Below are positions 1-64,000 of a stretch of DNA of 64,000 nt, piece by piece. The DNA lies in contig OZ245003.1 of the NCBI GenBank assembly GCA_965223425.1, positions 1,504,001 through 1,568,000 of the forward strand. The letters run 5' to 3'. Made by a program: the position numbers and the translations under genes. Position 1 is the stretch's first letter, and every line of letters begins with the position of its first letter. Under the pieces are notes generated by a model. It had not been told where the DNA came from. It did not search any database and saw nothing but the letters and a program-made list of their open reading frames with translations. Source of the DNA: Nitrosopumilus sp. Its GTDB lineage: Archaea; Thermoproteota; Nitrososphaeria; Nitrososphaerales; Nitrosopumilaceae.

Positions 1-408
1 GCAGAAAAGAAAGAAAATGAGAAAATTTCAGAAGAGCAGGTTCGCTTAGAACAACAAAGACAGGTTGCTGACGAATTGAGAAATCAAGATGTCGAATTTT
101 ATAATCCAAGTTCTGGAATTTATGACGGATATCAATATGACGACTATATTAGAAATCTAAATCCAGAAATAAGAGACTTGGTTACAGGTCAACTCAACTT
201 TACGAAAAATACGTTTGAAGAGGCGCAGAAAGCAAGAGATGAGATTCTGGCAAATGGGGGGACATATGAGGAAGCCAGGCAGGCATATTTGGACATTGTT
301 TCAATTCCAAAAGAGATTCTTGAGCAATTCAGCCAAAACAAAGTAGATGTGGAGCCAGAAGATGATTCTGAAGAAGAATCCAGTGAGGAGAACTCAGACA
401 ACCAATGA
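1..408 (+). CDS. C-terminal part of an acidic hypothetical protein (starts before the window)
   Basis: Frame open from base 1 to TGA at 406-408; acidic low-complexity tail. Confidence 0.6.
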   Translation, partial: AEKKENEKISEEQVRLEQQRQVADELRNQDVEFYNPSSGIYDGYQYDDYIRNLNPEIRDLVTGQLNFTKNTFEEAQKARDEILANGGTYEEARQAYLDIVSIPKEILEQFSQNKVDVEPEDDSEEESSEENSDNQ

Positions 409-459
409 ACAGTTGATAAATTCTATATGTGCCTTGTATTCAAAATCACGCAATACAAT

Positions 460-625
460 ATGATGAAGATAGATATTCCATTACCATGCCCATCTTGTGA
501 AGGGAAAACGTACTCTGTGAGATAGACGGCATTTTCAGTCCTTAAAAAAAGAAGTTGGCAAATATGTAAAGAATGTAATTTTGAAAGAACTTCTGAAGAT
601 TGCAAAAATTCCTCTGCTGTACATT
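460..625 (+). pseudogene. Small double-CxxC zinc-ribbon protein pseudogene
   Basis: MMKIDIPLPCPSCEGK... with in-frame TAG at 523-525, then ...WQICKECNFER; probable frameshift near the end; end coordinate approximate. Confidence 0.5.
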
Positions 626-682
626 ACAGCATTTTTCACTTTTCTCAACAGTTTTTAATCCAGGTTAGGCACAAAAAACGAT

Positions 683-1018
683 TTGAAGGTATTTTACAAG
701 CCAGCATGCATAACATGCAAAAAAACGATCTCAGAGATCAGGAGGATGAAGGCAGATATTGAAAAGAGGGATTTCTTCAAGGAGCCGTTCTCAGAGCATG
801 AATTGAGAGGGATTATCAAAATGACAGGAAAAAGACCATCAGAACTCCTTAGAAAAAGGGACAGGATGTACAGGGAACTAAACTTTGAAGACTGCAAAAG
901 GACAGACGCCCAGATTATCAAACTGATGGCAAAACATCCAGGATTGATTTTAAGACCAATTGTCATTGCAAGAGGTAAGGCATTTGCAGGAAAGATAGAC
1001 GCACAAAGTCTGAAATAG
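683..1018 (+). CDS. ArsC/Spx family thioredoxin-fold protein
   Basis: N-terminal CITC and HPGLILRPIV motifs. Confidence 0.85.
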   Translation: MKVFYKPACITCKKTISEIRRMKADIEKRDFFKEPFSEHELRGIIKMTGKRPSELLRKRDRMYRELNFEDCKRTDAQIIKLMAKHPGLILRPIVIARGKAFAGKIDAQSLK

Positions 1019-1019
1019 A

Positions 1020-1265
1020 CTATGAATCGTTGTCTTGCTTGAAGATTCTAATTGCCTCCAGATGAGAGCAGTTTGCCTTTAACCCCCTGCCGTGATGAAA
1101 TTTGTAAAAGTTTTTGAAACCGGGGCACTCGCACGTATCAGATGTTACAAAGTAAGACTTGTCAGGATCTGAGGACGATTTTATCTGAAACAGATCATCT
1201 TCAATCTGAACAATCCCGCCACTTTCGACAAGTTTCTTTGCCTTTCTGATGGTATTGGCACTCAT
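1020..1265 (-). CDS. SWIM zinc-finger protein
   Basis: CECPGF...CSH (CxC...CxH) motif. Confidence 0.75.
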   Translation of the reverse strand: MSANTIRKAKKLVESGGIVQIEDDLFQIKSSSDPDKSYFVTSDTCECPGFKNFYKFHHGRGLKANCSHLEAIRIFKQDNDS

Positions 1266-1532
1266 GTGGTTACCATGTCATCATCGTTTTTTATGCTTTA
1301 ACTTTTTCATGGGATCAGTTACTATCCTTTACTGTCTTTGTACAAGTCAGTGCCGTACGCCTCGTCGCGCATCTGCTCCATGATGCTATCTACTGTTTTT
1401 TCATCATAAAAGAAAGATTAGGAGCCAAGTAGTCTGTTTCATAACCCTGTCTAAAATCATAGCAAAGCCGATCAAGGCAAAGACACGACATCGTTAAACC
1501 AAAACGTTTCTGGATCACCTCTGTCGAACACC

Positions 1533-1925
1533 ATGTGTATTGGGCACCGACAACTGGAAGTATATAGAACGCGGCAGGATGCTTGTCATACGGGACAGCC
1601 AGGAATGGTCACGGGATCTGGGACAGCAGCTCAAAGATTTCTTTCTACGGTGCCAAAATATTTCAAAAATATCACACAGTGGTGGCGTGATTCTAAAACT
1701 ACAGATGAGGATTATGTTATAGCAGTGAATTATCTGGCAAACAAACACGCCATACCTCTCCATTTCTCATCAATAATTCCGATGAGTTTGATTGAAAAAC
1801 CACTTGAAGAATTTTGTCGCAATTATCATCATATGATCCGTCAATGCGTAGATCATCAACATTTTAACTACTGCATAGATCAGATAACTCAAAAAATGCT
1901 CAGAGAGTGTCCCTCCGCGAAATAA
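1533..1925 (+). pseudogene. Probable degenerate fragment of a thaumarchaeal surface/peptidase-associated repeat protein
   Basis: VPKYFKNITQWW...DEDYVIAVNYL resembles the IPxWIKxxAxWW...DF..GIQYL repeat; flanks look decayed. Confidence 0.35.
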
Positions 1926-2136
1926 CAATACTACTATCAGTACGATTTAAATTAACATGAAACGTGCATGACGGCTCTGCAGAAACCAAATCACAAGATT
2001 GAACGGCGTATTCGGAGATCCCCGGACAAGAGAATGCTTTCTGCCCAGAGTTCTTGGAGATAATTTTCGCACTTGCCTCTTTTGGCCAATTAGTCAATGC
2101 CCAAGCATACTGCAATTATTATAAACTGGCTACCTC

Positions 2137-3201
2137 ATGAGTCTATTGAGCATGAAGAGGTATGTTGCAACGAGACTTGCAACAATGTTTGGTGTTTTGA
2201 TGATTACGTTATTAATCACAATTGCACTTGTTGGCTCAAACATGGATACCATATTAAAGCAAGGGATCGTTTTTCAAGTGAGGTCTGAGATTACTGAGAA
2301 TCCTGCAATTGCTGAAAGTTTTTCATCAGTTGAAGAGTTTGAAGGATTTGTTCAGAGTCAAATAGATCAGAGAACCAAAGTTTTAGGATTAGATGAGCCA
2401 TGGTATTCGCCTCAAAGGATAGGGTTTACCATGTACAAAATATTATTACTTGATTTTGGACATGCGACGTTTCTCATTAGTGATTCAGGCTCTTCGGATG
2501 TAAAGGACATAATTTTTGAGAAACTACCAAGAACAGTTTTACTATTTACAACTGCCACAATAATCATCTCAATAATAGGAATATTTCTTGGGGCATTATC
2601 AAGTAGCAAAGTTGGCTCCATCATAGACAGAATTACATCAAGTTTTGCAATAGTTAGCTCTAGTTTTCCAGTTTGGTGGATAGGAATGTTAATGATATTT
2701 TTATTTGCATTTACATATCAGATATTTCCCGCAAGAGCGACTCCAGACATTCCATCATCTGATCCCAGGTATGTTGGAGCGCTGTTGTATCATATGACTT
2801 TGCCATTAATTACCATTGTAGTGATTGGTTTTGGTTCATGGGCATACTTGGTAAGAAATTTCATGGTGGGGATTATGCAAGAGGACTTTATCATGGCAAA
2901 AAAGACAATTGGGATCAAACAAAAAAAGATAGTCTATACTCACGCGCTAAAAAATGCAGCCCCGCCAATTATAACAATTTTAGCACTTAGTTTATCAGGA
3001 TCATTAGGCGGGGCAATCATCACAGAGGCGGTTTTTGATTGGCCAGGAATGGGCAGATTATACTTTGAAGCAATTACAGTGATGGATTTGCCAGTAATTA
3101 TTGGCGCCACGTATGTTCTTACAGTGTTCTTTCTTGTGAGCATATTCATTGCAGATTTGCTTTATGGCTATTTTGATCCAAGGGTAAGGACAGGTCAATG
3201 A
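2137..3201 (+). CDS. dppB: Peptide/nickel ABC transporter permease (DppB/OppB-like)
   Basis: Multiple TM helices, HALKNA and ITEAVFDWPGMG motifs. Confidence 0.9.
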   Translation: MSLLSMKRYVATRLATMFGVLMITLLITIALVGSNMDTILKQGIVFQVRSEITENPAIAESFSSVEEFEGFVQSQIDQRTKVLGLDEPWYSPQRIGFTMYKILLLDFGHATFLISDSGSSDVKDIIFEKLPRTVLLFTTATIIISIIGIFLGALSSSKVGSIIDRITSSFAIVSSSFPVWWIGMLMIFLFAFTYQIFPARATPDIPSSDPRYVGALLYHMTLPLITIVVIGFGSWAYLVRNFMVGIMQEDFIMAKKTIGIKQKKIVYTHALKNAAPPIITILALSLSGSLGGAIITEAVFDWPGMGRLYFEAITVMDLPVIIGATYVLTVFFLVSIFIADLLYGYFDPRVRTGQ

Positions 3202-4565
3202 GCAGCGTCACATCTCAGGAAATAAAACAAGAGTTTCTCAAAAGTAAAATGGGAATTGCAGGAATCGTAATTCTTGTGATTTTGGTGTCAACATCAATTA
3301 TTGCCATGGTTTCAATTCCGATTGAAACTTTTCAAGAATGGAACAACCCGGGCAGTTGGATTTCATATCCAAAGGTTGCAATTCCAGTTTGGATGAATCT
3401 CTTTGTGGTAGAAAAAATTCCTGAGCATAAAATTTTAGAGACGCCAAACATCCAAACAGATACGCAAGGGGAAATTATGCTTACGTCGCATCATTTCGGG
3501 CTAAGTTACGAGTATGATGACTTTCCAAATGACTTTATCTACGAGTTTTCAGCAGAGTATTTCAATTCACCATTACTCCAGATGACAGTAACTAGACCTG
3601 ATGGCCTTAAACTTGAATTGTTATCAACATCGCTTCCATTCTCGAATTCACAAACCATTCATACTGAAAGAATCTTTTCAACAGATGATTCAATTAAGAA
3701 AAACTTGTCAATGCAATCCGAAGCATTTGAATTTGGTTTTGATAGGTTGTCAGTTGAAGATATTATTTTTTCAAAAACACAAATTAACGAGCCATTAAAA
3801 GGAAATTATGTTTTTTCAGTAGATGTATATTCAATAAATTCTGAAGCTCAAATCCCCAAATCAAAATTAATCATTGGAGGCAAAGCTTTTGGAATAATGG
3901 GAACTGATGAACTAAGAAGAGATTTGGCAGTAGGGCTGTTATGGGGAACACCACTTGCGCTGTTTATCGGCCTTGTTGTGGCAATCGCCTCAGTAATTAT
4001 GGGATTGCTTTATGGGGTGTATGCCGGATTCAAAGGCAAAAAAACCGATGAGGCTATGATGCGATTCAATGATGTAATCTATGCATTGCCGGCGCTTCCA
4101 TTTTTAATTATACTTTCAGTAACAATAAGCAACAGCATATTTTTGATGGTGGGTTTTTTGATGATTTTTGGATGGGTAGGAATCGCAAAAGTGTCAAGAA
4201 GCATGTCCCTTCAAATTAAGACCCGGGGCTATGTTGATGCGGCAAACATGATGGGGCAAAAAGACTCTAAAATAATTCTCAAGCACATATTGCCACAGTT
4301 ACTACCATACGCATTTGCAAGTATCGCAATATCAGTTCCTGCTGCCATCACCACAGAGGCAGGTCTTAGTTTTCTGGGATTAGGAGATCCATCATTTCCA
4401 ACATGGGGTCAAATCTTACACGATGCAAATACGTTTGGTGCAGCTCCAAGAGGACTTTGGTGGTGGATAATGCCACCAGGAGTAATGATTGCCATAACAG
4501 GTCTTGCGTTTGTTTTTATCGGAAGCGCACTTGATGCAATAGTTAATCCAAAGCTCAAGAGATGA
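3198..4565 (+). CDS. dppC: Peptide ABC transporter permease (DppC/OppC-like)
   Basis: GTDELRRD, KHILP, EAGLSFLGLG motifs; 4-bp overlap with upstream permease. Confidence 0.9.
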   Translation: MSSVTSQEIKQEFLKSKMGIAGIVILVILVSTSIIAMVSIPIETFQEWNNPGSWISYPKVAIPVWMNLFVVEKIPEHKILETPNIQTDTQGEIMLTSHHFGLSYEYDDFPNDFIYEFSAEYFNSPLLQMTVTRPDGLKLELLSTSLPFSNSQTIHTERIFSTDDSIKKNLSMQSEAFEFGFDRLSVEDIIFSKTQINEPLKGNYVFSVDVYSINSEAQIPKSKLIIGGKAFGIMGTDELRRDLAVGLLWGTPLALFIGLVVAIASVIMGLLYGVYAGFKGKKTDEAMMRFNDVIYALPALPFLIILSVTISNSIFLMVGFLMIFGWVGIAKVSRSMSLQIKTRGYVDAANMMGQKDSKIILKHILPQLLPYAFASIAISVPAAITTEAGLSFLGLGDPSFPTWGQILHDANTFGAAPRGLWWWIMPPGVMIAITGLAFVFIGSALDAIVNPKLKR

Positions 4566-4883
4566 TCAAAGGTCAAATTTTCGAATTAATTCAATAGCAC
4601 CATCATTCAGTTTTATTGAATAGCATGATGAATTTTCATCATTGAATGCTGCCAGCTTGTTAGCAAATACTTTTTTGCTGTGACCGTCTTCAGATGCCTT
4701 GTCTGATTCATCAAAACAAATGGGCATTTGTTTCATATTTAGATTGTTTTTTAGGAGAAAAGCAATGAATTTTTGGTAATTTTCAGTTTCAAACCAGTCG
4801 ATGTTTTTTTCTTTGCTTGCGCCAATCCATATCTCAATGGAGTTTTGATATAGAACTTTTTTTCTTAGTTCTTCTAGTGCCAT
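4566..4883 (-). CDS. Hypothetical protein (start at MALEELRKK)
   Basis: ATG at 4883 avoids overlap with the upstream gene; 105 aa. Confidence 0.65.
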   Translation of the reverse strand: MALEELRKKVLYQNSIEIWIGASKEKNIDWFETENYQKFIAFLLKNNLNMKQMPICFDESDKASEDGHSKKVFANKLAAFNDENSSCYSIKLNDGAIELIRKFDL

Positions 4884-4896
4884 CTTTTCCTCACGA

Positions 4897-5226
4897 TTAA
4901 AAATCAGCCCGTTGCATTTTTGAACCACAGCGTGGGCAAGAACCGCCTTTGTGTTTGTTGTTACAAACAAGACAGACATAACGAACGCTGCCAGAACCGC
5001 CTTGTGATCCCATTCCAAAGAATCCGCCGCCACCGCCGCCGCCAGATCCGGAACCGCCATAGCCTCGCATACGATTCATGTATTGCCTTCGTAGGATTAA
5101 TGGGAATGCAATAAAAATTGCCAATGCAGCTCCTAGGCCATATGGGAATGGAAGCACCATTTGTAATCCAATGCTGATAGCTAGTGATGCAAACAAGAAG
5201 ATCAAATAGGTTTTGTAATTAAACAT
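4897..5226 (-). CDS. Membrane protein with Gly-rich linker and C-terminal zinc ribbon
   Basis: Two TM segments, poly-Gly, CLVC...CPRC. Confidence 0.75.
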   Translation of the reverse strand: MFNYKTYLIFLFASLAISIGLQMVLPFPYGLGAALAIFIAFPLILRRQYMNRMRGYGGSGSGGGGGGGFFGMGSQGGSGSVRYVCLVCNNKHKGGSCPRCGSKMQRADF

Positions 5227-5296
5227 TTCATTCCAAAGTTAGTAAAAAAAGGTTATAAAGCTTTGTCAGCTTTTTTCAGTTTTTTTTTCAAGTATT

Positions 5297-5704
5297 TTAC
5301 AAATTTTGGACAATTGATAGAGGCACAGAATTTCCACCACTGTCCCATGCAAAAATTGAATCGTCTTTGTAAGGAGATTTTACAATTAACGAGATCAAAC
5401 CAAAAAAATTATGCAAATCGGTAACTGATGGCTCCGCTGAGCCGCTAGGATGAGAGTGAACAATTCCCACATAGCTCATATCAAAGGGCAGAAACGAGTG
5501 TGGAAATCCAGCAAATGTTGGTCCGGTTTCACTAAAAGGAGGGATTACAAGCCCGTCAATTTTGATTTCCCCGTTTTTAGATTTTCCTTTTAATATTAGA
5601 ATGCCTTCGTTTGGATGTTTCATTTGACAAAAAGATAGGATGCTGTCCAGTACTTCTTTTTGTATCAGCACTTTACGTTCAAGTTTTTTCCTCTTGAAAA
5701 TCAT
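5297..5704 (-). CDS. JAB/MPN (Mov34) domain metalloprotease
   Basis: HPNE...HSHPSGSAEPSVTD JAMM motif. Confidence 0.9.
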   Translation of the reverse strand: MIFKRKKLERKVLIQKEVLDSILSFCQMKHPNEGILILKGKSKNGEIKIDGLVIPPFSETGPTFAGFPHSFLPFDMSYVGIVHSHPSGSAEPSVTDLHNFFGLISLIVKSPYKDDSIFAWDSGGNSVPLSIVQNL

Positions 5705-5735
5705 AAAAATTCTTTAATTTTGGACTAATTTAATT

Positions 5736-7016
5736 TTAAGACACGGATATGGCGTATTTTGTGTTTGAGAACAGCCTTAATTTCTTTTCAATATCAGACA
5801 CAAGTTGTGGAATTTTTGAGTCAATTCCATCTATCTCGCCTTGAAAAGTTTCAGATTTAAGTTCTGAATCTTCCCTAAATGAGATATTTTTGTTTAATTC
5901 AGCCTCCAATGATTCAAGTTCGCCGGAGACAAGAGAATTTAGACCATTTTTCATTTTGTCATATTTTTCCAAATACTCTGAAATTTGTTTTATAAAACCA
6001 TCAAGTGATTCTTCAGTTTCAGTAATTTGAGACAAAGATTTCGCAACATCTTTGACAGAAATAGAACCAGAAGTAATTCCTTTTCTTACATTTTCTAAAA
6101 TTACAATAATGGAATCTCTGTGTTGAGGAGAAAGAACGCCAAATGGATTGGCAACTAGTTTAGCTAAGATGTTTTTTTGTTCTTTATCTAAAGAAGAACC
6201 GTATTCATATCTACCAAGAGGACGAGAGATTTTTGTAAATTGCACATCAATCTCGTTTTTTATTTTTGATTTTTGTTTACCAAACTCTTCAAGTTCCTCT
6301 TTAAGATCAAGATATTTTTTATAACCACCAGAGGATTTGACCTTTTCAATGGAATCCTGTATCGATGAGATTTTTCCATCAAGTGATTTTTTATTTTTGT
6401 CCATATCGTTGATTTTTTGATTTTTTTCTATGCGTGTTTTCTTTAGAGTCTCAATCTGAACAAGGGCATCCAGCATATCGTCTGAAACCATTTTTTCAGA
6501 ATCATAGTTTTTTAATAATTTATGAATCTCAGAGTGGTTTGAGTTCATTACTTCAAGATTATCTTTTAATTTATTTGCGTACTTTTTTGCAAAAATATGA
6601 ATTACTCTAGTTTGTCTTCCTAAGACATCACCAAGTTTTTTAAGAATTTGATTTAATGTAGAATCTAGCTTTTTTGCATCATCAATTGATGAAATTTCTA
6701 ATAGATGAATGACTCCTTTTTTAATAACATCAATTACTTGTTTTTTCCCTCGAATCACAATAACTGCAAGATGTCTGTCGATATCATCGACTTTCAGGTC
6801 GTCTTTTTCAAGAACATTTCCTATTTTTATCAAATCATCAATCAGGGGCTCGGTATTGTTTCTAAGATGTTTTATTTCGGCAATGGTTTGAGATGTTCGT
6901 AGTTGGTTAAGGTCAGCCAAGATTTTTTCTACATCAGATAGCTTGATCTCCTTATCCTGAAGGACTTCCTCCATTGGTTTTTCTTCCCGCCTCTTTTTAC
7001 CCCATCCAAATACCAT
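5736..7016 (-). CDS. Coiled-coil hypothetical protein
   Basis: 426-aa ORF with long heptad-rich, K/E-rich helices. Confidence 0.7.
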   Translation of the reverse strand: MVFGWGKKRREEKPMEEVLQDKEIKLSDVEKILADLNQLRTSQTIAEIKHLRNNTEPLIDDLIKIGNVLEKDDLKVDDIDRHLAVIVIRGKKQVIDVIKKGVIHLLEISSIDDAKKLDSTLNQILKKLGDVLGRQTRVIHIFAKKYANKLKDNLEVMNSNHSEIHKLLKNYDSEKMVSDDMLDALVQIETLKKTRIEKNQKINDMDKNKKSLDGKISSIQDSIEKVKSSGGYKKYLDLKEELEEFGKQKSKIKNEIDVQFTKISRPLGRYEYGSSLDKEQKNILAKLVANPFGVLSPQHRDSIIVILENVRKGITSGSISVKDVAKSLSQITETEESLDGFIKQISEYLEKYDKMKNGLNSLVSGELESLEAELNKNISFREDSELKSETFQGEIDGIDSKIPQLVSDIEKKLRLFSNTKYAISVS

Positions 7017-7093
7017 TTAATATTATTATTTTTTGGGCATTAAAAATTGTTGTACAATGAAAATTTAAAATCCATGGAATTTCAGGGTATGAC

Positions 7094-7555
7094 GTGGTAA
7101 AAACTACAAAAAGATCATTTCATACAGGCTCTGTTAAAAAAACAATTGGAATTAATGCATCAAAGGAGAAAGTTTGGAGAAGAGTCAGCAATATTGTGGG
7201 GTTGCCAGCATGGCTAGTAGATGTAAAAAAAACAACTTATCTTTCCAAAAAGAAAAAAGATGTAGGGGCAATTAGATTAGTCGCATTTGCAGATGGCAAT
7301 AAAATTGAGGAACACGTTGTTGCATGGAAGAATAAAGAATATTTCACATATATTGCAACTGAAGGCTTGCCATTAAGAGCATATGTTGCGACAATCTCAA
7401 TTAAATCAAAATCAAAAAATCATGTTGAGTTAACATGGCAATCTTATCTTAATAGCAAAAAAATGTCGGAAAAACAATTTCTAGAGTTTCTTGCATTCAT
7501 GGGTTCATTTTATGAGGCTTCGCTTGAAAATCTCAAGAAATTACTAGAAAAATAA
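7094..7555 (+). CDS. SRPBCC/polyketide cyclase family protein
   Basis: INASKEKVW...W...GAIR pattern of the START/SRPBCC fold. Confidence 0.75.
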   Translation: MVKTTKRSFHTGSVKKTIGINASKEKVWRRVSNIVGLPAWLVDVKKTTYLSKKKKDVGAIRLVAFADGNKIEEHVVAWKNKEYFTYIATEGLPLRAYVATISIKSKSKNHVELTWQSYLNSKKMSEKQFLEFLAFMGSFYEASLENLKKLLEK

Positions 7556-7608
7556 TACCAGAACATTTTTGGATTAAAGCGTAAATACGATAAATCAAGG
7601 GTGACAAT

Positions 7609-7950
7609 ATGAGTGATATGCGATTTATCATAATGGGGGTTGCATTAATCTTTGTAGGCGTTATTATTCTAGGAGCATTTGGACACGAATACCAAGCAGC
7701 AACCTTGGAATCAAATGAATTTGGAACGTGTTTTGAGTACTCAGATGACAGAGAACCGACTGCAATTGACTGCTCATTTAAGCTGTTTGATCAAACTGTT
7801 TTCTTTGCGTTAATTGCTGGGTTCATCGGTGCAGGAATAATTGCGTTAGTAAAAGGTGCAAGAGGGGATTGGGACAATAAAGTAAAACCCGAAGACATGG
7901 CAGGCCCTAACAGGAGAGAGAATGGAGGTTCAGATAAGGATGAAAGATAG
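7609..7950 (+). CDS. Small membrane protein
   Basis: Two hydrophobic helices. Confidence 0.65.
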   Translation: MSDMRFIIMGVALIFVGVIILGAFGHEYQAATLESNEFGTCFEYSDDREPTAIDCSFKLFDQTVFFALIAGFIGAGIIALVKGARGDWDNKVKPEDMAGPNRRENGGSDKDER

Positions 7951-8156
7951 GATTATGCTGATCTCTTAGACTTTGATTTTTCAGTCTTCAGGATTGTCTT
8001 GTTCTAATCTTTGGAAACATATTCATCGTATGGCATTTTTTATCAGTTTATTATTACTTGACGTTTTAATCATCTGTTTTGTATGAATTCACCTACCCTG
8101 CCTAATCAAAAAATTTGATCATCTGATCCATATATTGCCTGTTTGCTACCATTTTC

Positions 8157-10323
8157 ATGGGGTCAAGGCCGACAAACAGGGAACTTGAAGAGACCCTGCG
8201 TTCTGCCACAGACAGGATAGCAACACTCCAGTCAAAATTTAATGTACTGCTAGATAAAAACAAACAACAAGAAAGGGCCATCGAGTATTACCAGCGCATG
8301 TTATCATACTATCAAAATCCCAACACCCCGCCGTCTGCTGACTCGCTTGAATGGAAGAGGCAAAAGAGGGAGCGTGCACAGCAAAGAAAAGACGGGGAGG
8401 GCAACGACAACAATAGCGGCAAGCCCGGCGGCAGGACAGGACGCGCCGGAGTATCGCGGCATCACAGCCCGGAGAGAAGACAGCGGCACGACTTTGAGCG
8501 CAGGCAGTCAGGCAGAAGCATCACAAAAGTTCTTCCAAGATGCAGGTGCGGCAAGGCCATGGTTTTGGGCAACCCCCGCGTACGGGACATCATAGAGATG
8601 GAGGTCACCGCACACGAGACCCGCCACCGCATAGAGACTGCTGTCTGCGCGTCATGCGGCCATACAGAGGAGGCGCCAAACGGCGACCTGCCAAGACTCG
8701 GATCGTACGGCAAGAACGCGGTGGGGTTCGTCTCTGAGCTGCGCGCCGCCCGCGTCCCGCTCAAGATCATACCGCGCATCATACACTCTGTTGCCGGAGT
8801 CAGCATGTCTGCTTCCACTGCAAACAGCATCATGGCACGCACCGCAGACGCGCTGGAAGGCCAGGCATCTGAGATAGCAAAGAACGTGGCCAAATCAGAA
8901 AGCGCCGGGTTTGATGAGACCATGCATCGCGACTGCGGCATCAAAAAGCAGACAAACGTGGCCCAGTCAGGAAACAACATCTCAATACAGATCAGCTCAA
9001 GCAGGGCCACCCTGATGCTTGATTCGATGAACTATGACGGCATAGCGGTAACTGTAGTATGCACATAAAAAAACTGAATCATTTTGACAATTATTTTTGG
9101 CCAAAAGATCCAAGACCGGCCATACCGCACACACTGCATGTACAAACAAAAAAAGAGACAGGTTGCAAGGGGGGCAAAATTTCTGCCAAACACCAGCGTT
9201 GCAGACCTCAAAAGGGCATACAAAAAAGAGACCGATCCCAGAAGGCGCGACAGGCTGCTTGCGTACATGCAGCGCAAGGACGGCGTGCCGCTATACAGGA
9301 TTGGAAGGATGCTGGGAAGGCCCAAATCCACCATATCTGCATGGCTCAACCGCGCACAGGACGAGGGAATGCGCGCAAGATTCGAGCGCAGCGGCAGGGG
9401 ACGAAAGCACCTGATAGGCGGGCCGCAGGCAAGACAGCTTGCAGCAGACCTGGATGCGGGGCCAGAATCATGCGGCTTTGAGAGCAGCCTGTGGGATTCC
9501 AACCTCGCAAGGCTGCACATCAAGCGAAAGTTCGGCGTGCAGTACAGCAAGACAGGCGCGCTGCAACTGATCAAGGAGATGGGCTTTTCGTGGAGCAAGG
9601 CGCGTCCAAAAAACCCAAGATCAGCCTCAAAAAGAAAGCAAAAAGAGTTTCAGGAGCGGGCAAAAAAACTCGTTGCAGAAAAGTCGGCGCAGGGATACAC
9701 CGTACTGGCCGGCGATGCATCCTCGATTCAAAAGGCATCAAACAGGCCCGGCTACGGGTGGAGAAGGCGCGGCAAGCGCGCCACATCCCCCTCTGTTTTG
9801 TCACGCGAAAGAAGATACATTTGGAGTCCTGTCAGCAAGCGCGTTTTACTTTATGTTTTATGAAAAGCCAGACAGCGACAGCTTTTGCAGCTTTTTGGAA
9901 CGGGTTCACAAAAGATTCGGCAGGGTGCTGCTGTTTGTAGACAATGCGTCATATCACAAATCCAAAAAGGCAAGGGAGTTTCTGGAAAGATACAACGGCG
10001 AGACAGTTCTGGAATGCCTGCTGCCGTACACGCCGGAGCTTAATCCCATTGAGATGCAGTGGAGGGTGATAAAACGGGTACTGTCTGCAAAGGTGTTTGG
10101 CACGCTAGATGAGATGGAGCAGTCAGTACGCAAGCTGTTTGCCAGAAAGGAGATCCTGCCTGTGAAAATGTTCAATTATTTAATATGCTAACTACGGAAG
10201 ATAAGCGGGCAGACCAAGGGCGGCAGCAAGTCCATGAAGCGCCTGGGAGATTTTGTAAGCTGCGTCCTGACGTGGCAGAATCACGGCAAGAGCGTGGCGC
10301 AAGAGGTTGCCAGACTGATATAA
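8157..10323 (+). pseudogene. IS66 transposase interrupted at 9055-10194, with 404 bp missing
   Basis: Matches copy 2 up to 9054, then resumes at 10195 (CGGAAG..., equivalent to 27011). Confidence 0.9.
9055..10194 (+). mobile_element. IS630-family element, copy 1 (frameshifted transposase)
   Basis: Ends TAGTATGCACAT / ATATGCTAACTA; 1140 bp versus 1142 bp for copy 2; a 2-bp deletion near 9820 splits the ORF (9084-9863 and 9673-10191). Confidence 0.9.
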
Positions 10324-10518
10324 GGGGCAGGTGAATTCATACGAACCAACAGACATGTAGACCCGTATGAGTCGTGTGGACAGGAAAAATGAATCCATGA
10401 CTTTGACGAGGATATGAGGACTCTACCAGTGTAACCGAGAGAAAAATATGAATCAAATTAACCCATAAATTTCAGATTTTGATATTGTTTTAAATCACAA
10501 CATTTCCTAGATTAACAT

Positions 10519-11442
10519 ATGTCAAATTTGCCCAGAAGTCAGATCAAAAAGGGTATTTCAGTATTAATTGAGACCAAGGAGAACCAAGGAACCGGAAAAC
10601 TCACAAGCGGTATAGTTGATGAGATTTTAACCTCTAGTGACTTCCATCCACACGGGATAAAGGTTCGATTGCAGGACGGGCAGGTCGGACGCGTCAAAAG
10701 CATTAGAGATGCTCAAAGAAATACACCTAAATCCATTCCAACTAAACCGGTTCACGCAAGAACTAAATCAAAAGAAGAGCTGTCAGAGATTGCTAAAAAA
10801 GCAGTGGCCTCTCGCAGGAGGAATCATCCTGAATGGGGACAAAAAGGAGTGGTCAAAAATATCAAAGTGATGAAAGGAACAACTGCTCCTCAATTCACAG
10901 ATCTGGACAAAAAAGAGATACCGAAGGTTGAAGACAAATACAATGAATTCAAAGAGTTTTACCAGTACGATGAAAAACTATCCAAATCATCATCCAAGGA
11001 AAATAAGCAGGTCTCCGATGGCATAAAGCGTTCCGTACAAGAGAGATTTGCCACGGCGGTGTGCTCCTTTGGAAACGATCCTAGGGGAGGATTCGTATAC
11101 TTGGGAATCAAATCAGATGGCACGATAGCAGGACTGGACAGAGATAAGAAATTAGGAGGGTTTCCAAACTATGACGATTCGTTTGCAAACAATATCAGAG
11201 ACAGGCTTGAGAATATGTTGGATGACAAAGTGTTCATCGCAAGCAAATTGCAGATAAAATTCAGAAGCATCAATAGCAATACCATCTGTCTTATCCAGAT
11301 ACTACCTTCAAACCAGCCACTCTATGTCCATTCCTCTAAACAAAAGACATTCTATGTGAGAGGTTCCACTCCAAGGGCGGAGAAACTAGACGGAAAGGAT
11401 CAATTCAGGTACATAAAGGAAAGATTTCCCAACTATGGATGA
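10519..11442 (+). CDS. YwbE(DUF2196)-Schlafen/AlbA_2 fusion protein
   Basis: N-terminal HPHGIKVRLQDGQVGRV (YwbE); C-terminal EFKE...VCSFGN..GGFVYLGIKSDG...FYVR (AlbA_2). Confidence 0.75.
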   Translation: MSNLPRSQIKKGISVLIETKENQGTGKLTSGIVDEILTSSDFHPHGIKVRLQDGQVGRVKSIRDAQRNTPKSIPTKPVHARTKSKEELSEIAKKAVASRRRNHPEWGQKGVVKNIKVMKGTTAPQFTDLDKKEIPKVEDKYNEFKEFYQYDEKLSKSSSKENKQVSDGIKRSVQERFATAVCSFGNDPRGGFVYLGIKSDGTIAGLDRDKKLGGFPNYDDSFANNIRDRLENMLDDKVFIASKLQIKFRSINSNTICLIQILPSNQPLYVHSSKQKTFYVRGSTPRAEKLDGKDQFRYIKERFPNYG

Positions 11443-11445
11443 GTC

Positions 11446-12408
11446 ATGGCAGAACTTTACCACAGCCCGTTATTTGATCACATTAAAAATTATCTAGGGC
11501 GAAGCAGTTCGGATGAAACCATATTTCTTTTTGTTCCATATGTGAAGACAAAGGTGTTAGAGAGATTATTGGAAGGAATACAAAACAAGATAGTACTAGT
11601 CACAACATGGGAACCAAAGGATATCCAGTTTGGATCTTCGGAGCTTGCCTTGTATCTGTTCTGTCAAGAGCGAGACATTGCGTTGTATGTCAGCGAAAAC
11701 CTACACCTTAAGGTATACTCGATAGGATTGAACAATGCAATACTTACTACCGGGAATATATCTCACAGAGGACTGTTACCTGATGGCAACTACGAGGCCG
11801 GAATCATACTTGAGAATCTAACAAACAAGGACAGGTTGTTTTTTGAAAAGATACGAAAGAAGGCAAGATTAGTAGATGATACCATGTATGAGGAGCTCAA
11901 AAAATGGAGTGAAAAAAACAAAGTGGATTTGCCAGAACAGATCACACTCAAAGACGTCATCTCTGCACCAAAAAAGGATGACTTTTCTGTGGCCTCATTG
12001 CCAATGACTCGCAGTGTAGATGATCTGGTTTTAGGATACAAAAAAATCACATCTAATCAAGCACCATCCGATGATCCTGAAACGGTTGCATGCATATTTC
12101 ATGACTTGGCAAACTATGGCATATCATCTGGGCTTTCAGAATCAGAGTTTTTGCAAGGGCTGTCTTTGAAATTCTTTGCACATCCATTCATTCAAAAAAT
12201 TGATGAGTTTATAGCACCAGAGGCATACTTTGGAAGAATAAAGGAATGGGTTCAAGACAATTGTACTGACGTTCCGGTGCCAAGCAGACGTGAGCTGACA
12301 GGAAATGTTCAGGTGTTGTTTGAATGGTTTGAAGTTTTAGGAAATGGCAAGTATGGGATAGATGTTCCAGGTGCCAAATCCCAGCGTATTCGTAAAATTT
12401 TTCCTTAA
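11446..12408 (+). CDS. PLD-like (HxK) nuclease-domain protein
   Basis: FVPYVK, LHLKVY...TTGNIS..GL...NYE pattern of PLD/Nuc-like domains; starts 3 bp after the upstream gene. Confidence 0.7.
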   Translation: MAELYHSPLFDHIKNYLGRSSSDETIFLFVPYVKTKVLERLLEGIQNKIVLVTTWEPKDIQFGSSELALYLFCQERDIALYVSENLHLKVYSIGLNNAILTTGNISHRGLLPDGNYEAGIILENLTNKDRLFFEKIRKKARLVDDTMYEELKKWSEKNKVDLPEQITLKDVISAPKKDDFSVASLPMTRSVDDLVLGYKKITSNQAPSDDPETVACIFHDLANYGISSGLSESEFLQGLSLKFFAHPFIQKIDEFIAPEAYFGRIKEWVQDNCTDVPVPSRRELTGNVQVLFEWFEVLGNGKYGIDVPGAKSQRIRKIFP

Positions 12409-13583
12409 AATATAGATATTCAAGAATATGATCTCAGATATTCTCTTTCGTAGAATTTTACTTATGCATCGATGATATAATCTAAATTTATTGTAGTGAC
12501 ACACAAAAGTTCTTCCATGTATCGAATTTTGCAAAACCATGATTACAGATTTCTCCGACCTGAATATTTTATAAGTGGCACAAGCAAGATCATATAAACC
12601 TGAATGAATTTTTGCGTGTCACTATAGTTTAAAAAAATAACCATAGGATGGTGAATGCTTCAACACATTAAATTACCTTCAAATTTTGATATAATCTGTG
12701 AAATTAGAAGATCTGCTTGTACGATTGGACATGCCATTATTAACTAAATTTCTAAGTAAATCAGTAATCGAAGTGTTAAATGTTCTTGATTCTGAAACAA
12801 TACGATTAAATCAACTCACTAAGTTGATACTTGATTCTATACCGGCATATACAATTTTGAATGAATCTGTAACACGCAATATTATAATTTATACTATGCA
12901 TGACGATGAAGCTGAAGAGTTTGCATCTTTTATAGGTATAAAAAAATGGGATAATATACATTACAAACTAATCAACACAAAATTCACAGAAGGAATACTA
13001 AAAAAATCATTAGAATTTTTTGGTAAAGAATATGAAGAAGATGAAAGTATTAATCGTGAAGATTATCATGAAATTGAGCCTGAAAGATTTCTTTTTCCAC
13101 ATCAAATATCTACCGTTAAACAAACTCAAGATCTCTTAAAACAATCTCCACATAAAGCGCTTTTACACATGCCCACTGGATCTGGAAAAACAATATCGGC
13201 CATGAGAATTGTCACTGCTCATTTATTAGAAAATCCATCAGCTTTGGTGATCTGGCTTGCGCATAATGAAGAACTATGTGAACAGGCCATGAATGAATTT
13301 CAGATCACATGGAAAAATGCAGGGGATAGAAAAATTGATGCTTATCGTTTTTTTGGATCAAGTAAATTAGATCCTCTATCTATTGAGAATGGATTTATGT
13401 CTGCAGGATTATTGAAAATGCTAGGATCTGCAAAAAAAAATAATACATTTTTAGCCAAACTTGCTCGTAAAACAAGTTTTGTTGTTATTGATGAAGCACA
13501 TCAGGCAATAGCAGAAAAATTTTCAATTATCGTAGAAGAATTAGCAGAAAATAAAAACACAAAACTGTTGGGACTTAGTGCTA

Positions 13584-14725
13584 TAGTTAGCACATTAAAT
13601 AATTGAACATTTTCACAGGCAGGATCTCCTTTCTGGCAAACAGCTTGCGTACTGACTGCTCCATCTCATCTAGCGTGCCAAACACCTTTGCAGACAGTAC
13701 CCGTTTTATCACCCTCCACTGCATCTCAATGGGATTAAGCTCCGGCGTGTACGGCAGCAGGTACTCCAGAACTATCTCGCCGTTGTATCTTTCCAGAAAC
13801 TCCCTTACCTTTTTGGATTTGTGATATGACGCATTGTCTACAAACAGCAGCACCCTGCCGAATCTTTTGTGAACCCGTTCCAAAAAGTTGCAAAAGCTGT
13901 CGCTGTTTGACTTTTCATAAAACATAAAGTAAAATGCGTTTGCCGCCAAAGCTCCAAAGATGTATCTTCTTTCGCGTGACAAAACAGAGGGGGATGTGGC
14001 GCGCTTGCCGCGCCTTCTCCACCCGTAGCCGGGCCTGTTTGATGCCTTTTGAATCGAGGATGCATCGCCGGCCAGTACGGTGTATCCCTGCGCCGACTTT
14101 TCTGCAACGAGTTTTTTTGCCCGCTCCTGAAACTCTTTTTGCTTTCTTTTTGAGGCTGATCTTGGGTTTTTTGGACGCGCCTTGCTCCACGAAAAGCCCA
14201 TCTCCCTGACCAGCTGCAGCGCGCCTGTCTTGCTGTACTGCACGCCGAACTTTTTCTTGATGTGCAGCCTTACCAGGTTGGAATCCCACAGGCTGCTCTC
14301 AAAGCCGCATGATTCTGGCCCCGCATCCAGGTCTGCTGCAAGCTGTCTTGCCTGCGGCCCGCCTATCAGGTGCTTTCGTCCCCTGCCGCTGCGCTCGAAC
14401 CTTGCGCGTATTCCCTCGTCCTGTGCGCGGTTGAGCCATGCAGATATGGTGGACTTGGGCCTTCCCAGCATCCTTCCGATCCTGTCTAGCGGCACGCCGT
14501 CCTTGCGCTGCATGTACGCAAGCAGCCTGTCGCGCCTTCTGGGATCGGTCTCTTTTTTGTATGCCCTTTTGAGGTCTGCAACGCTGGTGTTTGGCAGAAA
14601 TTTTGCCCCCCTTGCAACCTGTCTCTTTTTTTGTTTGTACATGCAGTGTGTGCGGTATGGCCGGTCTTGGATCTTTTGGCCAAAAATAATTGTCAAAATG
14701 GTTCAGGTTTTTTATGTGCATACTA
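13584..14725 (-). mobile_element. IS630-family element, copy 2 (intact), with TA target duplication
   Basis: Imperfect TIRs; TA at 13582-13583 and 14726-14727. Confidence 0.92.
13587..14696 (-). CDS. IS630 transposase
   Basis: HTH region plus DDE triad (GDAS, VDNASYH, PELNPIE). Confidence 0.92.
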   Translation of the reverse strand: MTIIFGQKIQDRPYRTHCMYKQKKRQVARGAKFLPNTSVADLKRAYKKETDPRRRDRLLAYMQRKDGVPLDRIGRMLGRPKSTISAWLNRAQDEGIRARFERSGRGRKHLIGGPQARQLAADLDAGPESCGFESSLWDSNLVRLHIKKKFGVQYSKTGALQLVREMGFSWSKARPKNPRSASKRKQKEFQERAKKLVAEKSAQGYTVLAGDASSIQKASNRPGYGWRRRGKRATSPSVLSRERRYIFGALAANAFYFMFYEKSNSDSFCNFLERVHKRFGRVLLFVDNASYHKSKKVREFLERYNGEIVLEYLLPYTPELNPIEMQWRVIKRVLSAKVFGTLDEMEQSVRKLFARKEILPVKMFNYLMC

Positions 14726-15426
14726 TACTCCAGGACGCACGTCGGATTATATGGACTCAGCTAATAGACAACTTGCACAATTCTTTGCAAATCGTAAAAT
14801 AATGTTGGATACTGGAAAGAAGAATCCTGTTCTATTTCTTATTGAAAAAAAATATCTAGCAAATCCAATTTTTACTCCAATACGATATTTAAGCAATAAT
14901 TTATCAGATAAAGATATTCTCAAAATAGAAAAAGATCTAGATATACCATATTCAATATTGGAAAAATTATCTCATGATACAAAACGAAATTTATCAATTA
15001 TACAAGAAATAATGCGTCTTTCTAAAAAACACAAAAAAATAATTGTATTTGCATCTAGTGTTAAACATGCACGAAATATTTCATTAATATTATCTGCAAA
15101 AAAATATAATTCATATTATGTTGTTGGTAAGACACCTTCTAAAATACGAGCAAAAATACTAGATGATTACAAAAATATTGATAAAAGTATGATCTTGTGT
15201 AACTATGGCATATTGACGATGGGTTTTGATGCACCAAAAACATCTGCTGTAGTTATTGCTAGACCAACAAAATCTTATGTGCTTTATGCCCAGATGGTTG
15301 GGAGAGGAATACGAGGACCTGCAGCAGGAGGAAATGAGACATGTGAAATAGCAACAGTTATGGATGAAAGTATCAATGAATTTATTAATGTAACAAATAT
15401 CTTCACTCGATGGGAGAGAGCATGGA

Positions 15427-17226
15427 ATGAATGATAATAATGAGGACTACAATCTATTTTCAGGTGATAAATTTGTTGAATCATTACGTAGTGGTGGCTA
15501 CAAAAATACTTCATATGCAATAGCCGAATTAATTGATAATGGAATTGATGCAGAAGCAAAACATATTGAGATTTTATGTCAAGATGTAATCAATCATGTT
15601 ACAAATCGATATACATTAGATCAAATAGGAATTTTTGATGATGGTCATGGAATGAATCAAGAAGAACTTCGTCGTTCTCTTCTTTTTGGTAGTGGGAATC
15701 GAGGTATGAATTCTAAAGAAATAGGCAAATATGGCATGGGTCTACCAAATTCATCACTATCGCAATGCAAAAAAGTAGAAGTATATTCTTGGCAAAATTC
15801 TTCAGAGCCACTTTATAGTTACATTGATCTAGATAAAGTTAAGAAAGGAGATCGTCAAATCCCAAAACCAGAAATAAAAAAAATACCAAACATATGGAAA
15901 AAATCTTCAGAACATTTTTCAAAAAAATCTGGTACTCTTGTGGTATGGAGTCAATTAGATCGATGTTCGTGGACTACATCAAAAAAAATAATGGAGCATT
16001 CTGAATATTTAATTGGAAGATTATATCGAAAATTTATCACAAAAGATCTTGTAATCAATATGAAATCATTTGGAGTGAATAAAGAGGACATAGTCAACGA
16101 AAAATCAAGATCTATGCTCCCAAATGATCCATTATATCTTACAACACCTTCATCTACTCCCGGAGAATGGAGCAGAAAACCTATGTTCAAACCCGATGAA
16201 ACATTTGAAGAAGAACACCCAATAAATTATGATGGGGCGCAACATGTTGTAAAGGTACGATACTCACTCGTTAAAGATGAAGTACGTGATCCAAAAAATA
16301 ATACTGGTGATCCTGGCAGTACACCTCATGGTAAACATGCTCAGAAAAATGTTGGCGTATCTATCATACGGGCAGATAGAGAAATCGAGATGAATACTGA
16401 TTTAGTGATATCTTATGATCCAACAGAACGATGGTGGGGAGTTGAAATCAATTTACCTACTTCATTAGATTTGGCAGTAGGTTTAACAAACAACAAACAA
16501 CACACTATAATTCTTTCTGACATATTGTATTTGCTAAAGCGATTTATTGATGATGATGAAGGCCGTTCGCAAGTAGATGATGAGTTATTCGAACAGAATC
16601 CTACTCGCAGTGAATTACTTATAATGTGTCAAAAAATCGAAAGTCACATACGTTCAATGCGACGTAGGCTAAAGGCATCTAGGAGCGGTACACGTGGAGG
16701 AAGTTCTAAACCAAAGCTAGAGGATAAGATCAAAGGTGGATTTGATAGTGGACAGAATGTTGGCGAACATGGTCAAACCGAAGAAGACAGAAAGAAATTA
16801 AATGAAGCACAACGTGAATCGATGCTTGCAGACGGTTTAGTAAATGATGGAATCGAAGAAGAACAAGCTAGAAAAATTGCTGCTAGGTGGATTGCTGAAG
16901 ATAAGAAAGTAACATTCGATATAGCCGAACTTGATGGAAGTCAATTTTTCAGTGTTGAAAATATGGGAGGAATTTTGAGAATCAAAATAAATTCCAATCA
17001 TCGCGCATACAAAAATTTACTTTCAGTAACAGAATCTAATGAGCATGAAAATCTTGATTGTAAAAAACGTTTAGAATTAGCTAGAGATGGATTATGGTTA
17101 CTGCTTACATCTTGGGCACGATTTGAAGATTTAACAACAAACAAGGATCTGCGTGAAAAAATACAAGACATTAGAATTGATTGGGGAAAACAAATAAATC
17201 GATTTCTAGAACAAAACGAAGTTTAA
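15427..17226 (+). CDS. MORC-like GHKL ATPase
   Basis: ELIDNGID, DDGHGM, GKYGMG, SGTLVVW motifs; start overlaps the helicase stop (ATGAATGA). Confidence 0.85.
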   Translation: MNDNNEDYNLFSGDKFVESLRSGGYKNTSYAIAELIDNGIDAEAKHIEILCQDVINHVTNRYTLDQIGIFDDGHGMNQEELRRSLLFGSGNRGMNSKEIGKYGMGLPNSSLSQCKKVEVYSWQNSSEPLYSYIDLDKVKKGDRQIPKPEIKKIPNIWKKSSEHFSKKSGTLVVWSQLDRCSWTTSKKIMEHSEYLIGRLYRKFITKDLVINMKSFGVNKEDIVNEKSRSMLPNDPLYLTTPSSTPGEWSRKPMFKPDETFEEEHPINYDGAQHVVKVRYSLVKDEVRDPKNNTGDPGSTPHGKHAQKNVGVSIIRADREIEMNTDLVISYDPTERWWGVEINLPTSLDLAVGLTNNKQHTIILSDILYLLKRFIDDDEGRSQVDDELFEQNPTRSELLIMCQKIESHIRSMRRRLKASRSGTRGGSSKPKLEDKIKGGFDSGQNVGEHGQTEEDRKKLNEAQRESMLADGLVNDGIEEEQARKIAARWIAEDKKVTFDIAELDGSQFFSVENMGGILRIKINSNHRAYKNLLSVTESNEHENLDCKKRLELARDGLWLLLTSWARFEDLTTNKDLREKIQDIRIDWGKQINRFLEQNEV

Positions 17227-17244
17227 TGTACAATTATTCATTTT

Positions 17245-18084
17245 CTATAAATGACAAACAGTACAAGGCGTTGATTCATCCTCATCATCCAATGCATCTG
17301 CAAGTACATCAACTAATGGCAGATTTTTTCTCTTCGCTTTAGCTTTTTTGAGTTTATCCTCATGATTTTTCATTATCTCATCTCGTCTCTCTAGCAGTTC
17401 AGTCAATGTTTCGCCCTGTGACCATGTATACTGCCTTCCTTTCATGCCACTTGATTTAAAATCTGCATCACCTGCAACTCCGGCATCTTTGAGTATCTTT
17501 TGTTCAATTGCAACTGCACGCTTGAACAAGTCTGGGTGATTGTCTGCAAGACCAACCCATTCTGCTTTACGTTGAAAGAAACAAAAGTAACATCCGGAAC
17601 GTGTCCTCCACTTGTAATATTCTGGAAGATTAATTCCTGTATCTTCCAGAATCTTTACAACTCCAGTATGATCAATGTCATCGTCAATGAATGGGAATAC
17701 GGTCTTTATGTTGGGTTTTGTAGAGACATAACCTGTTCTACTCTTCTCATCTGCACGAATAGCCACATAGGATATTACCTCATCATCTCCAATCCAGTCC
17801 TCAAGTGGTTTTATCTTTAACATGCTAGTGCACCATCTCATCTGTGGTGATGGTAGTGTACCTCGAAACACCTCAAAGTAATGATCAAAGCTTCTAGTAG
17901 AGTTTAGCTTGATTATCGGTTTGCCAAGAACGACTTCAAGTTTTGCAAGATACGCATAGGTCTCTGGAAGCTCGGCCCCAGTATCACAAAAGAAATACTC
18001 CATGTCTGGAATCCTATCTCGCATGTAGACGGCAAGTGCGCTAGAATCTTTGCCGCCAGATATACCGCAAACATTGCGTGCCAT
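17245..18084 (-). CDS. sspD: PAPS reductase-family protein, SspD/DndC-like
   Basis: SGGKDS PP-loop, RWCT, RSGCYFCFFQ, terminal CxxCHL; likely start MARNVCG at 18084. Confidence 0.8.
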   Translation of the reverse strand: MARNVCGISGGKDSSALAVYMRDRIPDMEYFFCDTGAELPETYAYLAKLEVVLGKPIIKLNSTRSFDHYFEVFRGTLPSPQMRWCTSMLKIKPLEDWIGDDEVISYVAIRADEKSRTGYVSTKPNIKTVFPFIDDDIDHTGVVKILEDTGINLPEYYKWRTRSGCYFCFFQRKAEWVGLADNHPDLFKRAVAIEQKILKDAGVAGDADFKSSGMKGRQYTWSQGETLTELLERRDEIMKNHEDKLKKAKAKRKNLPLVDVLADALDDEDESTPCTVCHL

Positions 18085-18151
18085 GATTATAACATCAGAT
18101 CTAAGCATATAACTATTCATATTAGAAAGCACCAGAACTTAAAATACTTGA

Positions 18152-18334
18152 ATGATCTTAAAACCAAATAAACTATCAAATATAATTCCACATCACATAT
18201 TTGAAGAACATAAAAAAGTGGCACCATGTATTTCTTTGATCATAAAGGATGATAGTCAGATAGCTGACATTATGGTAAGAAAAAAAGAAGGTAGTCAGAA
18301 ACATTATTCTCTGGCTATAGAAACAAATGACTAG
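18152..18334 (+). CDS. Small hypothetical protein
   Basis: 60-aa ORF, no recognisable motif. Confidence 0.3.
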   Translation: MILKPNKLSNIIPHHIFEEHKKVAPCISLIIKDDSQIADIMVRKKEGSQKHYSLAIETND

Positions 18335-18353
18335 CAAAGTAAAACCGAATCTG

Positions 18354-18521
18354 TTACTTTATCTTTACAGCCAGTTTGTCAAATTCTTTCTTTGAGACAG
18401 TAAGACAAAACAATACCTTGTCAGGCTTTTTTGCATTTTTTATCATTGGATAGAATTTGATTACATACATGCCGTCTTTTTTTGTGACTTCATATGGCCT
18501 CTCGCCGATCTTTTCTCGCAT
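18354..18521 (-). CDS. Small basic hypothetical protein (55 aa, not in ORF track)
   Basis: MREKIGERPYEVTKKDGMYVIKFYP...KLAVKIK; ATG to TAA. Confidence 0.5.
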   Translation of the reverse strand: MREKIGERPYEVTKKDGMYVIKFYPMIKNAKKPDKVLFCLTVSKKEFDKLAVKIK

Positions 18522-18624
18522 TTGATAGTTTAAGCAAAATATGATCTTATAGGTTTATCTGCCATTATACAAGATCTTAAAATTTACGCACGAATCTTAT
18601 TATATTTGTATGACGTATTATGAT

Positions 18625-18686
18625 TAGCCGTAATTGAATCCTCTGAACTAACAGTGTTGGTGTCAGGGGCCGTGCAGTTACGGCCA
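18625..18686 (+). ncRNA. Candidate structured ncRNA at the 3' end of the DUF3800-like gene
   Basis: Nested stems TAGCCGTAATTG/CAGTTACGGCCA, CCTCTGA/TCAGGGG and ACTAAC/GTTGGT; mismatches are mostly G-U on the + strand; TTATAT about 25 nt upstream. Confidence 0.5.
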
Positions 18687-18691
18687 TTCTA

Positions 18692-19270
18692 TCATTTGAA
18701 ATCATGTCTTAGCTTTGTTTCAATTGCATCTGTTACATCCATTGAAATTACTCCATCAGGTTCACGCCCTCGATTGTTCCCCCACGCAACAAGATCAGAT
18801 AATATGTATGCATAATCCTTATCACCATGATGCAGACCATTATTTTGTACAAAACCTCTGCAATCGGTATCACACTCAAAAACAATATCCGATAAAGTAT
18901 AATTATGCTTAATAGTAAATTCTAAGATTTTTTCACGTACGTGTTGTAATAACAGATAGTTATACACAGAAAGAATCTTTATGTGAGGAATATGTGGCTG
19001 TCTTTTATGTGCTAATTTTTTGGTATCTTTAATTATTCTGTCTCGGTCAATTCTTACACAAAACGCTATATTCTCTTTACCATTGAATTGAAGTTGAGAA
19101 GTAAGATCACTTCGAACTTTTGTTAGTTTTATTTGATTGACTGTAAATTGTTTTATGTCCAATTGCTTAATCATAGAATTAATACTATCCTTTGTACCAA
19201 TCACAATTCCCATATATTTATAATTTCCAACATCCGGATGTCCTGATACATCGATTCCTGCAACAAGCAT
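18692..19270 (-). CDS. RNase H-fold, DUF3800-like protein
   Basis: AGIDVSG at the N-terminus, central FECD, C-terminal LSDLVAW; starts 5 bp after the sspC stop. Confidence 0.5.
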   Translation of the reverse strand: MLVAGIDVSGHPDVGNYKYMGIVIGTKDSINSMIKQLDIKQFTVNQIKLTKVRSDLTSQLQFNGKENIAFCVRIDRDRIIKDTKKLAHKRQPHIPHIKILSVYNYLLLQHVREKILEFTIKHNYTLSDIVFECDTDCRGFVQNNGLHHGDKDYAYILSDLVAWGNNRGREPDGVISMDVTDAIETKLRHDFK

Positions 19271-19275
19271 GTTTT

Positions 19276-22200
19276 TTACTTTGTAGTTTTAGAACTCAAT
19301 ATTGCAATCAATGCACTCATATCTTTATCTTTGAATCCTTTCTTTTTGATCATTTTAATTATATCTTGAACAATTATTTGCATCTCTTCTTTTTGTTTAG
19401 GTCTTAATGATACGACGTTGTGATGCTCACGGCCATCCGCATGTGTCACTGTCACCTGATATGATGGTTTTACAAAATTATCAGATATATCAGAAAAGTG
19501 TATGGATGCAAGTCTCTTGAATTTTCTAGACATTTCAATTAGATTGTTCTTAAACATTTTACGGTCATCATCCTTCCAAGACATCATTGGTACATCAGTT
19601 AGACTTAGGGCAACATAGTTTATCCAGTCCTCGTCTTTTTCTAACACATCTGATGACAGTGCTGTAAGAAATACTTTCATTTTTTGATCAGATACGCTTT
19701 GTAGCATAACTGATGCAGTCTTTGATAACTTGTTCCTCTCATCAATTCCGGTGCTAACCAAAAGTAGTTCTTTGATATCCTCAATGGTACGAAGGAATTT
19801 GTTTTGGAGTCTTGTTTTTGATTTGACAAGGGTTTTTGAGAATTTTTCAATATCAGATACAGATGCATGAGCCAGATCAAACTTTAATGCCTTTGGAAGT
19901 GATTCAAACAACAAGGTATCCGGTTCTATTGCATTTTGGACAGCATCCCTGACTGCAAGTGAATCTTTGTCTAAATCCTTTGTTTGTTTCACATATGGTG
20001 AAAGTGCAGAAACAATTCTGACAAGATGTGATACGACATCCAAGACACTGCCTTTGGAATTTATTTCAAAGTCAGATATTACTGTCTTTAGCAGTCTCTT
20101 TTTGGATGGTGTACTCTTGAAATATTTTACCTCAAAATGATCCGGATTCTTTATCATTCTCTCTGCAATCTCCGTCATCATATATGGAACGTATGTGCCG
20201 TGTTCGTATAACGCAATGTTGTGTTTGTGTATCAAGAGAATCGCAACCATGAATATTGCTAAAACCCCATCTTTGACTCCAAATGGGGGAAGTCTACATA
20301 CACGATATATTGCAGATATCGGGACTCGTTTGTTGGATTTTGTAATTTCATCTATCATTGCACTCCATGCTGGCTTGATTTCAGGATTTTTTGGTTCCTG
20401 CAATTCCCAATCATTACCGATGGTACCTACATGAATTCCATACTGAATGAATATTGCATCATAGACTGCTCTGTCAGGTCCGTAACCTTCTAGACCAAAA
20501 TTGGGTTTGTCTGTATGGTTTATCATATACTCTAATAATTTTCTTTTTGCAGCAGATCCTTGTGATGATAAGACTGTTCTGTTTATCATCTCGTTGTGTA
20601 TCGGAGGCGTCTTATCGTATACATCATCACAGATTTTAGAGACAATTGCACTAGGAGTACCTGATTGTTTTGCGGGCCTGTCTTTAAGATAAGACCATTC
20701 TGCCTTACTGCCATATGTAGTGCCAAACTCTCTATCTAGAATTATCTCCGCATCTGCTAATCGCTCTTCTAGCTCTCTGCGTGCTACCCAGTCAGATATA
20801 ACATCCTCACTGTTATTCAAAATGTCACGAATTGCCATTACCTCGATTGCAGCATGTTTTAGATCCGACGTATCCCCAGCAGTTACTGTAACGACTGGCT
20901 TGTCGCACTTGAACTGTACAGAATTTCCAGTATTGTGTATTATTATTCCATCATAGCTATCATCCAGATTTATCTGCGGTGTGATTGTAAAGCTTCTCTC
21001 AAATAGCCTCATGGTGCCAGTCTTTATACTGTGTTTTGCTGCCACAACTGGTTCTAAACTTATTACCTCTTGTAGCATGTCTGCTAGATGCGATTTTGCA
21101 TATCTCTTGCGATACATGATAAGCTTTGCTGCAATGTCAATGTCCGTGCCATGCCATATCCTGTATTCATCTGCATATTTTCTGTATGTGATGATTGATT
21201 TTTTCTCCAATTTATGGAGTATCTGTGCTGCAGAATATCCGATTGCGTAGTTTAGGATCTTGCGTGATGCTCTAAGATAGCCTGATCTTCCAATCAGATT
21301 TAGTATTCCAATTGTCTTAAGCGTCTTTATCTCCAAGCTGCTCAATCCGTGGGAATCTCGAATTATGGTTTCAATCTCCATCAGTCTAGTTATGTTCTGA
21401 GAGCTAGAATGAATCATACTAGTACCAGAGATAAAATGATCATACAATACATCGATTCCCATTGTGGGCGGAGATTGCGTATTCCACGAATTATTATCAA
21501 TAAATGTAGCAACCGTATGTTTGCTTGCATCTGAGATAAATGACAAGAGCGTCCTCTCATGCTGTCCGTACCTAGAGCAGAGCTCCGGCAGGACTTCAAG
21601 TGCAAGCGACCCTAATGGATAGCATGATGCAATTAGATTAGAATCAGAACTGCTATCGATGCCAAGATCCTGCATCTGCCGTGCTTCTTTTTTTGCCCAT
21701 TTTTTGACATCTCTACCGTATTCCTCCAAGTTTAGATGCATGGTATTTGATATCAGTAGTCTAGCCTGATCCGGCGAGTTTGCAAATGGAATATCCTCAA
21801 AGCGTCCCTGGATCTTTGCCCATTCCTTCTTTTGTGTAATTGATGCCCCCACCGCATATTCTTCAAAGGCCATGTGCTGTAGTGTGATGATGAATAACGG
21901 AATCTTTCTGCCCGGACCCGACATCTCTGCAAGCGCTTGCAGTAAAAATAGATCACTTTGTTGTGTCTCATCTGTTGTAAAATATTCAATGTTTTTGCCA
22001 AATTCATCAATCATGATTACCATCGGGGCAGATTTACACATATCCACTATGATCTCTGTTATTATTTTTGTAGATGGGGTCTTGTTATTTTGTAAATCCT
22101 TTATCTTTTGATGCAAAATGTTTGCCTGAGAAAAGTCCTTCTTTGAATATCTTCCAAAATATTTCCTTGCACCTTCATCGAGCGCACGAAGTATGGTTGC

Positions 22201-22620
22201 AGTTATTGGTTCACGACCTGCAGTTATTGCACATCTAATCAGACCTTTGTTGTGGGTATTTGATTTTTCTCTTGCTTGTACAAAAATATCTGCAACCGTG
22301 TATGATTCTTTTTTTAATATGGAATATGTTGCTTTCCATTCGGTATCATTTTTGCTACAAAACAAACTGTTTAGAAATATTGCCATCGTTGATTTGCCAG
22401 AACCGTATGGTCCTGTAATGGATAACATCCTACCACTTTTAGCACCTCTAAGACCAGCTGAAAAACGCTCAATGATCTCTAACGTACTTGCACTAGGAAG
22501 ATAGTTCTTTAGTGTTGTAATGTCATCATTTTCTATATTTGTAGATACATATGACTTTGGTGGAATTGAGACAATACGAGATAATGGAATTGGTTTTCTG
22601 TTTTGTAAAGATGACTTCAA
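19276..22620 (-). CDS. sspC: Large P-loop ATPase, SspC/BrxC-like
   Basis: GPYGSGKST Walker A, MIDEFGK Walker B, YGQHERTL; ATGA overlap with the DUF4007 gene. Confidence 0.8.
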   Translation of the reverse strand: MKSSLQNRKPIPLSRIVSIPPKSYVSTNIENDDITTLKNYLPSASTLEIIERFSAGLRGAKSGRMLSITGPYGSGKSTMAIFLNSLFCSKNDTEWKATYSILKKESYTVADIFVQAREKSNTHNKGLIRCAITAGREPITATILRALDEGARKYFGRYSKKDFSQANILHQKIKDLQNNKTPSTKIITEIIVDMCKSAPMVIMIDEFGKNIEYFTTDETQQSDLFLLQALAEMSGPGRKIPLFIITLQHMAFEEYAVGASITQKKEWAKIQGRFEDIPFANSPDQARLLISNTMHLNLEEYGRDVKKWAKKEARQMQDLGIDSSSDSNLIASCYPLGSLALEVLPELCSRYGQHERTLLSFISDASKHTVATFIDNNSWNTQSPPTMGIDVLYDHFISGTSMIHSSSQNITRLMEIETIIRDSHGLSSLEIKTLKTIGILNLIGRSGYLRASRKILNYAIGYSAAQILHKLEKKSIITYRKYADEYRIWHGTDIDIAAKLIMYRKRYAKSHLADMLQEVISLEPVVAAKHSIKTGTMRLFERSFTITPQINLDDSYDGIIIHNTGNSVQFKCDKPVVTVTAGDTSDLKHAAIEVMAIRDILNNSEDVISDWVARRELEERLADAEIILDREFGTTYGSKAEWSYLKDRPAKQSGTPSAIVSKICDDVYDKTPPIHNEMINRTVLSSQGSAAKRKLLEYMINHTDKPNFGLEGYGPDRAVYDAIFIQYGIHVGTIGNDWELQEPKNPEIKPAWSAMIDEITKSNKRVPISAIYRVCRLPPFGVKDGVLAIFMVAILLIHKHNIALYEHGTYVPYMMTEIAERMIKNPDHFEVKYFKSTPSKKRLLKTVISDFEINSKGSVLDVVSHLVRIVSALSPYVKQTKDLDKDSLAVRDAVQNAIEPDTLLFESLPKALKFDLAHASVSDIEKFSKTLVKSKTRLQNKFLRTIEDIKELLLVSTGIDERNKLSKTASVMLQSVSDQKMKVFLTALSSDVLEKDEDWINYVALSLTDVPMMSWKDDDRKMFKNNLIEMSRKFKRLASIHFSDISDNFVKPSYQVTVTHADGREHHNVVSLRPKQKEEMQIIVQDIIKMIKKKGFKDKDMSALIAILSSKTTK

Positions 22621-23567
22621 TGTGTTAATGCCTCTACTTTTTGTTTTAATTTTCTTACAGGTTTTTTGTATATCAGGGAGAGTATTTCCATGGATGTATC
22701 TTGAGCCGAATCAAACATCAGGTGCTGCGTGCCGTTGACATTATCAATCTTTATCAAATTACAGTGATCAGATGCCTCTCTTAGCATCTCTGCAATATCG
22801 TTTTCGCCTATCTTGAAGATATTGCCAACGCTGCCGGGCTCTGTTGCCAGCCTGCTTACTGATACACTTTTTGATGTTATTTTGGCCTTGTCAATAAAGT
22901 CTAGGCACGCAAATGCGACCATTAGTGGTGAGAGCCCGTATTTTTTGCCAAATACAAACCGCATCATGTCCTTGGAGATCTGCTTTACCATGTGAAGCTG
23001 TCTGAACGGACAATCTAGATAATCCTCCATTGACATCTTGGCCTGTTTGGTGGTGTATGTGTGTATGAATACATCAATATCTTTTTTGATGGATTTTGGG
23101 CTAGGTGTCTTCCATTCAGATATGTTTGTAATGCGTGATATGACAGACTCTGTAACGTCATCAATCTTGATGTTTGTTGCTGCAAACTCGTTCATAACTA
23201 TCCACCATACTGGAATGCTACATGGTGGGGCAAAAAGCAGCCAGTGCAAGAGCCACAGTGTATCAGGCTTTTCAAGATATGGATCAAGACCTTTGTTGCT
23301 AAATATGGCATGTCCCATATCTGTTGGTATCATCGTCATGTTTTTGCCAGTACCACTTGCAGTAATTATCTTGTTTGCCATTGCCCAGAATCTTATTGCA
23401 CGAACCATATTCTTGCCAACCCCTAGCTTGATTGTAGCATTATCATGCAAAAAGATGCGACCATCTACGTTTATCTGATTGTATGCCTTTTTGAGCCAAC
23501 CATATCTGAGATGAAATGTTTCATGATGTGAAAATATTGGCGTTGTTACGGCATCAGTAATTAACAT
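22617..23567 (-). CDS. sspB: DUF4007 protein, SspB-like
   Basis: FSHHETFHLRYGWLKK, LGVGKNMVRAIRFW, DPYLE...WLLHW. Confidence 0.85.
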   Translation of the reverse strand: MLITDAVTTPIFSHHETFHLRYGWLKKAYNQINVDGRIFLHDNATIKLGVGKNMVRAIRFWAMANKIITASGTGKNMTMIPTDMGHAIFSNKGLDPYLEKPDTLWLLHWLLFAPPCSIPVWWIVMNEFAATNIKIDDVTESVISRITNISEWKTPSPKSIKKDIDVFIHTYTTKQAKMSMEDYLDCPFRQLHMVKQISKDMMRFVFGKKYGLSPLMVAFACLDFIDKAKITSKSVSVSRLATEPGSVGNIFKIGENDIAEMLREASDHCNLIKIDNVNGTQHLMFDSAQDTSMEILSLIYKKPVRKLKQKVEALTH

Positions 23568-24733
23568 TATCTTGCACTCTCTTTAATTTCAGATTCTTTA
23601 CCTCTTACATACTGTACAGCTTTGGTAATTACATCTATCGCAATATTCATATCGTTTTGTGTTGTTTGACGGCCAATCGATATGCGAATGCATTCATTTG
23701 CCTCATCTGTATTCAATCCCATTGCAATCAACACATGCGATGGTTCCATTGTAGCAGACGAACAAGCACTTCCTGTTGAAATTTCTATTTTCGGCGCATT
23801 TGCAATTACAGCATCTGCAAGAGCGCCTTTTATTCTAATGTTTGATGTGTTTGGCAAACGATTTGCATTTTTGCCGTTGATTGTTACATCTGGAATATTT
23901 TTGGTAATATTTTCTTCAAAGTAATCTCTGAGATTTTGTTGCAGTACCGCATCATCTTCTTGTTTGTTTATTGCGATATCGCAGGCTTTACCAAATCCCA
24001 CTATTCCCGGAACGTTTAGTGTTCCACTGCGCATGTTGTTTTCTTGCCCGCCACCATAAAGAATTCCCCGCATCTGTTTTCGGGCATCTCTTGTGGCAAC
24101 AAGTGCACCGCATCCCTTTGGACCATAAATTTTATGGCTACTAAACGTCATAAAATCAATATCAAGTTCTCCCGCATCAAAAGGAATTTTTCCAATGGCT
24201 TGTGTGGCATCACAGTGAATTAGTGCATTATGCGCATGTACTTTTTGCACGATTTCTTTAATTGGATGAATTACACCAGTTTCACTGTTTGCTGCCATAA
24301 CTGATACAATATCTGTATGTCCGTTAAGCAATTCCTTGTCTAATTCATAAAGATCAAGTGTGCCATCACGGTTGACCGGAATCTTTTTGACTACTGCACC
24401 CTGTTCTGACATAAATCTGCACGGCTCTAAGACAGATTTGTGTTCTGTGGCCCCAATTATAGTGCATAATGGTTTTTTCTGATTGAGGGATAACCCATAA
24501 AAGACCATGTTGTTTGCCTCAGTAGCTCCGGATGTAAATATGACATCTGCTGGTTTCATGCCGACAATGTTTGAGACACGATAGCGTGCCTCTGCTACTA
24601 GCTCTGATGCAATTCGTCCTGTTTCATGATTCCCACTTGACGGGTTTCCAAAATTTTTATCAAATACAGGAGTCATTGATTCGATGACACGCCGATCTGT
24701 TGGGGTAGTGGCATTATAATCTAGATAAGGCAT
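23567..24733 (-). CDS. sspA: Cysteine desulfurase, SspA/DndA/IscS-like
   Basis: YLDYNATTP, SSHKIYGPKG (PLP Lys), STGSACSS (catalytic Cys); TAATG overlap with sspB. Confidence 0.9.
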   Translation of the reverse strand: MPYLDYNATTPTDRRVIESMTPVFDKNFGNPSSGNHETGRIASELVAEARYRVSNIVGMKPADVIFTSGATEANNMVFYGLSLNQKKPLCTIIGATEHKSVLEPCRFMSEQGAVVKKIPVNRDGTLDLYELDKELLNGHTDIVSVMAANSETGVIHPIKEIVQKVHAHNALIHCDATQAIGKIPFDAGELDIDFMTFSSHKIYGPKGCGALVATRDARKQMRGILYGGGQENNMRSGTLNVPGIVGFGKACDIAINKQEDDAVLQQNLRDYFEENITKNIPDVTINGKNANRLPNTSNIRIKGALADAVIANAPKIEISTGSACSSATMEPSHVLIAMGLNTDEANECIRISIGRQTTQNDMNIAIDVITKAVQYVRGKESEIKESAR

Positions 24734-24736
24734 CCG

Positions 24737-24750
24737 TTATCAATTGATAA
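24737..24750. promoter_or_regulatory. Perfect 14-bp palindrome just upstream of sspA (candidate operator)
   Basis: TTATCAATTGATAA, 3 bp from the ATG. Confidence 0.45.
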
Positions 24751-25189
24751 TTGCCGATATTTTACACTTCGGTTAGATTAGAATTATACGGATAATCAAC
24801 CCTAGATCAAAGATCCTCTTGTTGTAATGTGGCAAAGATTTAAGGTTCGAACTTGTACCCTCAGTACGGGCAGATCTGATCGCATTCTGTCCACACTTTA
24901 TGCCACATCCTTATATCATGTTGCAGTGCAAGTACCAACAGAACATAATGGTAGGTCACAGAAAAATGTGGTCTGCTAACTGTATGACATTAATCCCTGC
25001 TAGTTCACATTTTAACGGTCTAATGAGGTTTCTAGTCTGTTTCATAACTCTTCCCCCACGGGTGTCTGATCCCACAGTATAACTTGGCAGTAATCAAGAC
25101 TGACTACGGTTTTACATGAACTTTTAGTCACACGCCTAAACTAGATACACATTTGAAAAATGGTTTTAGTTTTATGTCAAAAATTAATT

Positions 25190-25603
25190 TTAAGACAAAG
25201 ACTCAGAGACATCAGATTCAATAATATTTTTCATGGAAACAATCATTTCTCCGATTTCAGATATCCTTTGATCAAATTGATCATCGGTTAGTTCATCAGG
25301 CTTGTTCAAAGTGATTACAACTTCAGAAAAATCACCACTAGTTACTACACGCATAGGAACGTTCCAAGAAGATTCTTCGTCAACATACTGGTGATCTAAG
25401 ATTCCAAGATTTTTGTTTTCGTTAAATTTGAGGCGTGATTTACCGTGAGGACCAGTAAAAGACCACCAGCCATCGTCACCTTGTTTTGCATCAGGCATCA
25501 TTTTGGGAGGAACCTGTAAAATTGCATCAAATGCATCACCTGTTTTCTTTTTTACAACAATGGAAATGGTTCTAGATCTAGTCACAATAAAAAGATCAAA
25601 CAA
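25190..25603 (-). CDS. Hypothetical protein, possibly SRPBCC-like
   Basis: LGILDH..W.VPMRVV pattern; true start is probably the GTG at MTRSR. Confidence 0.6.
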   Translation of the reverse strand: MFDLFIVTRSRTISIVVKKKTGDAFDAILQVPPKMMPDAKQGDDGWWSFTGPHGKSRLKFNENKNLGILDHQYVDEESSWNVPMRVVTSGDFSEVVITLNKPDELTDDQFDQRISEIGEMIVSMKNIIESDVSESLS

Positions 25604-25632
25604 TGATTAAAAAAGATATAGTAGCAATCATC

Positions 25633-27158
25633 GTATGAATTCACCTACCCTGCCTAATCAAAAAATTTGATCATCTGATCCATATATTGCCTGTTTGCTA
25701 CCATTTTCATGGGGTCAAGGCCGACAAACAGGGAACTTGAAGAGACCCTGCGTTCTGCTACAGACAGGATAGCAACACTCCAGTCAAAATTTAATGTACT
25801 GCTAGATAAAAACAAACAACAAGAAAGGGCCATCGAGTATTACCAGCGCATGTTATCATACTATCAAAATCCCAACACCCCGCCGTCTGCTGACTCGCTT
25901 GAATGGAAGAGGCAAAAGAGGGAGCGTGCACAGCAAAGAAAAGACGGGGAGGGCAACGACAACAACAACGGCAAGCCCGGCGGCAGGACAGGGCACGCCG
26001 GAGTATCGCGGCATCACAGCCCACAGAGAAGACAGCGGCACGACTTTGAGCGCAGACAATCAGGCAGAAGCACCAAAAGAATCCTTCCAAGATGCAGGTG
26101 CGGCAAGGCCATGGTTTTGGGCGACCCCCGCGTACGGGACATCATCGAGATGGAGGTCACCGCACACGAGACCCGCCACCGCATAGAGACTGCAGTCTGC
26201 ACGTCGTGCGGCCATACAGAGGAGGCGCCAAACGGCGACCTGCCAAGACTCGGATCGTACGGCAAGAAGATGGCAGGGTTTGTCTCTGAGCTGCGCGCCG
26301 CCCGCGTCCCGCTCAAGGTCATACCGCGCATCATACACTCTGTTGCCAGAGTCAGCATGTCTGCCTCCACTGCAAACAGCATCATGGCACGCACCGCAGA
26401 CGCGCTGGAAGGCCAGGCATCTGAGATAGCAAAGAACGTGGCCAAATCAGAAAGCGCCGGGTTTGATGAGACCATGCATCGCGACTGCGGCACCAAAAAG
26501 CAGACGAACGTGGCCCAGTCCGGGAAAAACATCTCGATACAGATCAGCCCAAGCAGGGCCACCCTGATGCTTGATTCGATGGACTATGACGGCATAGCGG
26601 TAACTGACGCATACAGGGGGTACGACAGGTTCAATGCAGAGGACAGACACCAGCTGTGCTGGTCGCACGACATACGCAAGGCAAAAACCCTGGCAGAAAA
26701 ATACGATCCCCTCTTGGATGACGGCAGGCGGAAAAAACGGCGGCAGTACCTCGAGGACCTGCGGTTTGTGTTCAAGGAGGCAAAACACGTCGCACGGCTG
26801 GGGGCGCACTCGCGGAGGCAGCGGCACGTCATGGAGGACACCCTGGCAGACGTTCTTGACCGGTACTGCGGCACGGATGATGCAGACCTGCACAAGCTTG
26901 TCATGATGATGTACCGGCACCTTCCGCACCTGTTTACGTTTGTCCAGTACGCCGGGGTGGAGCCGACTAACAACGCATCAGAGAGGGCGCTGCGCTATAT
27001 GGTGGTGTTCCGGAAGATAAGCGGGCAGACCAAGGGCGGCAGCAAGTCCATGAAGCGCCTAGGAGATTTTGTAAGCTGCGTCCTGACGTGGCAGAATCAC
27101 GGCAAGAGCGTGGCGCAAGAGGTTGCCAGACTGATATAAGGGGCAGGTGAACTCATAC
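25633..27158 (+). mobile_element. IS66-family element, copy 2 (intact, single ORF, 1526 bp)
   Basis: TIRs at both ends; 8-bp TSD CAATCATC at 25625-25632 and 27159-27166. Confidence 0.95.
25709..27139 (+). CDS. IS66 transposase
   Basis: Coiled coil, zinc finger, FDET, TDAY, QLCWSH, TNNASERALR. Confidence 0.93.
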   Translation: MGSRPTNRELEETLRSATDRIATLQSKFNVLLDKNKQQERAIEYYQRMLSYYQNPNTPPSADSLEWKRQKRERAQQRKDGEGNDNNNGKPGGRTGHAGVSRHHSPQRRQRHDFERRQSGRSTKRILPRCRCGKAMVLGDPRVRDIIEMEVTAHETRHRIETAVCTSCGHTEEAPNGDLPRLGSYGKKMAGFVSELRAARVPLKVIPRIIHSVARVSMSASTANSIMARTADALEGQASEIAKNVAKSESAGFDETMHRDCGTKKQTNVAQSGKNISIQISPSRATLMLDSMDYDGIAVTDAYRGYDRFNAEDRHQLCWSHDIRKAKTLAEKYDPLLDDGRRKKRRQYLEDLRFVFKEAKHVARLGAHSRRQRHVMEDTLADVLDRYCGTDDADLHKLVMMMYRHLPHLFTFVQYAGVEPTNNASERALRYMVVFRKISGQTKGGSKSMKRLGDFVSCVLTWQNHGKSVAQEVARLI

Positions 27159-27189
27159 CAATCATCAATCATCGGAACTCGCTTTGAGT

Positions 27190-27366
27190 CTATTTGTTAA
27201 GGAACTCTTTGACTTTCTTGAGATTAGCGACATTTGATTCGTGAAACATAACCATGGATTCAGCTAAAGAGTTTGGCAAGACGGTTTTTAAATTGGCAAC
27301 TAGTTCATCGCCACTAGTTATCATATTATCAATAAGTTTTTCAATCTCATTTTTCTCATCATCCAT
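27190..27366 (-). CDS. Small hypothetical protein (58 aa, not in ORF track)
   Basis: MDDEKNEIEKLIDNM...KEFLNK; ATG to TAG. Confidence 0.6.
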   Translation of the reverse strand: MDDEKNEIEKLIDNMITSGDELVANLKTVLPNSLAESMVMFHESNVANLKKVKEFLNK

Positions 27367-27388
27367 TATAATGGAATAAGAGATAATC

Positions 27389-27622
27389 TTAATTATCTTT
27401 TTTTATTAGAGTGGCAGTAGAGCGCACTTTGTCTAATGTTTGAATATTCCAAGAAACAATTTCTCGTATCTTTTCAAAATTTTCTGCCTGTAATTTTACT
27501 AACATGTCATGAGTCCCAATTGTCTCAAAAACATCAGTTACTTGTTCAATCTCCCTTAATTTTTCAACGATACCTTCTTCGGCGCCCAATTCACAATTTA
27601 ACATTACATAAGCATCAGTCAT
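27389..27622 (-). CDS. Lrp/AsnC ligand-binding domain protein
   Basis: AYVMLNCELG...GTHDMLVK pattern. Confidence 0.85.
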   Translation of the reverse strand: MTDAYVMLNCELGAEEGIVEKLREIEQVTDVFETIGTHDMLVKLQAENFEKIREIVSWNIQTLDKVRSTATLIKKDN

Positions 27623-27674
27623 GAATTAAACAACGAATCGTGATTATTTAAATCTGGAGAACTTTAGGTGTAGC

Positions 27675-28322
27675 TTACCAAGTTACATGAACTAAATCTT
27701 TTAAATTTCTTCGTGGTTTTGGGAATTTGGTTTGTTTTGGATATCCAATGCACAGTACAGAAGACGGGACCAAATCAGTTCCAACAACATCCATTACTTT
27801 TTGTTCATCGAACATGCCAATCCAAATTGAGCTTAATCCTAATGCCTGAGATGCAAGCTGAGAATATCCTGCAGCTAAAGTTGCATCCTGAATGGCAAAT
27901 TTTTTGAGAACATAGTCAGGAAAATCAAATTTAACCCTAGAAGGGTTTTTACAGAAAACCAGGACAACAGGAGCATTAACATAAGGCTGATTATTGCATG
28001 CCTCAACTAGAAGCTTTTTCTTTTCTGGACTTTTTACATAAAAAATTTCGAATCCCTGATAGTTTCCAGCAGTCGGTGCAGTATCAGCTGCTGCAATAAT
28101 TTTATCAATCTTTGTTGTTTCAACTGGCTTGTCTGAAAATTTTCTAGTAGAGCGTCTCTTTGCCATCACAGCAAACAAGTCAGTATCAATGATTTCAGTT
28201 GGTCCTGATTTTAAGATAAAATCAAGTAATTGGTTTCGCAGGTTTGGATCAGCTGATTTGGGAGTTTCTTGAGGTTCATAACCCCGGGGATAGATTCTTT
28301 CTGCAGTATCTTCTGGAGCCAT
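27675..28322 (-). CDS. Nitroreductase family protein
   Basis: RRSTRKF, APTAGN, LGLSSIWIG. Confidence 0.9.
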   Translation of the reverse strand: MAPEDTAERIYPRGYEPQETPKSADPNLRNQLLDFILKSGPTEIIDTDLFAVMAKRRSTRKFSDKPVETTKIDKIIAAADTAPTAGNYQGFEIFYVKSPEKKKLLVEACNNQPYVNAPVVLVFCKNPSRVKFDFPDYVLKKFAIQDATLAAGYSQLASQALGLSSIWIGMFDEQKVMDVVGTDLVPSSVLCIGYPKQTKFPKPRRNLKDLVHVTW

Positions 28323-28366
28323 AAAAGAATTACAAGAAATATCCTATTAAATAATTGCAAATAAAT

Positions 28367-28552
28367 TCATTCAGATTCAAAATTATCACAGCCAGAAGTA
28401 CATGGCTTGTTCATAACTCCCTCACATTTTCCCAATTCATCGTGCATAATTCTATGATGACTGCAAATCTTGCATTTTTCTCTAAAATGAGCAATTAGTT
28501 CAGCAGTGGAGATTCCTGAATCTTGAATTTTTGATTCAACTTCCTGTGTCAC
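28367..28552 (-). CDS. Small Cys/His-containing hypothetical protein
   Basis: CKICSH...H...C...C...C. Confidence 0.55.
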   Translation of the reverse strand: MTQEVESKIQDSGISTAELIAHFREKCKICSHHRIMHDELGKCEGVMNKPCTSGCDNFESE

Positions 28553-28587
28553 AATAATTTGAGATTTGGCGTCATAAATGAATGAAG

Positions 28588-28669
28588 CGCCGGGAGAGAG
28601 ATTCGAACTCCCGCACGCTTGCGCGTAGCCGTTTTCGAGACGGCCGCCTTACCACTTGGCTATCCCGGC
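28588..28669 (-). tRNA. tRNA-Ser(CGA)
   Basis: GCCGGGA acceptor stem, anticodon loop CT-CGA-AA, long variable arm, GTTCGAATC T-loop. Confidence 0.95.
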
Positions 28670-28703
28670 AACTTTTCTTAGATTTTCCCCATAATAAAGC
28701 AAA

Positions 28704-28997
28704 TCAGAATAATCTAGATGTTTTATCGACATCAAATAGTTCATCACTGAATTTCTTTTTGATTTGTTCTTTGGTTTTATTCCATTCATCTTCATTTACT
28801 GTACCTGTAAAGATGGGATGAAACACATCAGAAGAAGTGATGTTCAAGATGGGGCAGATCTCCTGTTTTTCTGACTCTGATAGAGGAAAGTAAGAAACAA
28901 TCTTTGAAATCGTTTCATCTGGTTCAAATCGTACTTCAAAAATTTTGTCTTCTAAACGGAAAGGCAGTTTTAGTTTTGCCATACCAACAGGAAACAT
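28704..28997 (-). CDS. Hypothetical protein
   Basis: 97-aa ORF in host-like sequence. Confidence 0.55.
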   Translation of the reverse strand: MFPVGMAKLKLPFRLEDKIFEVRFEPDETISKIVSYFPLSESEKQEICPILNITSSDVFHPIFTGTVNEDEWNKTKEQIKKKFSDELFDVDKTSRLF

Positions 28998-29049
28998 CGA
29001 TCAGGTATAAAGAACAAACACAAAAAAGCACAAAATTACAACAAATTCC

Positions 29050-30072
29050 ATGGGACTGAACCTAAAGGATTTGGTAGCAAGGGAGAAAACAACTTTGGAG
29101 GCATTTTCAACCAAAATAATTGCAATTGATGCATACAATGCAATATACCAATTTCTTGCAAGTATCAGAGGCCCTGATGGACTACAGTTATCAGATTCGG
29201 AGGGAAGAATCACAAGTCATCTAAGTGGACTCCTTTACAGAAATGTCAATTTTTTGTCTTTAGGAATAAAACCAGTTTACGTCTTTGATGGAAAACCACC
29301 GTCATTAAAAACAGCAGAAATTGAGCGCAGAAAGCAGATCAAAAAAGATGCAACTGTCAAATACGAAAAAGCAATCGCCGAAGGAAACATGGAAGACGCT
29401 AGAAAATATGCACAACAAACAACTAGTATGAAAGACGGGATGGTAAAAGAATCAAAACAGTTTTTGACATATTTTGGCATTCCATACATAGAAGCGCCAT
29501 CAGAGGGGGAGGCAACGGCTGCACATCTAACAAACACAGGGCAAGCGTATGCTTCTGCAAGTCAAGATTTTGATTCTATCCTGTGCGGTGCAAAAAGACT
29601 GGTGAGAAATTTTACAAACAGTGGACGAAGAAAAATACCAAACAAAAATACCTACATCGATATTGTTCCAGAAATAATTGAAACGCAAAAAACACTAGAT
29701 GCATTACAACTAACAAGAGAAGAGTTAATTGATGTTGGAATTTTAATCGGAACTGATTTTAATCCAAATGGCTTTGACAGAATTGGACCAAAGACTGCGC
29801 TAAAAATGATAAAACAGCATTCAAGACTAGAAGACATTCCACAAATTCAAGAACAACTACAAGAAATTGATTTTCAGCAAATACGAAAAATCTTTTTGAA
29901 TCCGGAAGTAAGTGATGTGGATGAAATTGTTTTTGGGAAAGTTGATTATGAAGAAGTCACAAATTACTTGGTAAAGGAAAGAAGCTTTTCAGAAGACAGA
30001 GTTCAATCAACTCTGAACAGACTAAAAAAAGCCCTGGAAAAAAAGAGTCAAAACCTAGATCAATGGTTTTAG
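29050..30072 (+). CDS. fen: Flap endonuclease 1
   Basis: IDAYN, VFDGKPP, EGEA, SQDFD, GTDFN, IGPKTA. Confidence 0.97.
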
Positions 30073-30111
30073 AAATTTTAATTTAATAACTAGATAATTT
30101 AATTTTAGAAG

Positions 30112-30645
30112 ATGCCTCAAACAGAAGCAAGAAAGACGCTAAAAGACGCTCCTGTGATGTGGAGGAGGATAAACTCGATTGGAATAATTCTAGATTGTAA
30201 CTCCACGTATGCGGCCAACCTAGGATATGCCAAATCAGAGATTCTAGGCAGGCCAATTTTTGAACACGTGCCTAAAGAGTCGTGGGAGGCCATGAATGAT
30301 TCTCTTAAAACATGGTTTGAGACAGGAAAAGTTACTGACAGGAAAATTACTTTCAAGAGACAGGATGGGAGTACATTTTCAGGATTGTTACAAGCCACAA
30401 GCATCTATGATGAGAATAAAAATTTGATTGGAAGCAACACCATTATTTTTAATTTGACACAAATGGGCGAAGGGGAAATAAAAGTGTATGAAGAATTTTT
30501 CAAAAAAGCAAATACAAAACTAGATGAAATCAAAGAAAAAGAATATGATCAGTTAGATAAGAACTCAAAATCAGAATACGATGGACTCAAAAAAATGTTT
30601 GAGATGATTTCCAGTACGGATTTAAAAGAGTTGAAGACCCAATGA
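30112..30645 (+). CDS. PAS domain protein
   Basis: ILDCN..YA..LGY...EILG, KRQDGS PAS signature. Confidence 0.8.
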   Translation: MPQTEARKTLKDAPVMWRRINSIGIILDCNSTYAANLGYAKSEILGRPIFEHVPKESWEAMNDSLKTWFETGKVTDRKITFKRQDGSTFSGLLQATSIYDENKNLIGSNTIIFNLTQMGEGEIKVYEEFFKKANTKLDEIKEKEYDQLDKNSKSEYDGLKKMFEMISSTDLKELKTQ

Positions 30646-30646
30646 A

Positions 30647-32569
30647 TCATTTTGAATTGTCTTTAACTGATTTTTGAAGTTCATCAAATGCACTCTGCAC
30701 TTCAGTTACAGCTGTCCCATCCTCTAAAGTACTTACATCTCCAATTTTTTCATTATTAGCAATTGCCTTTAGCAATCGTCGCATGATTTTTCCACTACGT
30801 GTCTTTGGAAGTTTTGTTACAAAATAGATTTGTTTGGGAGTTGCAATTGCGCCAATATCCTCTCGTATTTTATACGAAAGTTCTTGTTCTAACACATCAG
30901 GGCTTGTTGTCACATTTTGTTTTAGGACAACAAATGAAATAATTGCCTCACCTTTGACTTCGTCAGGAATTCCACACACTGCAGATTCTGCCACATCAGG
31001 ATGAGACACAACGCAGCTCTCAAGTTCTGCAGTTCCTATTCTGTGTCCTGCCACTTTAAGCACATCATCTGCACGTCCAAGTAGCCAAACATATCCATCA
31101 TCGTCTTTTAGTGCATAATCACCAGGATAGTAGCAGTTTTCATATTTTGACCAATAAACGGTTTTGTATTTTTCATCATCGCCCCACAGCGTCAAAAGCA
31201 TTCCAGGCCACGGATTTTTAATTACAAGATAGCCTTTTGTGTTTGGGGGCACGTCGGTTCCAGATTCATCAACTACGGCAATATTCATGCCTGGAATTGG
31301 ACGAGTACCAGAACCTGGCTTGAGCGGAATTGTCTCCAGACCAGGCAGAGGGGAAATCAAGATCCCTCCGGTTTCAGTTTGCCACCACGTATCAACAATT
31401 GGGCATTTTTCTTTTCCAATAGTCTTGAAATACCACCTCCATACCTCCGGATTAATTGGTTCTCCCACAGTTCCAAGTAATCGTAACGAAGAAAGATCAA
31501 AAGAGTTTGGAAGATCGTCGCCAAATTTCATAAACATTCGAAGAGCAGTTGGAGTAGTGTAAAAAATTGTAGCTTTGTATTTTTGTAAGATATCCCACAT
31601 TCTTGATGCATCAGGGTAGTCAGGTGCGCCTTCGTAGATTATTTCAGTGGCACCATGAAGTAGCGGGGCATAAACAACATAGCTATGACCAGTGACCCAG
31701 CCAATATCAGCAGTGCAAAAAAAGATATCAGAATCTTTGATGTCAAATGCCCACTTGAATGTAGAATGTAAATGAGTAAGATACCCACCAGTGCCATGCA
31801 GAACTCCTTTTGGTTTTCCCGTGGTTCCGGAGGTATACAATATGTAAAGGGGATGATTGCTGTCTAATTTTTCTGCATCACAAGAATCAGAAATGTTGTC
31901 CATCAGATCATTCCAAAATTTATCTTTTGATGTCATGGAGATTTCATTGTTTGTTCTATTAAGAACTATGACATGCTGCACAAAATCAAAATCTTTGATT
32001 GCATCATCAATTACATCTTTGAGTTTAACAATTTTTCCTCTCCTGTAGCCGCCATCAGCAGTAATTATGACTCTGGATCTTGAATCGCCAACTCTGTCAC
32101 GTATTGATGCTGCACTAAATCCTGAAAATACCACAGTGTGTGTTGCGCCAATTCTGGCACACGCCAACATTGCAATTGGTAATTCGGGAACCATGGGCAA
32201 ATAGATTGTAATCCTATCGCCTTTTTTGACACCAAGTGATTTTAGGACATTGGCGAATTTTTTGACTTGTACAAGCATATCGTGGTATGTCAGTATCCTG
32301 GATTCGCCATTTTCTCCTTCCCATAATATGGCAGGCTTGTTGGACTTGGTATTCTGATGGACATCTAGGGCATTATATGATGCATTAATTGTGCCTCCGA
32401 CAAACCATTTAGCAAACGGAGCTTGCCAGTCCAAGACCTTTTTCCAAGGAGAAAACCAAGTTAGATCTTCTGCTTGTTTTTCCCAAAAAGATACAAAATC
32501 AGAATCAGCGCTTTCTCTTATACTAGAATCGTTGTTTCCAAGGCCAATATTGTATGTCTCAGACATCAA
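30647..32569 (-). CDS. acs: Acetyl-CoA synthetase (AMP-forming)
   Basis: YTSGTTGKPKG, DTWWQTETG, PKTRSGKIMRR. Confidence 0.95.
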   Translation of the reverse strand: MMSETYNIGLGNNDSSIRESADSDFVSFWEKQAEDLTWFSPWKKVLDWQAPFAKWFVGGTINASYNALDVHQNTKSNKPAILWEGENGESRILTYHDMLVQVKKFANVLKSLGVKKGDRITIYLPMVPELPIAMLACARIGATHTVVFSGFSAASIRDRVGDSRSRVIITADGGYRRGKIVKLKDVIDDAIKDFDFVQHVIVLNRTNNEISMTSKDKFWNDLMDNISDSCDAEKLDSNHPLYILYTSGTTGKPKGVLHGTGGYLTHLHSTFKWAFDIKDSDIFFCTADIGWVTGHSYVVYAPLLHGATEIIYEGAPDYPDASRMWDILQKYKATIFYTTPTALRMFMKFGDDLPNSFDLSSLRLLGTVGEPINPEVWRWYFKTIGKEKCPIVDTWWQTETGGILISPLPGLETIPLKPGSGTRPIPGMNIAVVDESGTDVPPNTKGYLVIKNPWPGMLLTLWGDDEKYKTVYWSKYENCYYPGDYALKDDDGYVWLLGRADDVLKVAGHRIGTAELESCVVSHPDVAESAVCGIPDEVKGEAIISFVVLKQNVTTSPDVLEQELSYKIREDIGAIATPKQIYFVTKLPKTRSGKIMRRLLKAIANNEKIGDVSTLEDGTAVTEVQSAFDELQKSVKDNSK

Positions 32570-32622
32570 AAAATGTATGGACGTAGATCTTTCTAAATGT
32601 TAAAAAAAATAAAATAAAAAAA

Positions 32623-33507
32623 TTATTGTGCTTCCATTCTAGCAAGCCAGTCGTTATCACTGTCTTCTTTTGGAGTTTCTGATTTCACCTGTTCGGGTGG
32701 CTCTGGGAATGCAGTTGACACTTCAGTTTCAGCTGGAGATTCAGGTGTTGGTCGAGTCTCTGTTTGAATTGGTTCTGAAGGTGTGACTATTGGTTCTGTT
32801 GGTGCTTCTGGAAGTATTGACTGAACTACTTGTTGTTGTTGTGGTTCAGGAGTCTCCAGATATGAAACGGCTGATTCTTGGATGTTTTGTTGTGGCGGAG
32901 CTGTTGCCTCTTGCACTTCCAAATCAAGATCTGCAATTCTACTCTTTACATTTGCAATTTCTGCGGTTTCGTGAGTAATCCGCTCAATTACTGCATTTGT
33001 GCATGATTTCACGGTATCAAATGTTGCACTAGAGATTTCATTGCTCTTGGTTTGTACCTTTGCATCAAATAACAACATCTTTGCGGACTTCATTTCGTCA
33101 TCTAACTCAGTCAATCTTGCCTCAAGTTTGGCTTTGATCTCATTTTCTGTTTCATCTAATGTTACAAGTTTTGACTTGTATTTTTCATGAATGATTTCTG
33201 CATCTTCTTTCATTTCATCATTTTCAGAAACAATGTCAATCAAGGCCTTTAGACGACGTAGAGTTAGTTGTTTTTCACGAACGAGTCTTTGAGAGTCAAG
33301 TCTCCATTTTGGAATAAAAATAACAACATCACCTTGAACTACTAGCTGCTCATACTGGATTTGCTGTAATCCCTGAGAACCAGCGTCAATACCAACGGAT
33401 TGAATGCTACCGTCGATGTCAGTTATTGTTCCTACGACTTTACCCATGAATGTTCCATACATGTCTTTGACGTTCTTACCGATAATATCGATTTCGTCGT
33501 GGGTCAT
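32623..33507 (-). CDS. cdvA: Cell division protein CdvA
   Basis: N-terminal PRC-barrel (GKNVKDMYG), coiled coil, Pro/Glu-rich tail. Confidence 0.8.
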   Translation of the reverse strand: MTHDEIDIIGKNVKDMYGTFMGKVVGTITDIDGSIQSVGIDAGSQGLQQIQYEQLVVQGDVVIFIPKWRLDSQRLVREKQLTLRRLKALIDIVSENDEMKEDAEIIHEKYKSKLVTLDETENEIKAKLEARLTELDDEMKSAKMLLFDAKVQTKSNEISSATFDTVKSCTNAVIERITHETAEIANVKSRIADLDLEVQEATAPPQQNIQESAVSYLETPEPQQQQVVQSILPEAPTEPIVTPSEPIQTETRPTPESPAETEVSTAFPEPPEQVKSETPKEDSDNDWLARMEAQ

Positions 33508-33640
33508 GTGAGGTAATTATGGGATTTGTATAACCGACAAAGTGTAAGAAATGTTTTTAGTTTTAGTAAGATTATTTTCACTAACTCAGAATCACTTGGT
33601 TTTTAGTAATTTTAAAATTTAGAGGGGTGATAGTAGGCTC

Positions 33641-33934
33641 ATGATTCAAAGAGAAGAACTTGAACAAATTCTGAATTTTGTGGCAAAAAGATGGATGGAG
33701 GTTACGCAAGATCCAAACAGCAAACCTATGGAAAATTTACCGAGTGATTTTTGGATGAATTCTGTTGGCGGAAAAACTGCAAAAAATGGTTTTTGGGTTA
33801 CGTCGTTAATGTATACGGAAAATGAAGCTGATGCGGCAAATTTCAAAGAAGTGTTGCTAAGATGGCAAACCAAAGGACAGGACAAAGACAGGGACAAAGG
33901 TCCCGATCTAATTCAGATTGGGAAAAAGAAATAG
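33641..33934 (+). CDS. Hypothetical protein
   Basis: 97-aa ORF with GGTGA-type RBS upstream. Confidence 0.6.
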   Translation: MIQREELEQILNFVAKRWMEVTQDPNSKPMENLPSDFWMNSVGGKTAKNGFWVTSLMYTENEADAANFKEVLLRWQTKGQDKDRDKGPDLIQIGKKK

Positions 33935-33945
33935 ACTATTAATAA

Positions 33946-35583
33946 TTGAAAAGCTGGACACAGTTATTGTCAGAATTTTCAATTAAAGAAAAAAAGATTC
34001 TATCAGATCACTTTTCAAATACAGATGGCAGCGTGTTTGCCATAATTACACCCAGACAAGTTGATCGTGGAGCTTTGATGTCAAGGTACAGTAGAACTGA
34101 CAAAAGCATGAGACGGATTTTTCTTGACGAGTTTTTAAAAAATAAAAACAGAGGAGAGGAATTTTACAACAGGGTGCTTTTAGAATATGGCGATGATTCG
34201 GTTGCAGAATTAGGTGAAGCACAAATTGCAATTGAAGGATTATCAAATATCGCAGTAAAAAAAATTGAAGACAGGCGAATTGGTCTGTCATATCTAGAAA
34301 AATCATCAAGATATGTCGCATGGAATAAAAAAGAAAAAGGGAAATACAGATTTTATAGAGACTCTGAAATTATGAAATCAAGGTTTGCAGACATGTATGA
34401 AGGTGCATGTAATTTTTCATTTGATGTTTATTCAAGAAACATAGAGCCAATGATAAGTTATGTTCGAGAAAAATATCCCATAGAAAAATATAGTTTCAAA
34501 GACTCCATTGACGGAAGAGAAAAACTTTTTTCCAAGTTAAAAAGAGAGGGGGACGTAAAATCTGCCAACATGATTTACAGAGGATCAACAAAAGCTAAAG
34601 CGTTAGATATTCTTAGAGGACTACTGCCCGCATCGACTCTAACAAATGTTGGAATTACCGGAAACGGCCGTGCATTTGAATACCTACTAACAGTTTTAGG
34701 CGCATCAGAGCTAAAAGAAGAGCAGGATTTAGCCTCAAAAATCAAAAAAGAACTTGAAACTACCATAAAATCGTTTGTTAGAAGGGCAGACGATAAATAC
34801 GGAAAGAAGTTTCAAAAATACCTAAGGGACGTTAAAAATAAATCAAAATCAATTGCTGCCAAGCAAATTAAAACAAAACCAACGATAGGAGCAGCTACAA
34901 AACTTGTGGACTATGAATCAGAAAAAAACGCACTAGATAAGATCATCACCAGCATAATATACGAACAATCACCAAGTACGTCATATCAAAATATTTTGCA
35001 GCAAGTTAAAAAAGCATCAAAACAAAACAAGATCAAAATTATTCATGAGTTCACAAAACTCAGAACAAATAGACGACATAGACCATCACGGGCATTTGAA
35101 ACTGTTTACTATACATTTGATTTATGCAATAACTTTGGAATGTTCAGAGATTTTCACAGACACAGGGCATTAACACTTGAAAGGCAGTTATTAACGACTG
35201 ATCACGGATATAGCGTACCAAATGAGATTAAAACTTTGGGAATTGAAAGCGATTTTAAAGATTGCATGAATAAAACCAGAGATGCATTTAACGAGATTAG
35301 AAAAAAATATCCAGAACAAGGACAGTATGTTGTCAACTTTGCATACAACTACCCATATTTTATGAAGTTTAATCTGCGAGAAGCTTGCCACCTTATAGAA
35401 TTAAGAACCGTGCCGCAAGGACATGTGGATTACAGACGCGTTGCACAGCAAATGTTCAGACAGATAAACAAAGTTCACCCCAACTTGAGCAAAATTATGA
35501 GATTTGTAGATTTAAAAGAATATGATTTGGAGCGGTTTGAATCAGAAAAACGAACTGAGGAGAAGAAAAAAGAATTAAAATAG
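33946..35583 (+). CDS. thyX: FAD-dependent thymidylate synthase (tandem ThyX domains)
   Basis: [25 protein letters not shown]. Confidence 0.9.
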
Positions 35584-35619
35584 AAAAATATTCTAATATC
35601 AAATAAAACAACCCAAGTC

Positions 35620-36036
35620 ATGGCAGAAAAAATCAGAAAAACTCCTGAAGAGTGGAAAAAAGAACTGACACCAGAACAATACGAAATTTGCATTAACCAC
35701 GGAACAGAACCTCCATTTTCTGGGAAATATAACAGCAGTAAGCTAGACGGTGCCTTCAAATGCACATGTTGTGGCGAAAAACTTTTTTCATCAGATGCAA
35801 AGTTTGATTCGGGTTCAGGATGGCCGAGTTTCTGGAAACCAATTAATGGTGAAAAAATAGAGTATATTTCAGACACAACACATGGAATGACCCGTACAGA
35901 AGTCAATTGTAACAAGTGTGGCGCACATCTGGGCCATGTATTTGACGATGGGCCGCAGCCCACGAACAGGAGATATTGCATCAATTCCATCTCATTGCAA
36001 CATGAAAAAGATGAAGAAAAATTTGATTGCTTGTAA
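35620..36036 (+). CDS. msrB: Methionine-R-sulfoxide reductase
   Basis: [30 protein letters not shown]. Confidence 0.97.
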
Positions 36037-36095
36037 CAAAACGTTTTTAGAAAACACAATTAATGATAAGAAAATCAAAAGAGAAGTGAAATGGT

Positions 36096-37106
36096 TTGAG
36101 AATAATATTATGTGGGTTTGGTGTTGTAGGTCAAAGCTTGGTGAAATTGTTTGATTCAAGGGCAGAAGATCTGTATGCAAAATATGGGTTAAAACCAAGG
36201 GTGGTAGGGGTGTTTGACAGTAAAGGAAGCGCAGTAGATTCATCAGGGCTGGAATTTAGCAAACTAGTCAAAGCGAAGAAAAAGTTTGGAACCGTAAAAA
36301 ATTATGCTGACACAAAAAATACAATGTCTGGAATTGAGATGCTAAAAAATGTCGAAGCAGACGTGCTGATTGAAACTACTGCAAGCAATTACAAGGATGC
36401 AGAGCCTGGAATGACCCACATCACGACTGCCATGAAAAAAGGCATACATGTGATCTCTGTAAATAAGGGCCCTCTAGCATTGGCATTTCCATCACTTGTG
36501 GAACTTGCCACATACAATCAAGTGATGCTAAAATTTAGTGGTACAGTAGGAGGAGGAACCCCAATTATAGATTATGCAAAAAACAGTCTCAGTGGAGAAA
36601 GAATAACGTCGTTTGCCGGAATCCTAAACGGAACCACAAACTACATCTTATCAAATATGGCTACAGGGCTATCTTTTGATGAAGCACTCAAAGATGCCAA
36701 GGACAAGGGATACGTAGAGGCTGATGAATCTTTAGACTTGGACGGACTGGATGCAGCTGCCAAACTGGTAATTCTTGCAAACTGGATAATGGGGATGAAA
36801 GTTACAATGCCTGATATCAACTGTACAGGAATACGAAGAGTCACAACAGAGGACATCAAAAAAGCGGACAAAAACAATTGTTCAGTGAAATTAATTGCAT
36901 CATGCAACAAAGAACTCGCTGTAAGTCCAAAGGAGGTATCAAATGATGATCCGCTTTGTGTAAATGGAACGCTAAATGCAATTGCATTTACTTCAGAACA
37001 TTCAGGCACTCAAACTATTATTGGGAAGGGAGCCGGCGGCATGGAGACTGCAAGTTCCATTCTAAGAGACTTGTTAGACATCAGACAAGAGATTGCAAGA
37101 ACTTGA
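36096..37106 (+). CDS. hom: Homoserine dehydrogenase
   Basis: GFGVVG, NKGPL, TVGGGTP, GILNGTTN. Confidence 0.95.
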   Translation: MRIILCGFGVVGQSLVKLFDSRAEDLYAKYGLKPRVVGVFDSKGSAVDSSGLEFSKLVKAKKKFGTVKNYADTKNTMSGIEMLKNVEADVLIETTASNYKDAEPGMTHITTAMKKGIHVISVNKGPLALAFPSLVELATYNQVMLKFSGTVGGGTPIIDYAKNSLSGERITSFAGILNGTTNYILSNMATGLSFDEALKDAKDKGYVEADESLDLDGLDAAAKLVILANWIMGMKVTMPDINCTGIRRVTTEDIKKADKNNCSVKLIASCNKELAVSPKEVSNDDPLCVNGTLNAIAFTSEHSGTQTIIGKGAGGMETASSILRDLLDIRQEIART

Positions 37107-37579
37107 AATCAAATCTAATCTCAAAGAGCGAAACATCAGCACTCCTAAAAACAGTCTCAGAAAGATGGGGGATGGAATTGCCCAAAATCAAGAACCTAAA
37201 AGTCCATCAGATTTTGGATGACGCCCAAATTATAACAGGCGGAGGAATGAAGATATTGAAGGTTGATGAGGATTATTTGCCATTTCTATCAGAAACTGAG
37301 ACATTAGAAAGATTCCCAAACGTCATGGTGGATATGGGCGCTGTAAAATTCATGTGCAAAGGTGCAAACGTTATGAGACCGGGAATTAAAAAGTTTACAG
37401 AATTTGAAAAAGACAAACTTGTTTGCATCATAGAAGAGTCCCAACACAAGTTTTTGGCAGTGGGAAAGGCAATGGTCAGCAGCTCAGAATTAGAAAGTAT
37501 GGAAAAGGGGGAGGTGGTAAAAAACATTCATTACATTTCTGATAAATTTTGGGAAACTGGAAAAACGATTTACGATTAA
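37103..37579 (+). CDS. PUA-domain RNA-binding protein
   Basis: VDMGAVKFMCKGANVMRPG; TTG start overlapping the hom stop. Confidence 0.85.
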   Translation: MKSNLISKSETSALLKTVSERWGMELPKIKNLKVHQILDDAQIITGGGMKILKVDEDYLPFLSETETLERFPNVMVDMGAVKFMCKGANVMRPGIKKFTEFEKDKLVCIIEESQHKFLAVGKAMVSSSELESMEKGEVVKNIHYISDKFWETGKTIYD

Positions 37580-38176
37580 CTATTTGATTTCTTCAGTAAA
37601 CTCTTCGGTTCCATCACTAGTGATCACAAGAACATCCAAGCCATCACCACTTGCAGAATCTCTCAGGGCAGCTGAGCGAACAGCACGTTTTGCCAAATCA
37701 ATTGCCTCGTCTTTAGTCATGTCTTTTTTGAATTGGGGATCTAAGACGCCCAATGCCATTTCAGCGCCTGTTCCAACTGCGGCATATTCATCAGGAAGAA
37801 CAGAACCTAGCGGATCAAGGGTATACATAATTGGCTTGTCAACGACCCCACCAACAATTACCTGAGTTAGCAATGGGAAATATCTTCTCTCATACATCAT
37901 ATTTGACATCATTTTAGCGACAGTGTTAGGAGGAACATCTCTTTTGAGCTCCATTTTTCTAATTTTTGCAAGTGCTGCAATCTGTAGTGATAGAATTTGC
38001 ATGTCTGCTACAAGTCCGGCGCAGGTTGCGCCTACTTTAGGAGTGATAGGGAATGTTTTCTTGGTAGATTTGCTCACAAGGAAATTTCCAAATGCAATTC
38101 TTTTTTCACTGGCAAAAACCACGCCGTCATCAAATGTAATTCCAACAGCAGTTGCTCCTGGCATATACATTGACAT
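37580..38176 (-). CDS. psmB: Proteasome beta subunit
   Basis: GATAVG, GLVADMQ, RDSASGDG. Confidence 0.95.
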   Translation of the reverse strand: MSMYMPGATAVGITFDDGVVFASEKRIAFGNFLVSKSTKKTFPITPKVGATCAGLVADMQILSLQIAALAKIRKMELKRDVPPNTVAKMMSNMMYERRYFPLLTQVIVGGVVDKPIMYTLDPLGSVLPDEYAAVGTGAEMALGVLDPQFKKDMTKDEAIDLAKRAVRSAALRDSASGDGLDVLVITSDGTEEFTEEIK

Positions 38177-38273
38177 GATTCAAATAATTTTGTGGCATAA
38201 TAAAGGGTTTTCTACATTCCACGTATGATTTATGAGCAAAATGGTTATAATACTGAAAGTATAATGTAAGGTT

Positions 38274-38690
38274 ATGACCACGGCGGAGATTAGACAAAAA
38301 GTTCTTGACGATGTTGTCTTTATGGGTTTGAGATCAGCTATAGGCGTGATCTTTATCGTCCACGGCATGATGAAGTTTAATCCAGGATTCGCAGGAGCCT
38401 TGCCAAACATGGGACTGCCACCAGAGATGCAGATTCCAATTGCACTAGCTGAAGTCGTTCCGGGAGTTTTGCTAATCATAGGAATTCTTGGCAGATTGTC
38501 CACAGTGTTACTTTCAATAGTCATGCTTGGAGCAATTTTCCATGTCAAAGGAGCCCAAAGTTTAACTGGAGATGGAGGAGTAGAGATGGATTTGATTTTA
38601 CTTGCAGCACTACTGGTAATTATGATTGTGGGGCCGGGAAGAGTATCACTTGCACAGATTGTCAAAAAACTGCCAAGATGTCTTCACTGA
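38274..38690 (+). CDS. DoxX family membrane protein
   Basis: FIVHGMMK, GVEMD, GPGRVSL. Confidence 0.85.
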   Translation: MTTAEIRQKVLDDVVFMGLRSAIGVIFIVHGMMKFNPGFAGALPNMGLPPEMQIPIALAEVVPGVLLIIGILGRLSTVLLSIVMLGAIFHVKGAQSLTGDGGVEMDLILLAALLVIMIVGPGRVSLAQIVKKLPRCLH

Positions 38691-40048
38691 TTTTTTCCAA
38701 AGTTTTGCATAATCAAACACATACACTTTGTTGTTTTCTTTAGCAGGTCAACTCTAGCAAATTCATTAGGTGAGTGAATTCTAGAGAACATATATGTACT
38801 TCCAACTGCAATACATGGAGCTTTTAGAATATCAACAAATGGGTACATAGGGCCTGTTCCAGCGTTTGAAACATTTAGGATTGATTTTCCAAAAGACTTG
38901 TCAGCTGCTTCCTTAACTTGAGATACAAAGGGCTCTGAGGAGTTGATTCGAGCAGCTGCCTCACCGTGAAATATTTTGATTTTAACGTCTCCAAATCCTT
39001 TTGATTTTAAATGATTTTTTAATCTCATAACCTGCTTTTTTGGCTCCATCTTAGGCACTAACCTAAAATCAATCTTGGCCAAAGCATCACCTGGAAGAAC
39101 TGTTTTGGCACCATCGCCAGCATATCCGGATACAAAACCTGCGATGTTACAAGTTGCACCCCCAACTAAGGCCTTTTTTGCATCCAGCCCCTTTCTGCCA
39201 CCTACAAAAGACTTGATTCCAAATTCTCTTTTGAAGACACTTTCATCAAATGGTTCCTTACCAATCAATTTCAAATCCTGTTTTGAAAATGGAGTCACTT
39301 CTTTGTACCAGTCCTTTACGAGTATTTTTCCACTAGAATCTCGTAGTGTCATTACAGCCTCGATTAACCGCCATGCAGGATTTTTTATCAAGACTGCCAA
39401 GCTAGAATGTGCATCTTGAATTGCTTCTTTTACAGACAATTCAACAAATAGCAACCCCTTCATTCCAAGACCGATAATCGGTCGATTTTTTGCATCAACA
39501 TATCCAAATTCCCAGATAACGCCATCGCAGGAAAATTTCTTTTTGTATTTTTTTAGATATTCTTCAATGTGAGCACTGCCAGTCTCTTCTTCGCCTTCAA
39601 TTACAAATTTAATGTTACAAGGAACATCGCCAGTTGTTTTCAGATATGCCTCAACTGCCTTGATTCTTGTAATTAATTCACCTTTATCATCAGTGGCACC
39701 CCTGCCAAAAATTTTGTTGCCCCTCCTAGTTCCACTAAATGGAGGATCATCCCACAAATCAAATGGCTCGGCAGGTTGGACATCATAGTGATTGTAAAAC
39801 ATCAAAGTTTTTGCCGGGTTTTGTTTTGATCTTATTTCTCCATAAACAACAGGCGCAACCCCTTTTTTTAGCCGTAAAATTTCAGATTTCAATCCTGAAT
39901 TTTTTAATAGCTTCTGTACAAGTTTGGCACATTCCTCAATCCCCTCGTTTTTTGCAGAAACACTTGGTTGCCTGATTAGAGTTTGTAGATCTGAGATGAG
40001 GCCATTCATGTTAGAATCTATGTGTTTTAACGGATTCATGAAAATCAC
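38684..40048 (-). CDS. M20/M25/M40 metallo-dipeptidase
   Basis: HYDVQP, GRGATDDKG, EGEEETGS, HSPNE. Confidence 0.92.
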   Translation of the reverse strand: MIFMNPLKHIDSNMNGLISDLQTLIRQPSVSAKNEGIEECAKLVQKLLKNSGLKSEILRLKKGVAPVVYGEIRSKQNPAKTLMFYNHYDVQPAEPFDLWDDPPFSGTRRGNKIFGRGATDDKGELITRIKAVEAYLKTTGDVPCNIKFVIEGEEETGSAHIEEYLKKYKKKFSCDGVIWEFGYVDAKNRPIIGLGMKGLLFVELSVKEAIQDAHSSLAVLIKNPAWRLIEAVMTLRDSSGKILVKDWYKEVTPFSKQDLKLIGKEPFDESVFKREFGIKSFVGGRKGLDAKKALVGGATCNIAGFVSGYAGDGAKTVLPGDALAKIDFRLVPKMEPKKQVMRLKNHLKSKGFGDVKIKIFHGEAAARINSSEPFVSQVKEAADKSFGKSILNVSNAGTGPMYPFVDILKAPCIAVGSTYMFSRIHSPNEFARVDLLKKTTKCMCLIMQNFGKNQ

Positions 40049-40908
40049 ACAATTTTATCAAAAGGCCTCATTATAGTTGGAATTTCATCTAAAAGATCCA
40101 TGGGAGTCATGTGTAATCCCAATCTCCTTTGAACTGTTTTTCCAGCTAATCCGTTGATGAAGGCTGCTGCTGCTGCCGCTTCCAGAGCGTTTCTGTTCTT
40201 AGACAGCAATCCTGCAACTAACCCAGATAGAACATCGCCTGTTCCGCCAACTGTCATAGCAGGAATTTTTTTTTCATATAGAAAAGTAGTTGAGCCATTT
40301 GAGATTACATCTGTTGCACCTTTTAGTAGAATTGTGATCCCATGTTTCTTTGCGTTTTTTTCTACTAGTTTGACTCGTTCATTTTTTGAGTTAGAAGGGG
40401 GCTCTCCAAACAGTCGCTTGAATTCTCCAGCATGTGGAGTCACTACAACATTCTTGTTTGCCAAAAGTGGTAAAACTTCTGGAATTAGTGCACTTGCATC
40501 CAGAGATAATCTGACATCTCTATCTAAAAGAGATTTTACAAGATGTAGCAAAGAATTTTTTTCTTGTATTGCAAGACCCATCCCAATTGTTGCAGAATGA
40601 AGATTACGTGGTAGCGCCCCTACAAGTTTGTTTACAGCACCGCGGGTTAATTTTTGATCAACTAAAGGGATAACAATAAGATTTGGAGAGATTGCACGTG
40701 TTGAAGTCACGTTGATTTTTGGAACTGAAGTGTAAACTAGATCAGTTCCACATCGAAGTGCGGCAATCGAAGATAAAATAGGAGCGCCATGATAGATGTA
40801 ACTTCCGCCAATTACAAGAACAATTCCATTGTCGCCTTTGCGGGATTTGGCTTTTCTTGACGGAATGAATTTCTTTACCACAGATACTGAAAGATTCTTT
40901 GGTACCAT
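40045..40908 (-). CDS. nnrD: NAD(P)H-hydrate dehydratase
   Basis: KGDNG, TPHAGEF, GGTGDVLSG. Confidence 0.9.
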   Translation of the reverse strand: MVPKNLSVSVVKKFIPSRKAKSRKGDNGIVLVIGGSYIYHGAPILSSIAALRCGTDLVYTSVPKINVTSTRAISPNLIVIPLVDQKLTRGAVNKLVGALPRNLHSATIGMGLAIQEKNSLLHLVKSLLDRDVRLSLDASALIPEVLPLLANKNVVVTPHAGEFKRLFGEPPSNSKNERVKLVEKNAKKHGITILLKGATDVISNGSTTFLYEKKIPAMTVGGTGDVLSGLVAGLLSKNRNALEAAAAAAFINGLAGKTVQRRLGLHMTPMDLLDEIPTIMRPFDKIV

Positions 40909-40953
40909 ACAACATACTCTAAAAAATACTGGAATAAATCTTGTCTTGAATAA

Positions 40954-41793
40954 TTAAGAGGATTTTTTGATGGTTTTTTTGGCAGCCTTGGATTTTGTGG
41001 TTTTTTTGGTCTCTCTTCCAAAAAATGCCTTTCTAGCATAACAAAGATAGGTTGTATGGCCTATTCCTTGGAAAGAATGTCTTGTCTTTCCTTCTCTGGC
41101 CTCAATTGTACGTAGGATGTGTTCAGTTGATTCGATATCAGTAAACTCATTTTCGACCAGACTTGCAGTCAGTTTTTCTAGCTGGTTCATTGTGGGACAA
41201 ATTGCAAACATGGCACCACTTCCTTTGAGCATTTTTCTTACCTGAGGGATTATTATCCAAGGATCACCTAGATCAATCAAGGCAACATCAATGTCATCTA
41301 ATGGCATCTTTTTTGCAGCCTTTAAATCCAAATTATGCTGTGTAACATACTTTGAAACTCCTGCTTTTTTGATGTTTTTTTCAGCTATTTTCATAAACTT
41401 TTCATCAACATCAAAAGTGTAAACATGGCCGCGTGGTTTTACAATACTTGCTACAAAAGATGTCAACGAGCCACTTCCAGTTCCAATTTCTAAAATCTTC
41501 TGGCCACTTTCAATTCCAGCTCTTGCAACAATGTATCCGAGATCTTTCGGGTAGACAATCTGAGTACCATGTTGAATCTTCATGACATAATCAAACATTG
41601 TTGGTTTGAGAAGATAGACATACTTGTCCTTGTTTGTGGTTAATCTTGAGCCATACTCTTTTCCAACCGCATCAGAATGCTTGATTACTCCAATATGAGT
41701 ATGGAGTGATTCTTTTTTTGAAATTTTGACTAGCCATTTTTTTGAATGATTAAAGTAGAATAGTACAGGAGAGTTTTGCTTGATTTTATCCAT
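40954..41793 (-). CDS. trmI: tRNA (adenine-N1)-methyltransferase
   Basis: TQIVYPKD, EIGTGSGSLT, DLGDPW. Confidence 0.92.
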   Translation of the reverse strand: MDKIKQNSPVLFYFNHSKKWLVKISKKESLHTHIGVIKHSDAVGKEYGSRLTTNKDKYVYLLKPTMFDYVMKIQHGTQIVYPKDLGYIVARAGIESGQKILEIGTGSGSLTSFVASIVKPRGHVYTFDVDEKFMKIAEKNIKKAGVSKYVTQHNLDLKAAKKMPLDDIDVALIDLGDPWIIIPQVRKMLKGSGAMFAICPTMNQLEKLTASLVENEFTDIESTEHILRTIEAREGKTRHSFQGIGHTTYLCYARKAFFGRETKKTTKSKAAKKTIKKSS

Positions 41794-41834
41794 AGGTTTT
41801 TCCTAAAAATTTTAGATAAGAACCTATGGTTAAA

Positions 41835-41934
41835 CAGCTAAGCGAAACGTTACCACGATTAAGAAAACCACTTTTCATGTGCAGGTTCAAATCGCTGATC
41901 TGATGTCAGATTTGAGATACATTTCGCTTAGCTG
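41835..41934. mobile_element. 100-bp MITE with ISH3-like ends
   Basis: TIR CAGCTAAGCGAAA/TTTCGCTTAGCTG; 5-bp TSD TTAAA (41830-41834 and 41935-41939). Confidence 0.75.
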
Positions 41935-41980
41935 TTAAAGGGCAATACTAGAAATAATACCAAAATAACATAATAATGAA

Positions 41981-42331
41981 ATGGCAGAATTCAAGGTTCA
42001 AGGCTCTGGTGGCTACGTTATTGCTGAACTAACTGAAGAGCAGGCAAAAAAGGCAGATTTAGGTGTTGGAAAGTTGTTTTTGGCCCCAATTGGGAAATTA
42101 GAATCAGAGAAAATGCTCAAACATTATTGTAACAATTGTGAGACTGAATTTGGTAATCCACCAAAAATTCAACTAGAAGAGAGCACGGATGAGGAGGTAG
42201 CAGATAATTTGGTTTTAGTTGAGCGAGGACAGTACACTTGTGAAAAATGCAGCGGAATTATTGGGGAATACAGGGTATTCAAAAAGAATGATGAGACAGA
42301 CGAGGTAGGCCAAGCAAAACCATCTGAATAA
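41981..42331 (+). CDS. Hypothetical zinc-binding protein
   Basis: CNNC...CEKC. Confidence 0.7.
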   Translation: MAEFKVQGSGGYVIAELTEEQAKKADLGVGKLFLAPIGKLESEKMLKHYCNNCETEFGNPPKIQLEESTDEEVADNLVLVERGQYTCEKCSGIIGEYRVFKKNDETDEVGQAKPSE

Positions 42332-42355
42332 ATATAGTAGTTTTTTAGAGATGCC

Positions 42356-42493
42356 ATGGCAAATCAAAAATGCGTATCATGTGGAATAGGATTTTTCTCA
42401 CCAACAGGTTCAGACAAATGTTCCAGATGTGCAGGTAAAGAATCGCAAGGGCATGAAGGTCATGATTCCTGTGGTTGTGGACACAGCCACTAA
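42356..42493 (+). CDS. 45-aa Cys/His-rich metal-binding protein (not in ORF track)
   Basis: MANQKCVSCG...KCSRC...HEGHDSCGCGHSH. Confidence 0.7.
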   Translation: MANQKCVSCGIGFFSPTGSDKCSRCAGKESQGHEGHDSCGCGHSH

Positions 42494-42542
42494 CCTTATT
42501 TTTCTAACTAACAGAACGTTTTTTTATTTTAATTTTTAATGA

Positions 42543-42606
42543 CTGATGATCGGTTTGCACTCCAACAACCCAAGAGGCAGCCAGATTCGCGTAGTGCACT
42601 CTCTGA
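42543..42606 (+). ncRNA. Candidate box C/D-like sRNA
   Basis: CTGATGA at the 5' end, CTGA at the 3' end, GC-richer than its flanks. Confidence 0.35.
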
Positions 42607-42610
42607 GACA

Positions 42611-44494
42611 TCACATTCTATCTGGAGCAACAATCCCAAGAAGATCTAGTGATTTTTCAAGAGTAATTTTAAATGAATTCACAATACAGAGACGAGAGTT
42701 TTCTAGTGCTTCATCATCTAAATCTAAAACATGGACATGCTCATAAAATGAATTGAATGCAACTGCTAAATCATGACAATATCTGGCAATCACTTTTGGT
42801 GAAATGTTCTTAGCAGCATCACGAACTTGAATATCAAATAGACCAATTGTTTTAATCAAATCTAATTCCGGTTGCTCTTTTAGCAGAGAAAAATCAACGT
42901 CAATTGAAGGCACACGTCCAGATTTTTCCAATATTCGAGCAGATCTTGCATGCGTATATTGTATGTAGGGAGCAGTATCTCCCTCCAAACTCAGAGATTT
43001 GGTTAAATCAAACACAATAATTTTATCCAGATCTTGTTTAATCATTTCATAGCGTAGTGTTCCAACTGAAATATCATGAGCAATTCGTTCAATTTCAGTT
43101 GAATCCATTTCAGGGTGTCTCTTTTGTGTTTCCTCAGCTGTTCTCTTTTTTAACAAGTCATAAACAGAATCAGCATTAACATAGAGTCCTTTTCTTCCAG
43201 ACATTTGAGCTTGCTTTCCATCAGTTTTCAATCCCAGAACTTTGGCAGTCTCAGAACTTAGCGTAACTGATTCGTAACTAAGATGCACATATGCGTCAGA
43301 AATGGATTTGAATTTAGCCATTAATGAGGTAATGATTTTTTGTAATCGGGCTTGTCTTGAATCAATTACAGTGATTACTTTATCACCAGTAAAGTTTTGA
43401 GAAGATTCATTGGCAGAATCCAAAGTCGTTTGCCATAAAACTCGTGAATTTTGTTCTTTTTCATATTTCTGATAATGAAAAGGATCCTCAATCAATCCCA
43501 ATTTCCAGGCAGCATATGGAATGTCTTTTGCAATGTAAGTCGCAGTTCCATTGCTTCTAACAACTACCTTGTCTTCTTCTTTGTCATCTCCACGAATCAC
43601 CCAACATCCAGCATTTTTACCCTCATTTTCAAACTCAATTAGATTCATTTCTTTGATTTTCTCAAAGATTTTACTCCACAAACCCGAACGAATTATTTGA
43701 GATTCAAAATTAAGGCAGTCATAGAATACGGACAGATTCCAACATGTTTCAAGCTGATTTGCCAAAACTCTTTTTGTAATTTTATCTGCAAATACAGCAG
43801 TTTCAGAATCACCATCTTCAAGTTCTTTAAGAACATTTTTTCGAATCTCTTCCAAGCTAGAATCGGATTCATATTTTTCAGTAGTCTTGACATACACATC
43901 ATCTCCACAATAATGATCAAATTTTTTTCCATCTGGCGGTTCCTGATCAAATCCAAAATGTTTGAATCCAACTATAATATCAGCAACTTGAAGACCGGAA
44001 TCATCGACATAGTTTAAAATATTAACTTTGTAATTTGCTTTTTCTAAAATTCTAGAAATAGTATCTCCGATGATAATATTTCTAATGTGTCCTATGTGAA
44101 GAGCTTTGTTCGGATTTACACTTGTGTGCTCAACTACAACTGCAGAATTTTTTCCAATATCAACATCACCAAACTCCGGAAGATTAGATTCTGATAAAAT
44201 TAGTTGGTTTAGTTTGTCCCAGTTAGCAAAGAAGTTAAGATTGCCTGAGGGATGAGATTCGGATTTTAAAACAAGCGTATTAGAACAATTTTGATATTTT
44301 TGGGATAGCATTTGGGCAATGTCCTTAGGGCTTTTTTTGAGTTGTTTTGAAAGCAAAAATGAGATATTAGAGCTAGCATCACCGAATCCTGGTTTTGCAG
44401 GTTCGACGGAGAATGTTACATCAGATATGGAGAGATCGTCTAGAATTTTGTTGAGATTGTTTTCAATTTCATCAATAATTGATTTGAAGGTCAT
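42611..44494 (-). CDS. argS: Arginyl-tRNA synthetase
   Basis: SVNPNKALHIGH, MSGRKG, GDTAPYIQY. Confidence 0.96.
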   Translation of the reverse strand: MTFKSIIDEIENNLNKILDDLSISDVTFSVEPAKPGFGDASSNISFLLSKQLKKSPKDIAQMLSQKYQNCSNTLVLKSESHPSGNLNFFANWDKLNQLILSESNLPEFGDVDIGKNSAVVVEHTSVNPNKALHIGHIRNIIIGDTISRILEKANYKVNILNYVDDSGLQVADIIVGFKHFGFDQEPPDGKKFDHYCGDDVYVKTTEKYESDSSLEEIRKNVLKELEDGDSETAVFADKITKRVLANQLETCWNLSVFYDCLNFESQIIRSGLWSKIFEKIKEMNLIEFENEGKNAGCWVIRGDDKEEDKVVVRSNGTATYIAKDIPYAAWKLGLIEDPFHYQKYEKEQNSRVLWQTTLDSANESSQNFTGDKVITVIDSRQARLQKIITSLMAKFKSISDAYVHLSYESVTLSSETAKVLGLKTDGKQAQMSGRKGLYVNADSVYDLLKKRTAEETQKRHPEMDSTEIERIAHDISVGTLRYEMIKQDLDKIIVFDLTKSLSLEGDTAPYIQYTHARSARILEKSGRVPSIDVDFSLLKEQPELDLIKTIGLFDIQVRDAAKNISPKVIARYCHDLAVAFNSFYEHVHVLDLDDEALENSRLCIVNSFKITLEKSLDLLGIVAPDRM

Positions 44495-44495
44495 C

Positions 44496-45191
44496 TTATA
44501 TCTCAGATAATTTAGGTGCTAATTTATCTAATGCTTCAAGGACCCCATCACCGGCATTTGACGAGACAGCCATGGTAGCCTCAGATTTGACTTGATCAGA
44601 TGCATTTCCCAAAGCAATACTTGTTTTTGCCACTTTAAACAAAGGGATGTCAGTTGCACTATCTCCAATGGCAATTACATCACCCTTAGAGATAGAGAAT
44701 TTCTTCATGATTTCGCTAAACCCAAAACCCTTGTCAATTCCATGAGAATTGATGTGGTAAGCATATTGGCTGTCAGATAATTCCACATTGAGATTGTTTT
44801 CAGAAACGATCTTTCTGGCAATATCCAAATCAAATGTTCGCTCCAAAACGACTTCAGTCATTCTAGGAAAAACAGATTTTTCCTGTACGTTATCTATGCT
44901 GTTTTTAATTATTTGAAACGCATTGGTGCATTCTTCAATATTTCCCAATAGAATGTGATCATTGGAATCAAGAGTTATGCAACCACCGTTTTCACCAACA
45001 GAAATCTTTGTGGTTCCACCAAACACAGACAGCAAAAATCCTTCAACAGAAGAACGGCCGGTTACAAAAATCACATCGTGGCCCATGTTAGTTAATCGTC
45101 TTAGTGCATCAAGTGCATCTAAATGGATTCTACCGCCGCCATTTTCTGTAATTGTACCATCAATATCTACAGCAAATATCCGCTTTTTCAT
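44496..45191 (-). CDS. HAD-family phosphoglycolate phosphatase
   Basis: DIDGT, ENGG, GDSATD; start MKKRIFAVD. Confidence 0.88.
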   Translation of the reverse strand: MKKRIFAVDIDGTITENGGGRIHLDALDALRRLTNMGHDVIFVTGRSSVEGFLLSVFGGTTKISVGENGGCITLDSNDHILLGNIEECTNAFQIIKNSIDNVQEKSVFPRMTEVVLERTFDLDIARKIVSENNLNVELSDSQYAYHINSHGIDKGFGFSEIMKKFSISKGDVIAIGDSATDIPLFKVAKTSIALGNASDQVKSEATMAVSSNAGDGVLEALDKLAPKLSEI

Positions 45192-45281
45192 ACAAATTGA
45201 TTTGTAGGCCGAATAATATTTGCTACGTAAGTAAAGTAATACGGTTTTATTTGAAAAGAATGTTGCAGGAGTTGGATAAAA

Positions 45282-46391
45282 GTGGGAATTCCTGAAAAAA
45301 TCAAGGCCATTCAAGATGAAATGGCAAAAACTCAGATTAACAAAGCAACAGAGCATCACATAGGATTACTAAAAGCAAAGATTGCAAAACTGAAAAGAGA
45401 GCAAGAAGACAATATTACCAAAAAATCAGGCATGAAATCAGACGGGTTTGATGTCCGAAGAACAGGAGATGCAACTGTTGTGTTTATTGGATTGCCAAGT
45501 GTTGGAAAATCCACATTACTAAACAAAATGACAGAAGCAAAATCAGTTGTTGGTGCTTTTCAATTTACAACACTCACTGTAGTTCCAGGGATGATGGAAT
45601 ATAGAGGGGCAAAAATTCAGATGTTAGATCTTCCAGGAATCATCAAAGGGGCATCTACAGGAAAAGGATTGGGAAAGAGAATTCTCTCTGTTGCAAGAAC
45701 AGCAGATCTAGTATTGCTTATGCTAGATGTATTTCAGCCATATCATGAAGACGTATTAGTAAATGAACTAGGAAACATTGGGATTAGGCTCAACCAACTT
45801 CTCCCAAACATTACAATTGAGAAAGCTGGGATGGGAGGAATCGCAATTGCACAGCAGGTTAAACTAACAAAGATTACAGAAAAACATCTTAAAGATATTT
45901 TACATCTTTATGGAATCGTAAGTGCACGTGTTGTTGTACGAGAAGATGTTACATCAGAGCAACTATCAGATCATATTGCTGGAAATATTAGTTATTCAAA
46001 ATCACTTACAATTTTAAATAAAATTGATTTAGTGGATAAACAATTTCTAAGGGATTTGAAAAAGAAAATAAAATCAAATGTGATTGAGGTGTCTGCAAAT
46101 TCAGACATCAATATTGAATTGCTCAAAGAAAAGATCTATGAGAAACTAAAATTCATTAGAATCTATATGAGGCCAAAAGGTGGAGAAACTGATTTCAAGG
46201 AACCGTTAATTGCAAGAGAAGGAGACACAGTTGAAGATATTTGTAACAAACTGCATAGAAGGATGAGAAAAGAATTCAGATATGGTTTAGTGTGGGGCAA
46301 AAGTGTAAAGTTTGGGGGACAAAGAGTGGGTTTAAGCCATGTTTTACAAGATGAAGATGTACTAACAATCATCAAAAAAAGAGGCACATAA
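45282..46391 (+). CDS. DRG/OBG-family GTPase with TGS domain
   Basis: GLPSVGKS, FTT, DLPG, NKID. Confidence 0.95.
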   Translation: MGIPEKIKAIQDEMAKTQINKATEHHIGLLKAKIAKLKREQEDNITKKSGMKSDGFDVRRTGDATVVFIGLPSVGKSTLLNKMTEAKSVVGAFQFTTLTVVPGMMEYRGAKIQMLDLPGIIKGASTGKGLGKRILSVARTADLVLLMLDVFQPYHEDVLVNELGNIGIRLNQLLPNITIEKAGMGGIAIAQQVKLTKITEKHLKDILHLYGIVSARVVVREDVTSEQLSDHIAGNISYSKSLTILNKIDLVDKQFLRDLKKKIKSNVIEVSANSDINIELLKEKIYEKLKFIRIYMRPKGGETDFKEPLIAREGDTVEDICNKLHRRMRKEFRYGLVWGKSVKFGGQRVGLSHVLQDEDVLTIIKKRGT

Positions 46392-46400
46392 CACAAAAAA

Positions 46401-46577
46401 ATGGATCAAGAAAATGAACACAGGTGGTGCAAATTTTGTATGGCAAAAACAAAGCAAGAACTGGTTTTCCTTCCTGAAATGGCCACATACAAGCGTAGAA
46501 GGAAGTACAAATGTACTATTTGTGGTAAAACTAGCTGGTTACAAGGTAGAAGACCATCAGCAGAAAGCGTTTATTGA
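46401..46577 (+). CDS. 58-aa zinc-ribbon protein (not in ORF track)
   Basis: MDQENEHRWCKFC...YKCTICGK... Confidence 0.65.
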   Translation: MDQENEHRWCKFCMAKTKQELVFLPEMATYKRRRKYKCTICGKTSWLQGRRPSAESVY

Positions 46578-46692
46578 AAAATTTTACGATCAAAAAATTT
46601 TTTGCAAAAAAAATTACTTGATTAATTGTTATCAGTTTGTGTAACTTTCTTTAGTTTAACCACTGAAAAACCATGAAAATGTCGACACGACA

Positions 46693-46965
46693 ATGGCTAC
46701 AAAAAGAAAAAGTGCAGTAAAGCGTAAAGCCACTCCAAAGAGAAAGGCAGCTAAACGCAAAGCCACTCCAAAGAGAAAGGCAGCTAAACGCAAAGCCACT
46801 CCAAAGAGAAAGGCAGCTAAACGCAAAGCCACTCCAAAGAGAAAGGCAGCTAAACGCAAAGCCACTCCAAAGAGAAAGGCAGCTAAACGCAAAGCCACTC
46901 CAAAGAGAAAGGCAGCTAAACGCAAAGCCACTCCAAAGAGAAAGGCAGCTAAAAGAAAACGATAA
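46693..46965 (+). CDS. Histone H1-like basic repeat protein
   Basis: (KRKATPKRKAA)x7. Confidence 0.75.
   Translation: MATKRKSAVKRKATPKRKAAKRKATPKRKAAKRKATPKRKAAKRKATPKRKAAKRKATPKRKAAKRKATPKRKAAKRKATPKRKAAKRKR
46720..46950 (+). repeat. 33-bp tandem repeat, 7 copies
   Basis: AAACGCAAAGCCACTCCAAAGAGAAAGGCAGCT; six identical copies, the first slightly variant. Confidence 0.95.
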
Positions 46966-47036
46966 TCTCGTTTACAAACTAACAATCGTCATTTAGACGG
47001 CGAATTGTTTTCCTTTTTCTAAATTCTAAACTAGTG

Positions 47037-47321
47037 TTAACTAAACATTTGTCCAGGAGGTTGCGTATTAGTTCCTTTAACGGATTTTTTTTCAACTGAA
47101 AATTTTTTCTCAGGTGGAATAATGGATAATTTGATGGCAGTACTGATTGCATAATGAGGAGTGCCATCAGGATTTTTATAATTTACAGCTTTTCCAATTC
47201 TATCCAAATCAACTTTAACTTTAACTATGGTTCCATCATCTAATTGAAAAGATACAAAATCATTTTCTAATCTTTTATAATCTAACATTTCAAATTCAAT
47301 TTTATTTGGTTTTTCACTCAT
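47037..47321 (-). CDS. Hypothetical protein
   Basis: 94-aa ORF downstream of the collagen-like gene. Confidence 0.65.
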   Translation of the reverse strand: MSEKPNKIEFEMLDYKRLENDFVSFQLDDGTIVKVKVDLDRIGKAVNYKNPDGTPHYAISTAIKLSIIPPEKKFSVEKKSVKGTNTQPPGQMFS

Positions 47322-47343
47322 TGTAATTACTCATTTAACCTGC

Positions 47344-48849
<1,506 letters not shown>

Positions 48850-48936
48850 GTATTTCTGTATTTAGATCGCATGGGTCTATTCAAAATATAGCACAAATAG
48901 TGCTAGACGTACAGGATAGTATTTATCTAGATAAAA

Positions 48937-50067
48937 TTGCATTTTGAGCTAGTGAAAAAACCGTTCGGAAAAAAATCAAAGAAAGCAGATGAGGGGAAAA
49001 TAGAGAAAAAAGAAAACACCAGTCTGGTTGATTCTGATTATAATCGTAAGAAATTATTCAAAAAAGGGGTCAACCTCATGGCCGATGAAAAACTAGAAGA
49101 TGCTGTAGTAGTGTTTGAGCAAGCATTAAGAATTGATCCTGACAATGTAGAAACTTTGATGAAGCTAGGGTATGCGAGATTTCATTTAGATGATCATAAT
49201 GAAGCACTGAAAATATATGACAAAATTTTTGATATTGATGTTACAAATCCAGAAGCCTGGAATCTTAAAGGATTGGTACACTATGAGCAAAAAAATTATG
49301 CCAAAGCATTAGACTCAGTTGAAAAAGCAATTGAATCTGACCCAACATATGGAATGGCTTGGTACAACAAAGCTTGTTTCTTATCATTACTAAATCAGGT
49401 ACCTGAATCATTAGAAGCATTGAAGCGTTCAATTGAAATTGATGTCAAAAATGCCAGAAAATCAATTCGGGATGAAGATTTTAGAAATGTCAGAATAGAG
49501 GAGGGTTTCAAAAGAATTCAAGAAGTCGTGGTTTTAGAATCAGTAAGACAGGGATACCATACAATCGGTTCAATTGTTTGGACAACATTTCTGGATAAAG
49601 CTGATGCAGAAAGCGCATTACGAAAGCTGTTAGAAAAGGGACTAATCATACAAAATGAAAAACGTGATGGCTTGAGTAAGATTCCAATATATGATCTTGC
49701 ATCAAATGTTGCAGAAAAGATTGGAAAAGAAAAGAAAGGGCTGTTTGGAATTACAAGGAAAACATTACCAAAGCCGGTTAAAAATTTGAAAGAATTGAGT
49801 CAGGCTGTTCAATCTGTAAAAGAGGCAATTGATGAAGGAGACACAGAAAAAACTATGAAGGTTTTTGAAGAATTTATAGACTCAAAAAAATCAGGCGAAC
49901 AAATGATTGAAAATTTCTTTGAAGAGCACAGAGAAATAAAATTATGGAAAATCAGATTAAAAGACAGAGGGGAAGACTATCTAATTGACAACAGAGACAA
50001 GATGCTAGTATTATTTGATAACATTGAAGTAGCAATTACTAAAAAACTAAGAAGCGAAATCTCTTAA
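48937..50067 (+). CDS. TPR repeat protein
   Basis: Several TPR units (AWNLKG, AWYNKA). Confidence 0.85.
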   Translation: MHFELVKKPFGKKSKKADEGKIEKKENTSLVDSDYNRKKLFKKGVNLMADEKLEDAVVVFEQALRIDPDNVETLMKLGYARFHLDDHNEALKIYDKIFDIDVTNPEAWNLKGLVHYEQKNYAKALDSVEKAIESDPTYGMAWYNKACFLSLLNQVPESLEALKRSIEIDVKNARKSIRDEDFRNVRIEEGFKRIQEVVVLESVRQGYHTIGSIVWTTFLDKADAESALRKLLEKGLIIQNEKRDGLSKIPIYDLASNVAEKIGKEKKGLFGITRKTLPKPVKNLKELSQAVQSVKEAIDEGDTEKTMKVFEEFIDSKKSGEQMIENFFEEHREIKLWKIRLKDRGEDYLIDNRDKMLVLFDNIEVAITKKLRSEIS

Positions 50068-50865
50068 TTATTCAGCAGATAAATCCCAATAGTTTGCATC
50101 TTCTTGTTTTTCAGTTGGTTTTTGAAGATTTTTCCATTCCTTAAAGGAGCGAACGTACAACTTTGGATTGGGCAAACCCGTAGATTTTAACGCATAATAA
50201 GCCAATCCAGAGAGAGTGCCTACGCTGCCACAATAAGTAATAATCTCTGAATTTCCAGCAATACCACGGTTTTCTAATAATCGCTTCATGTCTTCTTTGG
50301 GGCGTAGAATCTTGTCATTACTTGCAAGCGTTCGATAAGGTAGGCTGATCGCGCCTGGAATATGTTGTTCCAGATAATTCAATCGTTCTCTATTATCAAT
50401 CAGGATTACATCGTCTCTTTCTTTTGCGCTTTCCAAATAATCAGATGTAGCCAAAATAGCTGGTTGCAGATTCATAGAATGCTCTTTGGCTTGTATTTCA
50501 GGGATCAGAGAATCACTTTCTAATCCCAGAGATTTCCAACTACCATAAGTGGTCTCAAGTAAAGTCACATCAGAATGGCCGAGATATTCCAATGTCCAGG
50601 CCACTCTTGATGCCAAGGCACCAAAAGTATCGTCATACACAACAACCGGAGTTTCATTATCGATGCCCATACTGCTTACAAGATTTACAACACGTTCAGG
50701 AGTATCATCAGACAAAAGATTGGCCAATGGTAGATTTACAGCAGTAGGAATATGATCTTTTTTGTAGTCATCTTTACGTCTAACATCAATTACTCTAACA
50801 CTTTTGTCTCTCACTTCTGAACGCAAAGTGTCAACATCAGTTGTCACCTTACCAGATTCTGTCAA
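50068..50865 (-). CDS. Two-domain rhodanese sulfurtransferase
   Basis: HIPTAV, HIPGA, ITYCGS; TTG start overlapping the sir stop. Confidence 0.9.
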   Translation of the reverse strand: MTESGKVTTDVDTLRSEVRDKSVRVIDVRRKDDYKKDHIPTAVNLPLANLLSDDTPERVVNLVSSMGIDNETPVVVYDDTFGALASRVAWTLEYLGHSDVTLLETTYGSWKSLGLESDSLIPEIQAKEHSMNLQPAILATSDYLESAKERDDVILIDNRERLNYLEQHIPGAISLPYRTLASNDKILRPKEDMKRLLENRGIAGNSEIITYCGSVGTLSGLAYYALKSTGLPNPKLYVRSFKEWKNLQKPTEKQEDANYWDLSAE

Positions 50866-52670
50866 GCAGCGCATTCACCCTTTCCAGTTTTTGTATGATA
50901 GCTAGTCTCACTCCCATAATCAAGGTAAAAATCGGGATCATCTTCTTTCGTTGGAGGAACAGTTAATGGCTCGACAATTTTCTTGATATCACTAATTGAT
51001 TTTATTTCAGAGTCCTCATTGCCGGTTACAACCCTATGAATCCAGGATTTGAGGGTGTCATCAGATTTTTTATTTTCTTTGAACAAGTCAATGATTTTCA
51101 GGGTTACAGGTATTACTCTTTTTGCAGGAACCCTGAGACATGTTTCTCCCAACATGGTATCACCATCAGAACGCCCGCCTAAGGACATTTGGTAATTTGC
51201 ATACATGTCTTTTCCAACACGTCCCCCACCTCCAAAGAAACCAATAGTCGCAATTCCATGTTGCCCACAGGAGTTTGGACAACCGCTTATTTTGATGGAC
51301 GAATCGCCAAGATCATCATCTTCATCAAATTTGAGTTCAAGGAATTTTCTTTGAATTTCTTTTGCCAGTCTATGTGAGTTTGTTAATGCAAGGTTACATG
51401 AGGTGGTTCCAGAACAGCCAATAGGGGCAGTCATTGTTAATGCACCAGATTTTGCCAGTCCGACCTCTAAAAGGTCAGAATATAACCGTGGCAAATCATC
51501 CTCATGTACATAGCGTATGGCAATATTTTGTACAAAACCTGCCCTTGCATGTCCTTCTGATGAGAAATCACGTACAAAACCTGCCAACGAGGCAAGCTGG
51601 CTAGCAGTGATATCACCTGCTTCAAGAGTAACAAACACAGAGCGGTAATCAGATTGTTTTTGCTTGACGGTGTTTGTCTTTAACCACCTTGCAAAGCCAT
51701 CAGGTGCAGAACTGCCACTTTCATCAGTGACTCTAATTGGTCGTTTGATTTCATTTGGAGTGTTATCAACATCAAGTTGTGCAATTACAGATTGGGTAGC
51801 ACGCACGATAGCTCTTTCCTTTAGTACCAGGTTTTGGAATTTTTCCCATCCCATATCATTTACAAGATAACGCATTCTATTTCTTGCCATATTTTTTCTA
51901 TCACCTAGTCTATCAAAGATTCTCATTACCGCAATCGAGGTGTAAAGTAGATCTTCTTCGGGGGTGAATTCTTCTAGTTGATGACCAACATATGACTTGT
52001 TTCCCAATCCCCCACCAAGAAATATTTTAAAACCTCTTTGAGTAGTTCCGTCCATTTCTCTGATCTGAGGAATTAATCCAACATCAACCATTCTCACCAT
52101 GCCATGTTTTTCACAGCATGTGAAATTGAATTTGAATTTACGTGGAAGATTTTGTGCCATTGGATTTCTTAAGAAGAATCTCGCAGTTGCTAAAGCGTAT
52201 GGAGTGGCATCAAATTTTTCATCAGAACAAACGCCAGACAAAGGGCTACACATCACATTTCTTACCGTATTTCCACATGCCTCTCTTGAAGTAAGTCCGA
52301 CTTCGGCAAGATTTCTCAGTATTTCTGAAACATCTTCAAGTATTACCCAATGAAGTTGAATGTTTTCTCTTGTGGAGAGATGAGCGCTGCCAATTGAGAA
52401 TTGTTCGCTTAGCTGAGATATTTTTTCAAGTTGATTCGGGTAAATTTCACCGGCCGGAATTTTTATTCTGACCATTGCATAGTCACCGGTCATACGTGTA
52501 CCATAAGCGCCATGTTGGAGTCTGAATCGTCTAAAACTGTCCTCATCATATTTTCCTTGACGGAATAATTTCACAGTTTTAGCAAAATTATCTGCCTCTT
52601 CAATTCTAGCCCAGTTTATTCTTGGTTTTGCAGAATCAGATGACGATTGTTTTAGATCAGATACGGTCAA
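50862..52670 (-). CDS. sir: Ferredoxin-dependent sulfite/nitrite reductase
   Basis: LPRKFK, CSGTTSC, SGCPNSCGQH. Confidence 0.9.
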   Translation of the reverse strand: MTVSDLKQSSSDSAKPRINWARIEEADNFAKTVKLFRQGKYDEDSFRRFRLQHGAYGTRMTGDYAMVRIKIPAGEIYPNQLEKISQLSEQFSIGSAHLSTRENIQLHWVILEDVSEILRNLAEVGLTSREACGNTVRNVMCSPLSGVCSDEKFDATPYALATARFFLRNPMAQNLPRKFKFNFTCCEKHGMVRMVDVGLIPQIREMDGTTQRGFKIFLGGGLGNKSYVGHQLEEFTPEEDLLYTSIAVMRIFDRLGDRKNMARNRMRYLVNDMGWEKFQNLVLKERAIVRATQSVIAQLDVDNTPNEIKRPIRVTDESGSSAPDGFARWLKTNTVKQKQSDYRSVFVTLEAGDITASQLASLAGFVRDFSSEGHARAGFVQNIAIRYVHEDDLPRLYSDLLEVGLAKSGALTMTAPIGCSGTTSCNLALTNSHRLAKEIQRKFLELKFDEDDDLGDSSIKISGCPNSCGQHGIATIGFFGGGGRVGKDMYANYQMSLGGRSDGDTMLGETCLRVPAKRVIPVTLKIIDLFKENKKSDDTLKSWIHRVVTGNEDSEIKSISDIKKIVEPLTVPPTKEDDPDFYLDYGSETSYHTKTGKGECAA

Positions 52671-52856
52671 TACAAAGAAATTCCTTTTAGTTTGGATATA
52701 AATTTTTGATATATGTATGTTTTAGGAGAGAATTTTTCAGCAACTTACATAATTTTCCTATTTTCCTGCTCATTTCAATCAAATTCAAATTAGTGTCACC
52801 TAATTTTTAAAAAATTTGTGGGAAAGTATTAATTGTTCAGAGAACGAATCATCGAT

Positions 52857-53675
52857 ATGCAAGAAGCAACAGTTGCAGAACAATCTTCTAAAATATTTAC
52901 AGATGTACGCGAAGTAGAAATAACACGTGCAATTGCAAATGAATTCCATGACGTTTTAATTGATAGGGCAGAATCAGATGTTATTATTATTGGCGCAGGC
53001 CCTGCAGGATTAACGGCAAGCAGGGAGCTTTCAAACATGGGTTACAAAGTTCTAGTCATTGAACAGAACAACTACCTAGGAGGAGGCTACTGGTTAGGGG
53101 GATACATGATGAATCCTGTCACAGTTAGAGAACCTGCTCAAAAAATTTGGGACGAATTAGGAGTTCCATACAAAAAAGTCGCAGATGGGTTGTATCTAAC
53201 ACCAGGACCGCATGCAGTATCAAAATTAGTTGCAGGTGCATGCGATGCAGGAGTAAAATTCCTTCAACTGACAAAGTTTGATGATTTAGTGTTAAAGAAC
53301 GGAAGAGTTGTAGGAATTGTTGTTAATTGGATGCCAGTGTCAGCATTGCCACGTAACATTACATGTGTTGATCCAGTTGCTTTCGAGGCAAAAGTAATCA
53401 TTGATGCATCAGGCCACGATTCTGTAGCTGTAAAAAGACTTGTAGATAGAGGGTTAGCCGAATGGAAAGGAATGGAACCAATGTTTGTCAACGACGGAGA
53501 AGAACACGTTGTCAACAAAACAGGAGAAGTGTATCCAGGGTTAGTTGCAACAGGAATGTCAGTCACTGAAACACACGGGTTGGCGCGAATGGGCCCAACA
53601 TTTGGTTCAATGCTGTATTCAGGAAAAAGGGCAGCTGAGATTACAGCAGCAAAAATCAAAGAGTTAGAAAGATAA
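52857..53675 (+). CDS. thi4: Thiazole synthase Thi4
   Basis: GAGPAG, CVDP, RMGPTFGSM; start MQEAT. Confidence 0.93.
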   Translation: MQEATVAEQSSKIFTDVREVEITRAIANEFHDVLIDRAESDVIIIGAGPAGLTASRELSNMGYKVLVIEQNNYLGGGYWLGGYMMNPVTVREPAQKIWDELGVPYKKVADGLYLTPGPHAVSKLVAGACDAGVKFLQLTKFDDLVLKNGRVVGIVVNWMPVSALPRNITCVDPVAFEAKVIIDASGHDSVAVKRLVDRGLAEWKGMEPMFVNDGEEHVVNKTGEVYPGLVATGMSVTETHGLARMGPTFGSMLYSGKRAAEITAAKIKELER

Positions 53676-53698
53676 GCCATCATAAAAACAAGATATTA

Positions 53699-54466
53699 TT
53701 GAAAACCCGTAGAATCATTCTCTATAATGAGCCCAAGGTTACTGAAATACAAATAGAAAAACTAGCACAGTTTCTTGCAAAAATGTTTTCAATCGAAGTA
53801 GAAATCAGAGAAAATTTCTTTCAGGTTTCAAGTGATAAAATATTTGAAAAGATTGCAGGTACCAGAATTTTTGATTTAAGGAAATCATTTAAAAAACACA
53901 GTCCCTCATCTTTTGATGTTTCAATAGAAAAAGAAAACACGGACATGTCTCAAGAAGATGAGATGGTACTGTACGATGGGTTTGAATTTTACAAAACAAT
54001 ATCAGAATTTATTCCAGCAAAGGAAAATAAAATGGATATATTACACATAGTTTTTACAAGTAAACTTACATGTACTTTTGATGAAGATGATTGCAGATAT
54101 CATGCAAGGGCATTAATTGGATCCAATCCTACAATAATTTCAACAACAGGAATGGTGGAAGCGCCAGCAAAGCCTAAACAATACTACTTGGATCTAATGA
54201 CAAACTTTTCAAAAGAAAAAATAAAAGATGTTAAAAAAAAATACAGGGGGGAATTTTTGGAATATCATGATTTGCGAACATCAGAAATTGCAGAAGGATA
54301 TCTATTACAAGCCATCATGTATTATGAGACAGGGGAGGCATTTTGTGAGCACAAAGATTGCAGATTGTTTAATGCTCATTGGCAAAATGAACTTTTTTTC
54401 TCACAATTAGAAAACAGAAAATTTTGCAAAAAACATCAAGAAATTTTAGATGGGTTAAAAAATTAG
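53699..54466 (+). CDS. Putative metallopeptidase-like hypothetical protein
   Basis: YHAR, GMVEAPAKP, FC...CRL.NAHWQ...FC. Confidence 0.6.
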   Translation: MKTRRIILYNEPKVTEIQIEKLAQFLAKMFSIEVEIRENFFQVSSDKIFEKIAGTRIFDLRKSFKKHSPSSFDVSIEKENTDMSQEDEMVLYDGFEFYKTISEFIPAKENKMDILHIVFTSKLTCTFDEDDCRYHARALIGSNPTIISTTGMVEAPAKPKQYYLDLMTNFSKEKIKDVKKKYRGEFLEYHDLRTSEIAEGYLLQAIMYYETGEAFCEHKDCRLFNAHWQNELFFSQLENRKFCKKHQEILDGLKN

Positions 54467-54550
54467 ATTAAAAATTGAGTTTTACAAATATCGGGCATGT
54501 TCAAAAAGGATATTCACTTAAATTATTGAAGCATGGCAGGGTGAATTATC

Positions 54551-55546
54551 ATGATGGCAGCAGATGAAGGCGCAACAGTACTTGAAACAAAAGATGATGA
54601 GCCAAAAATTCCAGACAAGGCAAAGACAAAATTTGATGTGATAGTTATTGGGGCAGGCCCTTCAGGATATACCGCAGGAATTTACTGCTCAAGGGCCGGA
54701 TATGATACCTTGATCTTATCAGGCATACTGCCAGGAGGGCAGCTAGTCAACACTACTGAAGTTGAGAATTATCCTGGATTTGAAAATGGGATCATGGGTC
54801 CGGATTTAATGATTGATATGAGAAAGCAATGTCAGCGAATGGGAACCACCATTATTGACGATGAAGCAGCTGATGTGGATTTTAGACGAAAATCCCTCAA
54901 AGTTTTAACAGCATCTGAAGAATACGAAGGACGGGCAGTGATTATTGCAACAGGGGCAAATCCTAGAAAGCTGGGATTGGAAGGCGAGCAAACGTTTGGA
55001 GGCAAAGGAGTCTCATATTGTGCAACATGTGATGGGCCATTCTTTAGAAATCAAGAACTGATAGTTGCAGGAGGAGGAGACTCTGCAATAGAAGAGGCAA
55101 CATTTCTGACAAAGTTTGCAACAACAGTTCATTTAGTTCACAGAAGAAGTGAATTGCGTGCAAGTAAAGTAATGCAAGAAAGGGCATTCAACAATGAAAA
55201 GATAAAATTTCATTGGGATTCTGCCGTAGTGGACATTAAAGGAGACCAAAAAATGCAGCAAGCAGTTCTAAAAAATTTGAAAACAAATGAAGAAACCACG
55301 CTTGATGTCGGGGGTCTTTTTGTTGCAATTGGACATGAGCCTAATACAAAATTATTCAAAGATCAAATTGAGTTAGATGATCAAGGATACATCATTCTAA
55401 AGGATAAGACACAAACAAACGTAGAAGGAGTTTTTGCTGCTGGAGATGTACATGATAGAAGTTATAGGCAAGCAGTAACTGCTGCAGGATATGGCTGCAT
55501 GGCTGCAATTGATGTAGACAAATATCTTACAGAAAGTGCAGCATGA
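54551..55546 (+). CDS. trxB: Thioredoxin reductase
   Basis: GAGPSG, CATCDG, GGGDSA, FAAGD. Confidence 0.97.
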   Translation: MMAADEGATVLETKDDEPKIPDKAKTKFDVIVIGAGPSGYTAGIYCSRAGYDTLILSGILPGGQLVNTTEVENYPGFENGIMGPDLMIDMRKQCQRMGTTIIDDEAADVDFRRKSLKVLTASEEYEGRAVIIATGANPRKLGLEGEQTFGGKGVSYCATCDGPFFRNQELIVAGGGDSAIEEATFLTKFATTVHLVHRRSELRASKVMQERAFNNEKIKFHWDSAVVDIKGDQKMQQAVLKNLKTNEETTLDVGGLFVAIGHEPNTKLFKDQIELDDQGYIILKDKTQTNVEGVFAAGDVHDRSYRQAVTAAGYGCMAAIDVDKYLTESAA

Positions 55547-55559
55547 GACCACCTCTCGC

Positions 55560-56000
55560 CAGAACAGGCAACATTCCACAGCTTGGGAAGATATGCAGGC
55601 CAAAGAAAGTCACGAGCAGGGCAGGCATCAGAAAAATTCAGGATGTGGGTATGATAAAAAACCTACGGGTGTGATACGCATGAAAAAACAGACGCACAAA
55701 AGCAATTCAAAAAGATCCCATCATCAGATATGTCGTATAATGACCAAGAGTTACGTCAATTCTTCCTATGCGGATCATATGTTATCGCATCCTTTCTGAT
55801 CATTGCATGATACAGCAGAAGGCTCCCGTTCACCATATATCATCATTTTTGCGGCATTTTGTTTTTTATTCACCTGAGTCAGTCTGTGAAATGCCCTTGT
55901 ACATGGCAGCAATCCTTTGACTCAGGCCCACAGTAAGAAACATCACAAGATAAAACATCACAAGATGCAGAAAAGACTGTATAACGTCTGTAAAGCTGTC
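55560..56000 (-). pseudogene. Decayed coding remnant, possibly cytochrome b-like
   Basis: Broken frames give FLHLVMFL and TRRFF...FLMPALLVTFFGLHIF; many stops; boundaries approximate. Confidence 0.25.
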
Positions 56001-56054
56001 GTTGCCTAAACCGGAAATATGGATCTTTAATTGTGAGCCTAAACATAGAAGCTT

Positions 56055-56534
56055 ATGAGTCAGGATAAAGAAAATCTAAAGAAATTGGCCAAAGAATACA
56101 GTGACAAATTGGCAAAACTAGGAATGGAATTAGATGAAATTCAGTTTAGCTACAAGGTAGAAGAAAAACCGTCCAAAGAATATTGGGAGAAAAGAATCAG
56201 GGATTTTAAGAAATACAGTGAAAAAGGTATGGAATATTATAATCAAGTATATTCATTAATGAAATTAGTTAGTAATGAAGAATCACAGATGTTTCTATTA
56301 CATACAAGTAAATGTCATCAACTTGGAGCAACGTTAATCGAAGTTATGGAGAAAATAAAAGAAACTCCATCAATTAGTGATTCAAGGGACAAGCAACAAA
56401 GTCAATGGAGTAAGGAGATAAAAAGTCAGATCACAGAGCAGAGTAACAAATGCTTACATCACGAAATATACATGAATACATCATTTAGAGGATTTTATGA
56501 GAAACGTCTAAAGAAAATTTTAGAGCAAGTATGA
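56055..56534 (+). CDS. Hypothetical helical protein
   Basis: 159-aa ORF. Confidence 0.6.
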   Translation: MSQDKENLKKLAKEYSDKLAKLGMELDEIQFSYKVEEKPSKEYWEKRIRDFKKYSEKGMEYYNQVYSLMKLVSNEESQMFLLHTSKCHQLGATLIEVMEKIKETPSISDSRDKQQSQWSKEIKSQITEQSNKCLHHEIYMNTSFRGFYEKRLKKILEQV

Positions 56535-57530
56535 TCAGTATGCCAATTCAGACATGTGTTTTGCATCTCTGACAGAACTGTCAAACTCTTCTTCAGTCAT
56601 GATGTTCTGAGTCGCATAAACACTCTTGAATTTTCGTCCATCATCAGCAAAAATTCCCACAACACATGCATCTTCTTTGATAGGATATTTTTTCATACAT
56701 GCATAAACTGCAGCAGATGAAGGACTGATTAAAAGTCTGTCTTTTTTGAATACTTCTTTTACGAATGAAAACGCCTCATCATTGTCTACTGAAACCCAAT
56801 CATCTACAACATTTTCTCTTTTCAAAAATAAATCCGGTTTTGCAGATTCTTCAAAATTTCTCCATCCTTGAATTAAGTGGTTTTGCTGTGGCTGACACCC
56901 AATTATCCGTACATCAGGATTCTTTTCCTTTAGAAATGCACCAATGCCAGTAATCGTTCCACCAGTACCCACACCTGTAAAGAAATGAGTCACTCTACCG
57001 TCAGTTTGCCTCCAAATTTCGGGTCCGGTTCCAACATAGTGGCCCCTGAAATTTGCTTCATTGGCATATTGATTTGGGGAATAATACGTGTCAGGCCTTG
57101 ATGATGCAATCGATGTTGCAAGCGCAATGCTTTGATCAGTTCCAGCGCCAACTTTTGGACACAAGTCATCGCTTGTCTCAAATATCTTGGCACCAAGATT
57201 TCGAATAATATCTTTTGTTTCATTACTAGCTTTTTCTGGAATAACTATCTCAACTTTGTAACCTAAAAGATTGGCAATGCCAGTCAATGCAATTCCAGTA
57301 TTTCCAGAAGTTGGTTCGATGATGATGCTTTTTCCTTTTGTTAGAATTCCTTTTTCCTCACCGTTTTTTATCATCCAATATGCCGCTCTATCTTTTACAG
57401 AACCAAACGGATTATGGCCCTCTAATTTTGCAAAATATTCTACGTTACTGTGAGAAAGAGAATCCAATTTTACGATAGGCGTGTTACCTACACGATTCAA
57501 TACGTCCGTATCAGCAACAGTAGTGGTCAT
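56535..57530 (-). CDS. cysK: Cysteine synthase
   Basis: NPFGSVKDR, PTSGNTG, GVGTGGT. Confidence 0.9.
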   Translation of the reverse strand: MTTTVADTDVLNRVGNTPIVKLDSLSHSNVEYFAKLEGHNPFGSVKDRAAYWMIKNGEEKGILTKGKSIIIEPTSGNTGIALTGIANLLGYKVEIVIPEKASNETKDIIRNLGAKIFETSDDLCPKVGAGTDQSIALATSIASSRPDTYYSPNQYANEANFRGHYVGTGPEIWRQTDGRVTHFFTGVGTGGTITGIGAFLKEKNPDVRIIGCQPQQNHLIQGWRNFEESAKPDLFLKRENVVDDWVSVDNDEAFSFVKEVFKKDRLLISPSSAAVYACMKKYPIKEDACVVGIFADDGRKFKSVYATQNIMTEEEFDSSVRDAKHMSELAY

Positions 57531-57537
57531 GTTTTGG

Positions 57538-57768
57538 CTATTTCACCTTTTTAATTTGAAATGCAATTACGTTTCCATCTTTGGACATGCCTAATAACTC
57601 ATGACCATTTCTTGTAACCCATCTAGAGATATCATCTTCAGCAGCTGGATCATCTGCAAGCACAGTAATAGTTTCACCTGCTTGCATTCGCTCGATTTCA
57701 ATTTTTGTTCTAAACACAGGTTCAGGACAAAATAATCCAGTCGCATCTAATTTTTTTTCTTCAGACAT
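57538..57768 (-). CDS. tusA: TusA/SirA sulfur carrier
   Basis: LDATGLFCPEP, DDP; start MSEEK. Confidence 0.88.
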   Translation of the reverse strand: MSEEKKLDATGLFCPEPVFRTKIEIERMQAGETITVLADDPAAEDDISRWVTRNGHELLGMSKDGNVIAFQIKKVK

Positions 57769-57832
57769 TGATATCCAGTTCATCAAAGGCGTTTTGTCAT
57801 ATTAAAATCTATTTCAATTTAGCTTGTCCTAC

Positions 57833-58747
57833 TTACAATGCCATCTTGAATATCGTGCCAAGGTTTCGATCTTTCATAAAGATTGGATCTTTATTTTGGA
57901 AATTAATTTTTTGAGAAATTCGTTTCAAAAAATAAATTGCAATTTTGTAAGACAGTGGCCATAACGAGCTATTTTGATTTGAATTATAAATTTTTAGCAA
58001 TAATTTAAAGAGCCATTTTGTGTTTGGATAATGTTCAGAAACATAATCCATTATGTAGTCCTTTGAAGTGTTAATTTTGTACTTTAGATGATGGATTATT
58101 TCATTTTCTAATGCATAGCCTGTTTGAGAGATTCGAATTTTGCCACGTTTCATTGCATGTAAAACATCATCTAGGTTATTTTCTGAATCAATTACATTAA
58201 CACATCTGCCAAGAGTAGACAGTACATGGGAATCACTGCCAGATGCCTGGATCATGTTGTTATCTAATGCAAATTGAGTTGCACATGCGTTTGATAGCAA
58301 ATCAACATTATTGCTATTGAAAACTTCAACCATATCACATTTTTTAGAATTTTCGCGTAATGCATCAACTATACTGAACGGATGAGGCGCAGATGATATC
58401 CCATCTTGTTTTCTTATTTCATCGATTACCTCATCAATGGAGAGCCCAGGGCTGATTTTTTCATGAATTCCATATGCCAAGACATGGGCCCCACTATCAG
58501 TTGTGATCTCTTCGGCGGGAAGAACATCAATGTTTTTGAATTTATTATGATCATTTCTGTATTCTAATAACTGATTGTATCCATTCAGAGTGTTATGGTT
58601 TGTAACAAAAATTGCATCTAAACCTAATTCATATGATTGCTCTAATTGTTCCCTAATGGAAACATCGCAATCATAAGGCGGTTCTTTTTTGCCGAGATGA
58701 AAATTTGAAAAAGAGTTATGGCAATGTAGCTCAGTCTTTATGGACAT
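57833..58747 (-). CDS. PHP domain phosphoesterase
   Basis: ELHCH, TNHN, PHPF, GSDSH. Confidence 0.88.
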   Translation of the reverse strand: MSIKTELHCHNSFSNFHLGKKEPPYDCDVSIREQLEQSYELGLDAIFVTNHNTLNGYNQLLEYRNDHNKFKNIDVLPAEEITTDSGAHVLAYGIHEKISPGLSIDEVIDEIRKQDGISSAPHPFSIVDALRENSKKCDMVEVFNSNNVDLLSNACATQFALDNNMIQASGSDSHVLSTLGRCVNVIDSENNLDDVLHAMKRGKIRISQTGYALENEIIHHLKYKINTSKDYIMDYVSEHYPNTKWLFKLLLKIYNSNQNSSLWPLSYKIAIYFLKRISQKINFQNKDPIFMKDRNLGTIFKMAL

Positions 58748-58802
58748 TTTTCATAATAAATGAGTCTCTTTAGATTATAATCCTATTGAAAAAATCATAT
58801 AA

Positions 58803-59537
58803 TTATTTAAAAAGATCTTCGCCCTCAGGACGAATCAATTCAGCGATAACATGATCTTTCATCTCAAATGAATAGCCGCGAATTATTGCCACAGGACATT
58901 TCAAAGCTTTTCCCATCACTAATTCAGCTGCAGATGAGAGTTCATCAGCAATTGCAATTTCAGTTACGCGTAAAATTTTTTTAAAAGAATCCAATGTTCC
59001 AGCATAGTCCAAGATAGGATTCAGTCCGGATATTCCTATTGCACAGTTAGTTTGTCCTATTCTGAAAGGACGTCCAAAAGTGTCAGATATTATTACAGCC
59101 ACGTCTTTGTTGATTTTTTCCTTTATTGTATTACGTATTGTTTGAGCAGAAATATCTGAGTTAATTGGAAGTAATGTGGCATGTTCATCTTTTACATTAC
59201 TTTCATCAACTCCTGCATTTGCACAGATAAAACCATTATTAGTTTCGGCAATGATAATTCCATTTTCCATTCGTACAATTCTTTTTGTTTCGGACATTAT
59301 CAGTTCTACAACTCTGGGATCCTTTTGATATTGAGATGCAATCCCTTCAGATAGCAATGATGGCTCAACAGTGGATAAATCAACAATGCGCCCTTCTTGT
59401 TTTGAGACAATCTTTTGTGCAACAACAAGAATATCGCCATCATTTATTTCAGAAGAGGATAGTATTAATTCAGACAAATCATCAGAAGATTCAATTTCTT
59501 TGTCAATATAAAGTGGGATAATTTGCAAGTGATTCAT
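58803..59537 (-). CDS. cofE: Coenzyme F420-0:L-glutamate ligase
   Basis: KIVSKQEG, ANAGVDESN, DTFGRPFR. Confidence 0.93.
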   Translation of the reverse strand: MNHLQIIPLYIDKEIESSDDLSELILSSSEINDGDILVVAQKIVSKQEGRIVDLSTVEPSLLSEGIASQYQKDPRVVELIMSETKRIVRMENGIIIAETNNGFICANAGVDESNVKDEHATLLPINSDISAQTIRNTIKEKINKDVAVIISDTFGRPFRIGQTNCAIGISGLNPILDYAGTLDSFKKILRVTEIAIADELSSAAELVMGKALKCPVAIIRGYSFEMKDHVIAELIRPEGEDLFK

Positions 59538-59562
59538 CTAAAGCAATGGAGTAAAAAATTGT

Positions 59563-60234
59563 TTATGCAGTAGCAGTAGTAGTTTCTAATTCTAATTTGT
59601 AGTGTTTGTTAATTATGTCTAAAATTTTTGAAAGATCTTTTTCTTCTAAAATCGAAGTGGCCAAATCCTTAACCAAATCTTGTGCCCTATAAGCAATTCC
59701 TAAACCGCATATATCAAATAGTTTTACATCATTTGCGCCATCAACAACACAGACAATGTCTTCTTTTTTCTCGCCCCACTCTGCAATCTTTATTTTTGCA
59801 GACTTTGACTTGTCAGAATCAATATTAATTATTACATCATCAAGCTTTCCGTCTTTGAACAACAGTTCATTAGAATATACATAATCCAAACCCAATTCTT
59901 GTTTTAATCTGTCCATCATTAGTGTAAACCCACCAGATACTGCCATAAGCTTCCACCCAGCAGCTTTGAGTATTCTACAGGCTTCTTTTGCACCAGTCAT
60001 AATTGGTAATGCATTTGCAACATCTTGACAAGTTTTTTCATCAAGTCCTTTTAAAGCAGCAACACGAGTTTTTAATCCATCTTCCCAGTTGATTTTTCCC
60101 TGAATTCCTTGTTTTGTGATTTCCCAAATTTCATCTTCTTTGTTGAGTTTTTCGGCAAGAATCGGAAGGTATTCTTCATCATACAAAACACCTTCAACAT
60201 CGAAAATTACTAACAATTGTTTTCTGATTTGCAA
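59563..60234 (-). CDS. serB: Phosphoserine phosphatase
   Basis: FDVEG, VSGGF, DGAND; start may be the TTG at 60216. Confidence 0.88.
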   Translation of the reverse strand: MQIRKQLLVIFDVEGVLYDEEYLPILAEKLNKEDEIWEITKQGIQGKINWEDGLKTRVAALKGLDEKTCQDVANALPIMTGAKEACRILKAAGWKLMAVSGGFTLMMDRLKQELGLDYVYSNELLFKDGKLDDVIINIDSDKSKSAKIKIAEWGEKKEDIVCVVDGANDVKLFDICGLGIAYRAQDLVKDLATSILEEKDLSKILDIINKHYKLELETTTATA

Positions 60235-60669
60235 AAAAATTACTAATTATATTAAAGTAGTGACTGCTTTTGCGAACTTGATTTCACGAGTAGGAAATTC
60301 ACAGACAGACGCCAAGTTTTGTGAAAAAATCACATTTTACAATAGAACCGGATCAGGATTCACAATATTAGAAACGTGTTTTGAAAGAAATCAGATCTTA
60401 TCATATTTCATATGATTGTAGCGTGTTTTGTACTATCTTGTAGTACGGTAATTGACCTTGATTTTTGTTAATTTTTTCATCATATAGTAGATGCAACGAC
60501 AGGAATATGGTTTGGGGAACAGCGAATCAAGAAAACTACGTTACAGGAGATGCAGTGTCAGCACCAGCTGCACAACAAGGATCATTTTCCTCACCGTCAG
60601 GTTTTGGTGCAGGTTTGAATGAAGGGAAACGGCATGAAGAACCATTTGCAGAACTGGCCGCAGAGGCAA

Positions 60670-61360
60670 CAGCTAAGCAAAATATGCTCTAATTCAGGCC
60701 AAATCGACTACAAAATGCAAACAGATCAATGAGGGTACGACCCCATGATTTTTGTTGTTGAGACAAAAAACCAGACAGAGCCGCGAACTGCTAAGCAATC
60801 CACGCATATGTGAAGATGTTGCAGACGGCGCCAAAAACATGCTTGCATGTGCCAACACATCAGACAGGTACAACGCAACGTTTGGAACCGATGATCTGAA
60901 CTGCGGCATGCTAAAGGATGCCACCATGATTCTTCTGTAGCAGATGCGCAAAGGCGCAAAGACACAAACGCTGCAACACCCCGTCTGGCAGGTGGATTGC
61001 ATCGGCAATCAAGGGATGAGCAGGATGCAATCCAGCACACGCTTGAAGGCCAGATAGCAAGGCATCTTGAAACCCTCAAAAGATGGGGCAGGGTTCCAAA
61101 AAAAGGACTGGACATAGCAATTGACATGCAGACATCCTGCTAGTCTTACAAAGAGAGTCTTTGTGTTCCAAAAAAAGGACTGGACATAGCAATTGACATG
61201 CGCCTCATACTGCGCTATGACAGGGTACTAGGCAAGGAGATGACACGTTCCAAATACAAGAACGGAGCCAAATACTTGGCGTTACATGAGTCCAGTGCGT
61301 AAATGACAAGATGTGTATCGTTCTTGCCGCCACATCATACCTGAAGATGCTTGAATCCTG
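60670..61360 (+). mobile_element. Degenerate ISH3-like transposase remnant
   Basis: Left end CAGCTAAGCAAAAT matches the MITE TIR; broken frames give ...GLDIAIDM...RYDR...TRSKYKNG; right limit approximate. Confidence 0.6.
61093..61201 (+). repeat. Perfect 37-bp direct repeat pair separated by a 35-bp unique insert
   Basis: GTTCCAAAAAAAGGACTGGACATAGCAATTGACATGC at 61093-61129 and 61165-61201. Confidence 0.9.
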
Positions 61361-61433
61361 ACGCATTCCTTTGGGACTTGTAAAATCAAAAATTAATTAA
61401 TTATTTATAAGTAAGAAATTTCTTACTATACAC

Positions 61434-61694
61434 ATGAGCAAGACTACACTAAAGACAGTTAATGTCTCAGAGAAGGGACAGATTACAATTCCTCGGGAAA
61501 TTCAAACGTTGTTGGGAATAAAAAAAGGAGATAGGCTTGTACTTGCAACAAAAAACAAAAAGCTTTTGATTCAAAAGGCTGCAAATTTGGAAAAACAGAT
61601 GGAATCTGATTTCAAGGACTTGTTAAAACTATCTGAGGAGACTGCAAAAGAAATGTGGGACAATAAAGATGACGAAATCTGGAATAAGGTTTAA
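61434..61694 (+). CDS. AbrB/MazE-family antitoxin
   Basis: VSEKGQITIP...LGIKKGD. Confidence 0.88.
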   Translation: MSKTTLKTVNVSEKGQITIPREIQTLLGIKKGDRLVLATKNKKLLIQKAANLEKQMESDFKDLLKLSEETAKEMWDNKDDEIWNKV

Positions 61695-62022
61695 GCGAGG
61701 TGAAATAATACTTGTGCCATTTCCTTTTACTGATATGTCAAAGTCAAAATTACGTCCAGTGTTAATTATCTCAAATGCATCTTATAGTAAAACATCATCA
61801 GATTTTGTTTGCTGTGGAATCACATCCAATCTAAGTAACAAAAACAATTCTGTTTTGATAAACAACACAGATGTAATTGATGGCATACTTCAAAAAAAGA
61901 GCAGAATAAAATTTTCAAATATTTTTACTCTACAAAAAGACTCTGCAATAAAGAGAATAGGTCAACTGAATTCAAAAAAGCTAGATATTGTAATTGGTTC
62001 AATTATGACTACGATCTCATAA
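61669..62022 (+). CDS. MazF/PemK-family toxin
   Basis: RGEIILVPFPFTD...KLRPVLIIS, GITS; overlaps the antitoxin. Confidence 0.88.
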   Translation: MTKSGIRFKRGEIILVPFPFTDMSKSKLRPVLIISNASYSKTSSDFVCCGITSNLSNKNNSVLINNTDVIDGILQKKSRIKFSNIFTLQKDSAIKRIGQLNSKKLDIVIGSIMTTIS

Positions 62023-62076
62023 AAAAACTAACTCTCAAGATCAGCTAAGCGAAATGAACACAGTTCCAAAATTAAC

Positions 62077-63129
62077 CTAGTTTTTTCTTTTAACTTCAAA
62101 AACTGTATAGCCATATTTCTGATTCATTTTATTATCAGATAATTGCTTAAACTCATATTCATGAAAATTCTTTAAAATTTGATACATATTATCACCGATT
62201 ACGAGGCTATTTTCTGGGCAAAGAGAATTAATTTTGAAACATTGATTAACAGTAGGTCCGAAAATATCACTAATATTTGAAGTAGTACTTTGAGCCACTT
62301 TTACAGAGCCGTATGTTACACTAACTTTATAATTTAATCCAGGCATATTTTCTGCTTTTAATTGTTCTTTGAGAACATCATGAGATTCAATCATGGATAT
62401 GCAACATTCTAAAATGTTTTTCATCAGTACAATATCGTTAGAATCAACATTTGAAAATCTAAACATTAGTGCATCACCAATATTTTTCACTACTTCACCA
62501 TTGTGTTCACGGACAATTTTTGCCATAAAGTTTAGAAAAATTTCATATAATTTTGTAACATCATCATCATCAGACAATTCAGCTGAAATAGCAGTCGAAT
62601 CCTTCATATCAATTACGCCTACACAATCGTTTTCAGTGTGCTGAGAAAATTTTAACAAAATCTCTTCTTGTTGTTGAATGACTTCTTCTTTTTGCTTAAT
62701 TGTAATTTGTGCCTCTTGTAGTTCTTTTGCCATAGAGTCAAAAGACGATGAAAGTTGGCCAATCTCATCACGTGATTTTATATTAGTTCTAACACTAAAA
62801 TCGCCTTTGGCAATTTTGTCAGCCGCATCACTTAGTTTTGTTATAGGGCCAGAAAGACGTTTTGAAAGAAAATATGTCAGAACACTTAATCCAACCATTA
62901 AAATCATACCAAGTATCACAATATTTTCTTCTAATTCAAAAAATGAGATTTTATCAAAATTTAGAAACAAAATTGTGGTAATCGATATTGAAATTACAGT
63001 TGCAGATAAAACCAATACCAGCAATTTTTTCTGAAGACTGAAAAAAATGGAATTAGACATGTTTGTTATTGTAGATACTTTTTGTTTATATTCTAAAGGT
63101 AACTGATCGGGTTCATGAAGTTCAGGCAC
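62077..63129 (-). CDS. HAMP-domain class III adenylate/guanylate cyclase-like membrane protein
   Basis: Two TM helices, DEIGQL HAMP, IDMKDST, KNIGDAL, DIFGPTVN; start may be MSNS at 63060. Confidence 0.85.
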   Translation of the reverse strand: MPELHEPDQLPLEYKQKVSTITNMSNSIFFSLQKKLLVLVLSATVISISITTILFLNFDKISFFELEENIVILGMILMVGLSVLTYFLSKRLSGPITKLSDAADKIAKGDFSVRTNIKSRDEIGQLSSSFDSMAKELQEAQITIKQKEEVIQQQEEILLKFSQHTENDCVGVIDMKDSTAISAELSDDDDVTKLYEIFLNFMAKIVREHNGEVVKNIGDALMFRFSNVDSNDIVLMKNILECCISMIESHDVLKEQLKAENMPGLNYKVSVTYGSVKVAQSTTSNISDIFGPTVNQCFKINSLCPENSLVIGDNMYQILKNFHEYEFKQLSDNKMNQKYGYTVFEVKRKN

Positions 63130-63179
63130 GGATGGCCTCTGTGAGCCGGCAGTTACATGGGATCAGGCTGAAATATCGA

Positions 63180-63340
63180 CTAATTCACCGTCGCAAGGTC
63201 GGAGATGGTGGGCGTTGTCAAGAAGCTGGGCGTTGCCGATGTCAGTTCGGCGTTGCCGTCTGAGTCCATCAGGGACACCTTGACGGTGTATAGTCGCCCG
63301 TCGGGCAGTCAGTCAAATGGGCCCGGTGCGGACCTTAGAG
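63180..63340 (-). pseudogene. GC-rich fragment of an Ig-like (Big) domain
   Basis: LPDG..YTVKVSLMDSDGN pattern with adjacent stops. Confidence 0.35.
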
Positions 63341-63414
63341 TCATCATCAAGATTGTTTATCACAGTAACATATCACGTATTCATTTTTTAATAGTCACAA
63401 AATAGCAAAAACAG

Positions 63415-64000
63415 ATGACAGAATATCAGCTTGGCAAATGGGATCTATCAGAATTGGCAAAAAATCCAAAGAGTCCTGCATTTCAAAAACAAATTAGAGA
63501 GTTAGAAAAACAGGCTAAAAAATTTGAAAAAATAAAATTAGAATTAAACTCCAAAATGGCTTCCAAGAAATTCATGGATATTCTAAAAAAAGTTGAAAAA
63601 ATTTCTGAGAAGATGAGCAAAATTGGGGGATATGCATCATTATCATACTCTTCAGATACTCAATCAGATGAAGCAACATCACTTATGTCAAGAATGTCAA
63701 AATTAAATTCTGAAATTTCTAACAAGATATTATTTTTTGATTTATGGTGGAAAACACAAGTTGATGAGAAAAATGCAAAAAGACTCATGAAAGATGCAGG
63801 GGAGTTAAAAGAATATTTGGCGTACAAAAGATTGTTTGCAAAATATGCTCTTAGTGAACCCGAAGAGAGAATCATCAACACATTAGATGTCACAGGCATA
63901 TCGGCACTTGTGAAACTTTATGACAAAATAACAAATGCTTACGAATACAAAATGAAGGTAGGCAGTAAAACCAAAGCGATGACAAGGGAAGAGCTAACAA
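63415..64000 (+). CDS. pepF: M3-family oligoendopeptidase F (runs off the window)
   Basis: MTEYQLGKWDLSEL, YA.L..S.DT, ALSEPEERII; frame open to the end of the window. Confidence 0.8.
   Translation, partial: MTEYQLGKWDLSELAKNPKSPAFQKQIRELEKQAKKFEKIKLELNSKMASKKFMDILKKVEKISEKMSKIGGYASLSYSSDTQSDEATSLMSRMSKLNSEISNKILFFDLWWKTQVDEKNAKRLMKDAGELKEYLAYKRLFAKYALSEPEERIINTLDVTGISALVKLYDKITNAYEYKMKVGSKTKAMTREELT

Follow-up and report, generated by a model that had tools for sequence, protein, structure and literature searches.

The locus lies in a stretch of 64,000 nucleotides of a Nitrosopumilus sp. genome, here called the window. It consists of an sspA-B-C operon and sspD on the minus strand and of a converging plus-strand arm, which encodes a YwbE-Schlafen fusion, a PLD protein, an SF2 helicase interrupted by an IS630-family element and a MORC-like GHKL ATPase (Table 1). 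All of these genes had been named and placed correctly in an original prediction made from the sequence, and the assignment of the minus-strand genes to the SspABCD phosphorothioation (PT) system was borne out by PADLOC and Pfam. An archaeal AmoA is encoded by the organism, in agreement with the host having been described as an ammonia oxidiser.

Table 1. Features of the locus, with positions in the window
Feature	Position	Strand	Evidence
Left border, IS66-family element	8075-10348	+	weak DDE_Tnp_IS66 match; blastn against right copy
YwbE (DUF2196) + SLFN_AlbA_2 fusion, 307 aa	10519-11442	+	Pfam DUF2196 E 1.8e-25, SLFN_AlbA_2 E 1.2e-10; TIGR03833 YwbE E 8e-26
PLD (HKD) nuclease, predicted, 320 aa	11446-12408	+	HKD motif, AlphaFold fold
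Helicase 5' part, RadD/XPB-like SF2, DEAH	12698-13583	+	Pfam ResIII E 4e-20, DEAD E 2.5e-13
IS630-family insertion, 1142 bp	13584-14725	-	Pfam DDE_3 E 8e-25, HTH domains
Helicase 3' part	14726-15434, in frame from 14730	+	Pfam Helicase_C E 2.6e-14
MORC-like (paraMORC) GHKL ATPase, 599 aa, full length	15427-17226	+	HATPase_c_3 E 9e-24
SspD, PAPS-reductase-type sulfurtransferase	17245-18132	-	PADLOC SspD E 7e-110; Pfam PAPS_reduct
Conserved 55-aa ORF between 192-aa ORF and sspD	18354-18521	-	counterpart in paralogous island
192-aa ORF, directly downstream of sspC	18692-19270	-	no Pfam, PADLOC or NCBIfam match
SspC, ORC/Cdc6-BrxC-type ATPase, 1114 aa	19276-22620	-	PADLOC SspC E 2e-295
SspB (DUF4007)	22617-23567	-	Pfam DUF4007 E 3e-83; PADLOC SspB E 1e-90
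SspA, cysteine desulfurase	23567-24733	-	PADLOC SspA E 1e-133; Aminotran_5 E 9e-80
Right border, intact IS66-family element	25627-27172, transposase 25709-27139	+	DDE_Tnp_IS66 E 1e-27

Modification genes and island borders

All four Ssp proteins matched their own PADLOC models (E 1e-90 to 2e-295). The match of SspD spans the whole model, and SspC scored lower against the BrxC model (E 7e-100). Translational coupling of sspA, sspB and sspC had been proposed, and the genes do overlap, by 1 nt (sspA/sspB) and 4 nt (sspB/sspC). The reported 18-bp gap between the converging stop codons of the GHKL gene (17226) and sspD (17245) was likewise found. Homologues of the 192-aa ORF were found in Nitrosopumilaceae only (loci L012, 71%; L017; L044; L082, 41%), and in the Atlas it fell in archaeal hypothetical clusters only, with a weak DUF3800 lead. 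The 55-aa ORF gave no match in Pfam. Its counterpart in the paralogous island L082 (11826-11993) occupies the equivalent position, in DNA 71% identical to the window, and tblastn detected it in L010 (89%) and L044 (60%).

IS66-family elements border the island. The right element carries its own 8-bp target duplication, CAATCATC, on both sides. The left element lacks about 404 bp and is broken by a second, decayed IS630 copy at 9055-10194, which is an inverted copy of the IS630 element in the helicase gene; the border repeats are D1, D2 and I1-I3.

Proteins of the converging arm

The GHKL ATPase has intact ATP-binding motifs, with the invariant residues E34, N38, D71, G73, G75 and G100-G105. 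Its closest solved relatives by PDB profile were MORC2, MORC3 and MORC4 (MORC2 best, E 3e-9), followed by MutL. Of 8000 scored candidates, 2390 were homologues at E<=1e-5.

The 320-aa PLD protein gave no match in Pfam, but its family profile matches PLD chains in the PDB and an AlphaFold model was obtained with a pLDDT of 94.2. Residues 1-155 form the PLD domain and residues ~175-320 a C-terminal tandem helix-turn-helix (HTH). The HKD motif keeps H87, K89 and N104 without exception in 39 homologues. The top Foldseek/VIA matches of the model were nuclease-type PLDs, namely SauUSI (Z 17.1), Nuc (14.9) and BfiI (14.6). The HTH domain gave middling matches to N.BspD6I (Z 7.8), FokI (6.6), BrxA (6.6) and SspB (6.5); for SspB, profile-profile comparison found no sequence relationship (probability 0.1%). 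The protein is predicted to be the subunit for both cleavage and DNA reading.

The YwbE-Schlafen gene ends 3 nt ahead of the PLD gene. Homologues were found only in the Nitrosopumilaceae loci L010, L044 and L073 and in the paralogous island (56% identity), and it is an accessory gene of this archaeal lineage that belongs to the arm in Nitrosopumilaceae only.

The family profile of the helicase had RadD (6jde) as its top match (E 7e-46). The helicase had been described as in need of repair, and it is indeed in two pieces; the cause, however, is the 1142-bp IS630-family insertion. This element encodes an intact 369-aa DDE_3 transposase (13587-14696, minus strand), has inverted repeats at its termini, is bordered by duplicated TA dinucleotides, and has 27 full-length copies in the genome at an identity of at least 92%. 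The 5' part of the helicase comprises a helical domain at the N-terminus together with motifs I (GSGKT) and II (DEAH). The 3' part, which shares 60-68% identity with unbroken orthologues from Nitrosopumilaceae, holds the rest of motif III (PGRT), RecA2 and motif VI (QMVGRGIRG), and its end overlaps the start of the GHKL gene by 8 nt. On the sequence, motif III would return in frame after a clean excision of the element.

Conservation of the cassette and linkage to ssp genes

A relative of the GHKL ATPase is encoded in 558 species-genome stretches, and the best 80 of these 558 loci were surveyed. Most are bacterial, so the cassette extends beyond the archaea. The helicase gene is present in 77 of the 80 loci; in 75, fewer than 400 nt separate its end from the GHKL gene that follows. 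The conserved cassette comprises helicase and GHKL ATPase, usually with the PLD nuclease; in some cyanobacteria an HNH nuclease is found instead.

Genes of the ssp set lie inside 64-65 of the 80 loci, and within 10 kb in 40 of the 45 loci with full 10-kb flanks. These 40 ssp-linked loci encode a PLD nuclease (33 loci), HNH_4 (9) or either one (38), and all 40 encode PLD, HNH_4 or SspE. The usual gene order in these loci, which come from many phyla, is sspB-C-D, helicase, GHKL and nuclease. In L039 the GHKL and PLD proteins are fused into a single protein of 885 aa.

Counts in two unbiased genome samples point the same way. Among 301 genomes of the order of the archaeon, GHKL was found in 12, DUF4007 in 11 and both in 10; every genome with a strong GHKL match (E<1e-80) also encodes DUF4007 (7/7, G000 excluded). 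Among 301 genomes from the phylum to which a Nostoc record belongs, full-length GHKL was found in nine, all nine with DUF4007; in eight of them the two share a contig at a distance of 6-18 kb. These nine are among 26 genomes with strong DUF4007 matches, and the background frequency of DUF4007 in this sample is 34/301. Genomes within the samples that are related to one another are not independent. The co-occurrence of helicase and GHKL homologues with ssp genes that an alternative PT-linked module implies was thus found in the flanks and in both samples. The Schlafen component, which had been left optional in that module, was not found in it outside Nitrosopumilaceae.

In the other five of the 45 full-flank loci no ssp gene lies nearby, and no DUF4007 was found anywhere in their five genomes, so that helicase and GHKL ATPase can be kept as a pair in the absence of Ssp. 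The nuclease gene is absent from three of the five, while L039 keeps the PLD fusion and L006 keeps HNH_4. No methyltransferase was found beside these copies.

Comparison with known systems

The arm had been proposed to differ from the characterised partners of PT modification, and model and sequence searches agreed. By tblastn no DUF262/DUF1524 homologue was found in the window, and PglZ and GmrSD gave no Pfam match among the ORFs scanned (window 76-50067). None of the PbeC, PbeD, DndFGH, SspE and PglZ models matches an arm protein, and the cassette does not correspond to BREX. SspF, SspG and SspH of E. coli C10, located via Table S2 of PMC8092258, had no significant match to any arm protein, to the window or to 1111 ORFs of the 80 related loci.

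The locus shares SspA, SspB, SspC and SspD with SspABCD-SspE, and a DUF262/DUF1524 gene adjoins the cassette in 10 of the 80 related loci, but the helicase, GHKL and PLD proteins of the window are not homologous to SspE. SspFGH of Vibrio anguillarum FF-93 and E. coli is likewise a three-gene cassette adjoining sspBCD and is proposed to damage DNA lacking PT. Its gene sizes are similar on the surface only (SspF 605 aa, SspG 510 aa): neither SspF nor SspG contains a Pfam domain, SspH is a 1794-aa FtsK/SpoIIIE protein, and there is no sequence similarity to the arm. Helicase-GHKL loci have been counted as orphan sspBCD in a published survey, in which Erythrobacter luteus KA37, Xenococcus PCC 7305 and Nostoc NIES-4103 (L060, L053 and L063 here) are given without SspFGH (PMC8092258, Table S2).

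DndCDEA-PbeABCD of haloarchaea (the CxC ABC ATPase-DndE systems) is PT-linked and archaeal, as is the window locus. According to the accessible parts of PMC10853773 and PMC6459918, PbeA joins an HKD nuclease and an SF2 helicase in one protein, whereas these are separate genes in the window. The only likeness of the arm to Pbe is a weak match of the two helicase pieces to PbeA (E 1e-12 and 1e-6). The window locus has no PbeC (CxC ABC ATPase), PbeB or PbeD/DndE, has a GHKL ATPase, and is partnered by Ssp instead of Dnd.

A related published idea is that of Iyer, Abhiman and Aravind (2008, PMC2292703), in the accessible part of which laterally mobile operons of MORC/paraMORC GHKL ATPases, Rad25/XPB-like helicases and HKD or REase nucleases, situated in islands, are predicted to be restriction systems acting by looping or clamping, unwinding and cleavage. 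There the operons are tied to DNA methylases and not to phosphorothioation, Ssp not yet having been discovered. A PLD nuclease, a DNA-binding domain and an SF2 motor are also the common design of the ATP-dependent PLD enzymes SauUSI and NgoAVII/CglI. In the NgoAVII/CglI type a helicase-like N-protein partners the PLD R-protein. The PLD domain matched the NgoAVII R-protein with Z 11.3, and the helicase profile matched SauUSI (E 3e-22). These enzymes bind DNA by B3 or SRA-like domains and are partnered by methylation, whereas the window locus has a tandem HTH of the FokI/BrxA/SspB kind, PT as its partner and an additional GHKL ATPase. No paper describing or naming the cassette was found in openly accessible full-text papers. 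The cassette looks like an undescribed PT restriction partner, of which a prior description may exist.

Proposed function

On balance, the locus is likely to be a PT-based restriction-modification island. SspABCD, with the two small lineage-specific ORFs, would place the PT mark on host DNA, and the cassette would attack DNA without the host PT pattern and spare PT-marked DNA, as do SspFGH and DndFGH. The cassette proteins would form a complex with an antiviral effect. In it the helicase, with its family-specific N-terminal helical domain, would be an ATP-driven translocase, the MORC-like ATPase would clamp or loop DNA under the control of ATP, and the PLD-HTH protein would recognise the site, or its PT status, and make the cut. 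YwbE-Schlafen, co-transcribed with the nuclease in Nitrosopumilaceae, may be an auxiliary RNase.

Such exclusion by PT seems somewhat likelier than an SspE-like activation by PT. A cassette of the SspE or PbeABCD kind, licensed by host PT, harmless without it and then directed at incoming DNA, appears rather unlikely. It would fit the survival of the helicase-GHKL pair in the five genomes without DUF4007, two of which keep a nuclease, and the location of the cassette beside SspE, itself a PT-sensing effector, in 9 of 65 Ssp-positive loci shows that the two are compatible. PbeABCD, moreover, depends on PT (accessible part of PMC6459918), and among PADLOC models the helicase matches PbeA most closely. 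That match is weak, though, no PT-binding domain was identified in the cassette, and three of the five Ssp-less loci have lost the nuclease, as would follow from a nuclease that does harm where PT is missing. The same five genomes could also speak for an ATP-dependent MORC/paraMORC restriction or defence system that shares an island with ssp and is uncoupled from PT; defence genes in general gather in islands, IS elements border this one, and the operons of Iyer et al. are reported, as far as their accessible text goes, with methylases. This is improbable in view of the ssp genes within 10 kb in 40 of 45 full-flank loci of many phyla, mostly in one fixed order, and of DUF4007 in every full-length-GHKL genome of the two samples against backgrounds of 11/301 and 34/301; beside the Ssp-less copies, no methyltransferase was found.

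It is very improbable that the helicase and the GHKL ATPase serve modification, by loading or moving SspBCD or tuning PT density, and not restriction. PT marks only a fraction of sites (accessible part of PMC12914056), which makes extra factors conceivable, and three Ssp-less loci keep both proteins without a nuclease; but in E. coli SspBCD and IscS suffice for PT (accessible part of PMC8092258), nearly all ssp-linked loci encode a nuclease, the catalytic residues of the latter (His, Lys, Asn) do not vary, and a GHKL-PLD fusion exists.

State of the window copy and a second island

The IS630 element breaks the helicase in the region from motif II to motif III, and on this sequence evidence the restriction arm of the window copy is probably inactive. 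PT modification by the window copy may go on despite the broken helicase. A second, intact paralogous island (L082) with the same gene set lies 1 Mb from the window locus and probably supplies the working system; in it a DUF262/DUF1524 gene adjoins the cassette. Identities between the two islands are 91% for SspD, 76% for PLD, 75% for SspC, 33% for the helicase and 27% for the GHKL ATPase. Since the helicase-GHKL pair has diverged far more than SspC, SspD and PLD, it behaves like a module that can be swapped but remains associated with ssp.

Gene content of the locus

The gene map of the original prediction, with sspA, sspB, sspC and sspD on the minus strand, was confirmed by ORF listing and HMM scans. 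The predicted convergence on the plus-strand arm was also found, with 18 bp between the stop codons of the GHKL ATPase gene and sspD. The coordinates are collected in the table below. Overlaps of 1 nt between sspA and sspB and of 4 nt between sspB and sspC were seen in the ORF listing. Judged from its sequence, the locus is predicted to be a restriction-modification system based on phosphorothioate (PT), its restriction cassette being of MORC type. The host had been described as an ammonia-oxidising archaeon, and correctly so, because the genome encodes archaeal AmoA, the window encodes CdvA and the closest loci are Nitrosopumilus or Nitrosopumilaceae records.

Two small ORFs of 192 and 55 amino acids, absent from the original gene list, lie between sspC and sspD. 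Conservation of both is confined to Nitrosopumilaceae loci and a paralogous island of the same genome, and they may act as Ssp accessory proteins peculiar to this lineage. The 192-aa ORF had no match in Pfam, PADLOC or NCBIfam and only a weak DUF3800 lead in the Atlas; no family match was obtained for the 55-aa ORF. A remnant of an SspE-like gene in the 560 bp separating sspD from the 192-aa ORF was considered and rejected, as tblastn gave no match and the conserved 55-aa ORF was found there instead.

Features of the island and its borders (window coordinates)
Feature	Coordinates	Strand	Basis or remark
Left IS66-family element	8075-10348		About 404 bp missing at the site of an IS630 copy; no matching target duplication
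Second IS630-family copy	9055-10194		
YwbE + Schlafen/AlbA_2 fusion	10519-11442	+	Arm gene
PLD (HKD) nuclease, predicted, 320 aa	11446-12408	+	No Pfam match; motif and fold
DEAH SF2 helicase, two pieces	flanking 13584-14725	+	HMM scans
IS630-family element, 1142 bp	13584-14725	-	Intact 369-aa DDE_3 transposase on minus strand; splits helicase
GHKL ATPase	15427-17226	+	HATPase_c_3 E 9e-24
sspD, PAPS-reductase type	17245-18132	-	PADLOC SspD E 7e-110, positions 1-276 of 277
55-aa ORF	18354-18521	-	Between sspC and sspD
192-aa ORF	18692-19270	-	Between sspC and sspD
sspC, large ATPase	19276-22620	-	PADLOC SspC E 2e-295, positions 3-1104 of 1104
sspB, DUF4007	22617-23567	-	Pfam DUF4007 E 3e-83, positions 1-288 of 288; PADLOC SspB E 1e-90
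sspA, cysteine desulfurase	23567-24733	-	PADLOC SspA E 1e-133, full model
Right IS66-family element	25627-27172		Own 8-bp target duplication

The predicted nuclease and the GHKL ATPase

In the 320-aa protein, H87, K89 and N104 of the HKD motif were invariant in the family alignment (n=39), and archaeal members have Gly in place of the canonical Asp of HxK(x)4D. The nuclease-family profile matched PLD chains in the PDB. The AlphaFold model had a pLDDT of 94.2, and the best structural match of its N-terminal domain was SauUSI (Z 17.1, rmsd 2.1 over 144 residues), followed by Nuc (Z 14.9), BfiI (Z 14.6), NucT (Z 14.1) and the NgoAVII R-protein (Z 11.3). The HxK...N motif together with the PLD fold places the protein in the PLD (HKD) superfamily, and motif and model are strong evidence for the predicted PLD nuclease. 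The C-terminal 145 residues resembled DNA-recognition modules at a middling level (N.BspD6I Z 7.8, FokI Z 6.6, BrxA Z 6.6, SspB Z 6.5) and also resembled many winged-helix regulators. Homology of this domain to SspB was rejected, since the profile-profile probability was 0.1% and only the middling fold match was left. The FokI/BrxA/SspB-like reading of the modelled domain is a fold-level lead only.

The ATP-binding motifs of the GHKL ATPase are complete and their residues invariant. By profile, its best solved relatives were MORC2/3/4 (MORC2 E 3e-9), then MutL. The family, about 600 aa in length, is large, with 2390 matches at E<=1e-5 among 8000 candidates scored.

Interruption of the helicase gene

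The IS630-family element in the helicase gene has terminal inverted repeats and TA at both sides. Computed removal of the element and one TA restored an in-frame read-through across helicase motif III (...GLSAT joined to PGRT...), with RecA2 and motif VI located on the downstream piece. The intact gene would span about 530 codons; the median length of the orthologues in loci from the best 80 of 558 was 536 aa. The 2.64-Mb genome carries 27 full-length copies of the element (92-100% identity) and 42 matches in all, compared to genome sizes of 1.4-2.2 Mb for the relatives listed in the same order, and this looks like a recent expansion of this IS. The restriction arm of the window copy is probably inactive because the element splits the helicase. 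The insertion event itself was probably recent, as the 27 full-length copies are at least 92% identical and the remaining island genes appear intact. An uninterrupted allele was sought in the contigs of four of the six public runs that contain the stretch; none joined across the element, into which the contigs extended by only 29-30 nt, short of the 31 required to bridge it. Because contigs drop rare variants, this result carries no weight as to the absence of such an allele.

RadD was the nearest relative of the helicase family (profile E 7e-46; Z 23.2); XPB, type I HsdR and SauUSI ranked lower. The intact orthologue from L010, one of the related loci, was modelled with a pLDDT of 87.4. The model consists of an all-helical, family-specific domain at the N-terminus (residues 9-112), a disordered linker and a pair of RecA domains.

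A second island in the same genome

A complete paralogous island (L082, G000:C1:486001-506000) is located about 1 Mb from the window. It comprises sspA-B-C, two small ORFs of 187 and 55 aa, an SspE/GmrSD-like gene with DUF262/DUF1524, sspD, a GHKL gene, a helicase gene that is intact (539 aa), genes for YwbE-Schlafen and PLD proteins, and one HNH gene. The ssp and PLD proteins of the two islands are similar (SspD 91%, PLD 76%, SspC 75%, SspA 74% and SspB 66% identity; Schlafen 56%), whereas the helicases share only 33% and the GHKL ATPases only 27% identity. From these identities the helicase-GHKL pair thus appears to have been exchanged as a unit without losing its association with ssp, and this speaks for a functional module. 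In two other archaeal genomes, too, the more distant GHKL subfamily of this island is found close to DUF4007. With two divergent islands, one of them having its helicase disrupted by an expanding IS element, the genome offers a natural comparison for the role of the restriction arm.

Distribution of the cassette

One genome per species was scanned, which gave 558 stretches encoding a GHKL relative, and the best 80 of 558 were examined together with flanks of up to 10 kb. The loci were annotated with the window proteins as tblastn queries and by all-against-all clustering of 1111 ORFs. Among these best 80, a helicase gene was present in 77 loci, and in 75 it lay upstream of the GHKL gene with its end under 400 nt away. 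ssp genes were present in 64-65 loci; of the 45 loci with full flanks, 40 had them. The genes were usually arranged as sspB-sspC-sspD-helicase-GHKL-nuclease, often followed by sspA. Among the 40 full-flank loci linked to ssp, 33 carried a PLD gene, 9 an HNH_4 nuclease gene and 38 at least one of these; over all 80 loci, 67 had one or the other. The HNH_4 gene was situated between sspD and the helicase gene in 15/80 loci, often replacing the PLD gene (for example at 6519-7892 of L053, from Xenococcus PCC 7305), and the Ssp-linked full-flank loci with this arrangement were mostly cyanobacterial. One cyanobacterial locus of the 80 (L039, 9959-12616) encodes a natural GHKL-PLD fusion of 885 aa. 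Within the same set SspE adjoined the cassette in 10 loci, and the Schlafen gene was confined to Nitrosopumilaceae. The cassette and sspBCD together span Archaea, Cyanobacteria, Bacteroidota, Actinomycetota, Chloroflexota and Pseudomonadota; the cassette is widespread and not specific to archaea.

Five of the 45 full-flank loci (L006, L032, L033, L038 and L039) were without ssp genes, and DUF4007 was not found anywhere in their genomes. Three of the five keep only helicase and GHKL, without a nuclease gene, among housekeeping neighbours. No methyltransferase was detected beside such Ssp-less pairs in the 31 neighbouring ORFs scanned of 75 listed. These pairs may be remnants after loss of ssp.

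Two unbiased samples were taken because the 80 loci are the closest relatives; related genomes within them are not independent. Of 301 genomes sampled from the archaeon's order, 12 had a GHKL match at E<=1e-20, 11 had DUF4007 and 10 had both. The two GHKL-only genomes had weak partial matches, and the single DUF4007-only genome was 87% complete. In 301 genomes of the phylum of a Nostoc record, DUF4007 was found in 34, strongly in 26. All nine genomes with a full-length GHKL-family match, the seed genome among them, were DUF4007-positive, with both genes 6-18 kb apart on one contig in eight. On these counts the cassette would account for 10/11 Ssp-positive genomes of the order and 9/26 of the cyanobacterial sample. 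The GHKL-DUF4007 pattern repeats across phyla, and the co-occurrence of GHKL and helicase homologues with ssp genes, on which the original prediction depended, was borne out by the full-flank loci and by both samples.

Comparison with named systems

Known Ssp partners were considered as identities for the arm. DUF262/DUF1524, the domains of SspE, had been reported absent, and this held: none was found among the arm ORFs with Pfam or PADLOC, and the DUF262/DUF1524 protein of L082 had no tblastn match in the window. SspFGH in disguise was suggested by protein lengths, as SspF, SspG and SspH of E. coli C10 (coordinates from Table S2 of PMC8092258) are 605, 510 and 1794 aa, SspF being close in length to the GHKL ATPase (about 600 aa) and SspG to the helicase (about 530 aa). 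This reading was rejected on account of their different domains, SspH being an FtsK/SpoIIIE protein, and the lack of similarity: SspF, SspG and SspH had no significant blastp match to the arm proteins or to the 1111 ORFs of the 80 loci, and no tblastn match in the window. In Table S2 of PMC8092258, L053, L063 (Nostoc NIES-4103) and L060 (Aurantiacibacter luteus KA37) are scored as without SspFGH. The last of these, although it has a full set of sspBCD, helicase, GHKL and PLD genes, is scored there as without SspE as well.

A relation to PbeABCD was suggested by the helicase pieces, which matched PbeA models (E 1e-12 and 1e-6). The match is to the generic helicase core, and PbeA is described in PMC10853773 and PMC6459918 as an HKD-helicase fusion, whereas the PLD protein is encoded by a separate gene here. 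PbeC and PbeD, described there as a CxC ABC ATPase and a DndE relative, appear to be absent, as no ORF in 10519-24733 other than the helicase matched the PADLOC models for Pbe, DndD or DndE. Similarly, DndF, DndG and DndH had no PADLOC match in the arm. BREX type 4 was represented only by weaker matches of SspC and SspD to BrxC and BrxP in PADLOC; PglZ, also claimed to be absent, and BrxL were not found among the ORFs scanned. For Mza, MzaB scored 61 bits against an NCBIfam cut-off of 850, with only the N-terminal 160 positions matching. The arm therefore appears distinct from SspE, SspFGH (as represented by the E. coli C10 proteins), PbeABCD, DndFGH and BREX type 4, in agreement with the view of it as an alternative module.

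A precedent is the set of restriction operons with MORC/paraMORC ATPase, Rad25-like helicase and HKD or REase nuclease predicted in 2008 (PMC2292703). The locus resembles these in its intact GHKL motifs and in the adjoining RadD/XPB-like helicase and nuclease; in the accessible part of that paper, the operons are tied to methylases and not to PT. The cassette is not described as an Ssp partner in openly searchable full text, including the accessible parts of recent comparative papers and reviews (PMC10853773, PMC12839542, PMC12914056, PMC12904381, PMC8569181, PMC13712998, PMC12707154); subscription journals or closed supplements may hold a description.

Proposed mechanism and significance

The predicted PLD-HTH protein, helicase and MORC-like ATPase could form an ATP-dependent restriction complex. 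The PLD-HTH protein would recognise and cut DNA, probably as a dimer by analogy with Nuc and BfiI, since single-HKD nucleases such as these act as dimers. The SF2 helicase would provide translocation, and the MORC-like ATPase would form a DNA clamp or loop coupling the two, with self DNA marked by PT written by SspABCD. Attack on unmarked DNA is mildly favoured over licensing by PT, because the nuclease has been lost in 3/5 Ssp-less loci.

In the survey of PMC8092258, 83.9% of 2678 sspBCD clusters are without a known partner, a majority that left open whether sspBCD clusters are defence systems at all. A conserved cassette that accompanies sspBCD offers a considerable fraction of these orphan clusters a specific partner that can be put to the test. 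We see an even chance that it is a major unrecognised SspBCD restriction partner explaining many orphans, in which the FokI/BrxA/SspB-like HTH of the nuclease reads the PT state or site and the MORC-type clamp couples this reading to ATP-driven translocation. If true, a prokaryotic MORC relative would for the first time be connected with a mark on the DNA backbone, linking MORC-type ATPases to backbone modification and offering a tractable model for the response of MORC ATPases to epigenetic marks. PT-based immunity would also reach into the ammonia-oxidising archaea, a group in which antiviral defence has received little study.

Borders of the island

Two IS66-family copies bracket the island in direct orientation. 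The IS66- and IS630-family elements have about 50% G+C compared to about 37% in the surrounding DNA. A composite transposon formed by the two IS66-family copies was not demonstrated, because the right copy carries its own target duplication; the outer flanks also mismatch. The genes flanking the island are housekeeping genes. Elsewhere in the window, a 501-aa ORF on the minus strand (47344-48849) strongly matches collagen triple-helix repeats (Pfam Collagen E 1e-56), here in an archaeal genome.
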